A stretch of DNA of 64,000 nucleotides, taken from positions 1-64,000 of the IMG/VR virus record IMGVR_UViG_3300020156_000004; one strand, written 5' to 3'. This DNA is from a virus. Below, piece by piece: positions 1 through 64,000 of this stretch. The notes under the pieces are model-generated. The model did no database searches, was not told the DNA's origin, and saw only the letters and a list, made by a program, of their open reading frames with translations. Within the stretch, counting starts at the first letter, position 1; each line of letters opens with the position of its first letter. The position numbers were made by a program, and so were the translations under genes.

Positions 1-104
1 AAGAATAGTAATTGCTAAGACGCCCGCCGACGAGCGCAAGCGCATAATGCACGCACGACATTACGCGTATACGTACGTGAGAGGAAACCTAAAACCAAAA
101 ATAT

Positions 105-779
105 ATGAAGCTCGACACCAAGAGTATAGTGGCCATTGTTTCAGTCCTGGCTGCTGTGATAGCTATTGGGGTTCAATATTGTAACCCTAAGCCTAATCCA
201 GACATTTACCCTAGAGATACCCTACGATCAGAAAGGGTAATCATCAAGGTTGATACCATGTGGAAAGACCGGATAATAGAAAAGCCCATTTATGTCACGG
301 TTTATGATTCAGATACCATACTTCGGGTAGAAAAGTCCACTGATACAGTGGAGTTACCACCCGATACTATTGATCGGAAATTCCCTCACTTAGTTTGGGG
401 AGAGTTCTTTGACGACCACCTGAAACTGCTGATGAAGGACACATCAGGCCGAATCATCGAAAACACATGGGCTCTTGACTACATCCGAAACCGATCTTAC
501 ATCTTCGACGGTTATACCGGGGTTCTCGGAAGAAGGCCCAGATTAGGAAATGACCTTTCGGATGATTTCGGAGATGGGTCCCAATTAGGAGAGACTCTAC
601 GGAAGATGCGAGGCTTTGAATCTAATGCTTACTTGCTCTATGGTTTCAGAGGAAACTTCATGATTCGAGCCGATGCCTCTTGGAATTATCGAAAACTTGG
701 ACTATATTTGTATACCCAAGGAAGTACAATGGCCCCCAACCTGGAAGCAGGAGGTGGGTTAAGATACAGAATACGATAA
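105..779 (+). CDS. hypothetical protein with N-terminal membrane/lipoprotein-like anchor
   Basis: The N-terminus KSIVAIVSVLAAVIAIGVQYC is one hydrophobic helix followed by Cys. The C-terminal third has an alternating aromatic/polar strand-like pattern. No catalytic motif was recognised. Confidence 0.45.
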   Translation: MKLDTKSIVAIVSVLAAVIAIGVQYCNPKPNPDIYPRDTLRSERVIIKVDTMWKDRIIEKPIYVTVYDSDTILRVEKSTDTVELPPDTIDRKFPHLVWGEFFDDHLKLLMKDTSGRIIENTWALDYIRNRSYIFDGYTGVLGRRPRLGNDLSDDFGDGSQLGETLRKMRGFESNAYLLYGFRGNFMIRADASWNYRKLGLYLYTQGSTMAPNLEAGGGLRYRIR

Positions 780-782
780 CCC

Positions 783-2285
783 ATGAGTAGAAAATTAGTA
801 GAGCAGATTAGGCTTACCTCGGAGCAATTAGCTATGTTGCAAAAGGTGATGATAGACCCCTTCTTCTTCGCCACCTTTATATACCTAATTCACCCTCTCC
901 GAGGTAAAACCATTTTTAACCTATACCCATATCAGAAGAAACTCCTATGGCACTTTCTGAATGATCGGTTCAACATCATCCTGAAATTCCGCCAGGCAGG
1001 AGTAACAGAGCTTATCTCCCTATATTGCCTCTGGTTCGCAATGTACCATCCCAACAAGAACATTGTGATTATCTCGATCAAGGACAGGGTGGCAAAAAAG
1101 GTTCTTAGGAAGATTAAGTTCATGTATAAGAACTTACCTGATTTCTTAAAAGTTAAAGTAGTAAATAGCCGTGGAGAATCTATTGGGACCGCTACCGAAA
1201 TCGAATTTGCAAATGGCTCTATTATTTCCTCAATTCCCACAACGGAAGATGCCGGCCGTTCGGAAGCGGTTTCACTCCTCGTTATTGACGAAGCTGCCAT
1301 TGTTAGATGGGCAGAGAGGATTTGGGCCGCATCCTTCCCCACTCTATCAACTGGAGGTCGTTCTATCATCAACTCAACTCCCTACGGAGTTGGTAACTTC
1401 TATCATAAACTTTTCTCAGATGCGGTTGCAGGAGGTAATCTTTTCAACCCGATACGGCTCTTCTGGAGAATGCACCCCGAACGTGATGATCTATGGTACC
1501 GTCAGCAAAGAGAAATTCTTGGCCCTAGAAAGACTGCTCAGGAAATTGATGGAGACTTCCTTACCTCGGGGAATACAGTCTTTGACCTTGCTGATATAAG
1601 GGGTATAGAAGATGCAATACTGGAGGATGAAGATTATAGGGCCTTGGAAGTTGATATGAATGGTCAACTTAGAATTTACAAATACTATGACCCCTCAAGA
1701 TTCTACACCATCGGAGCAGACGTTGCAACCGGAAGATCAAACGACTTCTCGGCTTTCTCGGTTATGGACGATCTTGGAGAAGAATATGCCTCTTTCAAAG
1801 GAAAGATTACTATTGACCGGTTCGAACCTTTATTGGTGGATTTCGGAAATAGATATGGGAGAGCCCGTTTGGCACCAGAGTCCAACGACATTGGTTTAGG
1901 ATTAGCTACTAATTTACAGACCCATGGATATGAAAACCTCTATTATTCCAGAGCCCTTTTAAAGAAGAAGGGGGAAGCAAGGCATAGGCAAGAGGAAATT
2001 CCTGGCTGGTATACTACCAAAAAGAATAGGCCCGTTATCATTGCCGGGCTCGAAGAGGATATAAGAAACGACACCTGCATTATTAAAGATAAAGCATTTT
2101 GTGATGAGGCTTATACCTTCATTTATGATAACATGGGTAGACCGGTTGCAATGAATAAAGATAAACAGGCCTCAGATGATATTCTGGACGATCAGGTATA
2201 CACTGATGATGCTATCTTTGCCAAGGCAATCACTAACCACGTCAGAAAAGAACCAAGACGTTCACACCTAATACTACCAACATAA
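783..2285 (+). CDS. terL: terminase large subunit
   Basis: Walker A-like KFRQAGVTE, Walker B LLVIDEAA, and an RNaseH-like nuclease region IGADVATGRSNDFSAFSVMD. It lies immediately upstream of the portal gene. Confidence 0.9.
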   Translation: MSRKLVEQIRLTSEQLAMLQKVMIDPFFFATFIYLIHPLRGKTIFNLYPYQKKLLWHFLNDRFNIILKFRQAGVTELISLYCLWFAMYHPNKNIVIISIKDRVAKKVLRKIKFMYKNLPDFLKVKVVNSRGESIGTATEIEFANGSIISSIPTTEDAGRSEAVSLLVIDEAAIVRWAERIWAASFPTLSTGGRSIINSTPYGVGNFYHKLFSDAVAGGNLFNPIRLFWRMHPERDDLWYRQQREILGPRKTAQEIDGDFLTSGNTVFDLADIRGIEDAILEDEDYRALEVDMNGQLRIYKYYDPSRFYTIGADVATGRSNDFSAFSVMDDLGEEYASFKGKITIDRFEPLLVDFGNRYGRARLAPESNDIGLGLATNLQTHGYENLYYSRALLKKKGEARHRQEEIPGWYTTKKNRPVIIAGLEEDIRNDTCIIKDKAFCDEAYTFIYDNMGRPVAMNKDKQASDDILDDQVYTDDAIFAKAITNHVRKEPRRSHLILPT

Positions 2286-3739
2286 TGGCATTTCTTGATA
2301 ACTTTAAACGTGGAAGCCTTCCTAAAAGGGGGGCTTTTCCATTACCTAAGGCTGGCGGTAGAGTATCTAAACCCCCAGTAGATAACAACCTTTGGGATGA
2401 TACCTTGAAGGTTAGCGGACATCACCAAGTAGTTAAAAAGCCTTTTGTAGATAAATACATACCCCTGATTCGTAGCCTGAATATGATGAACGGGGACGTA
2501 TCACAGGCTCTATGGAATATCGTTAGTTTAGGAAACACCGGCCATAAGATTCATTTTGACCCCAGTGTATCGGAAGATCAGCAGGAAAAAATGAGAAAGC
2601 ATATCCTGAACAGGCCTAAACCATGGATGTCCGGCCAGGCGGGAGTGGATGGAATGGTAAATAAGAAGTTCTATCAATTACTTATTTCCGGGGCTTTATC
2701 AAGCGAATGGGTACCGGAGGTTGATCTTTCAGGGGTTGCAACCAATCTTCTGGTAGGGCCAGAAGAAATCGAATTTGTTTTGAGTAGGGATGGACTAACC
2801 TATGAACCCTATCAAAGAAGTAGCCTATATAACCCCACTTCAATCTCAAAGGGTGGCCTAATCAAACTGAACCCAAATACCTATAGATACTTCGCTCTCA
2901 ATGGAGATACCGAGAATCCCTATGGTATTCCGCCATATATCCCTGCAATAGAGGATATATACACCCAACACCTGATGAAAACCAACATTAGGCATATTGT
3001 TGAACAACTAGGCCTTGTTGGATTCCTTACTGTACTCCTGGAGAACCCAGATCAATTACCCGGGGAAACTAACGATCAATACTTTGCCAGAACTGAGAAA
3101 TACCTAACCGATACCCAGCAGAGATTAAAGGATGGTATGAGGGATGGTATAGTAGTGGGATATAAACCCGATGTTGAATTTGAAACTTCCTCTATATCCC
3201 GAGCCTACGCCGATGCCTTGGAATTGTATAAGAATAATGAATCTTCTATTGCCACAGGCATGAAACAGGACCCCACTCTATGGGGAAGGGATTATAATAC
3301 CTCGGAGACTCAGATAACCGTGGTATTCATGAAGATGATCTCCGAACTTCGGAATTTCCAAAACCTGATTGCAACTGATCTGGCCTTTGGATATTCATTA
3401 GACCTAAGATTGGCTGGATTCCAATTTGACTATCTGACTGTTAAATTCAAACCATCTACCTTAGGGGATGATCTTAAAATACAACAAGCCGAAGAAATAA
3501 AGATTCGTAATGTTGAACGAAAGATGCTCCTTGGTATAATTAGTCAAGATCAAGCCGCAGATGAATTAGGTTATGATAAACCATTTGAACCAGAACCTAA
3601 AGTTGATTGGGAAACTCTCGCCGGGGGTAAATCCCAGGCTGAACTGGAAATAGCTTCAGAGAAACGTGAGGCAGGAAAAGATGCTTCCGATAAGAAGAAT
3701 AGAAAAAAGAACAAGCCTACAGGCGGTAAAGATAAATAA
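2285..3739 (+). CDS. portal protein
   Basis: 484 aa ORF whose start overlaps the terminase stop (ATGG/TAATG junction). It has the canonical position between terminase and prohead protease and a basic C-terminal tail. The call rests on position and size. Confidence 0.7.
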   Translation: MAFLDNFKRGSLPKRGAFPLPKAGGRVSKPPVDNNLWDDTLKVSGHHQVVKKPFVDKYIPLIRSLNMMNGDVSQALWNIVSLGNTGHKIHFDPSVSEDQQEKMRKHILNRPKPWMSGQAGVDGMVNKKFYQLLISGALSSEWVPEVDLSGVATNLLVGPEEIEFVLSRDGLTYEPYQRSSLYNPTSISKGGLIKLNPNTYRYFALNGDTENPYGIPPYIPAIEDIYTQHLMKTNIRHIVEQLGLVGFLTVLLENPDQLPGETNDQYFARTEKYLTDTQQRLKDGMRDGIVVGYKPDVEFETSSISRAYADALELYKNNESSIATGMKQDPTLWGRDYNTSETQITVVFMKMISELRNFQNLIATDLAFGYSLDLRLAGFQFDYLTVKFKPSTLGDDLKIQQAEEIKIRNVERKMLLGIISQDQAADELGYDKPFEPEPKVDWETLAGGKSQAELEIASEKREAGKDASDKKNRKKNKPTGGKDK

Positions 3740-3753
3740 CTAAATCATCAAAT

Positions 3754-5178
3754 ATGTGGTTAGACGTAATGGAACTCAGATCAGGCCATAGTCTGATTCT
3801 GAATAACCTCCCTGACCTTAAGGATGCAAAACCCGATTTTGCTCATGTGGGTTCAGGAACCCCGGTAGATAGAGAATCCTTTGGGTTATTCTCTTCACCG
3901 GACTTTAACAAATTCTATCCGGGTGTAAAGCAGGAGGATTTGAAACCCAACTCGGAAGATTTCATAGAACCCGTATACAGAGCCCTTTCCGAGGTAATTG
4001 TCCATAAGAACTGGAACCCGGTTGATTTCGGTGAAAATGGGGTTCTTAAGAAATCCATGAGCCTGCTTAAAGGACAGGCGGTAAAGGGAGACCATGAGGG
4101 TGGTATACATACCTCAATGGGAGCTGTTAACCATGTAGTATGGGAGGAATCTTATAAACAGAACGGAATTCAAATACCTGCCGGTATCAATGCTCGATTT
4201 AAGATTGATGCTAAAGCAAACCCCAGAATTGCCCGGGGTATACAGATGGACCCTCCTTCGATTCATTCCTGCTCGGTAACAGTATCTTTCCTTTGGGATA
4301 AGTCTCACCCCTCAATGGACCAAAACGAGTTTCTTAGTAAACTCGGAACCTACGATAAGGATGGTAAGATGATTCGCAGGGTTGCTACCCTTATTAAGAA
4401 CTACCATGAGATTTCCCTGGTAGATCACGGTGCTGACCCCTTTGCCAAGAAAAAAACGGAGAATGGTAATATCGTTCTTCCTGAACATGCCAATACCGTA
4501 TATAACTCTTGGAAGGCCGAAAAACATAAGGATAAAAACGACAAATTCTTCTTTTTCGACTTCAAAGATATTGAGGCCGAGGATATAATCAGCAACACAG
4601 GAAATCCTACGATACCTGCTCCATCTAATGAAGAAACTCAAACTTCCAACACTGATAATATGAAAGAACATCTCATAGCCCTTGCCACAATCTTCGGCCT
4701 GACTTTCGATGAAACTAAGCCCGAATCTGCCACTGCCCTTATTGAAGCAGTGAAGAAAGCTAAAACAGATTTGGAGACCGCTCAAAATACAGTAACGGAG
4801 CTTCAAGCTGCGAAACCCGATGAGGCGGTTCTCACAAAACTTAAGGATTTCCAAAAGAATACCCTGGCTTCGGCAAGAGCTGCTGCAATTGCCTCTCTCC
4901 AAAAACTTCATGACAATCAGGCTCCCAAGTCTCTGGTTGATGTGATTGAAAACCTCGATAACCTGGAAGGTATTGCCGCCCTCAAGGGTTCTTATGACGA
5001 CCAACTCGATAAGAAATTCCCGTTAGCTTGCAAGAAATGTAACAGTACGGAAGTTAGCAGGGCCTCTGCTACCGCTAAACCGGAAGGTGAGGAAGCTCCT
5101 AAAGTTGAGGCATTGAGTGCTGAACAGGTTCGCAACAAACTCATCAAGGAGCAAGGCAATATGGCCTTCAACTTCTAA
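3754..5178 (+). CDS. prohead protease (HK97/S78-like) fused to a helical scaffold-like C-terminal region
   Basis: HEISLVDHGADPFA resembles the E-[VI]-S-L-V-x-x-P-A motif of HK97-type prohead proteases. The C-terminal 150 aa are predicted helical and Ala/Lys/Glu-rich. It lies between the portal and capsid genes. Confidence 0.6.
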   Translation: MWLDVMELRSGHSLILNNLPDLKDAKPDFAHVGSGTPVDRESFGLFSSPDFNKFYPGVKQEDLKPNSEDFIEPVYRALSEVIVHKNWNPVDFGENGVLKKSMSLLKGQAVKGDHEGGIHTSMGAVNHVVWEESYKQNGIQIPAGINARFKIDAKANPRIARGIQMDPPSIHSCSVTVSFLWDKSHPSMDQNEFLSKLGTYDKDGKMIRRVATLIKNYHEISLVDHGADPFAKKKTENGNIVLPEHANTVYNSWKAEKHKDKNDKFFFFDFKDIEAEDIISNTGNPTIPAPSNEETQTSNTDNMKEHLIALATIFGLTFDETKPESATALIEAVKKAKTDLETAQNTVTELQAAKPDEAVLTKLKDFQKNTLASARAAAIASLQKLHDNQAPKSLVDVIENLDNLEGIAALKGSYDDQLDKKFPLACKKCNSTEVSRASATAKPEGEEAPKVEALSAEQVRNKLIKEQGNMAFNF

Positions 5179-5215
5179 TATCCTATTACCATAACAATCT
5201 TAAATATCAACTACA

Positions 5216-5680
5216 ATGGGCTCTTTAACACAAGCCGGAAAGAAATCGAAAACCGCGATATGGCTCCATGAATCTCACAAACTCCATGTTGAGTTCCAGG
5301 TAGCCGCTGGACAAACCGTTTACCGCGGTCAGCCAGTAAAACTTACCAATGACGGTAAAATCACTCCATGGGCAAAAGCCGATTTGAACCATCTGATTAT
5401 CGGTTATGTAACTACTGATCAGATTGCTGGTGAATGGGCTACAGTTGCCATGAAGGGTTATATGGGGGTTCTCGCCCTCAATGCAACCGCCGGTGCAATG
5501 AACTGCGGTCCGGTAACTTATCAAGCATATAATACTGCAAATGGTGATACCACTCATGGTAACAAGGGTTACAGTACCTATGCTGCTCCCACCACTGATA
5601 CTGGAAACACCGAAACCCATGCTTGGAGCATTGACCAGGCTGCCGCACAATACGATCTCATCCGGGTGATTGTAAACTAA
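5216..5680 (+). CDS. small head protein, DUF2190-like decoration protein candidate
   Basis: 154 aa ORF between the protease/scaffold and major capsid genes. It has a Gly-rich beta pattern (AAGQTVYRGQPVKLTNDGKITPWA ... VAMKGYMGVLAL). Confidence 0.4.
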   Translation: MGSLTQAGKKSKTAIWLHESHKLHVEFQVAAGQTVYRGQPVKLTNDGKITPWAKADLNHLIIGYVTTDQIAGEWATVAMKGYMGVLALNATAGAMNCGPVTYQAYNTANGDTTHGNKGYSTYAAPTTDTGNTETHAWSIDQAAAQYDLIRVIVN

Positions 5681-5734
5681 TAAGCCGACAATACCTGGCC
5701 AATTCTTAATACAGACTAACATTAAAAAAATACC

Positions 5735-6847
5735 ATGTCTAAACAATCTTTATATTTGGCAGACCTCCCTACCCTGGTAAAGGAAATGGAGGCCATGAGA
5801 AAGGATGATAAGAACCCACGGGACATCACCCTTGCTGAGTATGTAAAACTCAAATACCCGGAAATTACCATGGAGACCTTTTACGAGGACCTCGGGGTAA
5901 ATCCGAACATCATGACCATCGAGAACCTTCTGAACATGCCAGATCAGAACATTCGTTGGTTGATTCCTGAAATCTACCGTGAAGCTCTTCGCTTGGGTAT
6001 TCGTAAAGCCCCCATCTATCCTTCACTCATTGCCGGCGAACAATCAATCTCTGGCCTTGAACTGAACATGCCCGCCATCAATATGTCGGATGCCGGAATG
6101 AAAAAGGTAGGGGTTGGTGAAACTATCCCATTGGGAGATGTTTCCTTCGACCAGAAAAAGGTAAAGATTTACAAACTCGGTCGTGGTATCAAGATTCCTT
6201 ACGAGGTTCGTCAATATGTTGCGATCAACCTGGTTGCCCTCTATATGCAAGACATGGGTATTAAGATGGGTATGGGACTTGATTATCTGGCTCTCACCAC
6301 TGCGATCAATGGAGATCAAGCTGACGGTACTGATGCGGCTCCTGTTCTCGGGGTTGCAACCGATGAAACCCTGGTATACCGCGATATTTTGAAATTGTGG
6401 TTCCGCCTTTCCCGCTTGGGCCGTACTCCAACAATCCAGATTGCCGGCGAAGATACTGGCTTGGATGTGATGGAACTCTACCTGAACACCCGCTTCACTG
6501 AGGGTAAACAAAGAACCCAGGTAAACCCAAGGGTAACTCTACCAAATGCAGTTGACCTTTATATTCATGGAGCAATCCCGGACAAACAAATCCTTATGAT
6601 TGATAAGGCCGGAGCTCTTCTGAAACTGAATGCTCAACCACTCCTGGTAGAAACCGAAAAGATTGTGAGCAATCAAACAGAGGGCACCTATGCTACAATC
6701 ACTACCGGCTTCGCAACCATTTTCAAAGATGCCCGCATAATCCTTGATAAAGGCCATGCAAGTTCAGAGGATGGCTACGGTCTTGAGGATTATGACTTCC
6801 TGAACCCTGCACCTTTCGAGGTAGTACCATTTGGTAAAAAAGGATAA
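5735..6847 (+). CDS. major capsid protein
   Basis: 370 aa ORF in the canonical position after the protease/scaffold and decoration genes. A strong intrinsic terminator follows it. No motif-level proof. Confidence 0.7.
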   Translation: MSKQSLYLADLPTLVKEMEAMRKDDKNPRDITLAEYVKLKYPEITMETFYEDLGVNPNIMTIENLLNMPDQNIRWLIPEIYREALRLGIRKAPIYPSLIAGEQSISGLELNMPAINMSDAGMKKVGVGETIPLGDVSFDQKKVKIYKLGRGIKIPYEVRQYVAINLVALYMQDMGIKMGMGLDYLALTTAINGDQADGTDAAPVLGVATDETLVYRDILKLWFRLSRLGRTPTIQIAGEDTGLDVMELYLNTRFTEGKQRTQVNPRVTLPNAVDLYIHGAIPDKQILMIDKAGALLKLNAQPLLVETEKIVSNQTEGTYATITTGFATIFKDARIILDKGHASSEDGYGLEDYDFLNPAPFEVVPFGKKG

Positions 6848-6871
6848 CCTTCTAAGCCTTAATATATAAGA

Positions 6872-6908
6872 AAGCCGATATTCTATTTGAATATTCGGCT
6901 TTTTTTAT
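6872..6908 (+). terminator. rho-independent terminator after the capsid gene
   Basis: The stem aagccgatattc / gaatattcggct (one bulge) has loop tattt and is followed by ttttttatt. Confidence 0.7.
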
Positions 6909-6940
6909 TCCTATTCAATTCTAGTCAAAAATTTCGTAAA

Positions 6941-9900
6941 ATGAAATATCTATTAATCTTTTTAATTTCCCTCACTACGTGCTTCGGGGGATATGCCCAA
7001 TTCAATTCCTTCCAAGAGATTAAGGACTATAACGATCAGAATATAACCACGAATGGAACCAAGGCCATTACGGGTTCAAAACTGAATCTTGCCTTAAATG
7101 GGGGTTTTAAATTCTTCCATGACAATTACTTCAAAAAAGCCGAGACGGATGCAAGGTTTGCCTTTAAAAACCATACGCATCCAATTTCTAGTGTTCAGGG
7201 GTTACAAGATACCAATACTAACCTGAGGACAGATATTGAATGGTTGAAGGCTAATTTGGAAGTAGGAGGTGCCGCCAATATATCGGGAGACGTAAATACC
7301 ATATTATATCGAACCGCGGATGGGGCGGCTGGAAACAGTAAATTAGGATTTGACCCGGCTAATCATACCCTACGATTAGGAAACGCCTTTAATTCCTTTA
7401 ATGGAACCCCGGCTTCTGACCGATGGATAATGAGCATAGGAGAACTAAATACCTATGATGCCGGAACCGAGGCAGCTATAATAGTGGGATATAACAACGT
7501 ATCAAAGGTATCAAGGGGTGCGATATTCGGAAGTAATAATACCGCAAATGGCTCTGCATCCGGAGTAGACCTAGATAATTCATTCATTGCGGGTGAAGGT
7601 AATAATATCCAATGGAGATACTCTTTTGCTATGGGCCTTCAAAACCAACCCGGTTATCAAGGCTTAGCATTAGGAACCTGGAACCAATCTACCATAGGAT
7701 TAGGAAACTCCGGAACCAATCACATGTTGGGAAACTATCTAACTTCCAAATACCCTAATTCGGTTATAACCGGTGTATCAAATAATCTAACCGAGATTGA
7801 TGCAAGAATCGGAAATGTAGATAGCGTAGCCTTCGCAGTGGGAGCCGGAACAGATGCTTCAAATAGAAAGACCGCAATTTTAGTAGCAAGGGGTGGAGAA
7901 AGAATTTGGTTTCCTCAATTAGCCGATGCAGGTAATGATACCACCGTCTTGGCCTTGGATGAGAACGGAATGTTGATAACCAAGACCGCTACGGGAGTTG
8001 CCGGAGAATCACCCCTAACCTTCCAAGCACCCTTGAATAGGGTGGGTAATGAAATAGGAATTAATGTAGTGGGAGTAGATAACGGGGTTATCACTCCAAC
8101 CATGAAAACCACATGGGATGGTAAACAAGATGCAATTACCTGGGCTAATGTAACCGCAGCCTCCAATAAGGTAACTTTAGGAGGTACTCCAACCGGCTCA
8201 GTTAAATCAGCCTTTAGCATTGACATTAATGAGAGCAATCTAACCCTGAATAATATAGGGGGAGTTTTGGGAGTTGCCAAAGGAGGTTTAGGTTCATTAA
8301 CTCTAACGGGTAATGGTGGTAAATACGTTAAGGTAAATTCGGGTGGAACCGGATTTGAATTAGCCACTGTATCGGGTGCAGGTATTCAAAGCGTAGTTGC
8401 TGGAGATAATGTAACCATAGATAATACTGACCCAGCAAATCCAATTATTAATGCAACTGCCGCAGAATCTGCAGTAACTTCATTATTTGGTAGAGTGGGT
8501 GATGTGGTTGCAGTATCTGGAGATTATAATACTTCCCAAGTAACGGAGAATACAAACCTCTACTTTACCGATGCAAGAGCAAGAGCCGCAATATCCGTTA
8601 CTGCTCCTCTGACCTATAATCCAGGTACAGGGGCTCTTGGAATGACCGCTTCTTCAACTGGAGTGGCAGGGTATTTAACCTCTGCTGATAGAGCTACTTT
8701 ATTCGCAAAAGAACCGGCAATAACCGCAACAACTGCGTTTGATTATTATAGGGGTGATAAAACCTTTGCAACCCTTAATACCGCAGCAGTTCCTGAATCC
8801 GGAGCAAACCAATACTTCACCAATGCCAGGGCCAGGGGTGCAATATCCCTGACTACCACAGGAACATCTGGAGCCGCTAGTTATAATTCGTCTACTGGGG
8901 TCTTAAACATACCCCAATATTCAGGAGGTGGAGTTCAAACAGTTACTGCCGGAACGAACATATCAATAACCGGAACTTCAACGAACCCCGTAATTAATGC
9001 TACAGGTAGCTCAGGAAACGCGGTTAATATAACATTGGCGGGATTAGATGCTTGTACACCCTGTCAAACTACTCTACCCTTTTATATTACAGATGCAAAT
9101 AAGGAAGGGTACTTTAGGTATGCAGGAACTGTTGCAAACCAGACTACAGATAATGGGGTAACTAGAGTTGTGAGTGCTGATCTTAAAGCTTATGATCGAG
9201 TATACGATGGAACTTTAAATGCCCTTTGGTTTGGTATGGTTCCCGGATTATCAGATGGAACCACCCGGGCTAATAACGTAGCTGCGTTTAATGCAATGGT
9301 GGCGGTAGCAACTGATGAACAATGGATGAAAATACCTAAAGTAGAAGGCAAAGATTATTATACTTCTGGACCTCTGGTAATGAACTCAGAATCCAAAAAG
9401 TACAGATTAAGAATTGAAGCTACAATCATCAGTGCGGGTGATGGGGTTATAATGGAGGGTTTCGGACACCAACTAGAATCTTTAGGAGAGATTCTTGGGC
9501 CTAACTCCGGAGCTAGTGATTCGGCCAGTTTTGCTGCATATACCAATGATGGTCTATATTTCAGGAACTGTGATAAATGTGAAGCTCGGGTATTCAGGGT
9601 TAGGGAATTTAAAAATGGGGTAGTATTTGCTGGGGAATCTACCGCTAATCCTCAAGGAACCCAATATTGCAAATTGTGGTATACACAGATTAGAGGTAAT
9701 TATCGCCAAATATATATCACTACTCGGGGGACTACCGGAAGCACTGGCGGAACCGCTCAATCAGGTAACTGGAGCAACTCCAATATAGTTTATGGGGGTC
9801 AGGTAGGAGGCGGTTTAACTGAGGCAGGAGGTACATTCGGAATAGTAATTAAAAGAGAGCCCTCATCTAACCAGGGATTTAACTCGGGGGGTGGAAACCC

Positions 9901-11845
9901 ATTCAATCAGAATTACTTCTTCCATACCGGATTTGAAGGATTACGTTGGGGTATTTGGGCAGAGAACGCAGACTTTAACTATTGGATAGGTGGTAGATGG
10001 GAAGGTGGAGCAGTTACCAATAAAATATATCTTAGAGAAAGCACTGCTGCCAACCCAGCCACTAATACTGCTATAGGTGAGAATGCCTATGCAAACTCCC
10101 TCATCGGCTTCAAGATGAGTGAGAGTTACTTTACACAAGGGGGATTCGGAATAGGAACCTCTCTGAGTGGAGGAGTAATGTTAGAAGCCGATGGTAATAT
10201 AACTGGTAATATAACATTACCTAATTCTACCGGATTACTTACCAGCATAGCGGGGGATGATTCACCTTCTGCCTTTGAAAATAGTACCCATAATATGATT
10301 ACCTTGGGAGGCTTTACCACTACAGCCACTACCCATACTAATCATAATTATAGGTATGCAATGCACTATAAGAGGCATGGCTATTTCTCTGATCTTTACG
10401 TACCATTCGAGTTACTCGCTACAACTGTATCATCCAATTACACGGTTGCAGATACCGTAAATGACGTTGTTGTTACTGCTGCCGCTAATGTTGCTTTACC
10501 CGGACCAACCAATTGGCAAAGAAGAAAGATTACGGTTAGATCGGGTCTAACCTCAGGGACTGATGGAGTAACAGTATCAGGTTCAATTAAGTCAGGGGAT
10601 TTTACCGCTATACCCGGAGGAGCTGCGGTAACATACGAAGCAATAGGTTCAGAATGGGTAGCTGTTTCTAGCTTGGGTACCAGCCTAAGTGGAGGTGGAG
10701 GCGGTGGAGATAATGGAGATATAAGTATTGGGGCTTTCTCATTAACAGGAAATGCCAATGGCTTATCTAATAACCCAACCTTAGTTCTCCACGGTGCAAC
10801 CCGAACTACTCCAGGCGGAATCGCTGCTGAATACCAGGTAATAGGGGGAACCAAGAGAATTGAAAACTCGACTGGAGGCCTAACCCATGCTATTGAACTG
10901 GGAATAGGGGATGGAAACTCAGAGATAGAAATTGCCAGGGCAGGAACAACCGGTAATGCCTGGGTATCCTTTCAAAATGCCGCTGCTTCGGGTTCAACAC
11001 AACAATGGAATATGGGTATGGCAACTGGTACCAGTACCTTTGCTATTAGAAATGCCCAATCAGCTTCCAATGTGTTTAGCATATCCGCTTCTAATGGAAA
11101 CATATCAGTAGGCTCTGCTGCTCCAGGTACGGATAAGTTAACAGTGAATGGTACGGGTAAATTTACCAGCACCCTTAAATTAGCAAAAGGAACCAATGCA
11201 GTACCCCCATTATTATTTGACCCAACTTCAGATGCTTCCCTGACCGTAACCCAACCAGGAGCAATGGAGTTTGATGGTGAGAACTTCTTCCTGAGCTCAG
11301 TTCTTTCCGGTGCGAATGTTAAACAAACCATCTTAACCAACTCCAATGATGTAGATATTACCGGAGATAAAACATGGATGGCAAACCCAATTACTCCGGG
11401 TAAAATTCATGGAACCTCTACAGAACCAGGAATGGTATTAACCACTCTTGGAAATGTAACAGGAGCACATTGGGCTAGGAATGAGGGAGGCTTCTTATTA
11501 TTCGCAGAAACTACCGCTCAGACTTCGGCAGAGAACCTTGCTACTGTAACTCTACCGGCTAACAAAGGTATGGAGGTAGAAGTGATTGTGATAGGTAAAA
11601 GATCAGATAATACGAACCTATGGAGAGAACATCGTATTATAGGATATGCAACAACAGCCTCAACCTCCGCAGTAAAAACCTCTACCGTAGTATCAGCCCA
11701 TACTTCGGATTTCACACCCGCTGCCGGGGTATCATATAGCACCGGTGGGGGATTAACATTCACGGTTTCAGTAAGCTCTGCCGGAACAGAGAGTGTACAA
11801 TGGACCGCATATATCAAGGTTAGACCAACATTCACCCTAGAATAA
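6941..11845 (+). CDS. giant tail fibre/tailspike-like protein with N-terminal signal peptide and a pectate-lyase-like beta-helix region
   Basis: The track ORF starts at 6887, inside the terminator. The ATG at 6941 gives MKYLLIFLISLTTCFGGYA|Q. There is one HxH fibre motif (NHTHPISSVQGLQ) and two YFT-x-ARAR-x-AIS modules. LNALWFGMVPGLSDGTTRANNVAAFNAMV at about 9.2 kb resembles the start of depolymerase beta-helix domains. Confidence 0.6.
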   Translation: MKYLLIFLISLTTCFGGYAQFNSFQEIKDYNDQNITTNGTKAITGSKLNLALNGGFKFFHDNYFKKAETDARFAFKNHTHPISSVQGLQDTNTNLRTDIEWLKANLEVGGAANISGDVNTILYRTADGAAGNSKLGFDPANHTLRLGNAFNSFNGTPASDRWIMSIGELNTYDAGTEAAIIVGYNNVSKVSRGAIFGSNNTANGSASGVDLDNSFIAGEGNNIQWRYSFAMGLQNQPGYQGLALGTWNQSTIGLGNSGTNHMLGNYLTSKYPNSVITGVSNNLTEIDARIGNVDSVAFAVGAGTDASNRKTAILVARGGERIWFPQLADAGNDTTVLALDENGMLITKTATGVAGESPLTFQAPLNRVGNEIGINVVGVDNGVITPTMKTTWDGKQDAITWANVTAASNKVTLGGTPTGSVKSAFSIDINESNLTLNNIGGVLGVAKGGLGSLTLTGNGGKYVKVNSGGTGFELATVSGAGIQSVVAGDNVTIDNTDPANPIINATAAESAVTSLFGRVGDVVAVSGDYNTSQVTENTNLYFTDARARAAISVTAPLTYNPGTGALGMTASSTGVAGYLTSADRATLFAKEPAITATTAFDYYRGDKTFATLNTAAVPESGANQYFTNARARGAISLTTTGTSGAASYNSSTGVLNIPQYSGGGVQTVTAGTNISITGTSTNPVINATGSSGNAVNITLAGLDACTPCQTTLPFYITDANKEGYFRYAGTVANQTTDNGVTRVVSADLKAYDRVYDGTLNALWFGMVPGLSDGTTRANNVAAFNAMVAVATDEQWMKIPKVEGKDYYTSGPLVMNSESKKYRLRIEATIISAGDGVIMEGFGHQLESLGEILGPNSGASDSASFAAYTNDGLYFRNCDKCEARVFRVREFKNGVVFAGESTANPQGTQYCKLWYTQIRGNYRQIYITTRGTTGSTGGTAQSGNWSNSNIVYGGQVGGGLTEAGGTFGIVIKREPSSNQGFNSGGGNPFNQNYFFHTGFEGLRWGIWAENADFNYWIGGRWEGGAVTNKIYLRESTAANPATNTAIGENAYANSLIGFKMSESYFTQGGFGIGTSLSGGVMLEADGNITGNITLPNSTGLLTSIAGDDSPSAFENSTHNMITLGGFTTTATTHTNHNYRYAMHYKRHGYFSDLYVPFELLATTVSSNYTVADTVNDVVVTAAANVALPGPTNWQRRKITVRSGLTSGTDGVTVSGSIKSGDFTAIPGGAAVTYEAIGSEWVAVSSLGTSLSGGGGGGDNGDISIGAFSLTGNANGLSNNPTLVLHGATRTTPGGIAAEYQVIGGTKRIENSTGGLTHAIELGIGDGNSEIEIARAGTTGNAWVSFQNAAASGSTQQWNMGMATGTSTFAIRNAQSASNVFSISASNGNISVGSAAPGTDKLTVNGTGKFTSTLKLAKGTNAVPPLLFDPTSDASLTVTQPGAMEFDGENFFLSSVLSGANVKQTILTNSNDVDITGDKTWMANPITPGKIHGTSTEPGMVLTTLGNVTGAHWARNEGGFLLFAETTAQTSAENLATVTLPANKGMEVEVIVIGKRSDNTNLWREHRIIGYATTASTSAVKTSTVVSAHTSDFTPAAGVSYSTGGGLTFTVSVSSAGTESVQWTAYIKVRPTFTLE

Positions 11846-11853
11846 TATTAACT

Positions 11854-12831
11854 ATGAAAAGAATACTTATATTTCTGATTCTGGCCCTCCCCTTTGTGGG
11901 GGGAGCCCAGACTGCGGCATGGACCGCTAAAACAATTCCTGGTTCTTATACCAAAGCCTATGGATGCGCTAATGGAGGTTTTCAGGTAGCCTTCATGGAG
12001 GTAATGCACCAATTCGTAAAGGATGAAAGAGCCTCTAATAAGGTAGGTAAACGGAAGTTTCCCCTAATCATTTTCCTTCATGGAATAGGGGAGCGTAGTG
12101 GGAGTGCAACGTCAGCAAGGGGAAATCCAGCAACGTTAGCCGATCTATTCACTACGAACTTAATGAGTGGATTACAATATACCACTTCATCCCTATATGT
12201 ATATACTTTTAAAAATCCAGATGGAAGTCGAGAATACCCGATATGGTGGGCTCCACAATGTTGGGGTGGACATAGCTTTTTCTACCCTACTTATATCGAG
12301 GCCATGCTTGACTACGCTGAGGATGAATACTCGGATATAATCGACTTTGATAGGGTATATTTAACTGGGTTATCTTTTGGAGGGGGTGGTACAATGATTG
12401 CTGCTCAATATCACCCAGTATCAAGAAGGTTAACTGCTATTGCTCCTAACGTATCTGGGTATTATACTTATAATACTGGAACCTCATGCCAATTTCCTGA
12501 CCATCTAAATTTTGCTGAAATCAAGGCTAATAAGATTCCGGTATTTGCAAATCATGACCAAGCCGATGCAACTACCGGAGGTTCCGGAGTTACAGATAAT
12601 TTTGTTAGAAGGCTCCTTGAAGTTAAGCATAGTTCTCCCATTATATACACTGCCTTTAATAATTCACCCATGACTGACGACCATAGGATTTGGAATTATA
12701 TGTACAGTACCGGAAACTGGAATACCCAATTTACCCTAAGAAACGGAACCACCCATTACTTTGGGGGAACCAATGGAAAGAACTTCGTTGATTGGTTTTT
12801 ACAATTCAGTAGACCTCCACGCCCCGAATAG
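11854..12831 (+). CDS. secreted alpha/beta-hydrolase (esterase-like)
   Basis: Signal peptide MKRILIFLILALPFVGGA|Q, an oxyanion-region-like FLHGIGERSG, and a nucleophile elbow G-L-S-F-G-G (GxSxG). Confidence 0.6.
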   Translation: MKRILIFLILALPFVGGAQTAAWTAKTIPGSYTKAYGCANGGFQVAFMEVMHQFVKDERASNKVGKRKFPLIIFLHGIGERSGSATSARGNPATLADLFTTNLMSGLQYTTSSLYVYTFKNPDGSREYPIWWAPQCWGGHSFFYPTYIEAMLDYAEDEYSDIIDFDRVYLTGLSFGGGGTMIAAQYHPVSRRLTAIAPNVSGYYTYNTGTSCQFPDHLNFAEIKANKIPVFANHDQADATTGGSGVTDNFVRRLLEVKHSSPIIYTAFNNSPMTDDHRIWNYMYSTGNWNTQFTLRNGTTHYFGGTNGKNFVDWFLQFSRPPRPE

Positions 12832-12878
12832 GCATCCTTGCATACGACACTGAATCCATATTAATAAACTTTTCATTT

Positions 12879-13358
12879 ATGGCAAATATTAAATTAAAAT
12901 TGGGGCCTAATGCTCGTAACTTCTCAAGTGCACTGAGCAATTTTTCAATCTCTGGCAATCAGGTAAAAGAACTTGATAAGGGTCTATACATCAGGGATGG
13001 CCTGATTCAGGATGCAGTTAAAGGAGGCCATCTTCAAATTGTAGAGGATGAGATTAAAGAGGACCTGGGGAGTTTGGAGCAAGATGATGATGATACCTCT
13101 ACCGATTATACCCAGGACACGGGGGATGATGATACCGAAGATGATGATACCGAAGATACCGAAGATGATGAGGAAGACGAAGATACCGAAGATGATGAGG
13201 AAGACGAAGATACCGATGATGAGGAAGAAGGCCCTGAAACTAAATCGGAGTTCATTGATGCCTTGAAAGAACTTCCTCTTAGCAATAAGGATAAGAAAGA
13301 CCTGGCTAAAAAAGACCTCAAAGAATTACAAGCTCTGTACGCTAAATACAAAAAATAA
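12879..13358 (+). CDS. highly acidic protein (central D/E/T-rich tract)
   Basis: 159 aa ORF. The central roughly 60 aa are almost entirely D/E/T. The flanks are ordinary and the C-terminus is helical and K-rich. Confidence 0.6.
   Translation: MANIKLKLGPNARNFSSALSNFSISGNQVKELDKGLYIRDGLIQDAVKGGHLQIVEDEIKEDLGSLEQDDDDTSTDYTQDTGDDDTEDDDTEDTEDDEEDEDTEDDEEDEDTDDEEEGPETKSEFIDALKELPLSNKDKKDLAKKDLKELQALYAKYKK
13155..13230 (+). repeat. 27-nt tandem repeat (about 2.8 copies) inside the acidic gene
   Basis: gataccgaagatgatgaggaagacgaa is identical at 13155-13181 and 13182-13208. A third copy follows with a 3-nt deletion and a variant 3' end. The unit encodes DTEDDEEDE. Confidence 0.9.
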
Positions 13359-14074
13359 TGGCAATTCCAACAGCAGCTTTCACCTTTACTGACTCACTGG
13401 ATAGAACCGTCACCTTCAAGGACGGTTCTTCTGGTAGTCCGACCTCCTGGAGTTGGGACTTCGGGGATAGCTCCTCATCCACAGACCAGAATCCCGCTGC
13501 CCATGTTTATGCAGCTGATGGGGTATATAAGGTGAAGCTTACCTCAACCAATGTAGATGGCTCCACATCCTTTGAATATGAAATCGTGGTAGTAAACGGA
13601 ATGTTAGTGATTGGGTCAATAGCCCAATTAGTGAAAGATGAATTACCCACGGGAGTAACCATATCCGATATGGCTATCCAAAATGCCATGAGGAACTGGA
13701 TGGTTATTATGAAGGATGCGGACAAATTAGAAGATGCTGACCAATTCAATCAGGCTAAATACCGCCCTGTAACCCGACTCCTTATAGCCCGATTAATAAT
13801 CTATGAAAAGATTGTTCAACAGGCTCAGGGGGGATTGGTTCAAATGGGGGGTTCAAATGCCGGAGGTTTAAAAGCCGTAGAGATAGGACCGGCAAGAACC
13901 GAATGGTATAATGAAAGTGAGAGTTGGAAATCAGCACTCCAAACTGGGGGCTCAGTAGAATTATTGACCTCATCATTATGTGGATTAGCCGGAGAAGTAG
14001 GCATCCATCTTCCTATGTGTAGAAAAACCAAACACGTTCTATTACCTAAAGTATATTACCCATGCCGTCGTTAA
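13358..14074 (+). CDS. PKD-domain protein (N-terminal PKD/Ig-like fold, C-terminal connector-like region)
   Basis: FTFTDSLDRTVTFKDGSSGSPTSWSWDFGDSSSSTDQNPAAHVYAADGVYKVKLTSTNVDG matches the PKD domain consensus (WxWDFGDG...NPxHxY..G.Y.V.L). Confidence 0.7.
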   Translation: MAIPTAAFTFTDSLDRTVTFKDGSSGSPTSWSWDFGDSSSSTDQNPAAHVYAADGVYKVKLTSTNVDGSTSFEYEIVVVNGMLVIGSIAQLVKDELPTGVTISDMAIQNAMRNWMVIMKDADKLEDADQFNQAKYRPVTRLLIARLIIYEKIVQQAQGGLVQMGGSNAGGLKAVEIGPARTEWYNESESWKSALQTGGSVELLTSSLCGLAGEVGIHLPMCRKTKHVLLPKVYYPCRR

Positions 14075-14511
14075 TTAATGGTGTAGAATGGGCAGCCTTC
14101 AAACAATCCCAGGCCAATATATGGGACACCTTCGGACTCAGGACAATGACTTGGGTAAGAAGGACCAAGAATGTGGGTAGATTCAATGAGGGAGACTTTA
14201 CTTCTACAACTGAAACCCTAAGGTTTATTGCTCATCATAATATCCTGAGAACCTGGCCCATTGATTATAATACAGAATCCGGGGAATTGGATAGGCAAAC
14301 TGTTCAGGTATATATCTTCAAACAATATCTGGCCGATCTGGGTTTCATTGATGGCAATGGTAAATTCATTTATAACCGGGATATAGACCGATTCATCATA
14401 GATGGTGAAACCTACGAACCCGAAGGAGATACCCCAGCTGCCCAGGCAGGAATAGAAGATTTATGGTTCACTATGGTTCTTAAAAGAGATAATAAACCAA
14501 CCAGTGGCTAA
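14062..14511 (+). CDS. head-tail joining/head-closure-like protein
   Basis: 149 aa ORF. The call rests on position and the C-terminal pattern DRFIIDGETYEPEG...LWFTMVLKR, typical of small head-tail adaptors. Confidence 0.4.
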   Translation: MPSLINGVEWAAFKQSQANIWDTFGLRTMTWVRRTKNVGRFNEGDFTSTTETLRFIAHHNILRTWPIDYNTESGELDRQTVQVYIFKQYLADLGFIDGNGKFIYNRDIDRFIIDGETYEPEGDTPAAQAGIEDLWFTMVLKRDNKPTSG

Positions 14512-15106
14512 TTCATTAAAACAATCGCAATTAAGAAGAGCCGGAAGGAATGAGGAAGGAGACTATGCCGGATATGCTATGCGATTCCGGTTGGTTGGGG
14601 AATGGAAAAGAACTATGGATGTTATCCAGAGACTACCCAACTCCATGAAAGAATCTTCCCTGAATGCCCAGATGAAACTTGGGGAAGAGGTAATAAAGAG
14701 AGTAAAAGCTCACCTTCGCAAACAGGACTTACCTTGGCCTCCTTTACATTCAGATACCCAGGCTAAGAAATCAAGAGCAGATTTAGACCCAAGGGCTTTG
14801 ATTGCCTATGGTAGTTATTACCATAATATCAAGGTATGGAGGGTAGGTTCACAGAAGACTGTACTGATTGGAGTGAAACCGGGAATATACACCCGGACTT
14901 ACATGGGTAAGAGATCAAAGATAGACATTGCTCGAATCGCCGCTATCCATGAGTTTTCATCCGGTAAGAGAGTTCCTAAGAGACCTCTATGGAATCCTAC
15001 AATAAGAGAAATGGGTGGAGCCCAAGGTTTCAAAGACCAATTTTTAAAATCATTCAAAGCCTATTTAAGAAGGGCTGGTATACCCTTTAAACACCTTAAA
15101 TTATGA
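14504..15106 (+). CDS. HK97 gp10-like neck/tail-completion protein
   Basis: IHEFSSGKRVPKRPLWNPT resembles the EFG-x(3-5)-P-x-RPF-x-P motif of the HK97 gp10 family. Its ends overlap the neighbouring genes. Confidence 0.45.
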   Translation: MANSLKQSQLRRAGRNEEGDYAGYAMRFRLVGEWKRTMDVIQRLPNSMKESSLNAQMKLGEEVIKRVKAHLRKQDLPWPPLHSDTQAKKSRADLDPRALIAYGSYYHNIKVWRVGSQKTVLIGVKPGIYTRTYMGKRSKIDIARIAAIHEFSSGKRVPKRPLWNPTIREMGGAQGFKDQFLKSFKAYLRRAGIPFKHLKL

Positions 15107-16062
15107 TTAATCAAGATGAGCTGATACAAACTCTAATCGAAAGGTCTTTAGAGGATGCACTTAGGGCTGAGTTAGTAGCTGAAGGATACTTACCCGACTA
15201 TACGATCTATACTACTGATGCTGCATGGAAAACCCAATTAAATGTTATACGGGGAACTCACGGATTTGCTATTGAGGTTTTTGGGCATAGCAACTCACAA
15301 GATAAGGGAACTAAACAGGTTCCCCGTTTCGTATTTATCCCCGGCAAAACAGTGCCCGGGGATGTTGGTTTAGAGTTCTCCCCGGTATACGAGCAGGTAA
15401 AAACTGGAGAAACAATAGATCATTGGATTAAGAATAGAATACCCTATGAGACCGCTAACTTCCAATTTGAACTCCACATAGTTTGTGAGAGTGCGAAGCA
15501 GCATAGAATAATGCACCATATTTATAACAAGGTAATAGGTGCCCGGAGATTCATGAAACTTTATAATGACCCGACACAATTATTCTTTCAAGAACAAATA
15601 GGCTTCTATGATCAACCCGACACGATTGATGGAATTACAGAGGTCGTCTACCAACACGAGGTTAAAGACCTTTATGCACATGCTCCAATTGCCCTTGGTA
15701 CGATTGCTAAAATCACGGAGATCAACCTCGAGATTACCCCTATGGGATTGGCCCGGTTACTTGAGAACGGCACCCTCACGGAAGAAGCTCCATTTGAAGT
15801 TCACACCCTTAAAGTAGACCCACACATGATGGTAGAAAGATTCTATACCCATACCGGGGCTGATAGTGATACCTCCGGAGTTATTGCCAACTTATCGACG
15901 GCGGCATTCGTAGGAATAGAAAGGGGAACTAAACCTATAAAGAGGTATACCGGAGTTGGAGCTCCACCCATAGGTCAATATAAGATCAACAATGATAATA
16001 CCCTGACCATTAACCCCATAATGAGGACGGGAGAAGAATTACATTTACTCATGCAAATATAA
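15103..16062 (+). CDS. hypothetical virion (neck/tail terminator region) protein
   Basis: 319 aa ORF whose start overlaps the stop of the upstream gene. No motif recognised. Confidence 0.5.
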   Translation: MINQDELIQTLIERSLEDALRAELVAEGYLPDYTIYTTDAAWKTQLNVIRGTHGFAIEVFGHSNSQDKGTKQVPRFVFIPGKTVPGDVGLEFSPVYEQVKTGETIDHWIKNRIPYETANFQFELHIVCESAKQHRIMHHIYNKVIGARRFMKLYNDPTQLFFQEQIGFYDQPDTIDGITEVVYQHEVKDLYAHAPIALGTIAKITEINLEITPMGLARLLENGTLTEEAPFEVHTLKVDPHMMVERFYTHTGADSDTSGVIANLSTAAFVGIERGTKPIKRYTGVGAPPIGQYKINNDNTLTINPIMRTGEELHLLMQI

Positions 16063-16069
16063 CCCAGAA

Positions 16070-18607
16070 ATGAAAAGGATTTTACTGATATTCTTCTTAG
16101 GATTAATCTATACATTTGGGCATGCCCAGGTCCCTCTAGTTCAACGATTAGGACAAGATACGTTAATCATTGAAGGAAACGGATATAAGGACACTACGAA
16201 TGTCTATATGTTCATTCAGGGTTACCAGGATTCTAATACAGTCTTGGCAAATCTAGGGAATGGACGATTGGCATTTATGTCAATGGCCGGGGGTGGACCT
16301 CATACACATACCATAGGACAGGTTACTGGATTGCAAACCGCCTTAGATGGGAAGGCCTCAACAGGACACAACCATAATGGAGTATACTCCCCGGTAGGTC
16401 ATGGCCATGCTGTATCAGATATAACCAATCTCCAAACCCTATTGGACGGTAAAGCCGCAACTTCCCATACTCATGGCCAAGGAGACATAACAAACCTTAT
16501 TGCTGATTTATCAGAGAAAGCCGATGCAGACCACAATCATGACGGATTCTATTCTTTAATTAACCATGACCATAATTCATTATATGCTGCCCTTAATCAC
16601 AATCATGATGCAGCATATGCCGCATTAAACCATAACCACAATTCTCTCTATGCGATCATAGCCCATCATCATGACACGGTATATGCTGCCATAGATCATG
16701 ACCACGATGGAGTATATCAACCCGCTGGCTCTTATGCTGCTTCAAGCCATGGACATGCTATTTCTGAAATCACAAACCTTCAAACAACTCTTGATGGTAA
16801 GGCGGCATCCAACCACAATCACGATGCTGCGTATTCGGCTATAAACCATAATCATGATGCTGATTACTCGGATATAAACCATAACCACAACTCCGATTAC
16901 TTAGATATTGATGCCACTACTTCGGATATTGAAGAAGGAACAAATCAATATTTCACACAGGCCAGAGCAAGAGGAGCTATTTCTTTAACGACTACCGGAA
17001 GTGGAGCTGCAACATATAACTCTACCACGGGAGTCCTGAACATTCCTATTGCAGGCTCAGGTGGAAGTGAATCAACGGCATGGGGTAATATCCCAGGTAC
17101 TCTATCAGACCAGACCGATCTTCAAACCGCATTGGATGGAAAATCGGATGTAGGCCATGACCACGATGCGGATTATGCTGCAATAGATCATAACCATGAT
17201 GCCGCTTATTCTGCAATAGGTCATAATCACAATGGGGTATATGCTACTGTCAGCCACTCCCATGCAATATCTGATGTAACCAACTTACAAACTACATTAG
17301 ATGGTAAAGCATCATCTACCCATAACCATGATGGAACTTATCAACCCGATGATGCAGACCTAGACATATATGCAGGGATTACCGCGGGAACCGCTATTCA
17401 AAGCCTATTGGATTTAGATAATCCCTCAGCCATAAGATTCATTAGGATTGAATCAAATAACACAGCTTCTTTTAGAACTACCGCCCAGGTATTATCAGAC
17501 ATAGGTGCCGCAGCCTCTGGACATAACCATGATGCTACTTATGCAGCTATAAGCCATAGCCATGCAATAAGTGATGTTACAAACTTACAAACTACATTAG
17601 ATGGAAAGGCCAGTACATCACATAATCACGACGGAGCTTATTCTGCTATAGGCCATAATCACGATGCTGATTATCTGGATATTGCCGCATCCACTTCTGA
17701 TATTGAGGAAGGAACAAATCTATACTTTACTAATGAAAGAGCCCAGGATGCACTTGCCGCAGCAATAGCCGCAGGAACTCATGACGGTATAGACATAACT
17801 TATAATGATGTTAGTAATACCCTATCCTTTGATGTAACAGTATCAGGTGGAAGTGAGTCTACCGCTTGGGGAAACATACCTGGAACCCTGAGTGACCAAA
17901 CAGATTTACAAACTGCATTGGATGGAAAGGCATCAACCTCACATAACCATGACGCAGCATACTCTGCTATAGGACACAACCATGATGGAACCTATGCAAC
18001 TGCTGGACATAATCATGATGGAGTATACCAACCGGATGATGCAGATTTAGATACCTGGGCTGGAATAACTCCAGGTACCGGAGTAGGAACCTTTCTGGCT
18101 ACCCCATCTTCGGTAAACCTTGCCACCGCAGTAACGGGAGAAACAGGGTCAGGAGCTTTGGTATTTGCAACATCACCAACCTTAACAAACCCAAATCTAG
18201 GAACCCCATCAGCAATTACCCTGACCAACGGAACCGGACTTCCACAATCGGGAGTAACAAATCTAACCACTGACTTGGCTGCGAAGGCTCCTACATCTGT
18301 AACCTGGAATTTTCAAACTGGAACATCTTATACTCTTGTAGGAGCAGATGCCTATAAGATTGTTGATTGTACAAATGCCGCTGCAATAACTTTAACTATT
18401 CCACCCAACGGTACGGAACCCTTTGCAGTAGGTACACAAATTACCATTCGTCAAGGAGGAGCTGGACAGGTAACTATCGCACCAGGAAGTGGAGTAACAT
18501 TGGAAGCCCCAGATAGCAAATTGAAAACAAGAGCTCAATATTCACCCATTACCTTAATTAAAAAAGCAACAAACACATGGGCTATTATGGGAGATACTGC
18601 CTCGTAA
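16070..18607 (+). CDS. tail fibre protein with a large His-x-His repeat array and signal peptide
   Basis: Signal peptide MKRILLIFFLGLIYTFGHA|Q. I count about 26 HxH motifs (GHNHDG, SHSHAI and similar), interspersed with I-S-D-[IV]-T-N-L-Q-T-x-L-D-G-K. It also has YFT-x-ARARGAIS modules. Confidence 0.7.
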   Translation: MKRILLIFFLGLIYTFGHAQVPLVQRLGQDTLIIEGNGYKDTTNVYMFIQGYQDSNTVLANLGNGRLAFMSMAGGGPHTHTIGQVTGLQTALDGKASTGHNHNGVYSPVGHGHAVSDITNLQTLLDGKAATSHTHGQGDITNLIADLSEKADADHNHDGFYSLINHDHNSLYAALNHNHDAAYAALNHNHNSLYAIIAHHHDTVYAAIDHDHDGVYQPAGSYAASSHGHAISEITNLQTTLDGKAASNHNHDAAYSAINHNHDADYSDINHNHNSDYLDIDATTSDIEEGTNQYFTQARARGAISLTTTGSGAATYNSTTGVLNIPIAGSGGSESTAWGNIPGTLSDQTDLQTALDGKSDVGHDHDADYAAIDHNHDAAYSAIGHNHNGVYATVSHSHAISDVTNLQTTLDGKASSTHNHDGTYQPDDADLDIYAGITAGTAIQSLLDLDNPSAIRFIRIESNNTASFRTTAQVLSDIGAAASGHNHDATYAAISHSHAISDVTNLQTTLDGKASTSHNHDGAYSAIGHNHDADYLDIAASTSDIEEGTNLYFTNERAQDALAAAIAAGTHDGIDITYNDVSNTLSFDVTVSGGSESTAWGNIPGTLSDQTDLQTALDGKASTSHNHDAAYSAIGHNHDGTYATAGHNHDGVYQPDDADLDTWAGITPGTGVGTFLATPSSVNLATAVTGETGSGALVFATSPTLTNPNLGTPSAITLTNGTGLPQSGVTNLTTDLAAKAPTSVTWNFQTGTSYTLVGADAYKIVDCTNAAAITLTIPPNGTEPFAVGTQITIRQGGAGQVTIAPGSGVTLEAPDSKLKTRAQYSPITLIKKATNTWAIMGDTAS

Positions 18608-19413
18608 TATTACTTACCCTATTATCATTCATAGGGTTCGGGCAACATTTTAGTAGAGTAGGTCCGGTTGCAATGCCGGTCCAAACTGGAGGCGGAGGTG
18701 GGGGAACTGGAACTGTAAGTTTTGTAAATGAGGCCAGCAGCCTTGCAATGGGTACCACATCATTATCAGTACCTCTACCTCCAAGCCGGGTAGTTGGAAA
18801 CATAATGGTAATGATTGTGGTAAATAAATACCCGCCAAATGGGGGTACAGTTACTCCAACCGGATGGAGTACGTTTACAAACAATCAAGCGGAGAACTCA
18901 GGGTTAACTGCGGGTGCAGCAAATGGTAATACCCGCACTACAGTATTCTATCGGATTATAGATGGAAGTGAATCGGGTAACGTATCAGTTACCATGACCA
19001 GTGCGAATGTAAGTATAGGTTGGATATTGCAATTTAGTAAATCCGCTGGTACCTGGGCTGTTGCAGGAGCAACCGGAGCAGATAACACTCACAATGGAAC
19101 CACAAGCTTTGATTTAAATACTGACCCGGGATTTACAACCGGGGATATGGCTGTAATGGCTGCAGCTATCAACATGACTACCGGAGTGGCAGTATTAGGG
19201 GAATCTGCAACCTTAACTGTTCCCGGAATTACTGCTTGGTCAGCTCAAAGTGGTAACACAGATAACTCAACCACCGGGGATGATATTAGGTTGTTCTATT
19301 TATACAAGGGAGTAACCACAGGAACCTCATCAGGTATACCTTCCTATTCACATACCATAACTCAAAACTCAGCTACCTCAATGGTACTGGTTAGATTAAG
19401 AGCCCAATTATGA
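18577..19413 (+). CDS. hypothetical fibre-associated protein (possible signal peptide; start ambiguous)
   Basis: The long form begins MGYYGRYCLVILLTLLSFIGFG|Q and overlaps the upstream gene by 31 nt. An alternative in-frame ATG lies at 18673. A Gly6 tract is followed by a beta-rich sequence. Confidence 0.5.
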   Translation: MGYYGRYCLVILLTLLSFIGFGQHFSRVGPVAMPVQTGGGGGGTGTVSFVNEASSLAMGTTSLSVPLPPSRVVGNIMVMIVVNKYPPNGGTVTPTGWSTFTNNQAENSGLTAGAANGNTRTTVFYRIIDGSESGNVSVTMTSANVSIGWILQFSKSAGTWAVAGATGADNTHNGTTSFDLNTDPGFTTGDMAVMAAAINMTTGVAVLGESATLTVPGITAWSAQSGNTDNSTTGDDIRLFYLYKGVTTGTSSGIPSYSHTITQNSATSMVLVRLRAQL

Positions 19414-21269
19414 AAATTCTATTCACGTTCTTACTTAGTTTAATATCTATGCTGGGCATAGCCCAGGCTCCGCTAGTCAACTATTTCGGTCAAGATACTG
19501 CGATCTTTCAGGGAGACGAATATGAGACGACTACGGAGATATATTTCATGATGCCGGGATTTCAGGATTCCGGCTTTGTTATGAACATAGGGGGTGGTAG
19601 ATTAAAATTCGTTCACAAGGATAGTCTGAATCTTGGAGGTACTCCGACATGGGGTACTATAGAAGGAGACCCAGCAGATCAAACAGATTTGATGGCTCTA
19701 CTAAATGCCAAGGCACCCATTAATAATGCTACTTTCACTGGGACAACCACAACCGGGTTCTTATTCACAAACTCCTCTGGTAGTACAAATTCAGATTTAG
19801 CGGTATGGGCTGGAACTGCCCAGAGTAATAGCAATTCAAACCTTCAATTTAAAGGTAGTACAAACACCCTATCAAGAATATGGGAAAGGGGTGATGCCTT
19901 CCCAACCATTACCAATGGATATGCTTATGTAGGTCATGCAATAGGTAGACAAGGAGTAACAGAGCCATCCTCTGGAAGTATACCCCTAATATCCGCCTTA
20001 GGAATCAGAGCTCCCAATGTAGTTAATGGTGGAGCTGAGGTAACAAATGCAGCCACTGTATATATTGAGGATTCCACGGTAGTATCAACCACCGGAGGCA
20101 GTTTTGCTCTCTGGGTAGATAATGGCCTAGTTAAATTCGATGGAGACCTTAATGTAGATGGGACTATAACTAATCCGGGTTTAACCTCGGCATTAGCGGG
20201 TAAAGCAAATATCTCTCATACCCATGAGATTGAGGATATAACTAACTTACAAACCACCTTAGATGGAAAAGCTAATACATCACATGACCATGATGGAGAT
20301 TATGCAACCACATCCCATACTCATGCCCAGTCAGATATAACCAACCTAGTTACAGATTTAGGTAATAAGGCTCCCATCAATGATGCCTCTTTAACCGGAA
20401 CCTTGAAGATAGGGGGTGGAGTAACTACCACCATACTTGATGGAAATGGAAGTACATTCTCACCACAAACTATATTAAGCAATACCTCTCAAGCAGGCTT
20501 TGCAGTATATGCTAACGATGGAACTTTGAATGGGAGGGTAGGATTATTCATGGATGCTACCAACTCCCTGGGCGGTATATCCATGACACAGGGTGGAAGT
20601 TCATTTCCTTTTGTTATAAGAAACTCGGGGGGCGAGAGATTAAGGATAAATGCCAATGGTACACTGAAGTTAAATGCCTATGGAATTTCTAATGGCCTAT
20701 TGGTAACTAATGGAAGTGGGGATGTATCGAGTGTAAATCTTTCAGGAACCGGAATTAGATTATTGACCGCGGCTGCTGATGGTTCGTTGGGGTCAATCAC
20801 TATGCCAAGCTTACCCTACATAGTGAGGATGGGTTCAGATTATCAAACTCCATCGGGTGCAGCAGCAGGTTCATTAAATACGGTAACTGATTTTGGATTT
20901 CCAGTCCTAGCAAACAAGACTTACAAATTCTCAATATATGCGGTATATGAGCCTGACCCCGGTAGCTCTACAACTAATGGGGCAGGATTTTCTCTTTCAG
21001 GCCCTGCTGCTAACTTTGCATCTGCCTTAATATACCAACAGGATGTTTCTACCATAACATTCTTGGATTATAATATGAGGGCTTTTGGAAATACCAGTGG
21101 ATTATCTACTGGCTCCCTATCCACGGGTAACCTGGTTTTTATTAATGGAACCGTAAGTTGCTCCTCATCAGGTACAGTATCTTTATCAGTTGCCTCGGAA
21201 CTAGCTGGGCCATCGTATATAAAAATTAAAGCCAATGCCTCTTGGATTGAGTACCAACAATTAGATTAA
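19410..21269 (+). CDS. tail fibre protein, N-terminal paralog of the 16070 gene, with signal peptide
   Basis: Signal peptide MKILFTFLLSLISMLGIA|Q. Residues 20-70 align with 16070 (PLV..FGQDT.I..G..Y..TT..Y...G.QDS........GRL.F). There are three HxH motifs and an ITNLQTTLDGKA motif. Confidence 0.65.
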   Translation: MKILFTFLLSLISMLGIAQAPLVNYFGQDTAIFQGDEYETTTEIYFMMPGFQDSGFVMNIGGGRLKFVHKDSLNLGGTPTWGTIEGDPADQTDLMALLNAKAPINNATFTGTTTTGFLFTNSSGSTNSDLAVWAGTAQSNSNSNLQFKGSTNTLSRIWERGDAFPTITNGYAYVGHAIGRQGVTEPSSGSIPLISALGIRAPNVVNGGAEVTNAATVYIEDSTVVSTTGGSFALWVDNGLVKFDGDLNVDGTITNPGLTSALAGKANISHTHEIEDITNLQTTLDGKANTSHDHDGDYATTSHTHAQSDITNLVTDLGNKAPINDASLTGTLKIGGGVTTTILDGNGSTFSPQTILSNTSQAGFAVYANDGTLNGRVGLFMDATNSLGGISMTQGGSSFPFVIRNSGGERLRINANGTLKLNAYGISNGLLVTNGSGDVSSVNLSGTGIRLLTAAADGSLGSITMPSLPYIVRMGSDYQTPSGAAAGSLNTVTDFGFPVLANKTYKFSIYAVYEPDPGSSTTNGAGFSLSGPAANFASALIYQQDVSTITFLDYNMRAFGNTSGLSTGSLSTGNLVFINGTVSCSSSGTVSLSVASELAGPSYIKIKANASWIEYQQLD

Positions 21270-21295
21270 TTAACCCTATAACCTGATTATGTGTA

Positions 21296-21859
21296 ATGAA
21301 CTTTTTAGCGGAATTGGTGGTAAAGGTACTAGAGATGCTTATTACCACGATTCAATGGAGGGGTATCAAGAACAATATGGACCGGGTGGTAACCATATAT
21401 GACTCCATGAAGAATACTATATCCAATACCGAGGTCCAGAGATTTTTGGTTTTGAAATTAGAGAACGGGGGTGGTAAGATTAAACCCAATGTTAATTTAT
21501 ATGCCTCAGTTATTCATGAAGATTATGAGAGCCCTTTTGAATCACACAAACAAGAATACCAAAGATTATTGGTAGACAAAGATTACCTAAATATAATTTC
21601 TACCATAATTAACCAGGGGTATGCGGACATCTTCACCGAGAAGCTCGAAGAAGAAAGCATGATTAAGAAATTATATACCGCTGAAGGGGTAGTATATTCC
21701 GAATGGTATTATCTACACTCTACCAGAAAAGCCATTTTCTTTTGTACCATTGCCACTTCAAATACCCTTGATACCTTCGATCAGCCAAAGCATAGAGCCC
21801 TCATTGACTTAGAGATTAATAAGATAAGGAATGCTATAAGCGGTAAGAAGTATAAATAA
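21296..21859 (+). CDS. hypothetical protein
   Basis: 187 aa ORF between the fibre block and the sheath gene. No motif recognised. Confidence 0.5.
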   Translation: MNFLAELVVKVLEMLITTIQWRGIKNNMDRVVTIYDSMKNTISNTEVQRFLVLKLENGGGKIKPNVNLYASVIHEDYESPFESHKQEYQRLLVDKDYLNIISTIINQGYADIFTEKLEEESMIKKLYTAEGVVYSEWYYLHSTRKAIFFCTIATSNTLDTFDQPKHRALIDLEINKIRNAISGKKYK

Positions 21860-21915
21860 GGACCCTTAAAAGGACGATACTAAACCACTATTATTATATC
21901 GTAAAATTTCAAAAT

Positions 21916-23763
21916 ATGCCCAACACAGCCCAATCAAGAGTTGAGGAAGTTATAAATCAATTTTCTGTCCCAACCCGGACACGCAATATCTACGGGGTAA
22001 TGGGCCCCACCAAAAGAGGGAAGATTAATGACCCTAGAACCATCATCTACTCATGGTCCCAATTCGAGAAAGAATATGGAGGCCTGGTAAATGGTAATGA
22101 CTTTCCATTGCTCTGCAAAAGGGCTCTTGAAAGGGGAGCTGCTCTCCGGGTATGTAACATCAAACATTACACAGATATTACCAGTGCTGCTTCTTTGGAT
22201 GCTGTATTAGCAACCATCGCCTCAACAGACAAGGTGGAATTGGACACTGCTCTAACTGCAGACCATACCATGCAGGTTACCATAAATGGTAATGCAATTA
22301 CCCAAGCCTTTACTATTTCTTCCAAAAGGACTTTGGAACTACTTGCTCTGAAAGTAGTAGCCACCATTCCGGCTATCGTAGAGACAGCCCTTGCAGTTGA
22401 TGCCACTACCCTTATTCTGATTCCTAAAACCGCTGTTACATTAACTACCACATCAATTCCTACCGGAACTGATGCTCCGGAAGCAACTGTTACTCAGGTA
22501 GCCACAATTACAGATGGTACCGATGAGCTCTTCAAATTGAAGCCTATTGCAAAGGGAGCGGATTATAATAATCTGGCTATTTATATCACAAGTGCCGTGA
22601 GCGGTGATACCAATGCCTTCGATTTAAGAATCGTACACCTGGTAGATGGAACTTCGGAAAGTTACCCTGGATTAAAAATCCCAGGTAAACCTACCATTGC
22701 TCAATCCAGCTTCTTGGATAGAGTAAAGAGGAACTCGAAATTAGTTGAAGTAGAATATATAGACCTTAGTGCCGCAACTGCCAATACTCTGAAACCCCAA
22801 ACAATGATTTTGAGGTATAAGTCCGGTACTGATGGTTCGGCTCTGGTATCAAATGATTATATCGGCTCCTCATCTTCTAATACGGGAATGCAGGCTTTCA
22901 ATGCCTATGATGATATGATCGCAATTTGTGCTCCTAACCTTGCGGATTCGGTAGTGCATCTTGCCGGAGATACCTATGCTTTCCTTCGTAAGGATTTGGA
23001 ATATCATGGGCACCTGAGCAATGCTTCAACAACCGAAGATGCCTTGATTACCGAGAGAGATACAATCGGAGTAACCACATCATACTCCAGGTTCTTTGCC
23101 GGTGGGGTACTTATCAATGACCCTTTTACCGGACAAGAAAGGGGTATATCGGAAATGGGAGACGTAATGGGTATCATCGGACATTCCTTTGAGAAATTCG
23201 GAGCCCATTATTCTGCATCTGGAAAACGCCGGGGAGGGTTGATTAATTGCTTGGGAGTAGTAAACAACTTCGGAGCAAAGAGCAATATCCTGAACCTTAA
23301 CCGTCTCGCTAATCGCCAGATTAATACCGTGATTGAAAGGGATGGGGTTGTAATGCTCTGGGGTAATTTTACTGCAACCATTGAAGATAACTCAACCAAA
23401 TGGGCCAACGTAAGAAGTATGCTCATTGATATGAGGAAGTCTATCCTGCCATTGCTTGATAATTATATCGAAGAACCCAACGATATCCCAAGCTGGAGAG
23501 ACCTTTACAGGGATGTGATACCTTACCTGGATTCTCAGGTAGCTAATAGGGCAATCCACTCTTACAATTGGCAGGGTGACCAATTTGCAGAATCACTCGA
23601 GAAGCTCCAGATAAATACCCTGGCTGATGTTCAACAGGGTAAATATAAAGTGAAGCTCTTTGTGAAAGAGGTAGTATCAATGCAGGACATCCTGGTTGAA
23701 ATTACCTTGGATAACTCAACCATCAGCTTTGAAGAAAGCATCGTGGAAGCCAATAACCTCTAA
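21916..23763 (+). CDS. tail sheath protein
   Basis: 615 aa ORF. The C-terminal INTVIERDGVVMLWGNFT matches the conserved sheath motif (vN.i....G.v.wG.rT). The tube gene follows directly. Confidence 0.85.
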   Translation: MPNTAQSRVEEVINQFSVPTRTRNIYGVMGPTKRGKINDPRTIIYSWSQFEKEYGGLVNGNDFPLLCKRALERGAALRVCNIKHYTDITSAASLDAVLATIASTDKVELDTALTADHTMQVTINGNAITQAFTISSKRTLELLALKVVATIPAIVETALAVDATTLILIPKTAVTLTTTSIPTGTDAPEATVTQVATITDGTDELFKLKPIAKGADYNNLAIYITSAVSGDTNAFDLRIVHLVDGTSESYPGLKIPGKPTIAQSSFLDRVKRNSKLVEVEYIDLSAATANTLKPQTMILRYKSGTDGSALVSNDYIGSSSSNTGMQAFNAYDDMIAICAPNLADSVVHLAGDTYAFLRKDLEYHGHLSNASTTEDALITERDTIGVTTSYSRFFAGGVLINDPFTGQERGISEMGDVMGIIGHSFEKFGAHYSASGKRRGGLINCLGVVNNFGAKSNILNLNRLANRQINTVIERDGVVMLWGNFTATIEDNSTKWANVRSMLIDMRKSILPLLDNYIEEPNDIPSWRDLYRDVIPYLDSQVANRAIHSYNWQGDQFAESLEKLQINTLADVQQGKYKVKLFVKEVVSMQDILVEITLDNSTISFEESIVEANNL

Positions 23764-23790
23764 TTAAAAATTCAATAAACTAGACATACC

Positions 23791-24246
23791 ATGCCGGTTA
23801 AAATAGCTAACCCCCGTAAACAATTCCAATTTCAGGTATCAATTCCTGGCCTGAATCCTTTTCTTTGCCAGAGGGTAACCACCCCATCACAGGAATTTGA
23901 TGCAGTTACCCACGGAGATACCGGATTTGAAGTTAAGACTGCGGGCATGCTCAAGGTAGGAACTTTGAATATATCTAAGCTGAAAGATGCCAGGGCCTCC
24001 GATTCTTTTTTCAGGAACTGGGCTAGAAGCATCATGGATGTAAGAAGGGGCGGAGGTGACCCACCCTCACAATATAAACAAACCATCATTATTGAGGAGT
24101 TCTCAAATGATGGCCAGACTGTGATCGACCGTAAAGTTCTAATCGGATGTTGGCCTCAGAAACTAAATGGGGTTGAATATAACCGACTGGGCTCTGAGAA
24201 TGTGATTGAAGATATTGAGTTCTGTGTTGATTACGAAGAAATCTAA
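23791..24246 (+). CDS. tail tube protein
   Basis: 151 aa ORF directly after the sheath gene. The N-terminal FQFQVSIPGLNPFLCQRVTTPSQEFD resembles the contractile-tail tube family. Confidence 0.75.
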   Translation: MPVKIANPRKQFQFQVSIPGLNPFLCQRVTTPSQEFDAVTHGDTGFEVKTAGMLKVGTLNISKLKDARASDSFFRNWARSIMDVRRGGGDPPSQYKQTIIIEEFSNDGQTVIDRKVLIGCWPQKLNGVEYNRLGSENVIEDIEFCVDYEEI

Positions 24247-24298
24247 GGCCTGCTTGCTGGGAGACATATAATCATTCGCGCCAAAGGGGTAAGCGATA

Positions 24299-24332
24299 AA
24301 GGGGTTAGGAACATTTTAGTTCTTGACCCCTT
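24299..24332 (+). terminator. 14-bp stem-loop between the tube and chaperone genes (attenuator or RNA-stabiliser candidate)
   Basis: aaggggttaggaac / gttcttgacccctt pair with two G-U wobbles around loop atttta. No T-tract follows. Confidence 0.5.
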
Positions 24333-24368
24333 GTCGTTTATACGGACTATTGTTAATAAACTAAAAAT

Positions 24369-25097
24369 ATGGATGCTTTACTTTTTAAAGGGGAAACCCA
24401 CAAATTAATATTACCATCGGGTAGGTCGGTGGTATTCAGGGAGAACAACGGGGAGGACGAAGAAATCCTAACCCGAATAGGTAATGAAGGAAACAAGAAC
24501 ATTCAAATCTACCTGGCCGGAATCATTGAGGAAGATTCGGAACCTAAACCCGAAGGACTAACTCCCCTTCAACATATAAAGAATATGAAGGTTAATGATG
24601 CCTATTACCTCATGTTCAAACAAAGGTTAATTAACCTGGGGGATAATTTGGAATGGAATCATACCTGTACCACTGAAAGCTGCAAACAAGAAACAGGGTT
24701 GGAGCAAGACCTAAAGGAATTTGATACGTTCACTAAGTATGATAAGGGTAGCGATGCAAAGATCGAGCACAGTCTTTCTAGCGGGAAAAAGATCAGATTT
24801 AAGATATTGACATTAGGACTGGAGGAAAAGCTACTAGACATACCCTTTGCGGATAGAAGCAATGCCACTGTTCTATATACTCGGGAGATAGAAATTTTCT
24901 ATGAGGGGAACTGGGTAAGATGCACCCACCTTAAAATGTTTAGCTCTAAGGACATGGCAGAGATCAGGGCACTGATTAAGAAGTATGATGATAAATGGGA
25001 CCCCATCCTTGAGTTCAAATGCCCGAAATGCCAAACTCCCGCAATCGAAAGACTCCTGGGCATGGCTGATTTTTTCTACCCAGTGGCGAAGCTTTAG
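24369..25097 (+). CDS. tail assembly chaperone (short, zero-frame form)
   Basis: It lies between the tube and tape-measure genes. It ends 21 nt after a T_TTT_TTC slippery heptamer. It has four Cys (CTTESC ... CPKC). Confidence 0.6.
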   Translation: MDALLFKGETHKLILPSGRSVVFRENNGEDEEILTRIGNEGNKNIQIYLAGIIEEDSEPKPEGLTPLQHIKNMKVNDAYYLMFKQRLINLGDNLEWNHTCTTESCKQETGLEQDLKEFDTFTKYDKGSDAKIEHSLSSGKKIRFKILTLGLEEKLLDIPFADRSNATVLYTREIEIFYEGNWVRCTHLKMFSSKDMAEIRALIKKYDDKWDPILEFKCPKCQTPAIERLLGMADFFYPVAKL

Positions 25098-25258
25098 AAT
25101 CCGATGTTCAATGGGCATCAATGCATGCCTTCGGATTGCCCATCGACTACGTCACGTTTAGGAGGATGGGTAGACCCAGAAGAAATAAACTTCTGGAATA
25201 TGCCAAGGAAATTCAAAAGGCAAAATCCAAATCATTAGAAGGCCTTTTTAACATATAA
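24369..25258 (+). CDS. tail assembly chaperone, -1 frameshift-extended form (G-T-like)
   Basis: After a -1 slip at 25070-25076, the frame starting at CTA (25076) stays open for 60 codons (LPSGEALESDVQWASMHAFGLPIDYVTFRRMGRPRRNKLLEYAKEIQKAKSKSLEGLFNI). It stops at 25256-25258, 2 nt before the tape-measure ATG. Confidence 0.55.
25070..25076 (+). other. slippery heptamer T_TTT_TTC (programmed -1 frameshift site candidate)
   Basis: Zero-frame codons are gaT TTT TTC, which gives an X_XXY_YYZ pattern. Confidence 0.55.
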
Positions 25259-25260
25259 CC

Positions 25261-27219
25261 ATGATAGGACTCGGCTCACGGACTCAGCTGGGAATTGGAA
25301 TCGCAGTATACCTCGAGGACAAATTCTCACAGAAGGCCAAATTACTGAATGAAAATCTTAAGGCTCTCCATAAGGGAGCCTTACATCATGTGGATAAGGC
25401 TGCAAGAGACTATAGAAATACCTCTATGCAAATTGCTGCCGGAGCCGCCATCATGACCGCAGGCTTGTATAAGGCCGCAGAAGCAGGAGCAGAATTTGAA
25501 CATAAGATCAGGCAGATAAAGATCGTGGGTGGAAAGGAATTAACCCAGGACATGACCTCTATCTGGAAGAATGCCGAAAGGATTGCTACTTTATATGGAG
25601 AGAGACCCATTGCCGTGGCAGATGCAATGCTGGAGAATGTGAGGGCGGGTATCACAGAGGGCTTGGATGAAATCACAGAACGCCAACTGATGCTCGCTAA
25701 ATCTTCCGGTGAAGCATTGGAAGGTGTACAGGGTGTTGCTCATGGAACCCTGGCAGTATTAGGACAATTCGGGTTGAAGGCTACCCAGATGTATGATTTC
25801 TATGGGTCAAGGATTTCCGGTATCAACTATGTGACCAATGCTTTGCAAGTAGGTGCGAATAAATCAATGGCATCGGTTAATAACATTCAGGAATCACTCC
25901 AATATTTTGGATTCACCGCAGCAAGGGTTAATATGACCTTAGAGGAATCGGTAGCATTGATAGGTCAAATGGCGGCCTCTGGTATTAAAGGTTCTGCTGC
26001 AGGTACTGGTCTTAACAACTTATTAGGTCAATTAACAGGTGCCATAGGAAGCTTTGCCGGACCAAAGAAGAAGGCTGCCCTTGCTAAACTCGGACTCACT
26101 TCTGAGTATGCAATCGAAAAACTGAATGCCGGAAAGACCTATGAGCTCTTGCAAGATATCGCTGCCCTATCTTCTAAACTAAACCTAGCCGAACAGATTG
26201 ATGTGGGTAGAGCCCTATTCAATATCCGGGGTGATAGAGGACAGGTGGCACCATTCCTTGATCTGATTAAGGGAGTTGCCAAAACCAGGGGAGACCTAGA
26301 TGTAGAGAAACTCCGCAGGGATATTATTGAAGGCATCAAGAATGATGAACTCAAGAAGCAAGCAGCCAAAATGACCGACGACCTCTTTACTGATCTAAAG
26401 AGATTCGTTGCTCAGCTCGATGTGTTAAAGAATACATTTGTAAAGGTAGCAGGACCCACTCTACGATTGATGGCTCAATTTGCAACGGCTGCCGTGAAAG
26501 GAGTTACATGGTTATTGGATAGTCCGATAGGAAAGGTATTCGGAAGTCTGGTTGCGGTAGCTGCTCCATTGGTAGCTATATTCTTTGGATTCAAGGCTGT
26601 GATGATTTCTGCTGCCTTTGCAGTAAGAACGTTCACCAATTCAGTATTGATGAGTGCTATGACCAATGGATATGGTTCCAAGGCCTCATGGCTATCCACC
26701 CTAACCGGAGGAGTATTGGGGGGTGCTGGAAAGAGCTCAATTAGATCAGGAAGTTTTGTTCAGGGAGCTTCAGGTAAATGGAGACTTGCTCCCGGACATG
26801 CTCCGATATTAAACCCCGCAACCGGCAAGATGATTAAGCCTGGACAATTTGTACCAACTTCAATGGTAAATGCAGTGGCAAAAGGAACCGGATGGTTACC
26901 CTCAATTGGTAAGGGAATCGGAAGATGGTTACCCATATTAGGACCCATACTCTTGGGAGTAGAGGCCATCAGGGTACTTCTCGGGGATTCCATTGCAGAA
27001 CAAGAAAGACAAGGTAAGCTAATAACCAACCTTGAGTGGCAAAGGGAAATGTTCAGGAATATGGTTAATGACCCTAATATGAGGCCCACTGGATATAATC
27101 CATACACTAAGACCCCGGCCAATATCAATATCCATATTGATGGCGAGAAGGTAGGAGAGGCCAAGGTGGATGATATAAACAATGTTCAAAACCAATTACC
27201 ATTTACATTTAAAAGATAA
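25261..27219 (+). CDS. tail tape measure protein
   Basis: 652 aa ORF. It has a long helical N-terminal half and the hydrophobic segment GSLVAVAAPLVAIFFGFKAVMISAAFAV. It sits after the chaperone/frameshift pair. Confidence 0.85.
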   Translation: MIGLGSRTQLGIGIAVYLEDKFSQKAKLLNENLKALHKGALHHVDKAARDYRNTSMQIAAGAAIMTAGLYKAAEAGAEFEHKIRQIKIVGGKELTQDMTSIWKNAERIATLYGERPIAVADAMLENVRAGITEGLDEITERQLMLAKSSGEALEGVQGVAHGTLAVLGQFGLKATQMYDFYGSRISGINYVTNALQVGANKSMASVNNIQESLQYFGFTAARVNMTLEESVALIGQMAASGIKGSAAGTGLNNLLGQLTGAIGSFAGPKKKAALAKLGLTSEYAIEKLNAGKTYELLQDIAALSSKLNLAEQIDVGRALFNIRGDRGQVAPFLDLIKGVAKTRGDLDVEKLRRDIIEGIKNDELKKQAAKMTDDLFTDLKRFVAQLDVLKNTFVKVAGPTLRLMAQFATAAVKGVTWLLDSPIGKVFGSLVAVAAPLVAIFFGFKAVMISAAFAVRTFTNSVLMSAMTNGYGSKASWLSTLTGGVLGGAGKSSIRSGSFVQGASGKWRLAPGHAPILNPATGKMIKPGQFVPTSMVNAVAKGTGWLPSIGKGIGRWLPILGPILLGVEAIRVLLGDSIAEQERQGKLITNLEWQREMFRNMVNDPNMRPTGYNPYTKTPANINIHIDGEKVGEAKVDDINNVQNQLPFTFKR

Positions 27220-27776
27220 TGCCAGACCCAATAATTAACGACACGGTGATTAATAGGGATATTAATTACACCGAAGACCGGGATATGTTAGGGGCCATGA
27301 ATGGTAATCAAAGGCCCTTTCAACCCTTCATCTACGACCTGGTAACAAAGGAAAAATTGTTCTTTCAAACTATACCGTATGAAATGTCAGAGGAGTCCGA
27401 TTCTCAGTTTGTTGCCGTTGCTATTCCTGGCCGTAATAACCCTCATTATCAATTCACCGGAAGTGAGGACACTATTAAGTTTACCCTTTCATTTTATTCT
27501 GACCATGCTAGCCGAGAGGATGTTATAAGAAAGGTAAGATGGCTCCAGGCACTGACCAAGAATAATGGATATAATGAACCACCCCATCAGGTAATGTTAT
27601 GCTGGGGTATTTTATTTTCCACATCGGTATTCTTAGTAACGGATGTATTACCCAGGCATTCCCAATTCAATAGGGAATACGCTATGTTACCTATGCTTGC
27701 CTCGGTAGAAATAACATTGAAAAGGGTAACAGAAGCTAATAGAACCCGTCAAAATATTTTGAGACATGATACTTGA
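27219..27776 (+). CDS. tail/baseplate protein of unassigned role (tube-initiator position)
   Basis: 185 aa ORF whose start overlaps the tape-measure stop. The call rests on position only. Confidence 0.4.
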   Translation: MPDPIINDTVINRDINYTEDRDMLGAMNGNQRPFQPFIYDLVTKEKLFFQTIPYEMSEESDSQFVAVAIPGRNNPHYQFTGSEDTIKFTLSFYSDHASREDVIRKVRWLQALTKNNGYNEPPHQVMLCWGILFSTSVFLVTDVLPRHSQFNREYAMLPMLASVEITLKRVTEANRTRQNILRHDT

Positions 27777-28077
27777 TATTCAGAGTACCCATCTTAGGGA
27801 AGATAACCCATACTCCACAGGTACCATCATCGACTTCGGTGATGGTGAATTTCTGTTGGAGAGGGAACCTATTGAGTATACTCGATCAACTAAGGATAGA
27901 TATTATACCACTATACAGGGTGAGAGACTGCATGATGTGGCCTTTGCTGCCTGGAAGAACTCGAGAGAATATTGGGTACTGATGGATGTCAATGATATTG
28001 CCTTTCCATTTGAACTTGAAAGGGGAAGTACCTTACTAGTACCAGACTTAGAAAGAATTAAACTCGGAAATTTATGA
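27766..28077 (+). CDS. LysM-like tail protein (P2 gpX-like)
   Basis: YYTTIQGERLHDVAFAAWKNSREYWVLMDVNDIAFPFELERGSTLLVPDL fits the LysM/gpX pattern. Confidence 0.6.
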   Translation: MILDIQSTHLREDNPYSTGTIIDFGDGEFLLEREPIEYTRSTKDRYYTTIQGERLHDVAFAAWKNSREYWVLMDVNDIAFPFELERGSTLLVPDLERIKLGNL

Positions 28078-29798
28078 AACGTAATCCAGGCTCGGGATAT
28101 GCGGATGCTGTATTTATCCGGGTCTACAAGAACGAAGAGGATTTGGAACCTCAGGGTATACGGATTAAAAGGATTAGGTATACTCACTCGGAGGATGAAG
28201 ATGAGGCATGTGAAATTGAAATAGAGACCGATGATCGAAACCTACCATCACAAATCTTCCTTCAAGAGAAGGCTATATGGACCTTGGTATGGGGTTACTT
28301 AGGGGGTGATGTAAGGAAAAGGAAAGTTATATTGGAGGACGTGAACTGGAAATATGCCAATACTATTACTGCCTCCATTAGGGCTACCGAGCTTGGGGCT
28401 ATTCTTAAGAAACAACATTCAAAGAAGGTATATACTAATACTAACCTTTTGGATGTAGCCCAAGATGCTGCTGAGACCAATGGATTAAACCTGGTATTGG
28501 ACCTCGATCTATTTCCTGAACGTATTAAGGATAAACCCAACTTCATTATTGATGATGTCCAATTGAATGCCAAAGGAACTACCACTCCGGTAAGAGAACC
28601 CCTTAAGCGGGAATTTGAAAGAAAGAGGGTTTTGGAGTCCATGCAAAAAAGGCAAAGACTTACCCAAGCGGAGAAGCAAGCCTTAAGAAAATATAACGCT
28701 ATCAATAAACAATTAGCCCAAGAGATAGCAAAGAGAACCTCCATGACTCCTTTACCTTCTGACCCCGAGGAGGCAAGAAAACTAATATTCGGTAGCCAAA
28801 AGGATAATCCATTTACCGGATTCAAACAATACGAAGCGGTAGCACAGGCGGGTAAAAGTACCAGACAGGTCATAGATGAATTAGCCGCGAAGGAACCAGG
28901 AGGCCCAGTTGTGGTGGAGACTCGGGACGATAAATTGATCGTAAGGAAAAGAAACTTCGGCCTTAAACCCTATAGAACATTCGAGTTCGGTGGAGATACT
29001 TCAGAGCTCCTGGAGTTTACCCCGGAATCCAAAAACAAATCTAATGCCTCAGTAGCCTATGATTATGAGGGTTGGGATAAAACTAATAAGACCTTCCACC
29101 AAGGAACCGCAAATGGAATCACCACCAATCCCGATAATGACCCCGTATTAGGAGCAGCCCTACAATTCAAACAGAACGTAGAAGAACTCAAGAAGCTCGG
29201 AGATAAATCAGTATATGGAATCAAAGACCCTAATGACCCTAAAGGTCCAGTGGGAGTTCCATTCATCAAAGGTCAATTAGCTCAAACCAATCAGAGCATT
29301 TTATTCAGTAGTCCAAATACCCCGATCAATGACAACCCGATGAGGCCTACTCAATTCATTGCTCCGGCCTTAATAAACCTAGACGAAGAAAATAAACATA
29401 TTGATAATCTACTGAATCCTAAAGTTCCTAATCCTGAGGCAACGGATGCGGAGTCTAGTTTCGCGAAAGCGGAGAATCTTAGGAGTCAAGGGGAATTAGA
29501 AAAGAATCCCGCTACTGCAAGGATAATAGGCGACCCAAATATTGAGGTAGGAATGATAATCACGATTATTCATGTGGCAAAGAAACACATGGGTAACTAT
29601 TATGTTTCTAAGGTATCAGAGGAGTTGGATTCAACCGGGGGGTATATAACCACATTGGAAATGTTTAGGCATGGTCATAATATACCTATACCTAATGTAA
29701 CCATCCCAGCCGAAGTTGCCGGTAAACAAAACAACAAACTCTTGGGAGATACCGCATCCGATGGTAAAAAAGTAAAAATCAACGTAGTAAAAAACTAA
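28074..29798 (+). CDS. baseplate hub protein (P2 gpD / Mu gp44-like)
   Basis: 574 aa ORF between the LysM protein and the spike. It carries a central K/E-rich insertion. The call rests on position and size. Confidence 0.55.
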   Translation: MKRNPGSGYADAVFIRVYKNEEDLEPQGIRIKRIRYTHSEDEDEACEIEIETDDRNLPSQIFLQEKAIWTLVWGYLGGDVRKRKVILEDVNWKYANTITASIRATELGAILKKQHSKKVYTNTNLLDVAQDAAETNGLNLVLDLDLFPERIKDKPNFIIDDVQLNAKGTTTPVREPLKREFERKRVLESMQKRQRLTQAEKQALRKYNAINKQLAQEIAKRTSMTPLPSDPEEARKLIFGSQKDNPFTGFKQYEAVAQAGKSTRQVIDELAAKEPGGPVVVETRDDKLIVRKRNFGLKPYRTFEFGGDTSELLEFTPESKNKSNASVAYDYEGWDKTNKTFHQGTANGITTNPDNDPVLGAALQFKQNVEELKKLGDKSVYGIKDPNDPKGPVGVPFIKGQLAQTNQSILFSSPNTPINDNPMRPTQFIAPALINLDEENKHIDNLLNPKVPNPEATDAESSFAKAENLRSQGELEKNPATARIIGDPNIEVGMIITIIHVAKKHMGNYYVSKVSEELDSTGGYITTLEMFRHGHNIPIPNVTIPAEVAGKQNNKLLGDTASDGKKVKINVVKN

Positions 29799-29799
29799 C

Positions 29800-30552
29800 A
29801 TGAGAGGCAATAAAAACCCATTTGTATCTTTCATTAAGGACTTATCTGAGGAAGGTCTTGAGGGAATGGGTAAATTCTATTCCTCTTATAGGGCCTTTGT
29901 TGCAAATAGAGAAGACCCCTTAAGGTTAGGTCGAGTTCAATTAATCATACCCGAGATAACAGGTAATCAGGTATTTCCTATATGGGCTTTTCCCAAAGGT
30001 AATTTCGCCGGACCAGGATATGGAGTTCAATGTATTCCACAACAAAAGGATTTAGTATGGGTAGAATTTGAACACGGGAATCCCAATGTACCAATATGGA
30101 GTCATGGGTATAGAGGTAACGGAGAAGTACCACAAGACGAAGAAGCTAAAGACTACAACAATCATTGGTTCATAACACCCGGAGGACATAAGATATACCT
30201 GAACGACACCTCGCAGTCTATTAAGATAGAGAGGGCGGGTGGGGACATCATAGAAATGAACAGTGAATCTGTATCTATCATTACCAATAAAAAGATTATA
30301 CACGGGGCCAGAGATAATGCCAAATATTCTCATGTGCTGGGTGAAGAACTTAAATCAACCCTAGATGATTTGATAGAGGCGGTGAATAAGATAGGGTCGG
30401 CTCTTCAATTAGATGTTACTGCCTCGGCATCAAGCACCTTCCTAATGAAGGTAAATCTTGCTGCTCAAATGCCTACCGCAATAACCAAAATTAAATCGGC
30501 TATATCGAAGGTTCAGAAAATTTTATCAACCCAAGTTAAACTTGAAAAATAA
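29800..30552 (+). CDS. baseplate spike/assembly protein V (gp5 OB-fold type)
   Basis: LGRVQLIIPEITGNQVFPIWAFP...GVQCIPQQKDLVWVEFEHGNPNVPIW matches the gpV/Mu gp45 OB-fold signature. Confidence 0.75.
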   Translation: MRGNKNPFVSFIKDLSEEGLEGMGKFYSSYRAFVANREDPLRLGRVQLIIPEITGNQVFPIWAFPKGNFAGPGYGVQCIPQQKDLVWVEFEHGNPNVPIWSHGYRGNGEVPQDEEAKDYNNHWFITPGGHKIYLNDTSQSIKIERAGGDIIEMNSESVSIITNKKIIHGARDNAKYSHVLGEELKSTLDDLIEAVNKIGSALQLDVTASASSTFLMKVNLAAQMPTAITKIKSAISKVQKILSTQVKLEK

Positions 30553-30956
30553 TGCCATTCCAACAAGAACCCATAAAGAACTTTATAGGCAGGGGAATGA
30601 CATTCCCGCTTAAATTAAATAAGGGTAGAGTTCAGGTCGACACAGGCTTTGAACTATTGCAAGCCTCCATTACAACTATACTTACCTGGGCATTCGGAAC
30701 CAGATTCTTCCTGAATCAATTTGGTTCACAACTGGAAGAACTTCTGGAAGAACCGAACGATCAGGTATTTGAAGCGGTATTAAGACATTACGTGGTTGAT
30801 GCCTTGGCGGTATGGGAGAGAAGGGTAGACGTGGTTGGATTTGAAATCCTAAGGCCAAGACCCGAGGCTATCCATTTAAGAATCAAATGCCGAGTTAGAA
30901 ACTCTCAAAGTGAGTTCTCTTTTGTATTTCCTTTCTACGACAAAATCATTTATTAA
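30552..30956 (+). CDS. baseplate wedge protein gpW / T4 gp25-like
   Basis: IGRGMTFPLKLNKGRVQVDTGFELLQASITTILTWAFGTRFFLNQFGSQLEELLEEPND matches the GPW_gp25 family pattern. Confidence 0.8.
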   Translation: MPFQQEPIKNFIGRGMTFPLKLNKGRVQVDTGFELLQASITTILTWAFGTRFFLNQFGSQLEELLEEPNDQVFEAVLRHYVVDALAVWERRVDVVGFEILRPRPEAIHLRIKCRVRNSQSEFSFVFPFYDKIIY

Positions 30957-30959
30957 GCC

Positions 30960-32723
30960 ATGAAATTAACCCAATCTTGGATAGGCTGGATTGACCGGAG
31001 CTATGAACAAATCAAGGCCTCTGTACTCAGGAGATTAACCCAGAAAGCCCCGGAGATATCTGACCATAGTGAATCGAACTTACTTATAATCATCCTTTCC
31101 TTCATTGCAGGGATAGCTGAAGGCCTCCACCTCTACATAGACAATATGCGGAGAGAGGCCTACATCGGTGTTGCAAGGCAATTCAAATCGGTAATTCGGT
31201 TATCTAAATTAATAGACTACACCATCAAGGCCAAATGGTATGCTTCGGTAGATTTAGTATTTACCCTTACCGATGCTCAGGGAAATGTAAAAACCTATAA
31301 TGGTGGAAACATATTAATTCCCAAGGGTACCATTGTTCAATCCATTTCGGGAGTAAGGGTAAAGACCCTATTAGATACATACCTCATTGCTAAGAACTCC
31401 TCGGTAATAATCACGGCAGTTCAATATGATGAAGTAGTGAATGAGGACATAGGAACCACAAATGGAAATCCTGGGCAGGCCATTCTGTTATCCGACGACT
31501 ATGTTCACAATTCTCTAACCCTATTTATAGATGGGGAATTTTGGACCCTGTACTCATCCTTTGCTATCATGGGGCCAAATACAAAAGGATTCGTTACCTT
31601 CATAGATGAGGACCTGAAAGCCTATGCTCAATTTGGGGATGGTACAAATGGAAAGATACCTACCTCTGGAAAACAAATCCTAGCCTCATATAAGATCACG
31701 GAAGGAGCTTCAGGAAATCAACCTCCCAATACCTATACTCAGTTGATGTCAGCTATATCCATGCCCGATAACTCCTTACAATTCAGGGTTAGCCATGCCG
31801 GATATGCTTCTGCCGGAACCGACTTTGAAAACATAGAGGACGTTAGAAGGAATGCCCCAAGATCATTAAGAACTCTTGAACGGGCCGTAACCTATCAGGA
31901 TTATAAGGATGTAACCATGCTACAACCCGGAGTAGGTTCAGCAGAGGTAAGATATTGCTGCGGTAAATTCATTGATGTATTCATCGTACCCAAGAGCAAA
32001 GGAACCGCAACATCAGCCCTAACTTCGGTAACTCAGGACACCCTGAATTGTAAGAAGATGATAACCACTCAGGTAAAGGTTCTTCCATCTGGCCTTTCCC
32101 GAGTTTGGATAAAGGCAAAAATCTATGCGAAACCGCTCTTTGATTCCACCCAATGTCTTATTGACGTATTGAATGCCTTGGATGCTGAGCACGGATTCGA
32201 GGCATCGCAAATCAACAAGAACGTGGTAATATCCGATATTGTTACCACAATCGAGTTAGTGAACTCGGTAGACAGGGTGGAATTAGAAGAGGTAAGAATC
32301 GAACCATACGTAAGGAACCTTGACCAATATGTTACCCCTTTAAACATAACCTTTAATTCTATACCCAAATCAGATACCAATGCCCATATAAATTATAAGA
32401 TCGTTTATGTGGGTGGAACATTCCAAATCTATAAGGGCTCATATTTGGTATCAACCATTTCACCGGGCCAATCTTACCAAGACAATTCAGTAGGAATAAC
32501 CCTGAAATCCGGAGCATATTCAAATGGGCAAACCTGGGAGTTCATTGCCTTCCCGGGTTATCCAAAGATATTCCCTGCTACCCTGATTGAGGTTAAAGAC
32601 TATACCTTACCTATGATAGACATTGGCCCAGTAGTAGACCCGGTAATACCCAGAACCATATTCGGGGATATTCAAGTAATTGGACAAACTATTCAAACCT
32701 CTTGCTTACCACCCTGTAATTAA
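30960..32723 (+). CDS. baseplate J-like protein (T4 gp6 / P2 gpJ family)
   Basis: RNAPRSLRTLERAVTYQDYKDVTMLQPGVGSAEV matches the conserved Baseplate_J core. It follows the gpW-like gene. Confidence 0.75.
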   Translation: MKLTQSWIGWIDRSYEQIKASVLRRLTQKAPEISDHSESNLLIIILSFIAGIAEGLHLYIDNMRREAYIGVARQFKSVIRLSKLIDYTIKAKWYASVDLVFTLTDAQGNVKTYNGGNILIPKGTIVQSISGVRVKTLLDTYLIAKNSSVIITAVQYDEVVNEDIGTTNGNPGQAILLSDDYVHNSLTLFIDGEFWTLYSSFAIMGPNTKGFVTFIDEDLKAYAQFGDGTNGKIPTSGKQILASYKITEGASGNQPPNTYTQLMSAISMPDNSLQFRVSHAGYASAGTDFENIEDVRRNAPRSLRTLERAVTYQDYKDVTMLQPGVGSAEVRYCCGKFIDVFIVPKSKGTATSALTSVTQDTLNCKKMITTQVKVLPSGLSRVWIKAKIYAKPLFDSTQCLIDVLNALDAEHGFEASQINKNVVISDIVTTIELVNSVDRVELEEVRIEPYVRNLDQYVTPLNITFNSIPKSDTNAHINYKIVYVGGTFQIYKGSYLVSTISPGQSYQDNSVGITLKSGAYSNGQTWEFIAFPGYPKIFPATLIEVKDYTLPMIDIGPVVDPVIPRTIFGDIQVIGQTIQTSCLPPCN

Positions 32724-32728
32724 TAATC

Positions 32729-34117
32729 ATGGCATTTACATTTAAAGGATTCATTTGGGACCTCTTTATGAAGGGGTCCTACCGTTATAAGGAACTAGAT
32801 ACCAATAAGGACATTAATGGCAAGGGTACTTTTGAAAGGTATATCAATACTATTGAGGATGAGATAGACGAAGAAATATACCCATACATCAGGGACTTCA
32901 TGGACATCTTTGATACCCTGACTGTTGATTCAAAATACCTACCTTACATATCTTACTTCCTGGGTGAACCCCCATCAGCAAACGGAGACACAGACATCTA
33001 TCGAAAAATCCTGGCCTACGCAGTTAGGATTTATAAGATCAAAGGAACCTTGGAATCATACCAACTCCTTTTCAACCTATATGGATTAACGGTAGATATT
33101 GTAGAAGCAATGCCAAGGAAGGGGGCTACCTATGATATGGTTTCGGTTATCTATGATGATAACTGGACTTACGATCAGAACTGTGAACATTGCACCTGTT
33201 ATTATATTTACTACAAACCCATAGATCAGGCTCATAACCAATTAAATGTTGATCTGGCTATACCCCTTGAAATCATAAATCTAATAAACCGGATTGTTTG
33301 CTTTATCCAACCCATCAATGCTAAGCTCTGCGGCATCCATAGGATGATTACCTTTGAAGATACCTTGGAACTTAATATGGAAGATGATGCTAACCTAACC
33401 TTAACCGAAAGAATCCAATATGTAAATCTTTTGGCTCCTCTGGTAGGAACCCCGGTGGCTGAGGATATAATAGATGCTTATGAATTAGGGGCAGGGAACT
33501 GGGACGATGATCTTGACCAGATTCTTTCAGACCTTCAAGATATAGGGGCTGCGAATGCTATTAGATTCTATGTAGCGAACCCGGATGGAAGCGTAACCCT
33601 ATCTGATTGGCTATATGGAGTTCCTATTGCGGACGTTTCTAGTCTATCTAATTTCATTAGAAAATGGTTCACATTAAATTGTGAAGATTCCACACTACAG
33701 GAAGCCGGAGATTACCTATATCCTATTCATCCTGACGGAGATCAATACTTTACTTCTGCTATAAACCCAGATGCCCTGGTATCACAGGTTAGGAGCTTGG
33801 TAGATTTCGATACACTCCTACCTTTGGATGGATGCCCGGCTCCTCAATATCCTATCGGAGTATATGGCTCAGATGATACTACGATAGGAATAGCGGAAGA
33901 TGCAGACCACTTTGCTCAGATATGGAACTCCTATGCACCCAATAAGGAATTTGGTTTTATCGAACATCTATCAGGTTGTAACTTCAGACTTTGGAGACGC
34001 AGTGATGAGGATGATAATTTACCCTCTATGTATCTTAAGGCCAAATTATTGACTACGGGACCGGACGGAGATTTCAATGAGGACTTCACGATTCAACCAG
34101 GCGGTGACTTCTATTAA
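32729..34117 (+). CDS. baseplate/tail protein I-like (P2 gpI position)
   Basis: 462 aa ORF after the gpJ-like gene. The N-terminal region contains YLPYISYFLGEPP. The call rests mostly on position. Confidence 0.5.
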   Translation: MAFTFKGFIWDLFMKGSYRYKELDTNKDINGKGTFERYINTIEDEIDEEIYPYIRDFMDIFDTLTVDSKYLPYISYFLGEPPSANGDTDIYRKILAYAVRIYKIKGTLESYQLLFNLYGLTVDIVEAMPRKGATYDMVSVIYDDNWTYDQNCEHCTCYYIYYKPIDQAHNQLNVDLAIPLEIINLINRIVCFIQPINAKLCGIHRMITFEDTLELNMEDDANLTLTERIQYVNLLAPLVGTPVAEDIIDAYELGAGNWDDDLDQILSDLQDIGAANAIRFYVANPDGSVTLSDWLYGVPIADVSSLSNFIRKWFTLNCEDSTLQEAGDYLYPIHPDGDQYFTSAINPDALVSQVRSLVDFDTLLPLDGCPAPQYPIGVYGSDDTTIGIAEDADHFAQIWNSYAPNKEFGFIEHLSGCNFRLWRRSDEDDNLPSMYLKAKLLTTGPDGDFNEDFTIQPGGDFY

Positions 34118-34130
34118 AAAATAAAACTCC

Positions 34131-34532
34131 ATGATAAGTCTTTTCAAAACAAAAATGAGAGGTAAGGTTACGATTAGAGTGGGAAGGAACGAAAGAATAG
34201 TAATCAACCAAAAAAGAAATACCATTGCTGGACATGCCAAAGAGATAGCAGCAAAGAGATTGATTCAACATGCCAGCTCAGTTATTGATAGGATTAACTT
34301 CTTTCAGGGAGGTACCTTATTGCATAGTGCACCTATAACTGAAACTTCAATTCTTGCTGCTCAACAGGTACAATTGGATGCCAGTGTAGCTGCAGACGCC
34401 TTCAATGGTACCTTTGATAAAGTAGCTTTAGTTGCTACCGGGATTGGTAACTTTGCAGAACTCACTGGACTAAGTGTAACCAAAACCGATGTTGAACCTC
34501 TTTTAATAACCTGGACTGTAAAAGTAATTTAA
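34131..34532 (+). CDS. hypothetical tail-module protein
   Basis: 133 aa ORF. No motif recognised. Confidence 0.45.
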   Translation: MISLFKTKMRGKVTIRVGRNERIVINQKRNTIAGHAKEIAAKRLIQHASSVIDRINFFQGGTLLHSAPITETSILAAQQVQLDASVAADAFNGTFDKVALVATGIGNFAELTGLSVTKTDVEPLLITWTVKVI

Positions 34533-34533
34533 T

Positions 34534-35853
34534 ATGGCACAACTCAGATTGAGAGATTACCAAGAACCCCTTGGAAGCTTTGAACATAACATAATGAATC
34601 TGGGCATGCATAGCCCCGGAAGGTACCGGGGATTTGACACGATTCAAATGACCGGGACATTGTCATTCACGTTAGCCCATAATAAAGGGATAATCTATAA
34701 AGACCCGAATGGAGTAAACAATGGCCCTGCGGGGGTATACGTAACTCCCCAAGGTACAGTTATAATGGAGACAACCTCCTTACCTGGTTTTGCTGTGGAT
34801 TCAAATGCCGGAAATACCTCAGATAGATATGATCTTCTGGTAGCGGAACATCAATACCTAGAAAACCCGGGAGGTAATACTGCGGTATATTCAATCATCA
34901 AAGGGCCAATAGGTTCAACTGCTTTACCCGCATTAGGCAGTCCTTACCAGGTAATACTGGGTATAATAAAGGTAAAGAAACTAGGAATCAACCCATTTGA
35001 ACTCGGAGAGGATAACCTAATAGAATGGATACCCGCTAAATGCCCGGACTCCGGAGACGGCAAAGATGCCCGCCTTGATGAAACCAATGTCTACGAGAAA
35101 CTTCAACAATTCAAGGCTACTGATTGGGCGATGGCAAATGTGGGGGAGCCTTCGGATTGCTACACATTGCCAAACTCTGGAAATTCCCTTCGTATTGGAG
35201 GGACGAACACCGAAGGCTATAGGAAGATGAAAGGCTGGAGGTTTAATGACATTGGCCCTTCACAGGCAGGAACAGAGATCGCAATGTATGTAGATAAGAA
35301 CCTACATCTAATACAAGGTACAATATCCAATGAGGCCATTGCATTAGGGTATAGACCCATCTTCATCCCCTTTATATTAAGGACGGGAACTGTGGATGGC
35401 CTACCCTCTTGCTCCTTTGATAGAAACAAACCGGCCATCATCCGGTTCATAAAGTTCTCTGATACCTGGTTCCTAGAGAGTGTACAAAGATTCGGTGGAG
35501 TAATAGAGGGTACAGATGAGGATGCAAACATACCCGATGATAACTTCAAGATTCATTACTCAGGGTCTTGGTACCTGGGAGATAAACCCGATACAACCGA
35601 TCAATTAGTAACCGTAACCTTTGACCTATTAACCAACCCAGCTTGGAGCCCATTCCCTTCAAATGTTACCGATGCTCTACAAATAAATATCATAGGTAAT
35701 ATCAGGTCAGTGGGAACCGATTGGAATAAGGATAATGATGTAGTATTCGCCATACGTGAAAAATCCCTCACCGGCTTTAAATTGGCCTTGAGGGAAGTTT
35801 CATCAAACGTTCAGAATCTATGGTTTGATTTTATTGTAACGATCAGGGTTTAA
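34534..35853 (+). CDS. hypothetical distal tail protein (receptor-binding candidate)
   Basis: 439 aa ORF. It is the last gene of the structural module, in the usual place of a fibre or receptor-binding gene after gpI. No motif recognised. Confidence 0.4.
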   Translation: MAQLRLRDYQEPLGSFEHNIMNLGMHSPGRYRGFDTIQMTGTLSFTLAHNKGIIYKDPNGVNNGPAGVYVTPQGTVIMETTSLPGFAVDSNAGNTSDRYDLLVAEHQYLENPGGNTAVYSIIKGPIGSTALPALGSPYQVILGIIKVKKLGINPFELGEDNLIEWIPAKCPDSGDGKDARLDETNVYEKLQQFKATDWAMANVGEPSDCYTLPNSGNSLRIGGTNTEGYRKMKGWRFNDIGPSQAGTEIAMYVDKNLHLIQGTISNEAIALGYRPIFIPFILRTGTVDGLPSCSFDRNKPAIIRFIKFSDTWFLESVQRFGGVIEGTDEDANIPDDNFKIHYSGSWYLGDKPDTTDQLVTVTFDLLTNPAWSPFPSNVTDALQINIIGNIRSVGTDWNKDNDVVFAIREKSLTGFKLALREVSSNVQNLWFDFIVTIRV

Positions 35854-36569
35854 TTATTCCTGAACTCCATCTTAGCTAATTTGATGGCAAATTTAATTTC
35901 GTTACAGAGTAGATCATAAAACCGATAAGATTGAGGGCATAGTTTCAAATCAAAATACCGAAGAATAATATCTGCCGGAATTTTGTGAATTGAATCTATG
36001 CCCTTTTTCTTTAGTTTGCGGAGAATGTAAGGGGGCGGGTTCATTTGTAAATCCCATAAGATATAGGCATCGTCTGATAGGGTTTTCCTCATGAAATCTT
36101 TGAGGACTTTCGAGTAATGATCTTTCAGGTCCTCGTCATGATCGGGTAAATCATGGAGGTCAACATCATACTCAAGGATAGATTGTGAGAACTGCACGGT
36201 GTAGGCTTTTCGGAGGATGCGACATTTAAAGCATTTCATGGCATTGATCGTCATACCTAATAAGATGTCCGGAGAATACCTCTTATGGTATTTTTGAAAA
36301 ACAAACAAAATTTTTACATCGAACCATGAAAGGACCTCTTCACGATCAACTCCGAATCGTCGTGAATCAATTTGTGAAGCCAGCTTTCTTTTGAGGGGAG
36401 TAACAGATGTGTAGATTTTGTTGAAGAGCCCTGAGTCATAAGACTCCATTACCTTTAGCCGATTTTCTTCCATAAAACTAATATGGGTTTTGGGTGATGA
36501 ATGAAAAATTAGAATAGGAATCGAATATATAATTATTGGAATCAGATAATCAAATTTATTTTGAACCAA
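35850..36569 (-). CDS. sigma-factor-like transcription regulator (only supported minus-strand gene)
   Basis: DREEVLSWFDVKILFVFQKYHKRYSPDILLGMTINAMKCFKCRILRKAY resembles sigma-70 region 2. The C-terminal ILRKLKKKGIDSIHKIPADIILRYF is HTH-like. The likely true start is MEENRL at 36473, because the first 32 codons are hydrophobic and AT-rich. Confidence 0.4.
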   Translation of the reverse strand: MVQNKFDYLIPIIIYSIPILIFHSSPKTHISFMEENRLKVMESYDSGLFNKIYTSVTPLKRKLASQIDSRRFGVDREEVLSWFDVKILFVFQKYHKRYSPDILLGMTINAMKCFKCRILRKAYTVQFSQSILEYDVDLHDLPDHDEDLKDHYSKVLKDFMRKTLSDDAYILWDLQMNPPPYILRKLKKKGIDSIHKIPADIILRYFDLKLCPQSYRFYDLLCNEIKFAIKLAKMEFRNN

Positions 36570-36632
36570 TAAGGACTTCTATTTAGACGGATATGGACTA
36601 TATTATTAAAATGTGAATAAAGCGGTGGATAA

Positions 36633-38042
36633 ATGGAAAAATTTGAATTTGACCACGAGTTTCAAGAGGTAATTTTACAATACACGGTAACGGATAGGCG
36701 GGGTTATAAGGCCCTTCAATTATATAAGGACACCTACTTCGACTTAATGACCCATGCTGCTGTAGCCTTTGCCTTAAGGAAATATTACAAGAAACACAAG
36801 AGAGTGCCTGACAAACCTTTTCTCAAGGAATTTGTCAGGCATCTTTATCAGAGCCTGTCAAGCTTTCAGAAGTTTACCAAGGATGAAAAGAAAGAGATCA
36901 ATGAGCTCATAGAAAGAATCTACTCAGGGCCTACTCAGGGTGGGGATGAGATCATGGATAAGGTTAGGAAGTTCGCACAGTTTGTAAACTTTAAATCAAA
37001 GCTCGAAACCATAGATGTCCTGGACTATGATAGTTATGACAAGGCAGTAAATGAATTGAAGGCCGCATTAAATATTGGGCGGGAGAGTGAAACCGAATAT
37101 GGTACATTCGTAATTGATGGTATAAAGGATAGAGCTCATAAGAGAGATTTATATAGGCAGATATATGAGACTCCATTTAAACAATTAAACCATCTATTGA
37201 ATGGTGGAGGATTAACCCCACATGCCTTGGTGATGCTGATAGGTGAGGCTAAGAGATTTAAGACGGGATTCCTTTTGAACCTTTGCAAATATTATATGCG
37301 AAGGAAAAAGAAGATCATCTACTTCGACTATGAAAATGCCGAGGAAGCCCTAACCATAAGATCAGAACAATCAATCATAGGGGCCACACAAGATGATATT
37401 GCTGCGGGTGTATTGGATGATAGGCTCCTAAAGTTATTCAGGAAATACAAAAGACTCGGGGCTGAATTGGTTATCAAGAGACTCCCGGCATACACAACCT
37501 CTACTGCGGACTGTCAGGCATATATAGATATGCTAAGAACCGATAAAGGAATTACCTTTGATATTGCCATCTTCGATTACCCAGATATCATGGCCTCCAT
37601 GTCAGGGGAGAAAGAAGAAACCAAAAGAATATCTGAGGTATACCTGGATATAAAAAATTTCCTTGCATACAATAAGATGGAATGTGGTTGGGTTCCATCA
37701 CATACTAAGGCAACACCCCAGGCTCAGAAACATCGAGCAACCCGATATACTCAATATGATATTGCCAAAGCGATAGATAAGATAAGGCACGTTGACCTTG
37801 CGTTAGGCCTACAGGAATCACCCGAAGAAATAGATGCTAACATATTGAGGCTGGAGGTTGTAGAGGTGCGTAATGGTAAGAAAGGAAAAGCCCTATTCTG
37901 GATTGAATGGGATAAACAACGAACCCGTGAATTTGCTAAGGCCGAGATAAAAGATTATAACGATCAGTTCAGAATATCATACGACGAAGAACACGAACAC
38001 AGAGAACCCCCTAAACGAAAACCCAAGAAGGACGATTTGTAA
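36633..38042 (+). CDS. DnaB-like replicative helicase
   Basis: Walker A-like LIGEAKRFKTG and Walker B-like IAIFDYPDIM in a RecA-type C-terminal domain. It sits adjacent to the primase gene. Confidence 0.7.
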   Translation: MEKFEFDHEFQEVILQYTVTDRRGYKALQLYKDTYFDLMTHAAVAFALRKYYKKHKRVPDKPFLKEFVRHLYQSLSSFQKFTKDEKKEINELIERIYSGPTQGGDEIMDKVRKFAQFVNFKSKLETIDVLDYDSYDKAVNELKAALNIGRESETEYGTFVIDGIKDRAHKRDLYRQIYETPFKQLNHLLNGGGLTPHALVMLIGEAKRFKTGFLLNLCKYYMRRKKKIIYFDYENAEEALTIRSEQSIIGATQDDIAAGVLDDRLLKLFRKYKRLGAELVIKRLPAYTTSTADCQAYIDMLRTDKGITFDIAIFDYPDIMASMSGEKEETKRISEVYLDIKNFLAYNKMECGWVPSHTKATPQAQKHRATRYTQYDIAKAIDKIRHVDLALGLQESPEEIDANILRLEVVEVRNGKKGKALFWIEWDKQRTREFAKAEIKDYNDQFRISYDEEHEHREPPKRKPKKDDL

Positions 38043-39049
38043 TGAGGCAATTTAATAAATCCATACAATCAAAACTCTTTAATTACTTTACCCAAAAAAT
38101 CAGGCTCAAACCCTCTACCAAAGGATGGTACCGGGGAGATTGCATATACTGTGATGGTAAATATTCTATGGGTGTACACTTTCATGAAACCCGATTAAAA
38201 TGTTTTAAATGCGGTATAAAGGTAACTGCATTTGAGGCTATCATGGAATTAGAGAACCTGGACAATATTAATCAGGTCAAATCCCTACTGAGCCTTAAGG
38301 ACGACTTTGAACAATTTGAAAGGATAAACCGAATAGAGCCAAGGGATGTTAAACCCATTGCTCTACCCGATGATTACCACTCTATCCTGACTGGGACAAA
38401 TATATTTGCAAAGGGAGCCAGGAATTATTTAAAGAATCGAGGCTTCGATGTAGAAGAATTAGGTATGAGGGGAGTTGGATATTGTGATGATGGCCCATAT
38501 CAAGGTTATATTATCTTCCCCTTTTACAAGAAGGGGGAGTTGGTTTTTTTCCAGGGTAGATATTTTATACCCATAGGACCCAAGATGAAGAACCCACCCG
38601 AAGAAGAATTTGGTATAGGTAAGACCCAGGTAATGTATAATGAGGATGCTCTGTTTATGTATAGGAAGATCAGGGTAGTTGAATCCATAACCAATAGCCT
38701 TACCCTTGGAGACACCTCCATTGCAACCCTAGGAAAAGCTATATCCTCATGGCAATACAATATGATTTTGAAAAGCCCGGTAGAGAGAATCCATATCCTA
38801 CTTGACCCTGATGCCTATATGGAAGCATTGGAATTTGCTATGTCTATCGTCCATTATAAGAAGGTAAAGGTAATCAAATTACCAGAGGATAAGGATGTTA
38901 ATGACATAGGTAAGGGGTCTACTATTATGATAGAGAAGGAAACTCCATATCAAAATTACCAGGACCTTTTCAGAATAAGATTAAACCTAAAAAATGAGGG
39001 ACCCAAGCATTCACCTAACGGAATCAGATTTAATTCTAGTTTTGAATGA
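38042..39049 (+). CDS. DNA primase (zinc finger plus TOPRIM)
   Basis: CIYCDGKYSMGVHFHETRLKCFKCG forms a CxxC...CxxC zinc finger. TOPRIM-like residues are the Glu in VVESITN and the DxD in LLDPDAY. Confidence 0.8.
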   Translation: MRQFNKSIQSKLFNYFTQKIRLKPSTKGWYRGDCIYCDGKYSMGVHFHETRLKCFKCGIKVTAFEAIMELENLDNINQVKSLLSLKDDFEQFERINRIEPRDVKPIALPDDYHSILTGTNIFAKGARNYLKNRGFDVEELGMRGVGYCDDGPYQGYIIFPFYKKGELVFFQGRYFIPIGPKMKNPPEEEFGIGKTQVMYNEDALFMYRKIRVVESITNSLTLGDTSIATLGKAISSWQYNMILKSPVERIHILLDPDAYMEALEFAMSIVHYKKVKVIKLPEDKDVNDIGKGSTIMIEKETPYQNYQDLFRIRLNLKNEGPKHSPNGIRFNSSFE

Positions 39050-39845
39050 AGCATTTAAAGGAATTTCCCCTATTAAATGGAATCAAGAGAAACTTGCGAA
39101 GAAAATCGTTGCCCTGAGCAAAAGAAAATCTCGTCCGAACAGGATGATATATGTTAGCAATGATAAATTGCAAAGAACCGCAACCAAGATAGTTAAAACC
39201 GGTATATCAGAGACCGAACTATTCTCACAGATACTTACCTATGAGAGAAAGAGGATGAGGCACAGAGGTATAAGGGTTTCAAAGATAGGAGACCCCGATT
39301 GGTTACAGGTTAAAGAGGCAGCATCCTTAGCCGCAGACTTCTGCAATGAATTTGAACTCGAAAAGAAAGAAGGCTTCATTGAGTATGTTAGACAGGGTCT
39401 ATCCATGATGAAGAATTACTCCATACAGAAATTTAAAACCCTACACGGACCCATCTGCAAAAAATATGAGTGCATCCAAGAACTCCAACTTGACCCCACC
39501 CCCCATAAGACCGAAGAGATGTTTACCCTATACTACAACACGGTCAATGAGAAGGCAGGATTCTGCCCCAACTACAAAGAACAACCCGAAAAATATATAG
39601 GATTCAAAAGAGCAGTCGATACTGCCAAAGAACTCAATACATCAATCAAACTATATTTGAGAGCCCAATTCTATTCCCTTGAATGGGCATCAGGAATCCC
39701 GGACCCGTTAAGCTTATATGGAAACCTTGCCAAGGAGAGAGTAACCAAGTATGCCTTTGAAAATGGAATAAAGATAAGGGAAGAAAAGAAGGTAAACCTC
39801 AAAAAAATTAGGAGGGTTAAATATGATAAGGATTCTGATAGATAA
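38994..39845 (+). CDS. hypothetical protein
   Basis: 283 aa ORF that overlaps the primase gene by 56 nt, so its start is uncertain. No motif recognised. Confidence 0.45.
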   Translation: MRDPSIHLTESDLILVLNEAFKGISPIKWNQEKLAKKIVALSKRKSRPNRMIYVSNDKLQRTATKIVKTGISETELFSQILTYERKRMRHRGIRVSKIGDPDWLQVKEAASLAADFCNEFELEKKEGFIEYVRQGLSMMKNYSIQKFKTLHGPICKKYECIQELQLDPTPHKTEEMFTLYYNTVNEKAGFCPNYKEQPEKYIGFKRAVDTAKELNTSIKLYLRAQFYSLEWASGIPDPLSLYGNLAKERVTKYAFENGIKIREEKKVNLKKIRRVKYDKDSDR

Positions 39846-41286
39846 CAACAAGAGCCGAATATTGGGTGATCGTATTCTGGTAGAGGAACTGGCAGATAGA
39901 ACCAAGGTCCGGGTAAAGAATGCATGGTTCGCAATGAGAAATGGTTGGGATGGATTCGTAAGATATGTGAGTACCGAAACCGGAAGTTTCTCTACCGGAT
40001 TATTACCCATGATATTAGACATTCTTAAAAAGGAAAAAATATCCTATGAGCTTGAGGATAAGAGGGCACCCTTTAAGGACATGCACGAGGTAACTAAGGT
40101 AGGAGATCTTACCCTGAGAGATTATCAACAGGCAGCTCTCCATGCGGTATTGAATAACAAGGTAAAGGGGTTTAGATTCCAGAGAGGAATCCTACATGAG
40201 GCCACCAATGCAGGGAAGAACCTGATTGCTGCTGCGATATTCCAGAGCTTCTCAAAGAAACGAAAGGGCCTCTTCCTAATAGATGAAAAGGAAATATTCG
40301 ATCAGGCTGTGGAAGAATTAACAGAGCTTATGGGAGACGAGGTCGGGTATATATCCTCAAAGAAAACCATGATAAGGAGAATCAATGTCTGCATGATTCC
40401 TACTCTGAACTCCCGAATATCCAGAGACCCCAAATTAAAGGCCCTATTAGCCCAACAGGATATAGTTATATATGATGAGGTAGATAAATCTGCAAACGGT
40501 AGGGGTAAAAGAATATTGGGCTTCTGTTATAATGCAACCGTTAGAATAGGATTATCTGGAACCCCATTCATGAGTAAGGATAAGGTAGCAAATCAAAACC
40601 TCCTTGCCTACTTCGGTCCGGTCCTTCATAAGATGAGCAATAGGGAAATGGTCGCTGAAGATCATTCCACTGAACCGGATATAAGATTCTATATGGGTAA
40701 CAAACTTAGGATTGATGACTACCAAGAGGAATACCAAAAGGGAATCATTGATAATAAGGCCAGGCATAAGAAGATATGGAAGCTGGTAATGAAATTTAAA
40801 AGGCACATGCCCTGTCTAATAATGTTTAAAAACCATGCTCATGGCAGAAACCTACTCAAAGCTTGCCCTGAACAAATCCGGGAAACTTATAAGGTTGAGA
40901 TGGTACATGGTCAGACCCCTAACCGCAAACAAATTCTGGCAGATTTTAAAGAGGGTAGGATTGATATACTTATTTGTTCAATGATCGTCCGTAGGGGTAA
41001 GAACATAAAGAAAACCCGGATGATGATTAATGCAGCAGGTGGAGATTCAGTTGCCAATGTACTTCAACTCCTAGGCAGGTTATTAAGAAAGGACGATGAT
41101 AAGAAAAAGGTAATGTTCCTAGACTTCTATGATTATGGAGAGTACCTTCAAAGGCATTCAAAACATAGGTTGATTGCCTTGAAGAATGAGAAGTTTGAGG
41201 TTCCAGTTAAGGAATTATATAAGGGTAAATTAAAGACTATAATTAAATATGAAAGAGAAAAGAGAACCCAGAAAAGACCTCGTTAA
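39823..41286 (+). CDS. superfamily 2 DEAD/DEAH-like helicase
   Basis: Motif I ATNAGKN, motif II IYDEVDK, motif III LSGTPF and motif VI-like VRRGKNIKK. Confidence 0.8.
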   Translation: MIRILIDNNKSRILGDRILVEELADRTKVRVKNAWFAMRNGWDGFVRYVSTETGSFSTGLLPMILDILKKEKISYELEDKRAPFKDMHEVTKVGDLTLRDYQQAALHAVLNNKVKGFRFQRGILHEATNAGKNLIAAAIFQSFSKKRKGLFLIDEKEIFDQAVEELTELMGDEVGYISSKKTMIRRINVCMIPTLNSRISRDPKLKALLAQQDIVIYDEVDKSANGRGKRILGFCYNATVRIGLSGTPFMSKDKVANQNLLAYFGPVLHKMSNREMVAEDHSTEPDIRFYMGNKLRIDDYQEEYQKGIIDNKARHKKIWKLVMKFKRHMPCLIMFKNHAHGRNLLKACPEQIRETYKVEMVHGQTPNRKQILADFKEGRIDILICSMIVRRGKNIKKTRMMINAAGGDSVANVLQLLGRLLRKDDDKKKVMFLDFYDYGEYLQRHSKHRLIALKNEKFEVPVKELYKGKLKTIIKYEREKRTQKRPR

Positions 41287-41731
41287 AAAGGTAGATATGT
41301 TTGCACCTCTTAACATTGAGATATTGGGTAGTGCAAATGACCCTTGCTTCGGAAAGTTATTTAACCCGGGGGCAGAGGAATGCCAGAGATGTGGGGATTC
41401 AGAAATCTGCTCAGCGGTAATGGGACAAGCAAGTCATATCCAAAGAGCCCAGATCGAAAGCAAAAGCAATTTCAAAGACCTTGAGGAAGATAAGATACCG
41501 GACCTGGATAAGGCAGAAATGAAGAAGAAGATTAAATCGAGGTTCAGGGAGGTAATCAAATTATCACCCAAAGGAATATCCGAAGAAAGATTAATTGCTG
41601 ATGTGCATGCCACCTTCTCTACCCAAGGATTTTCAAAACCCAAACTAAAAAAGATATTGGATGCTTTAACCTCCAAGACCAATAAATTTACCTTCAACCC
41701 TAAAACCCAAATCTATTCATGGAAAAGATGA
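41249..41731 (+). CDS. hypothetical Cys-cluster protein
   Basis: It contains CFGKLFNPGAEECQRCGDSEIC. A non-overlapping start at 41297 (MFAPLN) is more likely. Confidence 0.45.
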   Translation: MKEKREPRKDLVKKVDMFAPLNIEILGSANDPCFGKLFNPGAEECQRCGDSEICSAVMGQASHIQRAQIESKSNFKDLEEDKIPDLDKAEMKKKIKSRFREVIKLSPKGISEERLIADVHATFSTQGFSKPKLKKILDALTSKTNKFTFNPKTQIYSWKR

Positions 41732-42477
41732 TGCAGCTCCAGAAAGAACTTCTGGAGCATTACATTCGTATAGAGGGTATGCCTATGTACCCTGTAGACC
41801 CCACCTCAAAGGAAGGCAGAGCTCTTTTGAGGGACTTTGCTTATAGGATAACCGATGAATTGGTAGAGGCATCAAATCACATTGCTGCCATCTACGAAAG
41901 CCTTGCATCCAACCAACAGATGCAAGCCCGTCAGGAACTCAGACATTTTAATGAAGAGCTCGGAGATTGGTGGCACTTCCTTTTGGAGTTCATTGTATTT
42001 GCGGATATAAATGAAAGCCAACTAGAGGGCCTAGTATACCAAGCTGCCCAGGAAGAAATCGGAGGCTTTGAGTATGAGGAATCAGAATGCCACCTGGATA
42101 ATATGTTTGCGATTGCCGATCTAGTATGCCTTAGAGCCGGTCTAAGAGAGGATAGGAGAAACAAATTTAATATAGGTAAGGCAAACCTAGAGGATTGGGG
42201 AGCTGCAACATTAGGACCCCGAACCATTGAGTTATTCTATATGGGTTCATGGAATGCCACAGAAAATCTATTCAAGGCTATTCATGATCTTAAACATAAG
42301 CCCTGGGCTCAGACAGATACCAAGGCAAACCTCGCCGGATTCCTTTCACATACCGGAAGATTCTTTCTTTCGGTAATGCAACTCATGGTAATAATAGGAA
42401 AGACCCCTATGAGTATTAAGGAATCCTATTTCCTAACAAACAAGAAGAACCAAAACCGTATAAAATCAGGCTATTAA
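41719..42477 (+). CDS. all-alpha NTP pyrophosphohydrolase (dimeric dUTPase/dCTPase family)
   Basis: Acidic helix motifs ITDELVEAS and FNEELGDWWHFLLEF, a KHKPW motif, and a C-terminal NKKNQNRIKSGY resembling the N..R...GY end of dimeric dUTPases. Confidence 0.6.
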   Translation: MEKMMQLQKELLEHYIRIEGMPMYPVDPTSKEGRALLRDFAYRITDELVEASNHIAAIYESLASNQQMQARQELRHFNEELGDWWHFLLEFIVFADINESQLEGLVYQAAQEEIGGFEYEESECHLDNMFAIADLVCLRAGLREDRRNKFNIGKANLEDWGAATLGPRTIELFYMGSWNATENLFKAIHDLKHKPWAQTDTKANLAGFLSHTGRFFLSVMQLMVIIGKTPMSIKESYFLTNKKNQNRIKSGY

Positions 42478-42478
42478 T

Positions 42479-43576
42479 ATGAAACATCCTACACCAAGTG
42501 TTTTCCATTTCAAAGACATGACCGATGCATGGCACGGTATGCATGATTATATGTTTAACAACGAAAAGACCATAAGGGAGCGGGGTGGAAACATCTATGG
42601 GTCTGAGTTGGTTACATTGGATAATGTAATATACATAGACAAGGCAACCATCGACCCGGAATTTAACTTCGGAAAGATTCTGGGTTACAAGATGAAGAAA
42701 TGGAGTAAGCTAATTAACAACTACCTAAACTTCAATTACCTTGACCCCATCAAGCATGAGGTAATAGAAAGGGAAATCAAAAGGGGTAACAGTTACAATT
42801 TCGTTTACCGATTCGATAACTCCCATGGCTCAGGCAAAGACTGCCTTATATCCCTTACATTCTCTAAAAGGAAAGGAGATAGAGAACCCACTCTGATCTT
42901 CACATCAAGAGCCTCGGAATGGACCAAGAGGGTAGCCTTTGATTTCCTATTGATTCAAAGGATTGCTGAGTATGTATATGGGGACCGTGATGTTAAACTG
43001 ATATGTTGGTTACCCTTCATCTTCATGAACCTCGAATGTTCACTAATGTATGTAGCAGAATATGGCAAAAAGGTTATCAAAAAAGACAGCGAGGGTAACT
43101 ATAGCCCTTTCCAAGCAAGGCTCGTCAAGAAATTCAAACTCTACCAGGAGATTGATACCGAAACAATCAAGTACAAGGTTCATCAGCGAGCCGCTATGCA
43201 GGTTCAAAGAGACAAGAAAACCGGAAGACCTATCGCTAATTGCCCAGATCTCTTTGCAAAAGAAATGGACCTCTACTCCTCAAACAAATACTCCCGCACC
43301 GACCTTCCGGGAGCTGTGTCGGATGGTAGTCGAGCTGGAAGACCGCCAAAGGATGATTCAGTTACAGGCCTCCAGGTATACAAGGAGATTAAGAAAACTA
43401 TTATCAAGGCCAAGGATGATAAGAAAAAATTACAAAACGCTATGGTGGCTCTGGGAGCCAAGAACGATTACTTCTGGCCGAAGGAATGGGACACTATTGC
43501 CTTCAAAAGAATTTGCAGAGCAGGAAATGAAAGATGGCATAAGAAAGCCTTAAAACTTATAACCAAGTATATCTAA
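42479..43576 (+). CDS. divergent thymidylate-synthase-fold-like protein with a roughly 150 aa C-terminal extension
   Basis: Counting from Cys in GKDCLISLTF, Arg is at +22, Glu at +25, Phe at +32 and Asp at +33. This mirrors the canonical TS spacing (R+20, D+23, F+30, N+31) if a 2-aa insertion is allowed. The similarity is remote and was judged by eye. Confidence 0.35.
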   Translation: MKHPTPSVFHFKDMTDAWHGMHDYMFNNEKTIRERGGNIYGSELVTLDNVIYIDKATIDPEFNFGKILGYKMKKWSKLINNYLNFNYLDPIKHEVIEREIKRGNSYNFVYRFDNSHGSGKDCLISLTFSKRKGDREPTLIFTSRASEWTKRVAFDFLLIQRIAEYVYGDRDVKLICWLPFIFMNLECSLMYVAEYGKKVIKKDSEGNYSPFQARLVKKFKLYQEIDTETIKYKVHQRAAMQVQRDKKTGRPIANCPDLFAKEMDLYSSNKYSRTDLPGAVSDGSRAGRPPKDDSVTGLQVYKEIKKTIIKAKDDKKKLQNAMVALGAKNDYFWPKEWDTIAFKRICRAGNERWHKKALKLITKYI

Positions 43577-43588
43577 TAATAAAACACC

Positions 43589-44386
43589 ATGATATTCAGA
43601 AGTTTCAGAGGGGCTATTGAATGGGCCTTTCAAGATTTAAAGGTGCAGGGTCAACCGATCAGGATTACGAATTGGCAGGGTATGTCTATCAATGAGGAAA
43701 TGATAGAAACCTATAATCTTAACCTCGAAGTTATGCACATACCCACCAATTTGATTGACCTTCAAAACCAAATCCAACCCGACCTTCCCTGGGCAGATAA
43801 CCATTTTGAGGAAAGGGTATCAAGGAAACCCCTTAACCCGGGTAATGAATACCGTAATTGGAAATTCTTTAGGAACAATGCCGAAGATGAAAAATTCCGT
43901 AAAGAGGGTGGGAAATTCTCACATACCTATATGGAAAGATACTGGCCTAAGAGGGCTGGGCATAGGGAGTTAGTTACCTCAGGAGGAACTTTTTTCGGTA
44001 TAAGATATGATTATGGAGACCTTGATGATGTGATTAACCTATTACTCGATGAACCCTATACAAGGCAAGCATATCTCCCGGTATGGTTCCCCGAAGATAC
44101 GGGGGCCGTATCAAAACAAAGAGTACCCTGCACCTTAGGTTATCTACTCTATTACAGGCAAGAGAAGCTACACATAACCTATTATATTAGAGCCTGTGAT
44201 GCCTTTAAACATTTCAGGAATGATATATACCTGACGGTAAGATTGCTTCAATGGGTTCTTAATGAACTCTGTATGAGGCAAAGTCATGAATCGAAAATAG
44301 ATTGGCATAATGTAAAGTTAGGTACCTTCAACATGGTCATTGCTAATTTCCATGTATTCAAAAAAGAAATAAACCTTTTAAAATGA
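43589..44386 (+). CDS. thymidylate synthase family enzyme, dCMP hydroxymethylase-like (Asp at the specificity position)
   Basis: DEPYTRQAYLPVWFP aligns with NDPDSRRIIVSAWN. There is a catalytic-Cys strand RVPCTLGYLLYY and a gapless alignment from Cys (R+20, C+22, D+23). Position +31 is Asp (FRND), as in T4 gp42 (FRNDY as I recall it), not the Asn of ThyA. Confidence 0.7.
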   Translation: MIFRSFRGAIEWAFQDLKVQGQPIRITNWQGMSINEEMIETYNLNLEVMHIPTNLIDLQNQIQPDLPWADNHFEERVSRKPLNPGNEYRNWKFFRNNAEDEKFRKEGGKFSHTYMERYWPKRAGHRELVTSGGTFFGIRYDYGDLDDVINLLLDEPYTRQAYLPVWFPEDTGAVSKQRVPCTLGYLLYYRQEKLHITYYIRACDAFKHFRNDIYLTVRLLQWVLNELCMRQSHESKIDWHNVKLGTFNMVIANFHVFKKEINLLK

Positions 44387-44811
44387 GGCCCTCAAGAGAC
44401 TCTATAAACCTAGAGATATGCCGGACGATTGCCAAACGATCTGATTGTAGGCGAGGTAAAGTTGGATGCGTTATAACCAAGTCAGGGAGGATTGTGAGCA
44501 CTGGGTATAATGGAACCATCGGAGAAATCAAATGCGAGGCGGTATGTAATGTACTTAGTGCTTGCCAACATGCTGCTCATGCCGAAGCAAATGCTATATG
44601 GTCGGCGGCAAAAGAGGGTATATCTATATTCGGGGCCACCCTGTATTGCACTACATGCCCCTGCTATGAATGTGCAAAAGCTATTGTGCAAGTGGGTATA
44701 TTAAAGGTAATATATATTGAAGAATATAGAGATACTCGGGGCAAACTATTCCTTATAGATAATGGGATAATCGTTAAAAAATACCTAAGTGATGAGCAAG
44801 AGCAGGCTTAA
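44383..44811 (+). CDS. dCMP deaminase
   Basis: Zinc motifs HAEANAI and CTTCPCYEC (HAE ... PCxxC). Confidence 0.9.
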   Translation: MRPSRDSINLEICRTIAKRSDCRRGKVGCVITKSGRIVSTGYNGTIGEIKCEAVCNVLSACQHAAHAEANAIWSAAKEGISIFGATLYCTTCPCYECAKAIVQVGILKVIYIEEYRDTRGKLFLIDNGIIVKKYLSDEQEQA

Positions 44812-46975
44812 GATTGTCAAGAATAAAAAGATACTTCGGGACCTAATAGCTTATTGTAAACAAACTAAATATTGTTCCTTTGACTTTGAAACCTCAGATA
44901 CCGAATACATCAACCCGGATAGTTACCCTCTCTGCCTCGGAGTTTCATTTCAACCGGGAATCAGCTATGTTATACCCCTCGCACACAAAGATTCCCCGAT
45001 TAAGAAGAAAAACCGCTGGTTATACTATCTACGAAAATTTGGAAGAGAGGTACTCGCTGATGCTTCGATTGTTAAAGTCGCTTGGAACCTCAAATTTGAA
45101 TACAACTGGTGCCTCCGATACAACATTCGACTTAGAGGAAGATTATTTGATGGTATGCTTGCAAAGTATTGCCTTGATGAGGAAAGGCCCCATGATCTTA
45201 AATCTCAGGTGGATAGGTTCTTTCCCGAATTTTCGGGTTATGAAGGGTGGAGCGAAGGAATCAAATGGGTAGATAAACCTCTGGATGGTTTGATGAAATA
45301 TTGCGGTATAGATTCTGATTTAACATTAAGGTTAATGCTTTACTTTGAACCCAAGCTAATCAAGCTGGGGTTCTATCCTTTATTTAGAAACCTACTCATG
45401 ACCTCTCTGCGGGTATTAGCGGAGTCAGAATACCGGGGAGCCTTGATAGATGAGAATTACCTAAGAGACCTTGTTGAAACCTATAGGAAGAAGATAGAGG
45501 AATCGGATAGAAAACTAAGGAGCATACCTGAGGTCGTCAAGTTTGAATCAAGGAAAGTAATTGCACTCAGGAAGCAGATGATAGAGGATGTGAGACTAGA
45601 GATTGCCGCTATCGAACGGGAGGATGCCTCCAATGATAGGGAGGAACGATCAAAACTAACTCGAATAAAAAACCGGGAAAAGAAGATCACCAATATAATG
45701 GCAGGGGTTTACAACAAAAAGGAATCTGAGAAATTAGGCCCCATCAATTTCGGTTCACCTACCCAATTAATAGACTTCCTATTCAAAAAGAAATATGGGT
45801 TAAGATTACCCGTATCAAAATATACCCAGGATAAAAAGACGAAACAAGAAACAGACACCCCCTCCACGGCTGAAGATGTATTGGAAGAACTCAAGAAAAA
45901 GGATAAGACCGGATTCATGGAACAACTCCTGGCTCATAGAGGATTAACCAAATTAAACTCAACGTATGTCGAAGGAATGCTCAAGAACCTCGATAGATAT
46001 GGCCGAGTACACACTTCTTTCTTTCTACATGGGACTGTTACTGGCCGATTATCTTCAAGAGAACCAAACTTACAAAACATACCAAGGGACACAACAGCCT
46101 CCGATATTAAACGGATGTTCATACCTCCGCCAGGTTACCTTCTTCTTGAGGTCGATTACTCCCAGGCAGAATTGCGAGTAGTGGCAGAGATGGCAGAGGA
46201 TGAGGTAATGATAGACATTTTCAAGAAGAACTTTAATATACACGTTGCCACTGCATGCCTTGTTAACTTTGGAAACCTAAAGAAATATGACAAGATTAAA
46301 GAGATCATCAAAGACGTTACCCATCCGAAAAATATACACTGGGAGAAAGAAAAGAAAAAGGGTAAGACAGTTAATTTTGGAATCCTCTACGGACAAGGGG
46401 CTCCAGCATTGGCAGAAGGTCTCGGTATACCCGTTGAAGAAGCGGAAGAATTTATCAAGGGATGGTTGGATAACTACCCTGGAGTTAAAAAATGGATGCG
46501 AAACCAAATTAGGTTCTGTGAGGAGCACGAGTATGTCAAAAATATGTTTGGTAGGAAAAGAAGGCTCCCTGATATTAATTCGGAATACAAGGGATTCAAA
46601 AAGAAGGCTGAAAGGGATTGTATCAATGCCCCAATCCAGGGAACCGCTTCAGATTTTGCCCTGCTCTCCCAAGTTATTATTCGGCATGAGATTATGAAAG
46701 GTAACCTACCAGTAGATATGCAGCAGGTCTATACGGTACATGATTCAATAGGATATTACATCAGAGCCTCCGATATTCATTGGGTAATTCCTAAGATTAT
46801 TAAGATATGTGCTAACCCAGACACCAAGAAGTATTTTGGATTCGAGTTAAAGCATGTATGGATGAAGGTATCTCCCGAAGTGGGTAAACATTGGGGTGAA
46901 CTCAGAGAATACGATGAAAAAGTAAATTACAAAATATGGCAGAAAGAATTGAACAAATCAATGTTAGCAGCCTAA
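44789..46975 (+). CDS. family A DNA polymerase with 3'-5' exonuclease domain
   Basis: Exo I motif DFETS, then RLSSREPNLQNIP, motif A DYSQAELRV, motif B KTVNFGILYG and motif C VHDS. Confidence 0.95.
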   Translation: MMSKSRLKIVKNKKILRDLIAYCKQTKYCSFDFETSDTEYINPDSYPLCLGVSFQPGISYVIPLAHKDSPIKKKNRWLYYLRKFGREVLADASIVKVAWNLKFEYNWCLRYNIRLRGRLFDGMLAKYCLDEERPHDLKSQVDRFFPEFSGYEGWSEGIKWVDKPLDGLMKYCGIDSDLTLRLMLYFEPKLIKLGFYPLFRNLLMTSLRVLAESEYRGALIDENYLRDLVETYRKKIEESDRKLRSIPEVVKFESRKVIALRKQMIEDVRLEIAAIEREDASNDREERSKLTRIKNREKKITNIMAGVYNKKESEKLGPINFGSPTQLIDFLFKKKYGLRLPVSKYTQDKKTKQETDTPSTAEDVLEELKKKDKTGFMEQLLAHRGLTKLNSTYVEGMLKNLDRYGRVHTSFFLHGTVTGRLSSREPNLQNIPRDTTASDIKRMFIPPPGYLLLEVDYSQAELRVVAEMAEDEVMIDIFKKNFNIHVATACLVNFGNLKKYDKIKEIIKDVTHPKNIHWEKEKKKGKTVNFGILYGQGAPALAEGLGIPVEEAEEFIKGWLDNYPGVKKWMRNQIRFCEEHEYVKNMFGRKRRLPDINSEYKGFKKKAERDCINAPIQGTASDFALLSQVIIRHEIMKGNLPVDMQQVYTVHDSIGYYIRASDIHWVIPKIIKICANPDTKKYFGFELKHVWMKVSPEVGKHWGELREYDEKVNYKIWQKELNKSMLAA

Positions 46976-47004
46976 AATTTATTAATAACCTAAAATAAAC
47001 CGTT

Positions 47005-47688
47005 ATGAAAATTGTACTTGCCGGTTCATCGGGTGCAGGTAAATCAACTCTGGCCAGATGGATTTCTGAAAATTACGATCTACCCTATAAGGAGAACTCC
47101 GCTGGGATGATTATGCTACCTTCCGATAAGGAGAACTTAAGGATAAGATATGGGTACAATGGGGATTTAGGACAAGAAGGAGTCCTGAAACTTTGTCAAA
47201 AAGACCCCGGCTTTGGATTAGCATTTCAATTAGCCGTATTGAAAGCCCGAGAAGCCCTGGCGGAAAGGGAAAAATTTATATACGACAGATCAGCCTTAGA
47301 CCCAGCCGTATTCTTCCTTCATCAGGTAGGTGAGAATTGGAATGAAGAAACCAATGTTCAGGTACTCCATGAATGTGCAAAGGTATTATCGAGGTATGAT
47401 TTGATAATCTACCTACCCTTAATATCCATTGACCGGGAGTTCCATAACATACAAATTGAAAGGGAAGCTAATGGAGGGAGATTTGCCCATAAGTTTTTCC
47501 AATGGAAAATAGATCAATTATTCCTGAGTACATATAAATTATTAGTACACATGAATATAATGTATGGTTGGCATCTTCCAATGCCCCCACTATCTGAAAT
47601 AAGATTTTGGAATTGGCATATAAGAACCAGTCAAGCCGCGGGTCTTATCGAGCGGTTAAAAAATAAAATACCTCAAGGGACTATCTAA
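47005..47688 (+). CDS. P-loop deoxynucleoside/deoxynucleotide kinase-like protein
   Basis: P-loop GSSGAGKST. YDRSALDPAVFF resembles the ERS...D..F motif of the dNK/dNMP kinase fold. Confidence 0.55.
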   Translation: MKIVLAGSSGAGKSTLARWISENYDLPYKENSAGMIMLPSDKENLRIRYGYNGDLGQEGVLKLCQKDPGFGLAFQLAVLKAREALAEREKFIYDRSALDPAVFFLHQVGENWNEETNVQVLHECAKVLSRYDLIIYLPLISIDREFHNIQIEREANGGRFAHKFFQWKIDQLFLSTYKLLVHMNIMYGWHLPMPPLSEIRFWNWHIRTSQAAGLIERLKNKIPQGTI

Positions 47689-47694
47689 TAAAGG

Positions 47695-48144
47695 ATGAAA
47701 AAATTATTTAAATATAAGGATAGTGCGGTAAATAATATTTCCATTTACTACCAGGGTGAGAAGATTACCTTCTCTCTTTGGGATGAGGTAAAGATCAGTG
47801 AGGAAGCAATGGACAAGGAAATAAAAACCCAACCATCCCATTACGGTTTTCTACTCCTACTCCAGAAGAAACTCAATACCCGATTTGAGGATTTGAAACG
47901 TAGAAGAAAGAAAGTATATGGCCAACTCCTTGTGAAAGCCAAGGAAATGAAGGTGGGGCCAAGGTTGATGAATGATGATACTGCACGGGCATGGGTGGAA
48001 TCACATCCGAAATTCAATAAGATCACTAAGCTGTGTATTAAGGCAAAAGACGATGCTGATACCATCTATGCCGCAGTTCAGGCATTCCAACAAAGGAAAG
48101 ACCTTCTCCAAACCCTAAGTTCTAACCGAAGAAAAGAAGTCTAA
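47695..48144 (+). CDS. hypothetical protein (UvsY-like recombination mediator is only a positional guess)
   Basis: 149 aa helical, basic ORF upstream of the SSB-like and RecA-like genes. Confidence 0.4.
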   Translation: MKKLFKYKDSAVNNISIYYQGEKITFSLWDEVKISEEAMDKEIKTQPSHYGFLLLLQKKLNTRFEDLKRRRKKVYGQLLVKAKEMKVGPRLMNDDTARAWVESHPKFNKITKLCIKAKDDADTIYAAVQAFQQRKDLLQTLSSNRRKEV

Positions 48145-48467
48145 TGATACAACTCGAAAAAATAGTAGAGGTAGTAGTGCACCCTCACCAAAAAAGGAAA
48201 GAGGATGTCCCCGAAATGGTAGGTTCAATGGGAATACATTATCTGGTATTCAGAAGTTCACTCCATGACCTAAAGGAATGGTTTAAGACTGAGGCCGGGA
48301 GATTGATTGAGAAACACATGGTCTCTGGGGTAAGCGAGGTAATATATGAATCATCTACTGGGGGTAGAGTAGTAAGAACCTATGCGAAGGGAAGCACTAT
48401 ACTAAGGAAGGAATCAACCCGAGGGGGAGTGGCTCCATCAAAGAATCAAAAATCATCATTCATTTAA
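48144..48467 (+). CDS. hypothetical protein
   Basis: 107 aa ORF whose start overlaps the stop of the upstream gene. Confidence 0.45.
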   Translation: MIQLEKIVEVVVHPHQKRKEDVPEMVGSMGIHYLVFRSSLHDLKEWFKTEAGRLIEKHMVSGVSEVIYESSTGGRVVRTYAKGSTILRKESTRGGVAPSKNQKSSFI

Positions 48468-48477
48468 ACCAAATAAC

Positions 48478-49200
48478 ATGGCTAAATTAAGCATGAAAGA
48501 AAGGTTGCTAGAGAAGCAACGTAAGTTAAGAGAAAAACGAGGCGGGCTATGGAGAACCATTAAAGAGGGAACTCTAAGAGCAAGGCCCCTTCCGATCAAA
48601 GAAGGCCAAGAATTTTCATTCGAGGTATTCATTATCTGGGCCAACAAGGATATAATGTTTATCTCACCCTCATCCATTGGTGAGAAATGCGCTTGGAAAG
48701 AAAAGTATGATGAGTTGATGGCCTCATCTGATGAGGCTGAGAGGAAGTTTGCCAAGAGCAAAATGTATATGCGGAAGAAATCATTGATGCCACACCTATT
48801 CTATTCTGACCCTAAAGGAAAGATCGAAGATGGTACCGGATTACTACTGCTCTCACCCAATCAAACCGCAGAACTTATTGATCTATGGATGGATGATGAG
48901 GCTGGAGATTTCACTGACCCGATTCACGGTTATGATATTAAGTATAAGAGGGTAGGCTCAGGCAAGATGGACACCGAATATACCCAGAGTCGATGCAATC
49001 CAACCAAATTACCAAAGGAACACAGGGAACCCATAGACCTTGAAAAAATGATTCGGGATATGATACCTTCCTATAAACAAACCAAGAAATATGTAGAACA
49101 ATTCTTGGCTCTGGGTATGGAGACCGATGAGGATGAGGATGAAACAAGAAGCTCAAAGAAAAAGGACAAGAAGAAGAAAAAGAAATCCAGAGACCTCTAA
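48478..49200 (+). CDS. putative single-stranded DNA-binding protein
   Basis: 240 aa ORF with an acidic C-terminal tract METDEDEDE followed by a K-run. It lies directly upstream of the RecA-like gene. The call rests on position and composition only. Confidence 0.35.
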   Translation: MAKLSMKERLLEKQRKLREKRGGLWRTIKEGTLRARPLPIKEGQEFSFEVFIIWANKDIMFISPSSIGEKCAWKEKYDELMASSDEAERKFAKSKMYMRKKSLMPHLFYSDPKGKIEDGTGLLLLSPNQTAELIDLWMDDEAGDFTDPIHGYDIKYKRVGSGKMDTEYTQSRCNPTKLPKEHREPIDLEKMIRDMIPSYKQTKKYVEQFLALGMETDEDEDETRSSKKKDKKKKKKSRDL

Positions 49201-49227
49201 TTTACTCACCCCTAATCATAAATAATC

Positions 49228-50355
49228 ATGGCAAAAAAATCAGGCGATAAGATTCTAAGCCCAGCGGAAATGAAAAGGAAATTCCCTTCTTCCGGCAAGG
49301 CTTCTGAAATCTACCTCGATGCTGATTCTTCTCTATGGTTGCCCTCAAGAATACTAGCCTTCAATCACATGATTGGAGGCGGTATTCCGTATGGGAAAAT
49401 CATGGACCTGCACGGTGAGGAATCGGCAGGTAAGAGTTTATTATCTACGGACTTTGCATACACTACTCAGGCTTTGGGGGGTAAGGTATTATGGATAGAT
49501 GCCGAGGCAGCATTTGATCCGGCCTGGGTTTCTAATCAGGGAGTTGACCCAGATAAGATAGAGATACTGAAGGATGAGAACATGCTCGAGGTAATATCCG
49601 ATTGGATTAAGTATCAGGTTCTTTATTGGAGGTCTAAGTTAGTTAACAATGAGCCCATCCTCATCATTCTTGATTCGATTGCTAATACTGATACCCGTGA
49701 TAACCTAGAAACAGATTCACAGGATAAGAAAGCCGAGATGGGTAAGAGAGCCTCCAAGGTATATGAATTACTCCGGGCAAGGAGTACATACATATCCAAA
49801 TACGGGGCCATCATGATTGGTATTAATCAATTAAGACAGAAGGTCGGAGCAGGAATGTTTGAGGACCCAGATACGGTACCAGGTGGACAGGCAATGAAAT
49901 TCTATGCTTCCCAAAGAATAGGGCTTTATAGGGGTAAGATGGTTAAGGATAAGGATAAGAACCCCGTGGGAAATGTAACTTATATGAGGACCAAGAAGAA
50001 CAAGGTAGCACCACCCAAAAAGAATATCAAGGGTGAGTTCTATTATGAGACTTACAATGGTATGTTAGGTTATAATAAATACCTGGGTTTCTTACCCATC
50101 CTATTGGAAAAGGGAATCGTTGAGAGAAAGGCTGGAAAGATATACTATAAGGGTGAGTTACTTTGCTCCTACAAAGAGGAAGATGAAATGCCCTTCATTA
50201 GGATGATCTTGAAGAAGGAAAAACTCCGAGCTAACCTGATTAGAAAGTCAGGTATTAATTCGGTATCAAAAATGAAGGAAAAATTAGGCTCTATAAAAAA
50301 GAACCTATATCCAGTAAAAGTTAAATCTAAAGACGATGGCCAGGACGACGAATAA
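49228..50355 (+). CDS. RecA/UvsX-family recombinase
   Basis: Walker A HGEESAGKS, Walker B ILIILDSIAN, and GINQLRQKVG in the L1/L2 region. Confidence 0.85.
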   Translation: MAKKSGDKILSPAEMKRKFPSSGKASEIYLDADSSLWLPSRILAFNHMIGGGIPYGKIMDLHGEESAGKSLLSTDFAYTTQALGGKVLWIDAEAAFDPAWVSNQGVDPDKIEILKDENMLEVISDWIKYQVLYWRSKLVNNEPILIILDSIANTDTRDNLETDSQDKKAEMGKRASKVYELLRARSTYISKYGAIMIGINQLRQKVGAGMFEDPDTVPGGQAMKFYASQRIGLYRGKMVKDKDKNPVGNVTYMRTKKNKVAPPKKNIKGEFYYETYNGMLGYNKYLGFLPILLEKGIVERKAGKIYYKGELLCSYKEEDEMPFIRMILKKEKLRANLIRKSGINSVSKMKEKLGSIKKNLYPVKVKSKDDGQDDE

Positions 50356-51274
50356 TGTACCAGAAAATGACCCCCCAGTATTCGTATTCGATGGTATGAA
50401 TCTGGCTCACACTGCTTTCCATGCCTATCAAAAACTTACCTTCAAAAAGAAATCAGTATCTATGATCTATGGAGTGCCCGAAATTATCCGGGCATTCCTT
50501 CAAAGATATAACCCCCAAAGGGTAGTGGTAGTATGGGATGGAGATATGCACCCTGAAAGATTGCATCTGCTTCCTACCTATAAATCGCACAGAAGAAAGA
50601 ACCAGGACCCTAAGGCCAGAAGCCGATTCATCAAACAGATAATGAAGGTAAGAAAGATACTTTATGCCTTAGGAATACCTCAGGTTTGGAATAAGGATAT
50701 TGAAGGGGATGATATGATGTACCTGGTAGTTCAAAGGCTTAAGAAGTCAATGGATAATTGTAAGATCAGGGTGGTATCGGGTGATAAGGATATGCTTCAG
50801 ATGGTTGATGATAGAGTATGGGTAGAGGCACCAAGGATTGATTCAGCCATAAATACAGTAGCCTTATTCAAAGCCCATACCTCATTGAACTTCCCTAAGC
50901 AACACATTGATTACCTATGCCTGGTGGGTGATGATTCAGATGATATACCTGGTTACCTAGGAATAGGACCGGTTAAGGCTAGAGAATTTTTGGATAAATG
51001 GGGTTCAATAGAGAAGTTTCTAGCGAAGAAGTCTAATATCCATAGAGGAATCAAAAGGAAAAGACTTCGCAGACTATGGAAGCGGAATCGAACCCTCATA
51101 GACCTTGAATACTTCTGCAAGAAACAAAAATATACTGCGGAAGATATTACCTATTACCGGGATAAGAGAGAACCCCTATTCAATGAAGAAAGATTCATTA
51201 CCCTATGCAAAAGATATGGCATGAATAAATTTCAAATGCCTTCATTCCAAGCACCATTTAAAAAATTAACCTAA
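50336..51274 (+). CDS. 5'-3' exonuclease / flap endonuclease (T4 RNase H-like)
   Basis: Acidic clusters VVWDGD, EGDDMM and SGDKDMLQ, plus an H3TH region LVGDDSDDIPGYLGIGPVKA. Confidence 0.9.
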   Translation: MARTTNNVPENDPPVFVFDGMNLAHTAFHAYQKLTFKKKSVSMIYGVPEIIRAFLQRYNPQRVVVVWDGDMHPERLHLLPTYKSHRRKNQDPKARSRFIKQIMKVRKILYALGIPQVWNKDIEGDDMMYLVVQRLKKSMDNCKIRVVSGDKDMLQMVDDRVWVEAPRIDSAINTVALFKAHTSLNFPKQHIDYLCLVGDDSDDIPGYLGIGPVKAREFLDKWGSIEKFLAKKSNIHRGIKRKRLRRLWKRNRTLIDLEYFCKKQKYTAEDITYYRDKREPLFNEERFITLCKRYGMNKFQMPSFQAPFKKLT

Positions 51275-51531
51275 TGGACACTTTACCATCCTATTCAATC
51301 ACCGCAAAAAAAGCAAGCAAAATGGCTAAGACCGCATCAGCCCTAAAAACCGAAAGCAATAACAAAAACATTTACGTTGCTATTCTGGCAGCCGCATCAT
51401 TGGGTAGAAAATTCTGCCTCATTCATTTCACAGTCAGTGGCCCTCAAAGGAAAGAGTTAGAGTTCCTGGGCTTCCAACTGGAGGCTTTGATAGGTGCAGA
51501 TGGAGCAGCTCTTAAAATTTCATGGCAATGA
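51274..51531 (+). CDS. hypothetical protein
   Basis: 85 aa ORF whose ends overlap the neighbouring genes. Confidence 0.4.
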   Translation: MDTLPSYSITAKKASKMAKTASALKTESNNKNIYVAILAAASLGRKFCLIHFTVSGPQRKELEFLGFQLEALIGADGAALKISWQ

Positions 51532-52499
51532 GTAAAATAGTTGCAATAGCCTTTTCTGATATTCATATCCATAATTTCAGGGCCTTCAATGATGGTAATT
51601 ATAACAGATTACAGGAGTCATTGAGGGCCCTGTATGAAATCGGGAAATTTGCTATAAAAAAGAATGTACCCCTTTTATTTACCGGTGATCTTATCCATGC
51701 ACCTAAGGAGATAGAGAACCCTACAATGACAGGACTTTTGGTAGTTTTAAAAAAACTATTCAAACACAAAAATTTCCGGTTAATCGCCATAAGTGGTAAT
51801 CACGATTTTTTTACTAGGAATACCCCACATGAAAGTAGCCCCTCTTACCTTGATGGCCTTTCTAAGGTATTCAAGAGATTCTATCATTTGAATAACTCTT
51901 GGTATTACGGCCCCGAGGAGAAGAGGGTATGTGTATATGGAATCCCTTATTATGACAATGATAAACATACCCAAGAAGCCATAAGGAAAGTAAACCCCGA
52001 TGATAGGCATTTTAATATCCTTATGCTACACTCCGATTTTCCTGGGGCTAAAACTCCTGAGGGAACTAAGGTTGGGGAAGTAGAGCAGATAAGTGCCAAA
52101 ATGCTCAAAAGATGGGATTTGGTGATTATGGGCCATATCCATATGCCTCAAAGACTTGCAAAGAATGTTTGGATGCTGGGACCTCCCATCCATCAAGACA
52201 GATCATCTATTGGGCAAAGATTCGGATTCTGGGTAATATACGATAATGGTGAAATGGTCTTTAGATGCCTGAATGATGAGTTTCCTTGTTTTATACCCGA
52301 GGGAAAGAAAGCCAAGGAAATTGATTACATTGTACCCAAAGAGGAAGATGCCCAGCTTACTGAGCAGGAGGCTGAAGATAAAACATTTCATGTGGCAGCA
52401 TCTTCCGATAAACTAACCAAAAGATACCTAAGGAAAAAAGGCATAAAGAGCAAGAAGAAAAGAAGAGCCCTTATAAAAATATTAAACGAAGTCAGGTAA
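51522..52499 (+). CDS. Mre11/SbcD-family nuclease (T4 gp47-like)
   Basis: Phosphoesterase motifs SDIHIH, GDLIH, GNHD, MLHSD and GHIH. Confidence 0.9.
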   Translation: MAMSKIVAIAFSDIHIHNFRAFNDGNYNRLQESLRALYEIGKFAIKKNVPLLFTGDLIHAPKEIENPTMTGLLVVLKKLFKHKNFRLIAISGNHDFFTRNTPHESSPSYLDGLSKVFKRFYHLNNSWYYGPEEKRVCVYGIPYYDNDKHTQEAIRKVNPDDRHFNILMLHSDFPGAKTPEGTKVGEVEQISAKMLKRWDLVIMGHIHMPQRLAKNVWMLGPPIHQDRSSIGQRFGFWVIYDNGEMVFRCLNDEFPCFIPEGKKAKEIDYIVPKEEDAQLTEQEAEDKTFHVAASSDKLTKRYLRKKGIKSKKKRRALIKILNEVR

Positions 52500-54373
52500 T
52501 GGTCAAGTTAGTAAGAGTCAAGGCAAAGGGATTTGGGTCAATAGTAGAAAAGGTAAAATATAAATTTGATAGACCCGGACTAAATATTATAACAGGACCT
52601 AATGGGGTAGGTAAGTCCACTCTATTTCAGCTAGTAACATACAATTGGTTCGGTCAAACCCTCAAGGTCGGTTCGTCCATTGGCACATGGGAGCATCTAT
52701 CCGATGGTAAGGGAACTTGGACAGAATCGGAGGTTCATAAAGATGGTAAGATTTACCGCATTGTAAGATGCAATGAATATACCGGGAAAATTGATGGTAA
52801 AAGGGGTAAGAATCAATTATTGGTTTATGAAGATGGTAAATTACTCCAATTAAAGGGAAAGGTCGATACTCAGAGATTCATAAATACCCTGGTGGGATAT
52901 TCCTATAATCTATTTAAAGCAGCAGTGGTTTTTGGTCAGGAAACCAAAAGATTAATGGAAGAAGATGGCCCAGCCAAGAAGAAAATCTTGGAGGAGGCTT
53001 TTGAGGCATCATACATATCCAAGGCTAAAGAGGTCGTAGAGAAAAGGTTAGGCATAAGATTAAAAGAGGAAGTGCAGGCAAATCACTTTAGGAAAATCAA
53101 ATTATCAACCTTAAAAGCCTCTAAGAAACTCTATGAGCAACAAAAAACACTTCAAGAAAGTTTTGAGTCAGATAAAGACCGGAAAATTAAAGCTCTCAAA
53201 AAAGAGATTAACGGCCTTAAAAAGGAAAAGGCTAAGAAAGAGGAAAGAATAAAAAAATTGGGTAATATCGAAAAGAGATTAGCAATCGTTACCCAAAAGG
53301 CCTTAGATTATAAACCTGATACTTCTCTGGAAGATCGGGAATTTCGGTTATCTATGCATACCCAGGCAGCCTTAGATAAAGTTGAGCAAAAGGTATCACT
53401 AATAGGCCAAATTAAGAAATCCACCTATGAGGCTTCAACCAAACCATGTGATAAATGTGGTCAAAAAATGGATTTGAAGGCTAGAGGTAAATTCTTACTT
53501 AAGGCTAAAGAAGAATTATCCAACCATAGAAAGGAACTAACCCAATTACAAGAAGAATACCGGGAAAAGAATAAGGAATGGCAGGAAGTGAAATCAAGTC
53601 TTTCTAGTCTTGAAAGGGATAAAAAGACATATCAGAATATCCTAATGGAGAAAAGAAAACTAGAGGACACCTTAGAAACCATAAAAGATGCCCGAAGGGA
53701 TATTCTGCATATAGATAAGGATATAAAGAAAATCAGGCTTCAGATCAAAGAAATCCGAAAAGAGGCCTTAGAAATAGACCTACCCGCCTTGGAACACAAG
53801 ATTAAAAGATGCCGAAGATCATTCCGTGAAGCCACGACAGCATGGAGAAAGATCAAATCCGAGGTGAGCCTGGATGAGTGGTTATTAAAAGACCCATTAT
53901 CTAATTCCGGGTTAAAGACCTATATCTTCAACACAATGCTTCAGAAACTCAATAGACACCTAATGAAATATTATGGTTATATAGGTTTTGGTTTATCAGT
54001 AGGAATGGATATGGAATCTGCCCGGAAAGACGTAGAGATCGTGATAACCAGTAAAGGTATGATAGGAATACCTTATCAGGATTTATCTAAAGGCCAAAAA
54101 CAATTAGCCAATATGGCCTTGATCTTTGCTATACACGACACAGTTACCGAAAGCAAACCCATCAATATTCTGATACTCGATGAAATCTTTGAAAGCCTGC
54201 ATAGGGATAATGTAGAGAAGATAGGAAGCATGATTCAGGCAAAGGCTAAGAATAAATCAATACACCTGATAACCCATTTAACCGACTTTAATCCGGTTAA
54301 TGCGTATCGTGTTAACATTCAATTAAATGAAAAGGGGCATACGGTAGTTTATTCCAAGCTTAAGGACTCGTGA
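52499..54373 (+). CDS. Rad50/SbcC-family ATPase (T4 gp46-like)
   Basis: Walker A GPNGVGKST, long coiled coil with a CDKCG zinc hook, signature LSKGQKQ, and Walker B ILILDEIF. Confidence 0.9.
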   Translation: MVKLVRVKAKGFGSIVEKVKYKFDRPGLNIITGPNGVGKSTLFQLVTYNWFGQTLKVGSSIGTWEHLSDGKGTWTESEVHKDGKIYRIVRCNEYTGKIDGKRGKNQLLVYEDGKLLQLKGKVDTQRFINTLVGYSYNLFKAAVVFGQETKRLMEEDGPAKKKILEEAFEASYISKAKEVVEKRLGIRLKEEVQANHFRKIKLSTLKASKKLYEQQKTLQESFESDKDRKIKALKKEINGLKKEKAKKEERIKKLGNIEKRLAIVTQKALDYKPDTSLEDREFRLSMHTQAALDKVEQKVSLIGQIKKSTYEASTKPCDKCGQKMDLKARGKFLLKAKEELSNHRKELTQLQEEYREKNKEWQEVKSSLSSLERDKKTYQNILMEKRKLEDTLETIKDARRDILHIDKDIKKIRLQIKEIRKEALEIDLPALEHKIKRCRRSFREATTAWRKIKSEVSLDEWLLKDPLSNSGLKTYIFNTMLQKLNRHLMKYYGYIGFGLSVGMDMESARKDVEIVITSKGMIGIPYQDLSKGQKQLANMALIFAIHDTVTESKPINILILDEIFESLHRDNVEKIGSMIQAKAKNKSIHLITHLTDFNPVNAYRVNIQLNEKGHTVVYSKLKDS

Positions 54374-54438
54374 GAATCCACTCGTAGACTTGAAAAGCAC
54401 CGGGACTATACTATCATATACCCCCAAACCCAAGATCA

Positions 54439-54960
54439 ATGAACTCCAGAAGTAAAGGGAATCGAAACGAACGTAAAGCCGCAGAGCTAATAAGTGTCTG
54501 GACAGGAAAGAAATTCGCCAAGACCCCTTCTTCTGGTGGTTTACAATGGAAGAAGTCGTTTTCCAAGGGTGATATAGTATGCACCGTTGAAGGCCACTTC
54601 TTTCCTTTTTGTGTAGAGGTCAAAGCCCATAAGGAAATAGACTTCTCACACCTACTCCTGAAAGAAATTAAACAACCCAAAATATTTGAATTTTGGGAAC
54701 AATGCGAAAGGGATGCGAAATTAGCCGAGAAGGTACCCATGCTCATGATGAGATATGATAGGTTACCTGCTGACTTTTTCTTTCTTGCATTACCAACTCA
54801 CTTCGTCCTTCAACTCAACCTCAAGTTCACAAAGGTATTGAGGTTTAGGGGTAAACATAACATCATAATTGTAGATTCAAGGGAGCTATTTGCCATGGAC
54901 TACAATGAGATTAAACCCCTAACCAAAAAATACCTTAAAAATGCCAAAAAAAGGAGATAG
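54439..54960 (+). CDS. PD-(D/E)xK nuclease, Holliday-junction-resolvase-like
   Basis: SKGNRNERKAAELI ... GDIVC ... VEVKAHKE fits the KG..E / D / ExK pattern of Hjc-type resolvases. Confidence 0.55.
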   Translation: MNSRSKGNRNERKAAELISVWTGKKFAKTPSSGGLQWKKSFSKGDIVCTVEGHFFPFCVEVKAHKEIDFSHLLLKEIKQPKIFEFWEQCERDAKLAEKVPMLMMRYDRLPADFFFLALPTHFVLQLNLKFTKVLRFRGKHNIIIVDSRELFAMDYNEIKPLTKKYLKNAKKRR

Positions 54961-55660
54961 GTACTTCTGCTGGCTCATTGCCTACATCGACTCCGACACA
55001 GTACACCTTGTTAAGAGAGAATTAAAAAGATACCTTGAATATAAGGAAGTAGAGGTATTCATTCCTACGGTAAAGGTACTCACCAAGACTTTCAAAGGTG
55101 AAGATAAATTTGATGAGGTACCCCTACTATTTCAATATGGCTTCTTTAAGGTGCCCAGGAAATTTGCAGTATCAGAAATTTACCTGGAGAACATGAAGAA
55201 TAATATTACTTGCATCTTCGGCTGGCTTAAAGACCCGCATAAGGTAATTGATGGGGAGCAAAACACCCGAAAGAAAAACATCCCTGACTCCGCTATACCC
55301 ATTGCCACAGCTACTTCAAGAGAGGTGGCCCAGCTGGTTAAAAAGGCTTTTGATTATTCTATTCATTCTTCGGAAGATATAGGGAGTATTAAACCCGGAG
55401 ACTACATAACACTCCGAGGGTACCCCTTTGACAACATGCAGGCTGAGATCATGGAGATTGATGCTGTGAAGAAGAAGGCTAAGGTAAAGATACACATACT
55501 GCATGGAGATAGGCCGGTAGATGTATCTTTCGATAATATCTTCTTTACCGTATACCAATCATACGACGACTCCCTGAGCAATGTTGATTCGCTCGACGAA
55601 TTGATGGCTAATAGAAAATCAAAACTCTTTAAAAAATTACCCGATGCGGGCACTGAATAA
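54941..55660 (+). CDS. NusG-like transcription elongation/antitermination factor (NGN plus KOW)
   Basis: NGN-like WLIAYIDSDTVHLVKRELKR...EVFIPTVKV...VPLLFQYGFFKVP and KOW-like IKPGDYITLRGYPFDNMQAEIMEID. Confidence 0.6.
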   Translation: MPKKGDRYFCWLIAYIDSDTVHLVKRELKRYLEYKEVEVFIPTVKVLTKTFKGEDKFDEVPLLFQYGFFKVPRKFAVSEIYLENMKNNITCIFGWLKDPHKVIDGEQNTRKKNIPDSAIPIATATSREVAQLVKKAFDYSIHSSEDIGSIKPGDYITLRGYPFDNMQAEIMEIDAVKKKAKVKIHILHGDRPVDVSFDNIFFTVYQSYDDSLSNVDSLDELMANRKSKLFKKLPDAGTE

Positions 55661-56558
55661 ACAGGCATGGGATAACCTAGACCCCCACGAACAAACAGCC
55701 CTCTCACTTAACTTTGCCTATGATAAGTCCACTTGGGAAGCTGGTGAGATCATGTCTAGGAGCCACTATAAGTACCTAGAGATCAAATCAAGGGCTGAAC
55801 ACTTCCTAAAGCTTTTTACCGAATATTACAAACTATGGAATAGGCTTATACCGGATGAGGTAACCGGAGATTCCATAGCCATTGAATACTTCAGATTATG
55901 CCTGGAGAAAAGACAGAAACCCAAATTAGCCATATTCAACATATCTGAGAGCCGAGGTAAGACCATAATGAAATCTAACCTGAATGCCAGGATAGAGAAA
56001 CAATTAAATGAGTGGGGTAAATCTGAACTTATTGCTGAGACCCAAGCCTACCACCTGATTAAGGACTTTGATAGATGGAATAACTTTAGGATATTACCCA
56101 AACACCTACAAGAACCTTCTGCCTTTAAAAGAAGGCTCAAGAATGTCTTTAAGAAACAATTAAAAACCCTAAGGGAACTGAATGAATTTAGCCTGGAGCA
56201 TTTAAAGAAATTAGTTAGAGCCACCAGAAAAGCCGATATAGAAAACTGTTTATATTTACCCATAATCGAAAAAGATGGAAAACCCAAAATTTACCGAATT
56301 AAAAACAAACCTAGCTACCTTGGGATTCTTGATGATCTTTCTCTGTATTATTTTCGAACTCCGGAACAAGCCGATGCCTACATTCGATTGTGTTGTTCTT
56401 ATCTGTTTAACCCTGAACGTTCATGCCAAGATGGCCTCAATTTTTGGCCAAAATTCCGAGAAGAAATAAAGAACGCAGCTAATTATGACTCCATTTGCAA
56501 TAAAGCTCCTCACCGGAAACACCTCGAAATAGCCTTCAGCAAGATAGAATATATTTGA
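55644..56558 (+). CDS. hypothetical protein with N-terminal sigma region-4-like HTH
   Basis: LDPHEQTALSLNFAYDKSTWEAGEIMSRSHYKYLEIKSRAEHFL resembles a region 4.2 / LuxR-type HTH. Confidence 0.35.
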   Translation: MRALNKQAWDNLDPHEQTALSLNFAYDKSTWEAGEIMSRSHYKYLEIKSRAEHFLKLFTEYYKLWNRLIPDEVTGDSIAIEYFRLCLEKRQKPKLAIFNISESRGKTIMKSNLNARIEKQLNEWGKSELIAETQAYHLIKDFDRWNNFRILPKHLQEPSAFKRRLKNVFKKQLKTLRELNEFSLEHLKKLVRATRKADIENCLYLPIIEKDGKPKIYRIKNKPSYLGILDDLSLYYFRTPEQADAYIRLCCSYLFNPERSCQDGLNFWPKFREEIKNAANYDSICNKAPHRKHLEIAFSKIEYI

Positions 56559-56589
56559 GGTGGATAAGATTATACCACCGGGTGGATAA
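56559..56589 (+). promoter_or_regulatory. two copies of a GGTGGATAA motif (first copy in the 15-mer GGTGGATAAGATTAT)
   Basis: The 15-mer at 56559-56573 is identical to 59538-59552. The second 9-mer lies at 56581-56589. CCACC at 56575-56579 forms an inverted repeat with both copies. Confidence 0.5.
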
Positions 56590-56627
56590 TAATTTAAATT
56601 GAGGTTTTTTCCTGGTTTATTTATCCT

Positions 56628-56635
56628 TATTTTTG
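56628..56635 (+). promoter_or_regulatory. TAnnTTTG box (Bacteroidota -7 element candidate)
   Basis: TATTTTTG lies 26 nt upstream of the ATG at 56661. Confidence 0.35.
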
Positions 56636-56660
56636 ATCTTCCATATTTATATATCACATT

Positions 56661-57290
56661 ATGAAAAAGACTAAAAAGAAGAAAAAGAAGGTACCCAAGG
56701 ACCTCCGACCCAAGACTCCTGGACTCCCTGAAAAGAAGGAGGAAGTATCTTACCGCAACGAAATGGGAGCGGATAGGATTCTTCCCCGGCTCAAATATAG
56801 GGAACTAAAGGAGGCTTGCATATTAAGGGGTATGAGTCCTAAAGATGTAGTAGAGGCAGATCATCACCGACTTGCCTCTTTCTTTGTCGAAAATTATGAT
56901 AAGGGAGAAGACCCAAGTCTACTGATTGCCTTTGACCAATTCGTGGAGGCAGATTTGGAAAGTAGGGGTCATAAGAAAGGGGACATGATGTTGTCCCCTT
57001 CCCTTCGCTTAAGCTACGTTGGCAAGATAGAGGATGCTAAAGAGATCAAGGTCATTAACAAACCCAAACCGGAGACTCCGAAGAAACCTCAGGAACCCCC
57101 TAAACCTAAGAGGGAAAAGGATGAAACCACCGGAATAATGAAGGGAACCAAGAAAGCCCTTCTCTTTGAGTTGGTTAAAAAGAAGTGGAAATTGGAAAAG
57201 ATCATGGCTGAGGTATTGAAGCAATTTCCCACTGCCAATGAAAAGTCTATGAAAATCTGGTACAAACAGGCAAAAGAAAAACTCAGATAA
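56661..57290 (+). CDS. basic protein with SAP/HeH-like DNA-binding motif
   Basis: N-terminal K-run MKKTKKKKKK. LPRLKYRELKEACILRGMSPKD resembles a SAP/HeH helix-extension-helix motif. There is also a PKPETPKKPQEPPKPKREK tract. Confidence 0.5.
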   Translation: MKKTKKKKKKVPKDLRPKTPGLPEKKEEVSYRNEMGADRILPRLKYRELKEACILRGMSPKDVVEADHHRLASFFVENYDKGEDPSLLIAFDQFVEADLESRGHKKGDMMLSPSLRLSYVGKIEDAKEIKVINKPKPETPKKPQEPPKPKREKDETTGIMKGTKKALLFELVKKKWKLEKIMAEVLKQFPTANEKSMKIWYKQAKEKLR

Positions 57291-57291
57291 T

Positions 57292-57558
57292 ATGGCAAAA
57301 AAGAAAACAGAATACCTGATCACGGACTTTACAATACCCTCTGGTGATACGGTTATAGTTCCCCCTAGACAAGAATTCAAAACCATAACATTTGGGTTTG
57401 ATGCTATGGATGTTGAGGGTAAATTAAATGAATTAAGAGAAGAATTTTATAGAAAGGGTATGTTTATAAAAAGCTTCAAGGTAATTCAAAGAACCACTGG
57501 ATTTAGTGCAGTAGCCGGGGGAAAGGTAGTAATCCTATTTGAAGAATTTAAACCATAA
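57292..57558 (+). CDS. hypothetical protein
   Basis: 88 aa ORF starting 2 nt after the upstream stop. Confidence 0.45.
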   Translation: MAKKKTEYLITDFTIPSGDTVIVPPRQEFKTITFGFDAMDVEGKLNELREEFYRKGMFIKSFKVIQRTTGFSAVAGGKVVILFEEFKP

Positions 57559-57714
57559 TTAAAAAATGGAAACCTTTTATATACCTAAAGACGATAGCCC
57601 AGCTGAAATGCAAAGATGGTTGAAAGCCGAAGGAATAGATTAGAAAAGATGAAACTATTAAAAGCCCCTATGGTTTTAATTAAAGACTGTTCATAACTAA
57701 TAAAAAAAAACTTT

Positions 57715-57975
57715 ATGGAATTACAGAAATTCGGCGGAAAATTTTGGTTCGGAACCCGGAAAGAAAAAATACCCTCGGGAGAAACTAAAGAGGTAACGGT
57801 TTTGGCATCATGGACTGTTACCTGGAAACATTACCTTGAATTTGGTTGGAGTAAACCAAAGTTCAAGGCATTTGTTATTTTTGAGGAAGCACAGGCATTT
57901 AAGGCAGCCTTGGAAGAAGCTTATAATATGATACAAATGGATAAAGATTATAGAGTGGAGATAACCCAAAATTAA
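57715..57975 (+). CDS. hypothetical protein
   Basis: 86 aa ORF. Confidence 0.45.
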   Translation: MELQKFGGKFWFGTRKEKIPSGETKEVTVLASWTVTWKHYLEFGWSKPKFKAFVIFEEAQAFKAALEEAYNMIQMDKDYRVEITQN

Positions 57976-57977
57976 AG

Positions 57978-58694
57978 ATGAAAAAAACCACAGACCTTAA
58001 AATTTATAAATCCTATTGGTATGTATTGGACTTCACTAACTTCCAAAAACCAACCGTATTACCGATATATTTCCTATCGAAAAAGCTTGCAAAGGAGGGC
58101 ATACGAAGAGGAGTTAAAAAGAACCTTCGGCGTTACTATAGACCCATTCAAGGTAAAGTTATCATCAAGCATGAGTTTCCAGTCGTATTTAAGAAGGGAA
58201 CGTGGAAAAAGGTTACAAAATATGATTACCCGACTGATAGGCTTACTGCGCAGCAAAAGAAAACATTTCGTACTGTTATGCGGAGAAGATTACGACGGAT
58301 GGGTATATTATCCATCGTTCGTCCAAAGCTCAAGATTACCGAAAAACCAAAGATCATCAAAGAAGTGGTTAATAGGCAAAAGGTAGCCAAGAACAAGAAC
58401 AGTGAGGCAAAAATCTTTCAACTCCAAAGGAAGCCCCGGCATATCTTCTATTTTCTAGTGAGAAAAAGACTTTCTGCGGCTTCCGGCAAACTTTTCTTAT
58501 TAAATGTGATTCGCATAAACTTAAAGGATGGGAGCCTCATGGAGATCGAGTTGGAAACTAAAAGGCATGATTTAATCCGGCCCATCCTTCTTTCAGAATT
58601 TAAAAAGATCATATATGAAAAAGGGCTTAAAACCCAAGAGACTCCCGAAAACTTCATTGCCAGACTTAAGGAAAAAGGCATTGAAATTCTATAA
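57978..58694 (+). CDS. hypothetical basic (K/R-rich) protein
   Basis: 238 aa ORF containing KKTFRTVMRRRLRRMG. Confidence 0.45.
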   Translation: MKKTTDLKIYKSYWYVLDFTNFQKPTVLPIYFLSKKLAKEGIRRGVKKNLRRYYRPIQGKVIIKHEFPVVFKKGTWKKVTKYDYPTDRLTAQQKKTFRTVMRRRLRRMGILSIVRPKLKITEKPKIIKEVVNRQKVAKNKNSEAKIFQLQRKPRHIFYFLVRKRLSAASGKLFLLNVIRINLKDGSLMEIELETKRHDLIRPILLSEFKKIIYEKGLKTQETPENFIARLKEKGIEIL

Positions 58695-59265
58695 GGATAA
58701 TAATGCTGCGATCAAAAGAGATATATTCAGGAATAGGCACGGGGTACTACTCGCAACCGAAGATTCGGTGGATTCCCTTCAACTTAATCAAAGTTACCTA
58801 AAAATCACGAACCAAGACTGGACTCGTGCGGCAGAGTTCAAGATGATCGAAGGGGCTTTTATTCGGGCAGGCTGGGATGGATATAGGGTACCCCTGCTTT
58901 TCCTTTTAGATGATCTACATAAACATATCTGGCCTCGGTATCTTAAATACCATAAGAAAAAGAAGGCCTCAGATTATAGGCTGATTAAAGAAACCGATGC
59001 CATGAGAGAGCTCCTTTTTAGGGGCTTTATCCATATTAATCAGGCCCGATGGAAACCTGAAAGACCCTATACAATCCAAGCCGATATAGGTGATCTAGTC
59101 TGGCCCGAATCATATAAGCACCATCAGGATGCTATTCAAAAGAGAGATCAGATCACATTTGGGGGCTATGGAAGATGCGATGTACCCAAAGATTATGATT
59201 ATGCCAAAAAAACATTCACAACCCGAGGACTCCATACCCGGGGCTTTAAATTTGATAATCAATGA
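58615..59265 (+). CDS. hypothetical protein
   Basis: 216 aa ORF that overlaps the upstream gene by 80 nt. The next in-frame ATG is MIEGAF at 58846, 232 nt downstream, so the start is uncertain. Confidence 0.4.
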   Translation: MKKGLKPKRLPKTSLPDLRKKALKFYKDNNAAIKRDIFRNRHGVLLATEDSVDSLQLNQSYLKITNQDWTRAAEFKMIEGAFIRAGWDGYRVPLLFLLDDLHKHIWPRYLKYHKKKKASDYRLIKETDAMRELLFRGFIHINQARWKPERPYTIQADIGDLVWPESYKHHQDAIQKRDQITFGGYGRCDVPKDYDYAKKTFTTRGLHTRGFKFDNQ

Positions 59266-59528
59266 ACATTTTAACCAAGAAACACACCGCTATCCTGGTA
59301 TATGAAGGAGGCCAGAAGGTGGTAAAGATTCAAGATCAAGGTATTGACTTTCACTCCCAACCGGTAGAGAGGGATGCCGAGGATGAGGATGATGATACCG
59401 GAGATAACCATGTGATTATGGCCCTTGCGAGAGAAGTAGCCGCAGACAATGATGCCTTGAAAAGGCTTGCAGTGGCCAACTACGATGTAGGGGTAGAGTT
59501 CACAATCTTTCAAAAGTACCTCCAGTAG
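59262..59528 (+). CDS. hypothetical protein
   Basis: 88 aa ORF with an ATGA start/stop overlap. Confidence 0.45.
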   Translation: MNILTKKHTAILVYEGGQKVVKIQDQGIDFHSQPVERDAEDEDDDTGDNHVIMALAREVAADNDALKRLAVANYDVGVEFTIFQKYLQ

Positions 59529-59537
59529 TGGAAATCG

Positions 59538-59552
59538 GGTGGATAAGATTAT
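59538..59552 (+). promoter_or_regulatory. GGTGGATAAGATTAT motif copy with downstream TTATCC inverted half-site
   Basis: The 15-mer is identical to 56559-56573. GGATAA ... TTATCC (59555-59560) forms an inverted repeat. Confidence 0.5.
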
Positions 59553-59574
59553 TTTTATCCTATCTTATTATATA

Positions 59575-59582
59575 TATCTTTG
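59575..59582 (+). promoter_or_regulatory. TAnnTTTG box (Bacteroidota -7 element candidate)
   Basis: TATCTTTG lies 76 nt upstream of the ATG at 59658. Confidence 0.4.
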
Positions 59583-59657
59583 AATATGTGAATCTATCAC
59601 AGGTTCTTTGACATACCGAGTTTTTTTCATTTATTAATCATAAAAACCCATTCAAAA

Positions 59658-60068
59658 ATGGCAAAAAAAGACAAGGCAAAAGATGCCAAGAAAGAAGAAA
59701 AGAAGGTTGAACTCGTTGGGCTTTCATTACATTACTCTAATGGAGTTTCCAAAAAACTCAAGGTAGTGGCAGATGATGCCGATGATGATGAAGATGAGGA
59801 CGAAGATGAAGATGATGAAGATACCAAAACCACGAAAAAAGGTAAAGGTGGTAAAGGTAAATCCAAAGATGATGATGAGGACGATGAGGACGACGATGAT
59901 GAAGATGAAGATGATGAAGACGACGATGAGGCTGAAGACGATGATGATGAAGATGATGATGAGGCCGAAGATGAAGATGATGAAGATGATGAAGATGAGG
60001 ACGACGAAGAAGAAGAAAAGCCCAAGAAGGGTTCAAAGGCGAAGGCTGGTAAGGGCAAGAAGAAATAA
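59658..60068 (+). CDS. extremely acidic poly-D/E protein with K-rich termini
   Basis: 136 aa ORF. Two D/E runs flank a KKGKGGKGKSK linker. The N- and C-termini are lysine-rich. A strong terminator follows. Confidence 0.6.
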   Translation: MAKKDKAKDAKKEEKKVELVGLSLHYSNGVSKKLKVVADDADDDEDEDEDEDDEDTKTTKKGKGGKGKSKDDDEDDEDDDDEDEDDEDDDEAEDDDDEDDDEAEDEDDEDDEDEDDEEEEKPKKGSKAKAGKGKKK

Positions 60069-60093
60069 CCCGCTTTTCTTTCTTTTAGTCGGA

Positions 60094-60124
60094 GGGGGTC
60101 GGAATATCCCGGCTCCCTTTTTTA
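60094..60124 (+). terminator. rho-independent terminator
   Basis: gggggtcgg / ccggctccc form a 9-bp stem with two G-U pairs and a short loop, followed by ttttttatt. Confidence 0.7.
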
Positions 60125-60147
60125 TTCACTTAACAAACTTAAAACCC

Positions 60148-60456
60148 ATGGATATTGCAATCTATAGCCTAATTAAGCAAATACTCCAATCCAAACATGA
60201 TGAAGCTCTAGGTATGGCCCTTCATCTTCAACATCAACTCCAATTACCCGAAGAGCATCGAGTAATTGATGTAGATACCGTTGAAATCCGAAATAACCTC
60301 TTAATCGCTAACTCTAATGCAACCCAATACCAAGAAGCCCTCACCCAATTCACCTACCTCTTCGCTGAATCAAGGAAACATAACGAATCTACATCAATTC
60401 CGGCGGGATATGGGAGTGAGGCTCGCGAAGAGGACGGAAGAGTACGGGGATATTAA
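60148..60456 (+). CDS. hypothetical protein (MDIAIYSLIKQ...)
   Basis: This is the in-frame ATG within track ORF 59773-60456. The upstream part of that ORF is an alternative-frame reading of the D/E repeat and of the terminator. Confidence 0.4.
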   Translation: MDIAIYSLIKQILQSKHDEALGMALHLQHQLQLPEEHRVIDVDTVEIRNNLLIANSNATQYQEALTQFTYLFAESRKHNESTSIPAGYGSEAREEDGRVRGY

Positions 60457-60913
60457 GGTTAAGGATATAACCCATAAGACCTGGTTCTTCCCTGAAAACC
60501 TGAAGGGGACTCATAGATATTATAATATTCTCCGGCATCTTTCTCCCTTATTCAAGTGCTTATTATGTTTTCCTAAGAGATATTCTAACGGGATAACGAT
60601 AATCGGACTAGAGGACGACAGGGCTGCCCTCATAAAGGAATTAAATAGAATAATCAGATCAATAGAGGGATGTCATGCCGGATGGAAGGAACGAATGCTC
60701 AAAGACCATCCCACTGATGAACACAAACACCATCTGATAGCCGAGAATAAAGACCATTATGCTATGATGGTTAGATCAGATATACAACAGAAAGGAACCT
60801 ACCTTTGGAGTAAGAGAGTAATGGTACGGGAGGTATATAAAACCTTAGAAGTCTATTTCAAAAACAATCTTGCTAACAAAAAACACCGCAAAGTAAAATG
60901 GCAAATCGTGTAA
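60410..60913 (+). CDS. hypothetical protein
   Basis: The track ORF starts at 60317. The internal ATG at 60410 (MGVRLAKR) reduces the overlap with the upstream gene. The start is unresolved. Confidence 0.4.
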   Translation: MGVRLAKRTEEYGDIKVKDITHKTWFFPENLKGTHRYYNILRHLSPLFKCLLCFPKRYSNGITIIGLEDDRAALIKELNRIIRSIEGCHAGWKERMLKDHPTDEHKHHLIAENKDHYAMMVRSDIQQKGTYLWSKRVMVREVYKTLEVYFKNNLANKKHRKVKWQIV

Positions 60914-61281
60914 AAACCTTGCTCAATGATTATATTCATTGGAGTACTGAATTAAAATCCATGGCCGGACGAAATAGACGAGGCCTACAGGATATGATCG
61001 AAAGGGCAAAAAGGAACCTGCTATCCTTCGGTACACGTTATCATTTGGTTGAGGTGGTAATAACCTATTATCCATTAAAACAAATCTTAGACAATGGCAA
61101 TAAGGTATATGGAGAGATCACCACCGATAAACTCTTCCTAACCGATTGTACCACGGAAGAGGCCCATACCCTGATCTATGAGTTCCGGTATGCTAGGCAT
61201 AAAATAGAAACCTGTAAAATAACAAGAATACCTTTAAATAACCCAATTAAAGTATATGAGGGGAAAGTCAAACAAGCTTGA
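60898..61281 (+). CDS. hypothetical protein
   Basis: 127 aa ORF. Confidence 0.45.
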   Translation: MANRVKTLLNDYIHWSTELKSMAGRNRRGLQDMIERAKRNLLSFGTRYHLVEVVITYYPLKQILDNGNKVYGEITTDKLFLTDCTTEEAHTLIYEFRYARHKIETCKITRIPLNNPIKVYEGKVKQA

Positions 61282-61450
61282 GGCTTATTTTCAAGAGTAT
61301 AATGATCTACTCAACAGGGCTGTGAAGAATTTGGACACTGCGCATTATATGGAGTTATTGGAAAGAATTGAGCAAAAGGCTGGTGAGGAGCTAGACGACT
61401 TAGAGGGGGACGAGGAAGATGGCCCCAATGAAGATACCATCACAACTTGA
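61256..61450 (+). CDS. hypothetical small acidic protein
   Basis: 64 aa ORF that overlaps the upstream gene by 26 nt. Confidence 0.35.
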   Translation: MRGKSNKLEAYFQEYNDLLNRAVKNLDTAHYMELLERIEQKAGEELDDLEGDEEDGPNEDTITT

Positions 61451-61512
61451 TATTTTCTAGTTTTAATTTGGACTTGATTCAAATTAGAACTCCTTAGAAC
61501 TATAAATATTTA

Positions 61513-61529
61513 TATCTTTCATTTATTAA
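61513..61529 (+). promoter_or_regulatory. near-consensus TATCTTTC box overlapping the conserved leader TTTCATTTATTAA
   Basis: The 13-mer TTTCATTTATTAA occurs at 61517-61529 and identically at 59625-59637. In both places it lies 10-21 nt upstream of an ATGGC start. Confidence 0.4.
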
Positions 61530-61539
61530 AACACCCAAA

Positions 61540-62049
61540 ATGGCGAAATTTAAAAATTACGCAGAAGCCGAAGAGGCTCTCAAGGCAGCAAAAGAAGAAA
61601 AGAAAGTTGCCAAAGAAGAATTTAAAACCTTCCGCAAAGAAAACAGCCTGAAACAGGATGCTCCCCCGGCAGACAATGAAAAGCTCGCAAAAAAATGGAA
61701 CAAACACAACGACCAGGTAAAGAAGAAAACTGAGGCCGTTGAATCCATCGAAACCTGGATGAAAGAAAACAAACCCAAAAAGGAACGTAAGGTTCGTGAC
61801 ACCAAATACGAATATCCCGAGGGTGCCACCGCAGCGGAGAAAAAGAAAATCCGTGCAGCAAAAAGGGCTGAAGCAGCCAGGGCCGAAAAAGAAAAGAATG
61901 GTGAGGGTAAAAAGAAGAAGAAGGAGAAAGAGGCTAAAGCAAATGACAAAAAGGCTCAGAAGGAGGCCGTTGAGCATTCTAAGAAAAAAGACAAGAAGAA
62001 AAAGAAAAAGGAAAAACCCGCCGAATCTGAATCAGGCTCGGATGATTAA
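61540..62049 (+). CDS. lysine/glutamate-rich low-complexity protein
   Basis: 169 aa ORF with many K/E runs (KKKKKEKEAKANDKKAQKE, KKKDKKKKKKEK). Confidence 0.55.
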   Translation: MAKFKNYAEAEEALKAAKEEKKVAKEEFKTFRKENSLKQDAPPADNEKLAKKWNKHNDQVKKKTEAVESIETWMKENKPKKERKVRDTKYEYPEGATAAEKKKIRAAKRAEAARAEKEKNGEGKKKKKEKEAKANDKKAQKEAVEHSKKKDKKKKKKEKPAESESGSDD

Positions 62050-62126
62050 TCAATCTTCTTATTTAAGCCGAAAGAGAGAACCCAGTCTATCAAATGATTG
62101 GGTTTTCTAATTTAAACAAATCAACA

Positions 62127-62645
62127 ATGGGCCAGAAACAACAATTATTAGCAGTCCTTGCGAAAGCGGAAAGGCAAGGAACCATGGACAAGGCATTGGA
62201 GGTATTAAGGTCTTATGGATTTGTATTCGTTTCTTTTGATACCCTAATTTCATGGGAACTTACTGACACGGTAATGAAATGGGATAAGCACCACCATCGG
62301 TATTCATTTATGCTTTATGAAAAGAGGGCAGGATTGAATACGGTTAGGGGTGAATATGACCTTGATCTTATCTTGGCAATTAAGCTCAATGGAAAGAAAA
62401 ACCAGAACATCCATATCTATGAGGAATTAAAATACGTGAGAACCATAAAGAAGCCATGGAAGGACTCCCAAGGCATCTTATGGAGAAAGGTTAAGGCTGG
62501 ATGGAAATTTCCGGCCACGATGAGCTATGATCTTAGAAAGGACTGGAGAAAGGAGCAGAAAAAACTCGAGAAAAACCCCAATCTTAAACCCTCGGCCTTC
62601 TATCTTGAATGGGAGCCCCTCGTTCAAAAGATAGAGAAAAAATGA
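62127..62645 (+). CDS. hypothetical protein
   Basis: The track start at 62094 lies inside a hairpin (aaccca/tgggtt). The in-frame ATG at 62127 (MGQKQQ) is preferred. Confidence 0.45.
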   Translation: MGQKQQLLAVLAKAERQGTMDKALEVLRSYGFVFVSFDTLISWELTDTVMKWDKHHHRYSFMLYEKRAGLNTVRGEYDLDLILAIKLNGKKNQNIHIYEELKYVRTIKKPWKDSQGILWRKVKAGWKFPATMSYDLRKDWRKEQKKLEKNPNLKPSAFYLEWEPLVQKIEKK

Positions 62646-63058
62646 TACCCGATGGTTTTGATTCTAGTTTAATTATTATTAAATTTGATGAAATTCCTAA
62701 TATGAAAATAAAACTCACTAGAAACGAACGCAGAATCATTCGCAGAGTTGCCCGTATTCAAATATCCACAATGGAAGAACTAATGAATCATCCTACCATC
62801 ATGGCCCAGGTATATATGGCACAATTTGCCGGAATAGATGAATCAAGGTGGGAAGAATTATTCGATGAAACCAAAACCAATTTCGAGAGGTTGAGAGAAA
62901 GACCCTCACACCTCTTTATCCTATTAGATGATGAGGATTTAAACCTTTTCCGTGAGGTCATGAATAATTATTGCCATAGACCTTACTTTGATGAGGGTAG
63001 ACAATCCTTAAAATACAAAATCTGGCTGAAAGACCAATTAGATCAAAACCAAAATTAA
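62642..63058 (+). CDS. hypothetical protein
   Basis: The in-frame ATG at 62642 forms an ATGA overlap with the upstream stop. The track start is 62609. Confidence 0.45.
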   Translation: MIPDGFDSSLIIIKFDEIPNMKIKLTRNERRIIRRVARIQISTMEELMNHPTIMAQVYMAQFAGIDESRWEELFDETKTNFERLRERPSHLFILLDDEDLNLFREVMNNYCHRPYFDEGRQSLKYKIWLKDQLDQNQN

Positions 63059-63071
63059 AAATTCACAACCC

Positions 63072-63329
63072 ATGCCATTAACAAAGACCAAAATTAAACA
63101 CGTCAAATGTAAATCATCTAACGTTGCCTCCTTTGGGTATGATGAGAAAAGTCAAGTGCTTGAGGTAAAGTATAAGAACTCCAAAACTACAGAAGCCCCG
63201 GTAACATATCAATATTCACCGGTGACCAAAGAACAATTTGAAGATTTAAAGAAAGCCGAATCAAAGGGTAAATGGATGCACCAGAATGTAAGAAGTAACG
63301 CAAGGATAAAGACATCTAAAATCGGTTGA
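63072..63329 (+). CDS. KTSC-domain protein
   Basis: SSNVASFGYDEKSQVLEVKYKNS...YQYSPVTKEQFEDLKKAESKGKWMHQNVR fits the KTSC domain pattern (S.i..igYd...L.V.F......Y.Y..V....f..l..A.SkG.y....I). Confidence 0.65.
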   Translation: MPLTKTKIKHVKCKSSNVASFGYDEKSQVLEVKYKNSKTTEAPVTYQYSPVTKEQFEDLKKAESKGKWMHQNVRSNARIKTSKIG

Positions 63330-63370
63330 TGATGGGGTTTTTAGAGGATGTGTTAGTAAACCCATCATCA
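63327..63370 (+). other. 13-bp hairpin immediately after the KTSC gene
   Basis: tgatgatggggttt / aaacccatcatca pair (one bulged g) around a 17-nt loop. No T-tract follows. Confidence 0.5.
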
Positions 63371-63375
63371 CTGGA

Positions 63376-63444
63376 AAGAGGGAACAGGGTATTAAACCTC
63401 AATTTTACACCCGGGTTTTAGGGGTTCGAATCCCCTACCTCTTC
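63376..63444 (+). other. tRNA-like remnant (perfect T-arm plus 6-bp acceptor pairing; no valid D or anticodon arm)
   Basis: AGGGG-TTCGAAT-CCCCT lies at 63420-63436. AAGAGG (63376-81) pairs with CCTCTT (63438-43). I could not fold the 37-nt interior into a cloverleaf. Confidence 0.4.
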
Positions 63445-63458
63445 TAAATTTTTTCACA

Positions 63459-63902
63459 ATGCGAAAACGAAAACAACCACCTGCCAAATTACCCCCGAGG
63501 TTTAAAAAACGCTGGGTTAAAGCTCTCCTTGAAGGTAAAATCGGAAATCGTAAAATTAACCAAACGGATGGTTCTTTATTAAAGATACCTCTGGGGTTTT
63601 GGGATAAAGCCAATTTGGGGAAATTCAAAGAAATAAAAGAGGTTGGATGTTGTTGTCTCGGGGTAGCTGGGTTACTATGTAACATACCTCTGCCTTCTTT
63701 ACGGAGCCAAGGTATGCCTGACAATCTTACTAAGAAACATAATAATAAATTACCCCCCGCCCTTAGAGCATATTTACCCGATGATCTTGAGCCTGCAGAG
63801 GAAGAATTAGAAAATTCAGAAGTTAGCCGTGCATTGGCTGAAATGAATGATGATAACATACCTTTTGAAGTAATAGCCGGATTCATACACGAAAATCTAT
63901 AA
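63459..63902 (+). CDS. hypothetical protein with CCCLG motif
   Basis: 147 aa ORF. RWVKALLEGKIGNRKINQTDGSLL...GCCCLGVAGLLC looks like a genuine protein. It is preferred over the antisense ORF 63392-63886. Confidence 0.5.
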   Translation: MRKRKQPPAKLPPRFKKRWVKALLEGKIGNRKINQTDGSLLKIPLGFWDKANLGKFKEIKEVGCCCLGVAGLLCNIPLPSLRSQGMPDNLTKKHNNKLPPALRAYLPDDLEPAEEELENSEVSRALAEMNDDNIPFEVIAGFIHENL

Positions 63903-63906
63903 ATTT

Positions 63907-64000
63907 ATGAGACATGATGATGGGTTTCCTACCACAACCCTAGGTAGGTTATTTCTAGTGGCTTTAATAGTCATTTTATGCTTCACTATCTTCTTTGCGG
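63907..64000 (+). CDS. partial ORF running off the window (hydrophobic N-terminal region)
   Basis: The ATG at 63907 gives MRHDDGFPTTTLGRLFLVALIVILCFTIFFA..., open to the window end. Confidence 0.3.
   Translation, partial: MRHDDGFPTTTLGRLFLVALIVILCFTIFFA

What the first reader, a model, noticed from the sequence alone, without database searches (positions are those of the whole stretch)
6941..21269. Five fibre-region proteins carry Sec-type signal peptides that end in A|Q or G|Q
The N-termini are MKYLLIFLISLTTCFGGYA|Q, MKRILIFLILALPFVGGA|Q, MKRILLIFFLGLIYTFGHA|Q, (M..)CLVILLTLLSFIGFG|Q and MKILFTFLLSLISMLGIA|Q. All have the n-h-c organisation of signal peptidase I substrates. All have Gln at +1, which is the reported Bacteroidetes 'Q-rule' (pyroglutamate N-termini). 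Tailed-phage virions assemble in the cytoplasm, so exported fibre/tailspike-like proteins are unexpected. They could be secreted or surface-displayed products such as free depolymerase, decoys or exclusion factors. They could also be membrane-staged assembly intermediates. Alternatively the hydrophobic leader may have another role.
Basis: partly seen in the sequence, partly recalled or inferred. Interest (0 to 1): 0.75.

Follow-up and report, generated by a model that had tools for sequence, protein, structure and literature searches.

The report
Phage fibre-like proteins with export signals
An uncultured tailed phage, probably of a Bacteroidota host, puts genuine host-type export signals on five large late-operon proteins (three fibre-like, one esterase, one beta-sandwich), so proteins built from virion tail-fibre parts are apparently sent to the host periplasm rather than kept in the cytoplasm where virions assemble.

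Summary
Five + strand genes (6941-11845, 11854-12831, 16070-18607, 18577-19413, 19410-21269) begin with n-h-c leaders that all end G-x-[A/G]|Q. A strict heuristic picks exactly these 5 of 64 ORFs (chance about 7e-6).

The leaders are translated and under selection. In a syntenic relative (L022, 59-69% protein identity) two orthologues keep the ATG, the hydrophobic core and A|Q through synonymous and conservative changes. A different cargo gene there also starts with an SP ending G|Q. The esterase orthologue carries a Tat-type RRHFLK leader instead of a Sec one, which argues that export itself is selected.

The five genes are accessory. They sit in two insertions, after the capsid gene and between neck and sheath. 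Thirty-one more distant relatives lack large SP-bearing structural-module genes.

The cargo mixes phage and host types. It includes tail-fibre repeats, a minor-tail-protein tip domain, a minor-tail-type beta-sandwich, and a serine esterase whose cellular homologues are secreted Bacteroidota enzymes. No type IX secretion C-terminal domain (T9SS CTD) or lipobox was found.

Best reading (about 0.5): these are periplasm-exported accessory factors that act on the envelope and are released at lysis. Main rival (about 0.22): fibres that join virions from the periplasm. Function remains unproven.

The parts
6941..11845 (+). p1, 1634 aa. The leader is 6941-6997 (19 aa, GYA|Q). It is a large fibre-like protein that shares repeat modules with p3. 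Its central and C-terminal parts have no detectable family.
   Evidence: Translation. The leader is conserved in the L022 orthologue (MKYLIIFVIALTSCFGGYA|Q; 4 synonymous and 6 non-synonymous codon differences in the first 25 codons; the substitutions inside the leader are conservative). The orthologue is 59% identical overall. A 49-aa module is 73% identical to p3. No Pfam, PHROG, NCBIfam or PDB hit. The single-sequence AF2 model was unusable (pLDDT 31).
11854..12831 (+). p2, 325 aa. The leader is 11854-11907 (18 aa, GGA|Q). It is a serine esterase of the alpha/beta-hydrolase fold, reduced to the catalytic domain.
   Evidence: Weak but consistent hits to feruloyl esterase 9j07 (E 3.8e-6), cutinase/PETase and PHB-depolymerase-family models. 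S174 in GLSFGG, D238, H277 and the HG motif are invariant in the alignment. By the strict rule, 78 of 97 homologues have an SP and 73 of those have Q at +1. Many homologues are Chitinophagaceae/Bacteroidota proteins with PKD and Por_Secre_tail domains. The L022 orthologue P0122 (66% identical) has an RRHFLK Tat-type leader.
16070..18607 (+). p3, 845 aa. The leader is 16070-16126 (19 aa, GHA|Q). A conserved ~70-aa N-domain is followed by PTR phage-tail repeats and a minor-tail-protein tip domain.
   Evidence: PF12789 PTR E 3.8e-43 and PHROG tail-protein families. The C-terminal ~110 aa are 45-52% identical to tips of Gordonia phage minor tail proteins. The start lies 8 nt after the stop of the preceding neck-adjacent gene (15103-16062). 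The leader is conserved in the L022 orthologue (MKRIILIFLLALGYVYGNA|Q; 7 synonymous and 9 non-synonymous codon differences in the first 25 codons; the substitutions inside the leader are conservative).
18577..19413 (+). p4, 278 aa. The leader is 18577-18642 (22 aa, GFG|Q). A Gly-rich linker is followed by a beta-sandwich domain of a large uncharacterised family.
   Evidence: 842 relatives in the exhaustive search. AF2 model pLDDT 84.7. No PDB match, but 40 BFVD matches at E<1e-3, including mycobacteriophage and Gordonia phage 'minor tail proteins'. The closest relative, P0218 (65% identical), has a different but canonical leader, MKKLILSLFISLSFITVFA|Q. The start overlaps the p3 stop by 31 nt.
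19410..21269 (+). p5, 619 aa. The leader is 19410-19463 (18 aa, GIA|Q). It has the same N-domain as p3, a PTR repeat and a unique C-terminal part.
   Evidence: PF12789 E 7.8e-10. The N-domain is 42-51% identical among p3, p5 and the L022 1241-aa protein. ATGA start/stop overlap with p4. No PDB hit.
21296..21859 (+). 187-aa gene of unknown function with no export signal. It lies in the same neck-sheath insertion, so its membership is uncertain.
   Evidence: Lies between p5 and the sheath gene. L001 has no counterpart at this position: its only ORF between neck and sheath is a 102-aa protein. No family hit.
15103..16062 (+). Neck-adjacent conserved virion protein (319 aa) immediately upstream of p3. 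It has a ~90-aa C-terminal extension shared with L022, a possible docking site if the fibres join the particle.
   Evidence: Homologues are 215-260 aa in most relatives but 319 and 325 aa in the window and L022. This is a co-occurrence only. L024 has an unrelated extension and no fibre genes.

Best explanation
The five genes are accessory late genes of a tailed, contractile-tail phage of a probable Bacteroidota host. Each carries a genuine, cleavable type I signal peptide.

Shown: the leaders exist, are far beyond chance, are translated, and are conserved as export signals in a relative. In that relative one Sec leader is replaced by a Tat-type leader. The genes sit in two insertions that more distant relatives lack. 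The cargo combines virion tail-fibre building blocks with a host-type secreted esterase. None has a T9SS C-terminal domain or a lipobox.

Inferred: during late infection the proteins are threaded through the host SecYEG, cut by signal peptidase I after G-x-A/G, and their new N-terminal Gln is cyclised to pyroglutamate by the host glutaminyl cyclase (the Q-rule pathway). They then accumulate in the periplasm, because they lack any recognised signal for crossing the outer membrane.

Most likely function (inference): there they act on envelope glycans, and after lysis they act outside the cell as free, N-terminally capped proteins. The esterase and the fibre-like binders or possible depolymerases would strip or mask receptor or capsule material. 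Progeny would then not be trapped on debris or on infected cells and could diffuse through the matrix. On this reading they are not parts of the cytoplasmically assembled particle.
For: - Leaders real and non-random: (5 of 64 ORFs; background 0.4%; 0 of 12,681 control positions with Q at +1).
- Leaders translated and selected: the ATG, the hydrophobic core and A|Q are kept in L022 through 4 and 7 synonymous codon changes plus conservative replacements. Gene packing is tight: 8-9 nt gaps, an ATGA overlap and a 31-nt overlap.
- Export itself is selected: the esterase orthologue P0122 (66% identical) has MDRRHFLK..APSA| in place of the Sec leader, while the mature parts align from the predicted cleavage sites. 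Pfam TAT_signal is its only N-terminal match (E 0.029 whole protein, 0.003 leader alone, below the gathering score).
- A non-orthologous L022 gene in the same slot (beta-helix-like, CBM96 + PKD) also starts MMKLLITFLLLAQVAIG|Q.
- Accessory status: L001 (capsid protein 60% identical) goes capsid, acidic protein, PKD, neck, sheath with none of the five genes. A further 23 + 7 relatives have no large SP genes in this module.
- A separate SP-less baseplate module exists, with hub, tape measure, gpV, gp25, gpJ and two unassigned distal proteins.
- Host-type export: by the strict rule, 78 of 97 esterase homologues carry an SP, 73 with Q at +1. Cellular homologues often add PKD + Por_Secre_tail, which the phage copy lacks.
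- No T9SS CTD or lipobox.
- The pattern recurs in other phage contigs: L047 (three consecutive SP|Q proteins, including an esterase), L050 (esterase next to a lysis cassette) and L021. A T7-like contig, L064, has five consecutive SP proteins after its SP-less tail-fibre gene. In T7 itself (textbook knowledge) no virion proteins are encoded at that position.
- Literature: more than half of Bacteroidetes SPI substrates have Q at +1 and it is cyclised (PMC5837995). Q-rule genes of unknown function occur in P. gingivalis prophages (PMC10367356). Sec-exported late phage proteins have a precedent in the fOg44 endolysin (PMC6116005).
Against: - No experimental or SignalP evidence of cleavage or export. 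The host is unknown.
- p3, p4 and p5 are made of parts that elsewhere belong to virion tail proteins.
- p3, p5 and the L022 1241-aa protein share a conserved N-domain directly after the cleavage site with variable distal parts. That is the pattern of virion-docked receptor-binding proteins.
- The genes are embedded in the structural operon. A sigma-70-type scan and a search for the Bacteroidota -7 motif found no promoter or terminator signal at the insertion borders.
- No catalytic domain could be shown for p1, p3, p4 or p5, so 'depolymerase' is unproven.
- They share no similarity with the SP-less distal baseplate proteins, so a decoy of the phage's own receptor-binding protein is not supported.
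Confidence: 0.5

Rival explanations
1. Periplasm-staged virion appendages. The fibre-like proteins (p1, p3, p5, perhaps p4) are exported, processed and folded in the periplasm. They dock on finished particles only when holin lesions or lysis mix the compartments. Docking would use the conserved N-domain and a site such as the C-terminal extension of the neck-adjacent protein. This would be an extracytoplasmic step in tailed-phage assembly.
For: The fibre building blocks are of virion type. The N-domain is conserved and the distal parts vary in p3, p5 and the L022 1241-aa protein. p3 starts 8 nt after the neck-adjacent gene, at the position where neck appendages or whiskers are encoded in other phages. 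The window and L022 neck-adjacent proteins carry a shared ~90-aa extension that most relatives lack. No promoter or terminator signal sets the genes apart from the structural operon.
Against: No precedent was found in the searchable literature. Attachment after dilution at lysis would be inefficient. The esterase and the L022 CBM96/PKD enzyme share the export trait but are not fibre-like. Relatives build particles without these genes. The T7-like L064 carries five SP proteins after its normal tail-fibre gene. The neck extension co-occurs with the fibre genes in only two related genomes, and L024 has an unrelated extension without fibres. The few Cys in p3-p5 remove the oxidative-folding rationale.
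Confidence: 0.22
2. Lysis or envelope-breaching accessories. The exported esterase, and perhaps its neighbours, prepare the envelope for lysis from the periplasmic side, as mycobacteriophage LysB esterases or Sec-exported endolysins do. Possible actions include de-esterifying wall or outer-membrane components.
For: p2 has an intact Ser-Asp-His triad with cutinase/PETase-like hits. Its homologue P0123 lies directly upstream of a holin/spanin/muramidase cassette in L050. In L064 the SP cluster abuts a probable lysis cassette, judged by eye from an M15/VanY-like sequence and a holin-like TM protein; that protein had no supporting family hit. Sec-exported endolysins are known (PMC6116005).
Against: In the window the putative lysis genes lie elsewhere, upstream of the terminase. 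None of the five has a peptidoglycan-hydrolase domain. This reading does not explain 600-1600-aa fibre-like proteins.
Confidence: 0.1
3. The leaders are not export signals. Either the true start codons lie downstream, or the hydrophobic N-termini stay attached and serve inside the particle or as membrane anchors.
For: One public gene call starts p5 at Met14. The p4 leader overlaps the end of p3 by 31 nt. No predictor or experiment was available.
Against: The leader codons show coding-type conservation with a conserved ATG. No alternative ATG lies near the cleavage sites of p1-p3. All five have a canonical G-x-A/G|Q site, and Q at +1 never occurred in 12,681 control positions. The Tat swap and the SPs on cellular esterase homologues at the same position argue for export. 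Four of five public gene calls include the leader.
Confidence: 0.06
4. Lysogenic-conversion or moron surface proteins, expressed from a prophage to change the host surface.
For: Q-rule genes of unknown function were reported in P. gingivalis prophages (PMC10367356). The genes are accessory insertions.
Against: About 74 of 84.6 kb were inspected. The ENA gene calls list no Pfam integrase hit, and I saw none by eye among the window ORFs. The replication-region proteins were not scanned against any family library. No promoter or terminator signal was found at the borders. Starts overlap or abut late structural genes.
Confidence: 0.05

Closest known systems
Bacteroidetes Q-rule substrates of signal peptidase I (Bochtler et al. 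2018, PMC5837995; PMC10653852)
   Same: n-h-c leader, small residues at -3/-1 and Gln at +1. The cellular homologues of the esterase show the same pattern (73 of the 78 with an SP).
   Different: The genes are encoded by a phage inside its structural operon. Pyroglutamate formation and the host phylum are inferred, not shown.
Q-rule-obeying genes of unknown function in Porphyromonas gingivalis prophages (Matrishin et al. 2023, PMC10367356)
   Same: Phage-encoded proteins predicted to use the host Sec/SPI pathway with Gln at +1. The authors interpreted them as phage adaptation to host secretion.
   Different: Those are genes of unknown function in temperate phages. Here the proteins are large (278-1634 aa), sit in the head-neck part of the late operon, and are built from tail-fibre repeats, minor-tail-type domains and an esterase. 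A Sec-to-Tat swap occurs in a relative.
Sec-exported and SAR endolysins (e.g. Oenococcus phage fOg44 Lys44; review PMC6116005)
   Same: Late phage proteins carry a bona fide signal peptide, are exported by the host Sec system and accumulate outside the cytoplasm while virions assemble inside.
   Different: No peptidoglycan-hydrolase domain is present. There are five proteins, and they are fibre-like or esterase cargo.
Envelope-targeted phage accessory proteins encoded next to receptor-binding genes (lambda Lom, T5 Llp, phi80/N15 Cor; from my own knowledge, not checked here)
   Same: Signal-peptide-bearing non-virion proteins encoded in or beside the tail-fibre region. Llp protects progeny from inactivation by receptor in debris, which is the kind of benefit proposed here.
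   Different: Those are small outer-membrane proteins or lipoproteins. These have no lipobox or beta-barrel signature and are homologous to virion fibres.
Virion tail fibres and minor tail proteins with PTR repeats (PF12789)
   Same: p3 and p5 contain PTR repeats. The p3 tip is 45-52% identical to Gordonia phage minor tail protein tips. The p4 fold matches minor tail proteins.
   Different: Only 1 of 120 PTR homologues and 18 of 150 p4-family representatives carry an SP. Virion fibres are made and assembled in the cytoplasm.

Membership tests
Type I (Sec/SPase I) signal peptide | Positively charged n-region, uncharged hydrophobic h-region of about 7-15 residues, and a c-region with small residues at -3 and -1 | tested here: met
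   All five pass a strict rule that fires at 0.4% of control positions. The sites are GYA|Q, GGA|Q, GHA|Q, GFG|Q and GIA|Q.
Type I (Sec/SPase I) signal peptide | Actual translocation and cleavage, or the score of a trained predictor | not testable with these tools
   SignalP/DeepTMHMM are not available and no proteomics exists. Indirect support comes from leader conservation and the Tat swap.
Bacteroidetes Q-rule substrate | Gln at +1 of the SPI site | tested here: met
   5 of 5 in the window and 3 of 3 Sec leaders in L022. 0 of 12,681 control positions.
Bacteroidetes Q-rule substrate | Host is a Bacteroidota member with a periplasmic glutaminyl cyclase, and the N-terminus is pyroglutamate | not testable with these tools
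   The host is unknown. The inference rests on three points: Chitinophagaceae/Bacteroidota esterase homologues, Q at +1 in 73 of the 78 homologues with an SP, and enrichment of the TAnnTTTG -7 motif (78 versus 57 +/- 7.6).
Tat signal peptide (L022 esterase orthologue P0122) | Twin-arginine motif (S/T)RRxFLK followed by a moderately hydrophobic h-region and an AxA-type site | tested here: inconclusive
   The motif DRRHFLK is present, with the h-region LGGLAGLSLPF and the site PSA|. Pfam TAT_signal scores 14.8-17.8 bits, below the gathering score of 22.7.
T9SS cargo | C-terminal sorting domain (TIGR04183/TIGR04131/PF18962) | tested here: not met
   No hit in any of the five at E<=0.05 (NCBIfam) or E<=0.01 (Pfam). 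Many cellular esterase homologues do have PF18962.
Lipoprotein (SPase II substrate) | Lipobox with Cys at +1 | tested here: not met
   The +1 residue is Gln in all five. The only Cys in a leader is at -6 of p1.
Virion tail fibre / minor tail protein | Homology to known tail-fibre repeats or domains | tested here: met
   p3 and p5 match PF12789 and PHROG tail families. The p3 tip matches Gordonia phage minor tail proteins. The p4 fold matches minor tail proteins in BFVD. p1 is linked only through modules shared with p3.
Virion tail fibre / minor tail protein | Physical presence in the particle, attached through an N-terminal anchor | not testable with these tools
   The N-domain has no detectable homologue. 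A neck-extension co-occurrence was noted. No proteomics exists.
Carbohydrate/serine esterase (alpha/beta hydrolase) for p2 | GxSxG nucleophile, Asp and His of the triad, and an oxyanion HG motif | tested here: met
   S174 (GLSFGG), D238, H277 and H76-G77 are invariant in 8 aligned homologues. Hits to the PDB feruloyl esterase and to NCBIfam/Pfam models are all below family cut-offs. The substrate is unknown.
Tailspike depolymerase (for p1) | Right-handed beta-helix catalytic domain | tested here: inconclusive
   No Pfam or PDB hit. The AF2 single-sequence model had pLDDT 31.
Secreted/SAR endolysin | Peptidoglycan hydrolase domain behind the leader | tested here: not met
   No such domain in any of the five.
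Moron | Own promoter and terminator flanking an inserted gene | tested here: inconclusive
   No sigma-70-like promoter, Bacteroidota -7 motif or terminator at the borders. The scans are crude.

The most novel reading that the evidence does not exclude
A tailed phage completes its particle outside the cytoplasm. Fibre proteins are exported through Sec, trimmed by signal peptidase I, capped with pyroglutamate and only then dock on the neck or head of cytoplasmically built virions, when holin lesions or lysis join the compartments. Clusters of exported proteins next to receptor-binding genes in unrelated phages, such as the T7-like L064, would then mark a wider, overlooked assembly or host-manipulation strategy.
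Probability: 0.2. Interest if true: 0.9.

Novelty: new variant of a known kind. Interest (0 to 1): 0.68.

Why it matters
Tailed-phage virions are taken to assemble entirely in the cytoplasm, and receptor-binding fibres are treated as cytoplasmic products. Here, homologues of such fibres are under selection to be exported. The evidence is conserved Sec leaders and a Sec-to-Tat swap in a relative.

If they act in the periplasm or as free proteins, phages have a class of exported receptor-binding or envelope-modifying factors derived from their own fibres. That bears on superinfection exclusion, escape of progeny from debris, biofilm penetration and host-range prediction, because such genes would be mis-annotated as virion receptor-binding proteins. 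If they join the particle, it would be a new assembly route.

There are practical consequences too. Gene callers can clip these leaders, as happened for p5. The Q-rule leaders also give a phylum-level host signal for uncultured phages.

Tried and rejected
- Near and protein-level searches of cultured phages with the region, p1, p4 and p5 found nothing useful. The phage has only distant relatives there.
- IMG/VR scans with p5 and p2 found nothing. Both metagenome scans found nothing.
- The profile search with the p3/p5 N-domain found nothing. The PDB profile search gave only noise.
- The genome-collection scan returned only MAG-binned phage contigs, so it gave no host assignment.
- The oxidative-folding rationale for export is rejected for p3-p5, which have 0-1 Cys.
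- A decoy of the phage's own baseplate proteins was looked for as similarity to the SP-less distal proteins and not found.
- T9SS secretion was tested for and not found.
- Independent transcription (a moron) has no support from the crude scans.
- An IMG/VR scan for p4 relatives showed mostly SP-less domains inside larger proteins of high-GC phages. The p4 family as such is therefore not an 'exported' family.
- A look-up of the window's 3' end gene failed.

Full report
**What is in the window.** The window is part of an 84.6-kb contig of an uncultured tailed phage (ENA ERZ27257314 k141_200166). It has no close relative among cultured phages.

Genes run almost entirely on the + strand. The order is: a membrane protein, terminase, a probable portal (assigned by position only), a 474-aa protein and a 154-aa protein of unassigned function, and the major capsid protein (5735-6847). 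Then come p1 and p2, an acidic protein, a PKD-domain protein, three neck/connector genes (14062-16062), p3, p4, p5 and a 187-aa ORF. After these lie the sheath (assigned by position and size), the tube (T4 gp19 family), baseplate hub, tape measure, gpV, gp25, gpJ, two unassigned distal proteins, and then probable replication genes, judged by eye only.

The five genes of the finding therefore lie in the head-neck part of the late operon. They are not in the baseplate/tail-fibre module.

**Checking the observation.** Every leader has K/R near the start, an uncharged hydrophobic core, Gly at -3, Ala or Gly at -1 and Gln at +1.

A strict rule-based test selects these five and nothing else among 64 + strand ORFs. 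The same test fires at 0.4% of 12,681 internal control positions, never with Gln at +1, and at none of 260 internal Met positions. This gives P of about 7e-6 for five or more hits, before the Gln or the clustering is counted. I could not run SignalP.

**Are the leaders translated?** Yes, with high confidence, for three reasons:
- The starts abut or overlap the preceding genes. The gaps are 9 nt (p2) and 8 nt (p3), p4 overlaps p3 by 31 nt, and p5 starts in an ATGA overlap with p4.
- L022 is a syntenic relative (JGI 3300068072, 77-kb contig; proteins 59-69% identical). Its orthologues of p1 and p3 start at the same ATG. Over the first 25 codons they differ from the window by 4 and 7 synonymous codon changes and 6 and 9 non-synonymous ones. 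The substitutions inside the leader are conservative and keep the hydrophobic core and the A|Q junction.
- Public gene calls include the leader in four of five cases. p5 was called from Met14.

**Is export the selected property?** Three comparisons say so.
- The esterase orthologue in L022 (P0122, 66% identical) has lost the Sec leader. It carries MDRRHFLKLGGLAGLSLPFNSIGNILAPSA| instead, an exact RRxFLK twin-arginine motif. The mature parts align from the predicted cleavage sites onward. Pfam TAT_signal is its only N-terminal match, but it scores below the gathering score. Swapping one export route for another makes sense only if reaching the periplasm is what matters.
- The gene after the p3 orthologue in L022 is not an orthologue of p4 or p5. 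It is a beta-helix-like protein with CBM96 and PKD domains, and it also starts with a leader ending G|Q.
- By the strict rule, 78 of 97 detectable esterase homologues carry an SP at the same position, 73 of them with Gln at +1. Many are Chitinophagaceae/Bacteroidota proteins with PKD and T9SS Por_Secre_tail domains.

The Q-rule is described as Bacteroidetes-specific, with more than half of SPI substrates exposing Gln that is cyclised to pyroglutamate (PMC5837995). Together with enrichment of the TAnnTTTG promoter element, this makes a Bacteroidota host likely. The host itself is not known.

**The genes are accessory.** L001 (capsid protein 60% identical) runs capsid, acidic protein, PKD protein, neck, sheath with none of the five genes. 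Twenty-three further relatives found through the neck-adjacent protein, and seven MAG-binned contigs found through the capsid protein, have no large SP-bearing protein in this module. Two of them have a small (~150-aa) SP|Q protein.

Under the same rule, two cultured Flavobacterium phages (FCL-2 and 11b) show only small lipoprotein- or SP-type genes. Published counts for cultured Bacteroidota phages are 0-2 per genome (PMC5723332, PMC4615864). Five in 14 kb is therefore unusual.

**What the proteins are.**
- p2 is a serine esterase of the alpha/beta-hydrolase fold with an intact Ser-Asp-His triad. It is reduced to the catalytic domain and lacks the PKD and T9SS tail of its cellular homologues.
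- p3 and p5 carry PTR phage-tail repeats.
- The last ~110 residues of p3 are 45-52% identical to the tips of minor tail proteins of more than 200 Gordonia phage records.
- p4 belongs to a large uncharacterised family (842 hits). Its confident AF2 model (pLDDT 84.7) has no PDB match but matches predicted structures of mycobacteriophage and Gordonia phage minor tail proteins.
- p1 shares repeat modules with p3 but is otherwise unassignable.
- p3, p5 and the L022 1241-aa protein share a ~70-aa domain directly after the cleavage site, followed by divergent distal parts. This domain has no detectable homologue.
- None of the five has a T9SS C-terminal domain or a lipobox. The predicted destination is therefore the periplasm.

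**Does it occur elsewhere?** Yes.
- Contigs from the same JGI project carry three consecutive SP|Q proteins, including an esterase homologue (L047/L048), or an SP|Q esterase next to a holin/spanin/muramidase cassette (L050).
- A PTR fibre homologue with an SP|Q leader sits beside an SP-less paralogue in L021.
- L064 is a T7-like contig. An internal-virion-protein gene and a tail-fibre gene with the T7 N-terminal anchor (no SP) are followed by five consecutive SP-bearing genes, one of them a p4-family member, and then by probable lysis genes. The same 271-aa and 565-aa gene pair lies beside a terminase in L062 and L063; there I checked the SP only on the 271-aa member.
- SPs remain rare on these families overall: 1 of 120 PTR homologues and 18 of 150 p4-family representatives. 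IMG/VR relatives of p4 are mostly SP-less domains inside larger proteins.

**Mechanism.** What is shown is the set of signals, their selection and the nature of the cargo.

What I infer is as follows. The proteins are exported late in infection by host SecYEG, or Tat for P0122. They are cleaved by signal peptidase I, capped by glutaminyl cyclase and retained in the periplasm until lysis.

I judge the most likely role (about 0.5) to be accessory and non-virion. On this reading the enzymes and glycan-binding fibres act on nascent or resident envelope polysaccharide from within, and act as free, stable proteins after lysis. This would reduce trapping of progeny on debris or on infected cells and ease spread.

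The points in favour:
- The particle is built without these genes in relatives.
- A normal SP-less baseplate set exists.
- Enzyme cargo shares the trait.
- The L064 cluster lies after a complete T7-type fibre gene.

The main rival (about 0.22) is that the fibres dock on virions from the periplasm at lysis. It is favoured by the virion-type building blocks, by the conserved N-domain with variable distal parts, by the position next to the neck genes, and weakly by a neck-protein extension shared by the window and L022.

Minor rivals are a lysis-accessory role, non-export and lysogenic conversion.

**Comparison with what is known.**
- Export signals on phage proteins are known for endolysins (fOg44 Lys44, SAR endolysins; PMC6116005).
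- They are also known for spanins and for small exclusion or outer-membrane proteins encoded near tail genes (from my own knowledge).
- Q-rule genes of unknown function were noted in P. gingivalis prophages (PMC10367356).
- About 5% of soil-prophage CAZymes have signal peptides (PMC13507307).
- My literature searches found no description of Sec or Tat leaders on large tail-fibre-type proteins inside a structural operon. The library is incomplete, so absence there is not proof.

I therefore class this as a new variant of a known kind.

**Verdict.** The reading as Q-rule Sec signal peptides is well supported. The biological role is open between two testable alternatives, one of which would be a real departure from textbook phage assembly.

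Noticed in passing
L064:6738-11991 (ENA ERZ27247783 k141_362773); also L062:484-2993 and L063:2133-4642: A T7-like phage contig has five consecutive signal-peptide-bearing genes (286, 131, 271, 565 and 489 aa). They lie between its SP-less tail-fibre gene and probable lysis genes. The same 271-aa and 565-aa gene pair lies next to a terminase in two other contigs, where the SP was checked only on the 271-aa member. Clusters of exported proteins beside receptor-binding genes are therefore not confined to Bacteroidota phages.
   Followed up: partly
L022:10001-11023 (protein P0122): The orthologue of the window's esterase carries a twin-arginine (RRHFLK) leader instead of the Sec leader. This is a Sec-to-Tat swap between two related phages.
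   Followed up: yes
window 1-64000: The Bacteroidota -7 promoter element TAnnTTTG occurs 78 times against 57 +/- 7.6 in shuffles (0 of 100 shuffles reach 78). This is consistent with a Bacteroidota host. None lies at the borders of the two insertions.
   Followed up: partly
window 15103-16062: The conserved neck-adjacent protein is 319 aa here and 325 aa in L022, but 215-260 aa in most relatives. The extra C-terminal ~90 aa are conserved between the two phages that carry the exported fibres. L024 has an unrelated extension and no fibres.
   Followed up: partly
window 8795-8941 (p1 residues 619-667) and 16931-17074 (p3 residues 288-335): A 49-aa module (..QYFT.ARARGAISLTTTG..YNS.TGVLNIP) is 73% identical between p1 and p3. 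This indicates module exchange among the exported proteins.
   Followed up: no
L065:5414-8153 (contig region just upstream of the window, minus strand): Early-region small genes encode a lipoprotein-type leader (MKPLLTAALLSLILAC|T), a signal-anchor protein and a further SP-like protein ending FA|QDS. These are candidates for early exclusion or envelope proteins.
   Followed up: no
window 105-779 and L065:9268-9816: A 224-aa membrane-anchored protein lies just before the terminase, and a 182-aa protein upstream of it occupies the place where relative L001 has a probable amidase-type endolysin (judged by eye) and a similar membrane protein. The lysis cassette probably lies there, away from the five exported proteins.
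   Followed up: partly
window 12879-13358 and 13358-14074: An extremely acidic protein with a D/E-rich repetitive centre is followed by a protein with an N-terminal PKD domain. Both are conserved in L001 and L022, so they belong to the core head module. Their decoration or scaffold role is unknown.
   Followed up: no
window 19410-19448: The public gene call for p5 (P0001, 606 aa) starts at Met14 and removes most of the leader. Automated annotation can hide this class of signal.
   Followed up: yes
window 21296-21859: A 187-aa ORF without an export signal or any family hit lies in the same neck-sheath insertion as p3-p5. L001 has no counterpart at this position. Its function is unknown.
   Followed up: no
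L024:4051-4491 and L032:1153-1605: Two more distant relatives encode small (~150-aa) SP|Q proteins in the head-neck module (MKVKFFLTLLMGFLSLLVFS|Q and MKKFFLFLVMALFSVTAFS|Q). Exported proteins in this module may be older than the large fibre-like ones.
   Followed up: no

Follow-up and report, generated by a model that had tools for sequence, protein, structure and literature searches.

Does a phage that encodes two proteins of the thymidylate-synthase (TS) fold beside a deaminase, a pyrophosphatase, a kinase, and a DNA polymerase modify the cytosine of its own DNA, and if so, by what chemistry and to what extent? The question is raised by an operon of an uncultured gut phage of about 85 kb, belonging to a myovirus lineage and represented by an 84.6-kb contig, of which the stretch of 64,000 nucleotides analyzed here is referred to as the window. 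An initial annotation had read the operon as a T4-style pyrimidine-replacement cassette, and from that likeness had predicted noncanonical cytosine in the virion DNA.

Layout and recurrence of the operon

All six open reading frames are present on the plus strand at the positions first assigned to them (Table 1), and the enzyme identities then proposed were borne out by profile matches and, for p2 and p6, by AF2 models with Foldseek searches. Translational coupling links the genes of the operon, and synteny holds across eight loci: the junctions here are tight or overlapping (42477/42479, 44383/44386, and 44789/44811), with the start of p4 overlapping the stop of p3, and in each of the eight loci examined a p2-like gene lies directly upstream of a p3-like gene, the stop and start codons often overlapping, and the pair adjoins a pyrophosphatase and a PolA gene, a dCMP-type deaminase being present in seven. 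Since this order of genes is seen again in two metagenomic relatives of the phage, and also in phages of four bacterial genera that have been cultured or deposited, we do not regard the arrangement as a product of chance. Among the carriers of the p2–p3 locus are cultured phages of Pseudomonas, Serratia, Gordonia, and Brevundimonas; PMBT14, Serbin, Gibbous, and Polewnik are cultured phages with the pair. Depositors labelled the counterpart genes dUTPase, thymidylate synthase, and thymidylate kinase.

Table 1. Genes of the operon, with positions in the window and assigned or predicted functions.
Gene	Position	Strand	Length	Assignment
p1	41719..42477	+	252 aa	Probable all-alpha NTP pyrophosphatase, dimeric dUTPase/dCTPase (dUTPase_2, T4 gp56) type
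p2	42479..43576	+	365 aa	Divergent TS-fold protein, identified by predicted structure only
p3	43589..44386	+	265 aa	TS homolog, predicted dCMP substrate
p4	44383..44811	+	142 aa	dCMP/cytidine-deaminase-family zinc deaminase
p5	44789..46975	+		DNA polymerase of family A, including a 3'-5' exonuclease domain (start at 44792 according to gene callers)
p6	47005..47688	+	227 aa	P-loop nucleoside/nucleotide kinase, dNK/TMPK fold

The score of p1 against Pfam dUTPase_2 is just below the cut-off (E = 2.4e-4; 21.8 bits, cut-off 22.9), and the protein matches the PHROG NTP pyrophosphohydrolase family at 4e-12. Its C-terminus (...KN..R...GY) aligns with that of the T4 gp56 dCTPase (E = 6e-4), its metal motifs ExxE and ExxD (E47/E50, E80/D83) are kept in relatives, its ortholog in the related contig L016 matches dUTPase_2, and its counterpart in the phage Serbin is annotated as pfam08761; judged by these similarities, p1 is a probable member of the T4 gp56 dCTPase family. 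By its profile matches and motifs, p4 is likewise assignable to the dCMP/cytidine deaminases (Pfam dCMP_cyt_deam_1, 77.9 bits with a cut-off of 25, 6e-22; MafB19-deam, 7e-15; PHROG dCMP deaminase, 2e-45; zinc motifs HAE and PCxxC within HAEANA and CPCYEC) and is 33% identical to the cd protein of PaMx74. The polymerase p5 matches Pfam DNA_pol_A (302 bits, 7e-90) together with the 3'-5' exonuclease family DNA_pol_A_exo1 (2e-13).

For p6, a match to Pfam AAA_28 (31 bits) was extended by 217 remote homologs; among the 50 members scanned, AAA_28 was found in all, dNK in 31, and Cytidylate_kin in 14. Its AF2 model (pLDDT 92.8) has deoxyadenosine kinase, dCK, YorR, and thymidylate kinases as the top Foldseek matches, T4 gp1 (1DEK) being absent from the top 50, and the P-loop GSSGAGKST, DRS94-96, and the lid arginine R159 are invariant, so that motifs and modeled fold mark p6 as a nucleoside or nucleotide kinase of the dNK/TMPK type. 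Neither p6 nor the kinases of related cassettes matched the Pfam family of the 5-hmdU DNA kinases, HMUDK_HMUD1, with which M6 gp54 scored 65 bits.

The two TS-fold proteins

The TS ancestry of p3 is recognizable in database searches: its score against Pfam Thymidylat_synt is 25.1 bits (cut-off 24.3), the PHROG thymidylate synthase family is matched at 1e-27, the best NCBIfam match is a short archaeal thymidylate synthase model, and the best PDB match is the N229D mutant of the L. casei TS. We aligned p3 with E. coli ThyA, T4 gp42, M6 gp58, and PaMx74 ThyA, and scored its residues in 116 relatives. The catalytic residues of the superfamily are in place, with C181 as the nucleophile, R201 as the phosphate-binding Arg166, and D204 as the acidic residue 169 (Asp in 114 of the relatives and Glu in two). 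At the position of E. coli N177, within an FRND motif shared with T4 gp42, stands D212; T182 occupies the position of H147, and R178 that of L143, the relatives having Asp, Thr or Ser, and Arg, respectively, at those three positions in 116 of 116 cases. The protein ends eight residues past F257 of the H255 motif, the family median being nine. In canonical ThyA enzymes, H207-Y209 is followed by about 55 C-terminal residues, a segment with which the protein closes over the folate; no such segment appeared in p3, either in the alignment or in the census of relatives.

Because Asp stands at the N177 position, in p3 as in every relative scored, and Thr at that of H147, we conclude that p3 is something other than an ordinary thymidylate synthase that methylates dUMP; the candidacy of a canonical ThyA was rejected on those two residues and on the missing C-terminal segment. 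Asp177 has been tied to dCMP substrates by mutagenesis of TS and of the T4 dCMP hydroxymethylase (dCH), as well as by residue association in MetaGPA data (PMC8670742; PMC13326640), and p3 is accordingly predicted to act on dCMP.

What p3 would make of that substrate is less readily read from its residues, which conform to the rules of neither the T4 hydroxymethylases nor the 5-hydroxy-dCMP synthases. With T4 gp42, p3 has in common the FRND motif with its Asp, the Thr after the catalytic Cys, and a short C-terminus; nevertheless, the T4-type enzymes also have an acidic residue at the L143 position (PMC13326640), where p3 has R178. The 5-hydroxy-dCMP synthases (RB69 gp48, DLP3 gp80, and HY126 AfhB), which are flavin-dependent TS homologs, share with p3 the TS fold with Asp177, but the D169N change that marks them is seen neither in p3 (D204) nor in p2 (E147), and the phage carries no arabinosyl- or glycosyltransferases. 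The identity of p3 to gp42, as to every compared TS homolog with a product reported in the literature, is about 18%, and we found no published nucleoside data for members of the p2–p3 clade in the literature searched.

The initial annotation had called the extra TS-fold enzyme very divergent, and p2 is indeed recognizable by predicted structure only, no family having been matched in Pfam, NCBIfam, or PDB sequence searches. The AF2 model (pLDDT 83) comprises a core of approximately residues 1–265, followed by a Lys-rich C-terminal extension of low confidence. Foldseek returned from the PDB only TS-fold structures, with MilA (2.6e-5), the phage dCMP hydroxylase AfhB of HY126 (9iqu, TMt 0.56), and the T4 dCH at the top, and from BFVD a hypothetical protein of PMBT14 (2e-8). 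The residues C122, R144, and D155 are invariant across seven distant homologs of 15–18% identity, the spacing R-x10-D is TS-like, and the superfamily residues are represented by C122, R144, and E147, as indicated by the hhalign register, the identical spacing, and the TS-fold model. We consider p2 a probable partner of p3 in one-carbon transfer.

Known cassettes and the genome signature

Two NEB MetaGPA studies have linked, statistically, a neighborhood of a TS with Asp177, a deaminase, a pyrophosphatase, and PolA to cytosine-modified phage DNA (PMC8670742; bioRxiv 10.1101/2024.12.05.627091): of 149 contigs that bear a deaminase and were selected as C-modified, 104 had that neighborhood, versus 17 of 277 unmodified ones; furthermore, when seven TS homologs were tested, five produced 5mdCMP, and the deaminases encoded in cis favored 5mC nucleotides (bioRxiv 10.1101/2024.12.05.627091). 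The present cassette brings together within a few kb the very components reported as the hallmark of the modified-cytosine contigs of those studies (Yang et al., 2021; NEB 2024 preprint), namely TS(Asp177), a dCMP_cyt_deam_1/MafB19 deaminase, a PRA-PH-type pyrophosphatase, and DNA_pol_A; the carbamoyltransferase of their 5-carbamoyloxymethyl-C subgroup is lacking here. The neighborhood having thus already been described, the cassette is less novel than was at first assumed, and it is the second TS-fold enzyme, p2, that is unstudied.

As to the T4 logic originally invoked, the gp56/gp42/gp1/cd pathway does share its enzymatic roles with the cassette, as well as the FRND motif, yet p3 departs from the L143 rule; moreover, unlike T4, the phage has no separate td or ThyX and no glucosyltransferases, its polymerase is of family A rather than B, and its lineage carries a C5 methyltransferase. 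Nor is the logic of T4 unique, and a closer one is known. Xanthomonas phage Xp12 and Pseudomonas phage PaMx74 replace C with 5mC: a TS homolog produces 5mdCMP, and a 5mC-selective deaminase encoded in cis turns 5mdCTP into dTTP (bioRxiv 10.1101/2024.12.05.627091); since the parts are the same—an NTP-PPase, an Asp177 TS homolog, and a dCMP-deaminase-family protein adjoining one another (PaMx74_53/52/51), of which D212 of p3 together with p4 are the equivalents here—and no glycosyltransferase or other decorating enzyme is needed, this type offers an alternative. A similar QR(N)VPC motif precedes the catalytic Cys in both enzymes, although p3 is only 18% identical to PaMx74_52, which has a ThyA-like LPYD and a long TS-type C-terminal segment instead of FRND and no such segment; PaMx74, in addition, encodes a DHFR, and the second TS-fold partner alongside p3 is a further difference.

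Precomputed Pfam matches across the 84.6-kb contig revealed no glycosyltransferase, arabinosyltransferases included, which absence the initial annotation had anticipated, and no HMUDK_HMUD1 kinase, aGPT-Pplase, PLP, or radical-SAM partner; nor was a DHFR or any other ThyA or ThyX gene found on the contig. The Bacteroidota-type signals also claimed were not supported by a promoter-motif count.

The genome shows no sign of a T4-like replacement of all cytosine. Encoded 629 bp upstream of the window is a C5 cytosine DNA methyltransferase (66 bits with Pfam DNA_methylase), which is conserved in a related p2-carrying gut phage, the two proteins being 34% identical; such an enzyme would lack a substrate if every C5 were substituted, and therefore counts against full replacement. 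Furthermore, 6-mer palindromes occur at 0.68 of expectation, with z < -3 for 12 of 62 (for example, TGATCA 3/28, GAATTC 2/20, and ATCGAT 0/13), whereas the same measure is 0.93 in T4 and 0.88 in the 5mC phage PaMx74, the C-containing palindromes being avoided far more here than in either. In the Gordonia phage Gibbous, which has the same p2–p3 pair, the avoidance of C-rich sites is extreme, at 0.34, and that of C-rich palindromes is as strong as in PaMx42, without the cassette, or in M6, with partial T modification. The conserved methyltransferase and the marked avoidance of restriction sites together argue against full replacement. The cytosine-modification reading of the initial annotation is partly supported: the cytosine-specifying Asp and the MetaGPA-linked type of cassette speak for it, while a complete substitution is not indicated.

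A possible pathway and its alternatives

Our preferred reading, to which we assign a probability of somewhat under one half (about 0.45), is that the operon effects a pre-replicative modification of deoxycytidylate in which p3, probably with p2, adds a one-carbon group; the absence of another ThyA or ThyX from the contig, the probable gp56-family membership of p1, and the dNK/TMPK fold of p6 were counted in its favor. From the folds, active-site residues, and conserved synteny we infer its substrates and products as follows. The pyrophosphatase p1 would convert dCTP and/or dUTP to the monophosphates, whereupon p3, through its Cys nucleophile and cytosine-selecting Asp, would attach to C5 of dCMP a one-carbon unit donated by methylene-tetrahydrofolate, with p2 as the probable partner. 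The product would be phosphorylated by p6, brought to the triphosphate by the host NDP kinase, and placed in the DNA by the phage PolA, while p4 may deaminate part of the (modified) dC-nucleotide pool toward the thymidine side, as in the Xp12-type phages. The outcome would be 5-methyl- or 5-hydroxymethyl-cytosine in place of some, possibly not all, of the virion cytosine.

Unlikely, if still a serious competitor, is an ordinary nucleotide-supply module that does no more than boost dTTP and leaves the virion DNA canonical, in which p1 would be the dUTPase and p6 the thymidylate kinase, with a flow from dCMP to 5-methyl-dCMP (p3) and on to dTMP (p4), or else from dCMP through dUMP to dTMP. The restriction-site avoidance and the conserved methyltransferase would be expected of normal-cytosine DNA, and the Gibbous comparison, the depositors' labels, and the archaeal thymidylate synthase model matched by p3 all accord with that possibility. 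Nevertheless, Asn177 is exchanged for Asp in all 116 relatives scored, a change by which the TS enzymes studied lose their normal preference for dUMP, a 5mdCMP route would, as in Xp12, still leave the polymerase supplied with 5mdCTP, the phage MW202777 has a ThyX in addition to the pair, which there is consequently not simply a source of dTMP, and the conserved second TS-fold enzyme would be left unexplained.

That second enzyme is the starting point of a reading that we hold to be improbable, in which p2 and p3 form a two-enzyme or heterodimeric TS-fold system: p3 would produce a 5-substituted dCMP that p2 converts further, or the two would be an obligate heterodimer with altered chemistry, the product being an undescribed nucleotide, either a dCMP substituted at C5 or the uracil counterpart that deamination would give. 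The adjacency of the two genes in all eight loci, the retention by p2, among such distant homologs, of a Cys nucleophile of its own together with the phosphate-binding Arg and a cytosine-type Asp, and the position of p3 outside every published residue signature, with Arg at L143, an unchanged Asp at 169, and no TS C-terminus, are consistent with such a system; yet the proposal is built upon predicted activities, p2 may instead have a regulatory or scaffolding role as a paralog, and the genome signature does not point to a base that protects strongly.

Quite doubtful, finally, is a replacement of thymine by a base of the 5-hydroxymethyl-uracil type, formed directly from dUMP or through deamination of 5-hm-dCMP after the logic of SPO1, M6, and ViI: although the 5-hmdU and hypermodification systems (SPO1, M6, ViI, and PhiW-14) draw on the same generic pre-replicative parts—TS homolog, dCMP deaminase, dTTPase/dUTPase, dNMP kinase, and phage polymerase (PMC8989533)—and although seven of 90 phage deaminases gave 5hmdU in DNA together with T4 gp42 and gp1 (bioRxiv 10.1101/2024.12.05.627091), so that some in-cis deaminases can deaminate the 5hmdC nucleotide, a natural fusion, P0068, joins a p3-like domain to a deaminase, and M6, with its partial T hypermodification, also avoids palindromes strongly, the dUMP hydroxymethyltransferase homolog M6 gp58, a TS-superfamily gene associated with 5-HMUDK (Lee et al., 2018), has Asn at the specificity position where p3 has Asp, and the cassette has neither a 5-hmdU DNA kinase nor an aGPT-Pplase.

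Were the p2–p3 pair, against these odds, to constitute the two-enzyme system considered above, then a system for an undescribed pyrimidine nucleotide would be carried not only by this lineage of gut myoviruses but also by many siphoviruses in culture, those of Pseudomonas, Serratia, Gordonia, and Brevundimonas.

Layout and surroundings of the cassette

The cassette (41719-47688) comprises six ORFs, p1 to p6, in one orientation and overlapping or closely spaced, and is located inside a full replication and recombination module (36633-41286 and 48478-54960). The identities that the initial annotation had assigned to the six genes, including the "very divergent" second thymidylate-synthase (TS) fold, were all confirmed by Pfam, PHROG, and AF2 models.

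Features of the cassette, of the surrounding module, and of the neighboring methyltransferase gene
Feature	Coordinates	Strand	Assignment and remarks
DnaB-type helicase	36633-38042
SNF2/ResIII helicase	39823-41286
p1	41719-42477	+	252 aa; dUTPase_2-type and PHROG nucleotide pyrophosphohydrolase families
p2	42479-43576	+	TS fold by AF2/Foldseek; no sequence-family match
p3	43589-44386	+	TS homolog: Pfam 25.1 bits, PHROG 1e-27, several NCBIfam TS models
p4	44383-44811	+	dCMP/cytidine-deaminase family, clear
p5	44789-46975	+	Family A polymerase with proofreading domain
p6	47005-47688	+	AAA_28 the sole sequence-family pass
gp32-like SSB	48478-49200		Pfam gp32 22.9 bits, under cut-off
RecA/Rad51	49228-50355
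5'-3' exonuclease	50336-51274
Mre11-like phosphoesterase and SbcC/Rad50-like ATPase	51522-54373
PD-(D/E)XK nuclease	54439-54960
C5 methyltransferase	53168-54187 of contig ena:ERZ27257314:k141_200166 (locus L011 8249-9268)		Outside the window

The pyrophosphatase p1 scored 21.8 bits against Pfam dUTPase_2, slightly below the 22.9-bit cut-off, and had no phmmer match in the PDB; its 37 C-terminal residues match the C-terminal end of the T4 gp56 dCTPase (E 6e-4), and its orthologs keep the ExxE and ExxD metal motifs. With the kinase p6, a word-indexed homolog search returned p6 itself only, the 217 relatives having come from an exhaustive HMMER search; 31 of 50 sampled relatives also matched the deoxynucleoside kinase family, and the AF2 model (pLDDT 92.8) resembles deoxyadenosine kinase, dCK, YorR, and thymidylate kinases. 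A nucleotide search of the phage collection with the cassette recovered short TS fragments only.

Elsewhere in the window, the structural region contains a 1652-aa ORF (6887-11845; called as 1634 aa) with no Pfam match on record, and from 54941 to 64000 and beyond lie some 45 small plus-strand genes, whose Pfam matches are limited to one KTSC and one DUF3085. No tRNA genes were found in the window. The "Bacteroidota-type signals" of the initial annotation found no backing in promoter-motif counts: the full Bacteroidota promoter -33/-7 pattern had 3 matches against 1.05 expected, which excess is not significant, and TANNTTTG was found 78 times against 57 expected, on both strands, for which reason we make no claim as to the host.

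The two TS-fold proteins

The TS matches of p3 are weak, yet consistent across databases. In three independent alignments—one by phmmer with the L. casei TS and two by MAFFT with E. coli ThyA, T4 gp42, M6 gp58, and PaMx74 ThyA—D212 of p3 occupies the position of N177 (E. coli ThyA numbering, used hereafter), and the top PDB match by phmmer was the N229D mutant of the L. casei TS. The H147 position is T182, and the HFRNDI of p3 mirrors the GFRNDY of T4 gp42. The 116 closest scorable relatives of p3, in a clade numbering over 4,000 database entries, invariably have Asp at 177 and Arg at the L143 position, together with Thr or Ser at 147; 114 of them retain Asp169, and the chain end follows the H207 motif by a median of 9 residues. 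Asp177 has been connected with dCMP as substrate both through mutagenesis and through its association with metagenomic contigs of modified cytosine (PMC8670742), while hydroxymethylation has been linked to an acidic L143 residue and flavin-dependent 5-hydroxylation to D169N (PMC13326640). Under these rules, the residue pattern argues that p3 is neither an ordinary ThyA (Asp177, non-His147) nor, the defining residues being absent, a dUMP hydroxymethylase or a 5-hydroxy-dCMP synthase. Orthology with gp42 was likewise rejected, since p3 lacks the acidic L143 residue of the T4-type hydroxymethylases; and the PaMx74 TS homolog, at about 18% identity, differs in retaining a ThyA-like C-terminus. Judged by sequence, the product of p3 may be the methyl, the hydroxymethyl, or another derivative, and the literature searched contained no determined product for its clade.

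With p2, the family search gave no matches by sequence, the profile search against PDB sequences returned only noise, and BLASTP against p3 and against the PMBT14 neighbor gave nothing significant, so that the kinship to TS was seen only through hhalign register, AF2, and Foldseek. The AF2 model (48 homologs, pLDDT 83) matched structures of the TS fold only, and the first-ranked of these are cytosine-specific: the MilA CMP hydroxymethylase, the AfhB dCMP hydroxylase of phage HY126, and the T4 dCMP hydroxymethylase. In a weak profile–profile alignment of the two families (E 0.5), C122, R144, E147, and D155 of p2 fall on C181, R201, D204, and D212 of p3, and the R-x10-D spacing of p2 equals that from R166 to N177 in TS. 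A BFVD search placed two uncharacterized gut-virome proteins first and then, at E 2e-8, a hypothetical protein of Pseudomonas phage PMBT14 whose gene is flanked by those of the pyrophosphatase and the TS. Seven p2-type proteins were aligned, namely those of the window phage, one related metagenomic phage, PMBT14, Serratia phage Serbin, Brevundimonas phage Polewnik, and Gordonia phage Gibbous, plus the product of an unannotated ORF in MW202777; they are 15–18% identical, with Y40, Y82, R98, C122, R144, D155, and F182 invariant. Given the invariant C122, R144, and D155 and the TS register, p2 seems to be a TS-superfamily enzyme with catalytic competence, and it too has the cytosine-type Asp. Its residues ~270-365 (window 43288-43576) form a C-terminal extension of some 90 residues, Lys-rich and modeled as helical with low confidence, which is common only to its closest relative (P0122), most family members being of ~285 aa.

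In each of the eight loci examined, a p2-type gene directly precedes a p3-type gene, the stop codon of the one often overlapping the start codon of the other, and the order [kinase]-pyrophosphatase-p2-p3-deaminase-PolA is kept from siphoviruses of Actinobacteria and Proteobacteria to the ~85-kb gut myovirus lineage of the window phage, the Brevundimonas phage cassette being without the deaminase. A natural fusion (P0068; 409 aa, NCBI-sourced, on an 18.9-kb contig) joins an N-terminal p3-type TS homolog to a C-terminal dCMP-deaminase domain, which arrangement suggests that the two activities are functionally coupled.

The unannotated ORF of MW202777 (~7109-7921) is flanked by the NTP-PPase and "pyrimidine hmase" genes and codes for a p2-like protein of the TS fold, and that phage also possesses a ThyX, thus totaling three pyrimidine-C5 enzymes. 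In the PMBT14 "dCMP deaminase" (8844-9803, 319 aa) the deaminase domain covers only residues ~178-289, and the ~170-residue N-terminal region has no Pfam match.

The possible extent of cytosine replacement

The initial annotation had predicted a T4-style non-canonical cytosine in the virion DNA; the putatively cytosine-modifying gene set upholds part of that proposal, whereas full replacement is disfavored by two lines of evidence. A C5 cytosine DNA methyltransferase of 339 aa (Pfam DNA_methylase, 66 bits) is encoded 629 bp before the window begins. Its motif IV is atypical (SPDCG, with PDC, not PCQ), and the protein is conserved, 34% identical from end to end, in MT121964, a deposited gut phage with a p2 homolog of its own. 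Such methyltransferases require an unsubstituted C5, which requirement, together with the conservation, counts against a T4-like full replacement.

The second line is palindrome avoidance. Under a maximal-order Markov model, z fell below -3 for 12 of the 62 testable 4- and 6-mer palindromes in the window, a level attained by only 0.2% of the non-palindromic 6-mers; examples, as observed/expected counts, are GATC 152/284, TGATCA 3/28, GATATC 4/29, AGATCT 2/22, GAATTC 2/20, and ATCGAT 0/13. Also avoided are CTAG 78/149, GCGC 7/23, CATATG 2/20, and TCTAGA 0/9. GGATCC is missing as well, but with 5-mers as the basis ~0 would be expected. Over the whole window, the CpG odds ratio is 0.61. The observed/expected ratio for 6-mer palindromes was 0.93 in T4, 0.88 in the 5mC phage PaMx74, 0.80 in Serbin, 0.71 in PMBT14, 0.68 in the window, 0.45 in M6, 0.44 in PaMx42—serving simply as a comparison genome without the p2-p3 cassette—and 0.34 in Gibbous, whose avoided sites are C-rich. 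Judged by these ratios, the p2-p3 carriers do not uniformly behave like phages with all cytosines protected, and the avoidance is an indirect reason to hold it less probable that a protective base replaces all cytosine. In Serbin, GATC is nearly gone (3 observed, 180 expected).

Possible pathways and their significance

The pathway class and the gene neighborhood are already published, the latter being a known hallmark: in MetaGPA data, a TS homolog co-localizes with the dCMP-deaminase-family gene in 104 of 149 cases on contigs selected for modified cytosine versus 17 of 277 on unmodified ones, with a PRA-PH pyrophosphatase and PolA as other usual neighbors; 5mdCMP was made by five of the seven TS homologs tested, and mSCD-B5, the in-cis deaminase characterized, had a strong preference for 5mdCTP over dCTP, from which the authors proposed 5mdCTP as the source of the dTTP formed by such deaminases, a scheme proposed for Xp12 and PaMx74 too (2024 NEB preprint, bioRxiv 10.1101/2024.12.05.627091). 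PaMx74 has the pyrophosphatase, ThyA homolog, and cd in a row and encodes in addition a DHFR, which was not found in the window contig. The Xp12 logic is thus as good a template for the cassette as that of T4, and explains the lack of decorating enzymes noted in the initial annotation, which lack extends across the 84,634-bp contig, where the precomputed Pfam matches include no glycosyltransferase, carbamoyltransferase, TET/JBP, aGPT-Pplase, or 5-hmdU DNA kinase (5-HMUDK), nor any DHFR, ThyA, or ThyX.

From the observed folds, motifs, and synteny we infer the substrates, products, and stoichiometry of the operon, and give a probability of roughly 45% to the reading that dCMP would be modified before replication, that the resulting 5-methyl- or 5-hydroxymethyl-dCTP would take the place of some, possibly not all, of the dCTP, and that the deaminase p4 would channel some of the pool toward the thymidine side. 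If, alternatively, the DNA were canonical and the cassette an unusual route of dTTP supply, the site avoidance and the conserved C5 methyltransferase would be accommodated, but not the Asp at 177 in all the scored p3 relatives, and we regard this possibility as unlikely. That the two TS-fold enzymes jointly make an undescribed base would agree with their constant pairing, and we hold it to be improbable. Replacement of thymine through a 5-hmdU-type base is more doubtful still, since the dUMP hydroxymethyltransferase homologue M6 gp58 retains Asn at 177 where p3 has Asp.

As far as we found in the literature searched, nothing has been published on the p3 clade, on the TS-fold protein that is its obligatory partner, or on the way gene content and genome signature conflict; no description of the p2-p3 pairing was found there, nor any base-composition experiments for PMBT14, Serbin, Tlacuache, Polewnik, Knuthellervirus, the gut-phage records MT121960/MT121964, or Bacteroides phages with modified cytosine. 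The residue rules now used for product prediction are broken by p3, and the mismatch between a putatively cytosine-modifying gene set on the one hand and site avoidance plus a kept C5 methyltransferase on the other is itself informative, cautioning that gene content alone is insufficient for reading full base replacement. Since several cultured phages carry the p2-p3 pair, the question is directly answerable; and it concerns pre-replicative pyrimidine replacement, a major route by which phages evade restriction and CRISPR and whose enzymes are a source for epigenetic sequencing.

Follow-up and report, generated by a model that had tools for sequence, protein, structure and literature searches.

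A gene annotated as "thymidylate synthase" is present in hundreds of sequenced phages, among them the therapeutic mycobacteriophage Muddy. Which pyrimidine nucleotide its product acts on is a question raised by a homologue in the window, a stretch of 64,000 nucleotides (positions 1 to 64,000) of the virus record IMGVR_UViG_3300020156_000004, for which an earlier note had proposed that an Asp stands at the position where thymidylate synthase (TS) reads uracil with an Asn. Should the TS-like enzyme act on dCMP, this annotation would be mistaken, and the DNA or nucleotide pools of these phages may hold 5-substituted cytosine, with consequences for restriction, CRISPR targeting, sequencing and immune sensing. 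Our analysis favours a dCMP-acting enzyme with 5-methyl-dCMP as its most likely product, partly deaminated to dTMP, a reading to which we give a probability of about 0.45, somewhat short of even. A megablast search of positions 40000-50000 against 50,697 phage records gave no match, which leaves the phage known from a metagenome alone. The features discussed are collected in Table 1.

Table 1. Genes of the module and key codons of the TS-like gene, in window coordinates
Feature	Position	Strand	Evidence
All-alpha NTP pyrophosphohydrolase (dimeric dUTPase/MazG-like)	41719..42477	+	phrog_12184, phrog_173; PF08761 dUTPase_2 E 2.4e-4
Cryptic TS-fold paralogue (predicted), 365 aa	42479..43576	+	pLDDT 83 model; Foldseek
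TS-like gene, 265 aa	43589..44386	+	ATG start; PF00303 E 1.1e-5; phrog_160 E 1.3e-27
Arg178 codon, 3 residues N-terminal of Cys	44120..44122	+	Arg in 205/205 members
Cys181 codon, catalytic nucleophile (= E. coli C146)	44129..44131	+	alignment; 205/205 members
Asp212 codon, base-specificity position (= E. coli N177, T4 gp42 D179)	44222..44224	+	alignments; Asp in 205/205 members
dCMP/cytidine-family zinc deaminase, 142 aa	44383..44811	+	PF00383 E 6e-22; phrog_174
Family A DNA polymerase with 3'-5' exonuclease	44789..46975	+	PF00476 E 7e-90; PF01612
P-loop nucleotide kinase (thymidylate kinase/dNMP kinase-like)	47005..47688	+	phrog_2107 thymidylate kinase E 3e-8; PF13521; weak PF01712

Membership of the TS family, as originally proposed, is upheld by sequence profile and predicted fold together. 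The PF00303 match exceeds the Pfam cut-off marginally (25.1 bits against 24.3) and covers residues 140-262 only, but the AlphaFold model has a pLDDT of 90 and finds 396 PDB matches with Foldseek at E<=0.001, the best 50 of which are all TS, MilA or AfhB. The closest of these are the dCMP hydroxylase AfhB, MilA and ThyA, with E values from 1e-13 to 1e-11. By its model, the protein is a divergent member of the TS superfamily with the TS alpha/beta fold.

The core of the active site is readily placed. Positions 44120-44227 translate to RVPCTLGYLLYYRQEKLHITYYIRACDAFKHFRNDI, and both MAFFT and HMMER align C181, R201, C203, D204 and D212 without gaps on C146, R166, C168, D169 and N177 of E. coli ThyA (reference sequence identical to PDB 1aob), which bears out the gapless register from the catalytic Cys described in the earlier note. 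Counted from C181, these residues lie at +20, +22, +23 and +31. Conservation was counted over 205 family members. P180-C181, R201 and D204 keep the canonical TS spacing, with the Cys and Arg fully conserved and the third position always acidic (D in 198, E in 7, N in none); E75, W91, Y114, R159 and R201 are likewise 100% conserved. The +31 residue, proposed to be the Asp counterpart of Asn177, is Asp in every member. The possibility that the Asn of the FRND motif occupies the specificity pocket instead was considered and rejected: the residue before Asp212 is D in 149 members and N in 56, and against the invariant Asp such variation makes this alternative fail at the level of the family. D212 is accordingly placed in the base pocket as a prediction from alignment and fold. 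The comparison with T4 gp42 made in the earlier note also proved accurate, in that PDB 1b49 reads MRSNDVVFGFRNDYAW, with an identical FRND motif and the same +31 spacing from C148 to D179.

The literature agrees with the note in treating residue 177 as the switch between dUMP and dCMP: with N177D/N229D, TS becomes a dCMP enzyme; D179N shifts T4 dCMP hydroxymethylase (dCH) towards dUMP. From this Asp rule and published assays of N177D homologues we infer that the TS-like enzyme very probably acts on dCMP rather than dUMP, and the gene is predicted to encode a dCMP-specific C5 one-carbon transferase. Among single PDB sequences, a dCMP-methylase mutant of the L. casei enzyme (N229D, 1njc) matches best, because the Asp of the query pairs with the mutant Asp. 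The solved enzymes that match best, MilA and AfhB as well as this mutant, are all cytosine-nucleotide enzymes, which supports the dCMP reading.

The genomic context points in the same direction. The gene order is NTP pyrophosphohydrolase, paralogue, TS-like gene, dCMP deaminase, DNA polymerase A and P-loop kinase, and the phages Muddy, Serbin, PMBT14 and Polewnik share this order, as do 45 IMG/VR loci. The pyrophosphohydrolase is a candidate dCTPase/dUTPase supplying the monophosphate. The deaminase, whose PDB sequence matches are the dCMP deaminases 2hvv, 1vq2 (T4) and 4p9c, starts within the TS-like gene, overlapping its stop by 4 nt; this overlap and a natural TS-like-to-deaminase fusion in P0068 argue that the two enzymes catalyse consecutive steps. 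The family A polymerase would need to accept any modified dNTP.

Neither the substrate idea nor this arrangement is new, since phage N177D TS homologues beside dCMP deaminases have already been described and partly assayed (PMC8670742; bioRxiv 10.1101/2024.12.05.627091). One of these studies reports that a neighbourhood of TS, dCMP deaminase, PRA-PH and DNA_pol_A within 3 kb is enriched on modified-cytosine contigs; there, 5mdCMP was produced in vivo by five of seven N177D homologues with a linked deaminase, and 5mC was the base favoured by those deaminases (bioRxiv 10.1101/2024.12.05.627091). Compared by published description, these MetaGPA homologues share with our protein the Asp at 177 and a residue other than His at 147, and their module resembles ours in the PF00383 deaminase adjoining the TS homologue (here genes starting at 44383 and 43589) and in the nearby NTP pyrophosphohydrolase (41719) and DNA_pol_A (44789). 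Because the neighbourhood matches one published for N177D TS homologues tied to modified cytosine, the finding as originally posed is of a known kind. What is new is a cryptic TS-fold paralogue upstream, and this branch has its own active-site signature; the MetaGPA papers mention neither an Arg at -3 nor a His in place of Ser94, nor a further TS-fold gene.

In the preferred scheme of dCMP methylation, Cys181 would attack C6 of the cytosine ring while Asp212 would recognise and protonate N3/N4. Glu75, Trp91, Tyr114 and Asp204 plausibly correspond to ThyA E58, W80, Y94 and D169 and would handle methylene-tetrahydrofolate; the retention of these folate-handling residues suggests that a one-carbon unit is placed on C5. 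The resulting 5-methyl-dCMP would be partly phosphorylated by the phage P-loop kinase and partly deaminated to dTMP by the deaminase of the overlapping gene. Thymidylate would then be reached by methylation first and deamination second, in a route supplied by the upstream NTP pyrophosphohydrolase, and 5mC may or may not end up in phage DNA. The choice of methyl over hydroxymethyl is a guess, as is any role of the upstream paralogue. Methyl transfer requires hydride transfer in a sealed site, and the lack of the ThyA tail, the polar Arg at the Leu143 position and the absence of a DHFR gene favour a non-reductive product and so count against methyl. The scheme also leaves a conserved TS-fold paralogue without a role.

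The signature that sets this branch apart emerges from comparison with characterised enzymes. The position of Arg178 is Leu143 in ThyA and Asp145 in T4 dCMP hydroxymethylase, and its meaning is taken from PMC6400193 and PMC13326640. His112-Thr113-Tyr114 falls where T4 has Ser94-x-Tyr96, with the His invariant, although this loop aligns less securely than the core. The second phosphate-binding Arg of ThyA (R127) is an invariant Gln in the family, and ThyA His147 is replaced by Thr182. The chain runs on for 10 residues beyond the His207 equivalent, with a family median of 14, whereas E. coli ThyA has 57 there. The clade thus fits no published residue rule for the products of TS homologues, and a single assayed member would widen these rules.

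The dCMP methylases of Xp12 and PaMx74, in whose phages 5mC replaces C, share N177D and the order hydrolase, TS homologue, dCMP deaminase. In a pairwise comparison with the PaMx74 homologue, identity is only 21% over 149 aa (E 2e-10); unlike our protein, the PaMx74 homologue keeps a long ThyA-like C-terminal region and carries Asn at -3 in place of Arg, and a DHFR gene follows. MilA, the CMP 5-hydroxymethylase (PDB 5b6d/5jnh), is the best PDB profile match (E 7.5e-6), gapless over the CTL...R..D...D core with a Thr after the Cys, and its fold superposes with a TMq of up to 0.69; it differs in carrying Asp at -3, in being 60 residues longer and in serving a bacterial antibiotic pathway, where it acts on CMP. 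The 5-hydroxy-dCMP synthases (RB69 gp48, DLP3 gp80, HY126 AfhB; PDB 9iqu/9iqc) include the top Foldseek match (E 2.3e-13, TMt 0.72), are similarly small and have Asp at 177. These flavin-dependent TS homologues follow a D169N rule (PMC13326640); their D169N and L143E are absent here and the folate-handling residues are kept. Since D169N is absent, with Asn at that position in 0 of 205 members, a 5-hydroxy-dCMP synthase was rejected.

T4 gp42 (PDB 1b49/1b5e/6a9a) has a similarly short C-terminus, and its phage likewise has genes for a deaminase, an NTP-PPase and a dNMP kinase. Identity is nevertheless about 19%, the T4 phage has glucosyltransferases that are lacking here, and the likeness, as read from sequence, is confined to the Asp. 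The T4-type signature consists of Asp/Glu at -3 together with Ser94, both of which have been proposed as activators of the hydroxylating water (PMC6400193). Arg178 and His112 occupy these positions in our protein, so it should not be filed as an orthologue of gp42, an assignment that we tried and rejected.

How the product is made, and from what, can be weighed against these residues. That the gene encodes an ordinary thymidylate synthase, with the deaminase (from dCMP) and the pyrophosphohydrolase (from dUTP) supplying dUMP, the TS-like enzyme methylating it and the kinase making dTDP, would give each gene of the module a textbook role in dTTP synthesis, and GenBank names the homologues accordingly. 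A search of the window and about 20 kb outside it, almost the whole 84.6-kb genome, detected no other ThyA, ThyX or DHFR, which fits this reading and the methylation-deamination route alike. But Asn is never found at position 177, ThyA His147, Leu143, Arg127 and the C-terminal tail are all missing, and the relative MW202777 has a separate ThyX inside the same module, which implies that there the TS-like protein does not serve as thymidylate synthase; we regard this reading as highly improbable. A dCMP hydroxymethylase, in which water would trap the exocyclic methylene intermediate and yield 5-hydroxymethyl-dCMP in the manner of T4 gp42 or MilA, destined for phage DNA or for deamination to 5hmdUMP, is supported by the shared FRND motif, by the short C-terminus typical of T4 dCH (PMC6400193) and by MilA and AfhB as the nearest solved structures in profile and fold. 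The absence of DHFR fits a reaction that releases THF, and one database record labels a relative "pyrimidine hmase". Set against this are the invariant Arg and His at the two water-activating positions, where D145N alone abolishes T4 dCH activity (PMC6400193). The genome yielded no glycosyl- or carbamoyl-transferase, and it also offers no enzyme downstream of the 5hmdUMP that a fused deaminase would make from 5hmdCMP. We consider hydroxymethylation unlikely, though the likeliest of the alternatives.

The upstream paralogue suggests a further possibility. Its predicted TS fold was recognised through structure prediction and Foldseek only: the top PDB matches of the model are all TS-family proteins (MilA at 1.7e-5, AfhB, T4 dCH) and BFVD matches were also obtained, but Pfam assigned no family to any of 53 members and a PDB profile search returned nothing. 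On alignment with hhalign, the invariant C122, R144, E147 and D155 fall in the expected register on TS C146, R166, D169 and N177, at insignificant scores (E 0.15 and 0.46); C122, R144 and D155, together with Y82, are kept across the whole family. The last ~100 aa are modelled with low confidence as a basic tail that contains a GRP motif, and long members of the family carry low-complexity basic tails. Of 38 related modules, 35 have the paralogue upstream of the TS-like gene, 20 of them directly next to it, with many intervals of -3 (start/stop overlaps of 4 nt), as is typical for partners that are translated together. TS is an obligate dimer whose subunits share active sites, and here the R127 equivalent is an invariant Gln. 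The two proteins might act jointly, as a heterodimer or as successive enzymes, in modifying C5 (or C4) of a cytosine nucleotide with something other than methyl, hydroxymethyl or hydroxyl, with Arg178 and His112 positioning another nucleophile or a cofactor. An active-site signature outside all four characterised classes, and a paralogue with conserved residues on catalytic positions, are consistent with this. On the other side, 40 related loci, mostly jumbo-phage contigs, have the TS-like gene without the paralogue within 6 kb, no fusion of the two TS-fold proteins was found among 150 representatives, the paralogue family is far smaller (178 representatives at 50% identity against more than 4000 TS-like clusters at 90% identity), and the register of its residues depends on the weak hhalign scores. 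Joint action is thus quite unlikely on present evidence. A specific version, in which a heterodimer of two TS folds performs an undescribed modification of cytosine nucleotides, with Arg178/His112 replacing the water-activating Asp/Ser and some paralogues tethered to DNA by an AT-hook-like tail, is similarly speculative. A TS-fold partner would add a fifth kind of TS-fold protein beside ThyA, the dCMP/dUMP hydroxymethylases, the dCMP methylase and the 5-hydroxy-dCMP synthase.

Full replacement of C in the phage DNA looks unlikely from two indirect hints, which count against the preferred scheme: a C5 DNA methyltransferase is encoded just outside the window, and the genome strongly avoids restriction palindromes containing C. 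We found no literature on DNA modification for Muddy/Mapvirus, Serbin, Tlacuache, PMBT14/Knuthellervirus or Polewnik. Separately, the Brevundimonas phage isolates were typed by their EcoRI patterns in the paper describing them, a weak hint that their DNA is cleavable.

The open reading frame for the thymidylate synthase (TS)-like protein lies exactly where an earlier note had placed it, and its translation over positions 44120-44227 is RVPCTLGYLLYYRQEKLHITYYIRACDAFKHFRNDI. With Cys181 as the zero point, positions +20, +22, +23 and +31 hold Arg, Cys, Asp and Asp212. MAFFT alignment to Escherichia coli ThyA sets C181, R201, D204 and D212 on C146, R166, D169 and N177, and this core stretch carries no gaps against ThyA (MAFFT) or against Lactobacillus casei TS and the CMP hydroxymethylase MilA (HMMER). 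The gapless register from the Cys, the residue spacing and the Asp at the Asn177 position, all read from the sequence alone in the earlier note, are thus borne out. So is its comparison with T4 gp42, the dCMP hydroxymethylase (dCH), which reads GFRNDYAW with D179 likewise at +31 from C148; the ThyA and gp42 reference sequences agree exactly with PDB chains 1aob and 1b49. Of all single PDB sequences, the protein matches 1njc best, an engineered N229D mutant of L. casei TS, because its Asp pairs with the mutant residue.

Sequence likeness to solved structures is remote (best profile E 7.5e-6, to MilA), and PF00303 scores 25.1 bits, barely above its threshold of 24.3, over residues 140-262 only. 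The AlphaFold model (pLDDT 90, pTM 0.90, from a 65-sequence alignment) has as its best Foldseek match in the PDB the dCMP hydroxylase AfhB of phage HY126 (9iqu, E 2.3e-13, TMt 0.72), and MilA and many ThyA entries are also among the top matches. From alignment and fold together, we infer that Asp212 sits in the base-specificity pocket. The family comprises 4057 clusters at E<=1e-5 in a set of 5.8 billion proteins. A profile alignment of 205 members (120 database proteins plus homologues from the fetched loci) has Asp212 in 205 of 205, together with C181, R201, R159 (R126 in ThyA), E75, W91, Y114, H255 (H207 in ThyA), R178 and H112. The earlier note had named the preceding Asn as the residue that might occupy the pocket instead; since this position varies (Asp in 149, Asn in 56) while Asp212 is constant, the preceding Asn is not the pocket residue at the level of the family.

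The significance of such an Asp is well established. In PMC8670742, PMC13326640 and PMC6400193, the substitutions N177D (E. coli TS) and N229D (L. casei TS) are described as yielding dCMP methylases, and D179N is cited as moving T4 dCH towards dUMP, in line with the dUMP/dCMP switch invoked in the earlier note. In the MetaGPA study, the strongest residue associations with modified-cytosine contigs fell on positions 177 and 147, and TS homologues co-occurred with a pyrophosphohydrolase and dCMP deaminase (PMC8670742). A follow-up preprint (bioRxiv 10.1101/2024.12.05.627091) reports that, for 70% of the deaminases on modified contigs, a TS homologue is found no more than 3 kb away, with PRA-PH and DNA_pol_A with its exonuclease as other leading neighbour domains, and that dCMP-type residues occur in 85% of deaminase-linked TS homologues. 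Of seven TS homologues tested there, five made 5mdCMP, and the linked deaminases favour 5mC, suggesting synthesis of dTMP from 5mdCMP.

The window represents most of an 84.6-kb metagenomic myovirus genome (ENA ERZ27257314, contig k141_200166) encoding terminase, portal, capsid, tail sheath, tape measure and baseplate proteins; a comparison with 50,697 phage records yielded no close relative. Directly after the major capsid gene is a 1652-aa, TTG-initiated ORF without a Pfam family (6887-11845, +). Beyond the replication and recombination genes, on their downstream side, small + strand ORFs that could be assigned to no family follow one another for about 20 kb (positions 55644-64000 and the fetched locus L090). 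The TS-like gene itself sits within the replication module (Table).

Table. Features of the replication module and of the TS-like gene and its neighbours
Feature	Position	Strand	Remark
DnaB helicase	36633		replication module
Primase	38042		replication module
Helicase	39823		replication module
All-alpha NTP pyrophosphohydrolase	41719-42477		
365-aa protein	42479-43576	+	no family assigned by sequence
Basic tail of the 365-aa protein	43330-43576	+	AGRPPKD; model confidence low there
TS-like ORF	43589-44386	+	ATG start, 265 aa
dCMP deaminase (PF00383)	44383-44811		4-nt overlap with TS-like gene
Family A DNA polymerase	44789-46975		
P-loop nucleotide kinase	47005-47688		

This arrangement matches the published deaminase-linked TS neighbourhood gene for gene; the TS-like gene therefore belongs with the known phage N177D TS homologues of the deaminase/pyrophosphohydrolase/PolA module. 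The observation in the earlier note is confirmed and its reading as a dCMP-type enzyme is supported, the idea being right but already known. Among cultured phages, Mycobacterium phage Muddy, Serratia phage Serbin, Pseudomonas phage PMBT14 and Brevundimonas phage Polewnik carry the module in the order kinase, pyrophosphohydrolase, hypothetical protein, 'thymidylate synthase', deaminase and DNA polymerase I. It is present in 45 of 85 classified loci (fetched IMG/VR loci and a few cultured phages); the remaining 40 are mostly jumbo-phage contigs of 150-430 kb in which the TS-like gene is solitary. In jumbo-phage loci such as L020, L026-L028, L031 and L050 the gene adjoins a metallophosphoesterase, with no deaminase, PolA or partner gene within 6 kb.

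What the enzyme makes is less easily predicted. In T4-type hydroxymethylases the third residue ahead of the Cys must be Asp or Glu, and the second ahead of the catalytic Tyr must be Ser or Thr; the D145N mutant is inactive (PMC6400193). The TS-like family has Arg178 and His112 there, both invariant (n=205). The D169N of 5-hydroxy-dCMP synthases (PMC13326640) is likewise missing, the Asp204 position being Asp in 198 and Glu in 7 of the 205 members. By a third published rule, ThyA-like methyl transfer depends on Leu143 and on a C-terminal tail that seals the site; in this family Arg178 replaces Leu143, and the chain ends only about 10-14 residues after the His207 equivalent, compared with 57 in ThyA. 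The residues therefore place the clade outside all four characterised signatures, and its product is not readable from sequence.

We favour 5-methyl-dCMP as the predicted product because of the assays on deaminase-linked homologues, a natural fusion and the lack of another dTMP route. In the fusion, P0068 (409 aa), an N-terminal TS-like domain precedes a C-terminal dCMP deaminase domain, the order of the window's two overlapping genes; DHFR, ThyX and a second ThyA were not detectable in almost the whole genome. The short tail, the polar Arg178 and the missing DHFR count against a methyl product, and a hydroxymethyl or novel product is possible. PaMx74 is a phage reported to have 5mC; its homologue retains a C-terminal region like that of ThyA, adjoins a DHFR gene and is only 21% identical to the TS-like protein. 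In the module of one relative (MW202777.1), a flavin-dependent ThyX (8570-9202) lies between the deaminase and a TS-like gene annotated 'pyrimidine hmase', so that the TS-like protein is not the thymidylate synthase of that phage. An active-site signature outside present predictive rules makes this variant worth assaying.

A second such feature is the gene that ends 12 nt upstream, which carries no annotation anywhere. Its product has no Pfam family, nor do 53 relatives; it has a single weak PHROG match, to a family of unknown function, and no match in a PDB sequence search. Its AlphaFold model (overall pLDDT 83, confident over residues 1-265) retrieved only TS-superfamily entries in the top PDB list from Foldseek (MilA 1.7e-5, AfhB 3.8e-5, T4 dCH 9e-5) and, in a viral structure library, uncharacterised phage proteins including that of the PMBT14 upstream gene, then viral TS/dCH entries. 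A thymidylate synthase fold is thus predicted. Across this small family (178 representatives), including the Muddy (gp47), Serbin and Polewnik homologues, only Y82, C122, R144 and D155 are invariant, E147 being so among closer relatives. Two independent weak profile alignments (E 0.15 and 0.46) pair C122, R144, E147 and D155 with C146, R166, D169 and N177, a register consistent with residue spacing and predicted secondary structure. Muddy, Serbin, PMBT14 and Polewnik all have the partner beside the TS-like gene, as do most relatives from metagenomes. Of the 38 modules with enough sequence, 35 have a same-strand homologue upstream, which is adjacent in 20, many of these pairs having a gap of -3, a 4-nt start/stop overlap. 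We read it as a second TS-fold protein for cytosine nucleotides, probably catalytic and co-translated with the first; it may form a heterodimer with the TS-like protein, perform a second step or do something else. The literature searched contains no description of it. In long members, among them the window's protein, P0292, P0276 and P0256, the C-terminus is a basic tail of low complexity whose GRP motifs (AGRPPKD in the window's protein, KRGPGRPPKD and GKRGRPRK in others) look like AT-hooks, a hint that these might tether them to DNA.

About 1.8 kb before the window begins, the contig also encodes a DNA methyltransferase acting on cytosine C5 (PF00145, E 5e-18; L091:8249-9268), which would have no substrate were every cytosine already C5-substituted. 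Restriction palindromes, C-containing ones included, are strongly avoided in the window: observed/expected ratios are 0.56 for GATC, 0.52 for CTAG, 0.65 for GTAC, 0.30 for GCGC (7 copies) and about 0.1 for EcoRI (GAATTC), EcoRV (GATATC), BglII (AGATCT) and BclI (TGATCA) sites, and the window has no ClaI (ATCGAT) or XbaI (TCTAGA) site. GGCC and CCGG show no such avoidance, and the observed/expected ratio for CpG is 0.61. The methyltransferase and the palindrome avoidance speak, indirectly, against complete cytosine replacement in the phage DNA and fit a module with mainly dTMP output, or partial modification.
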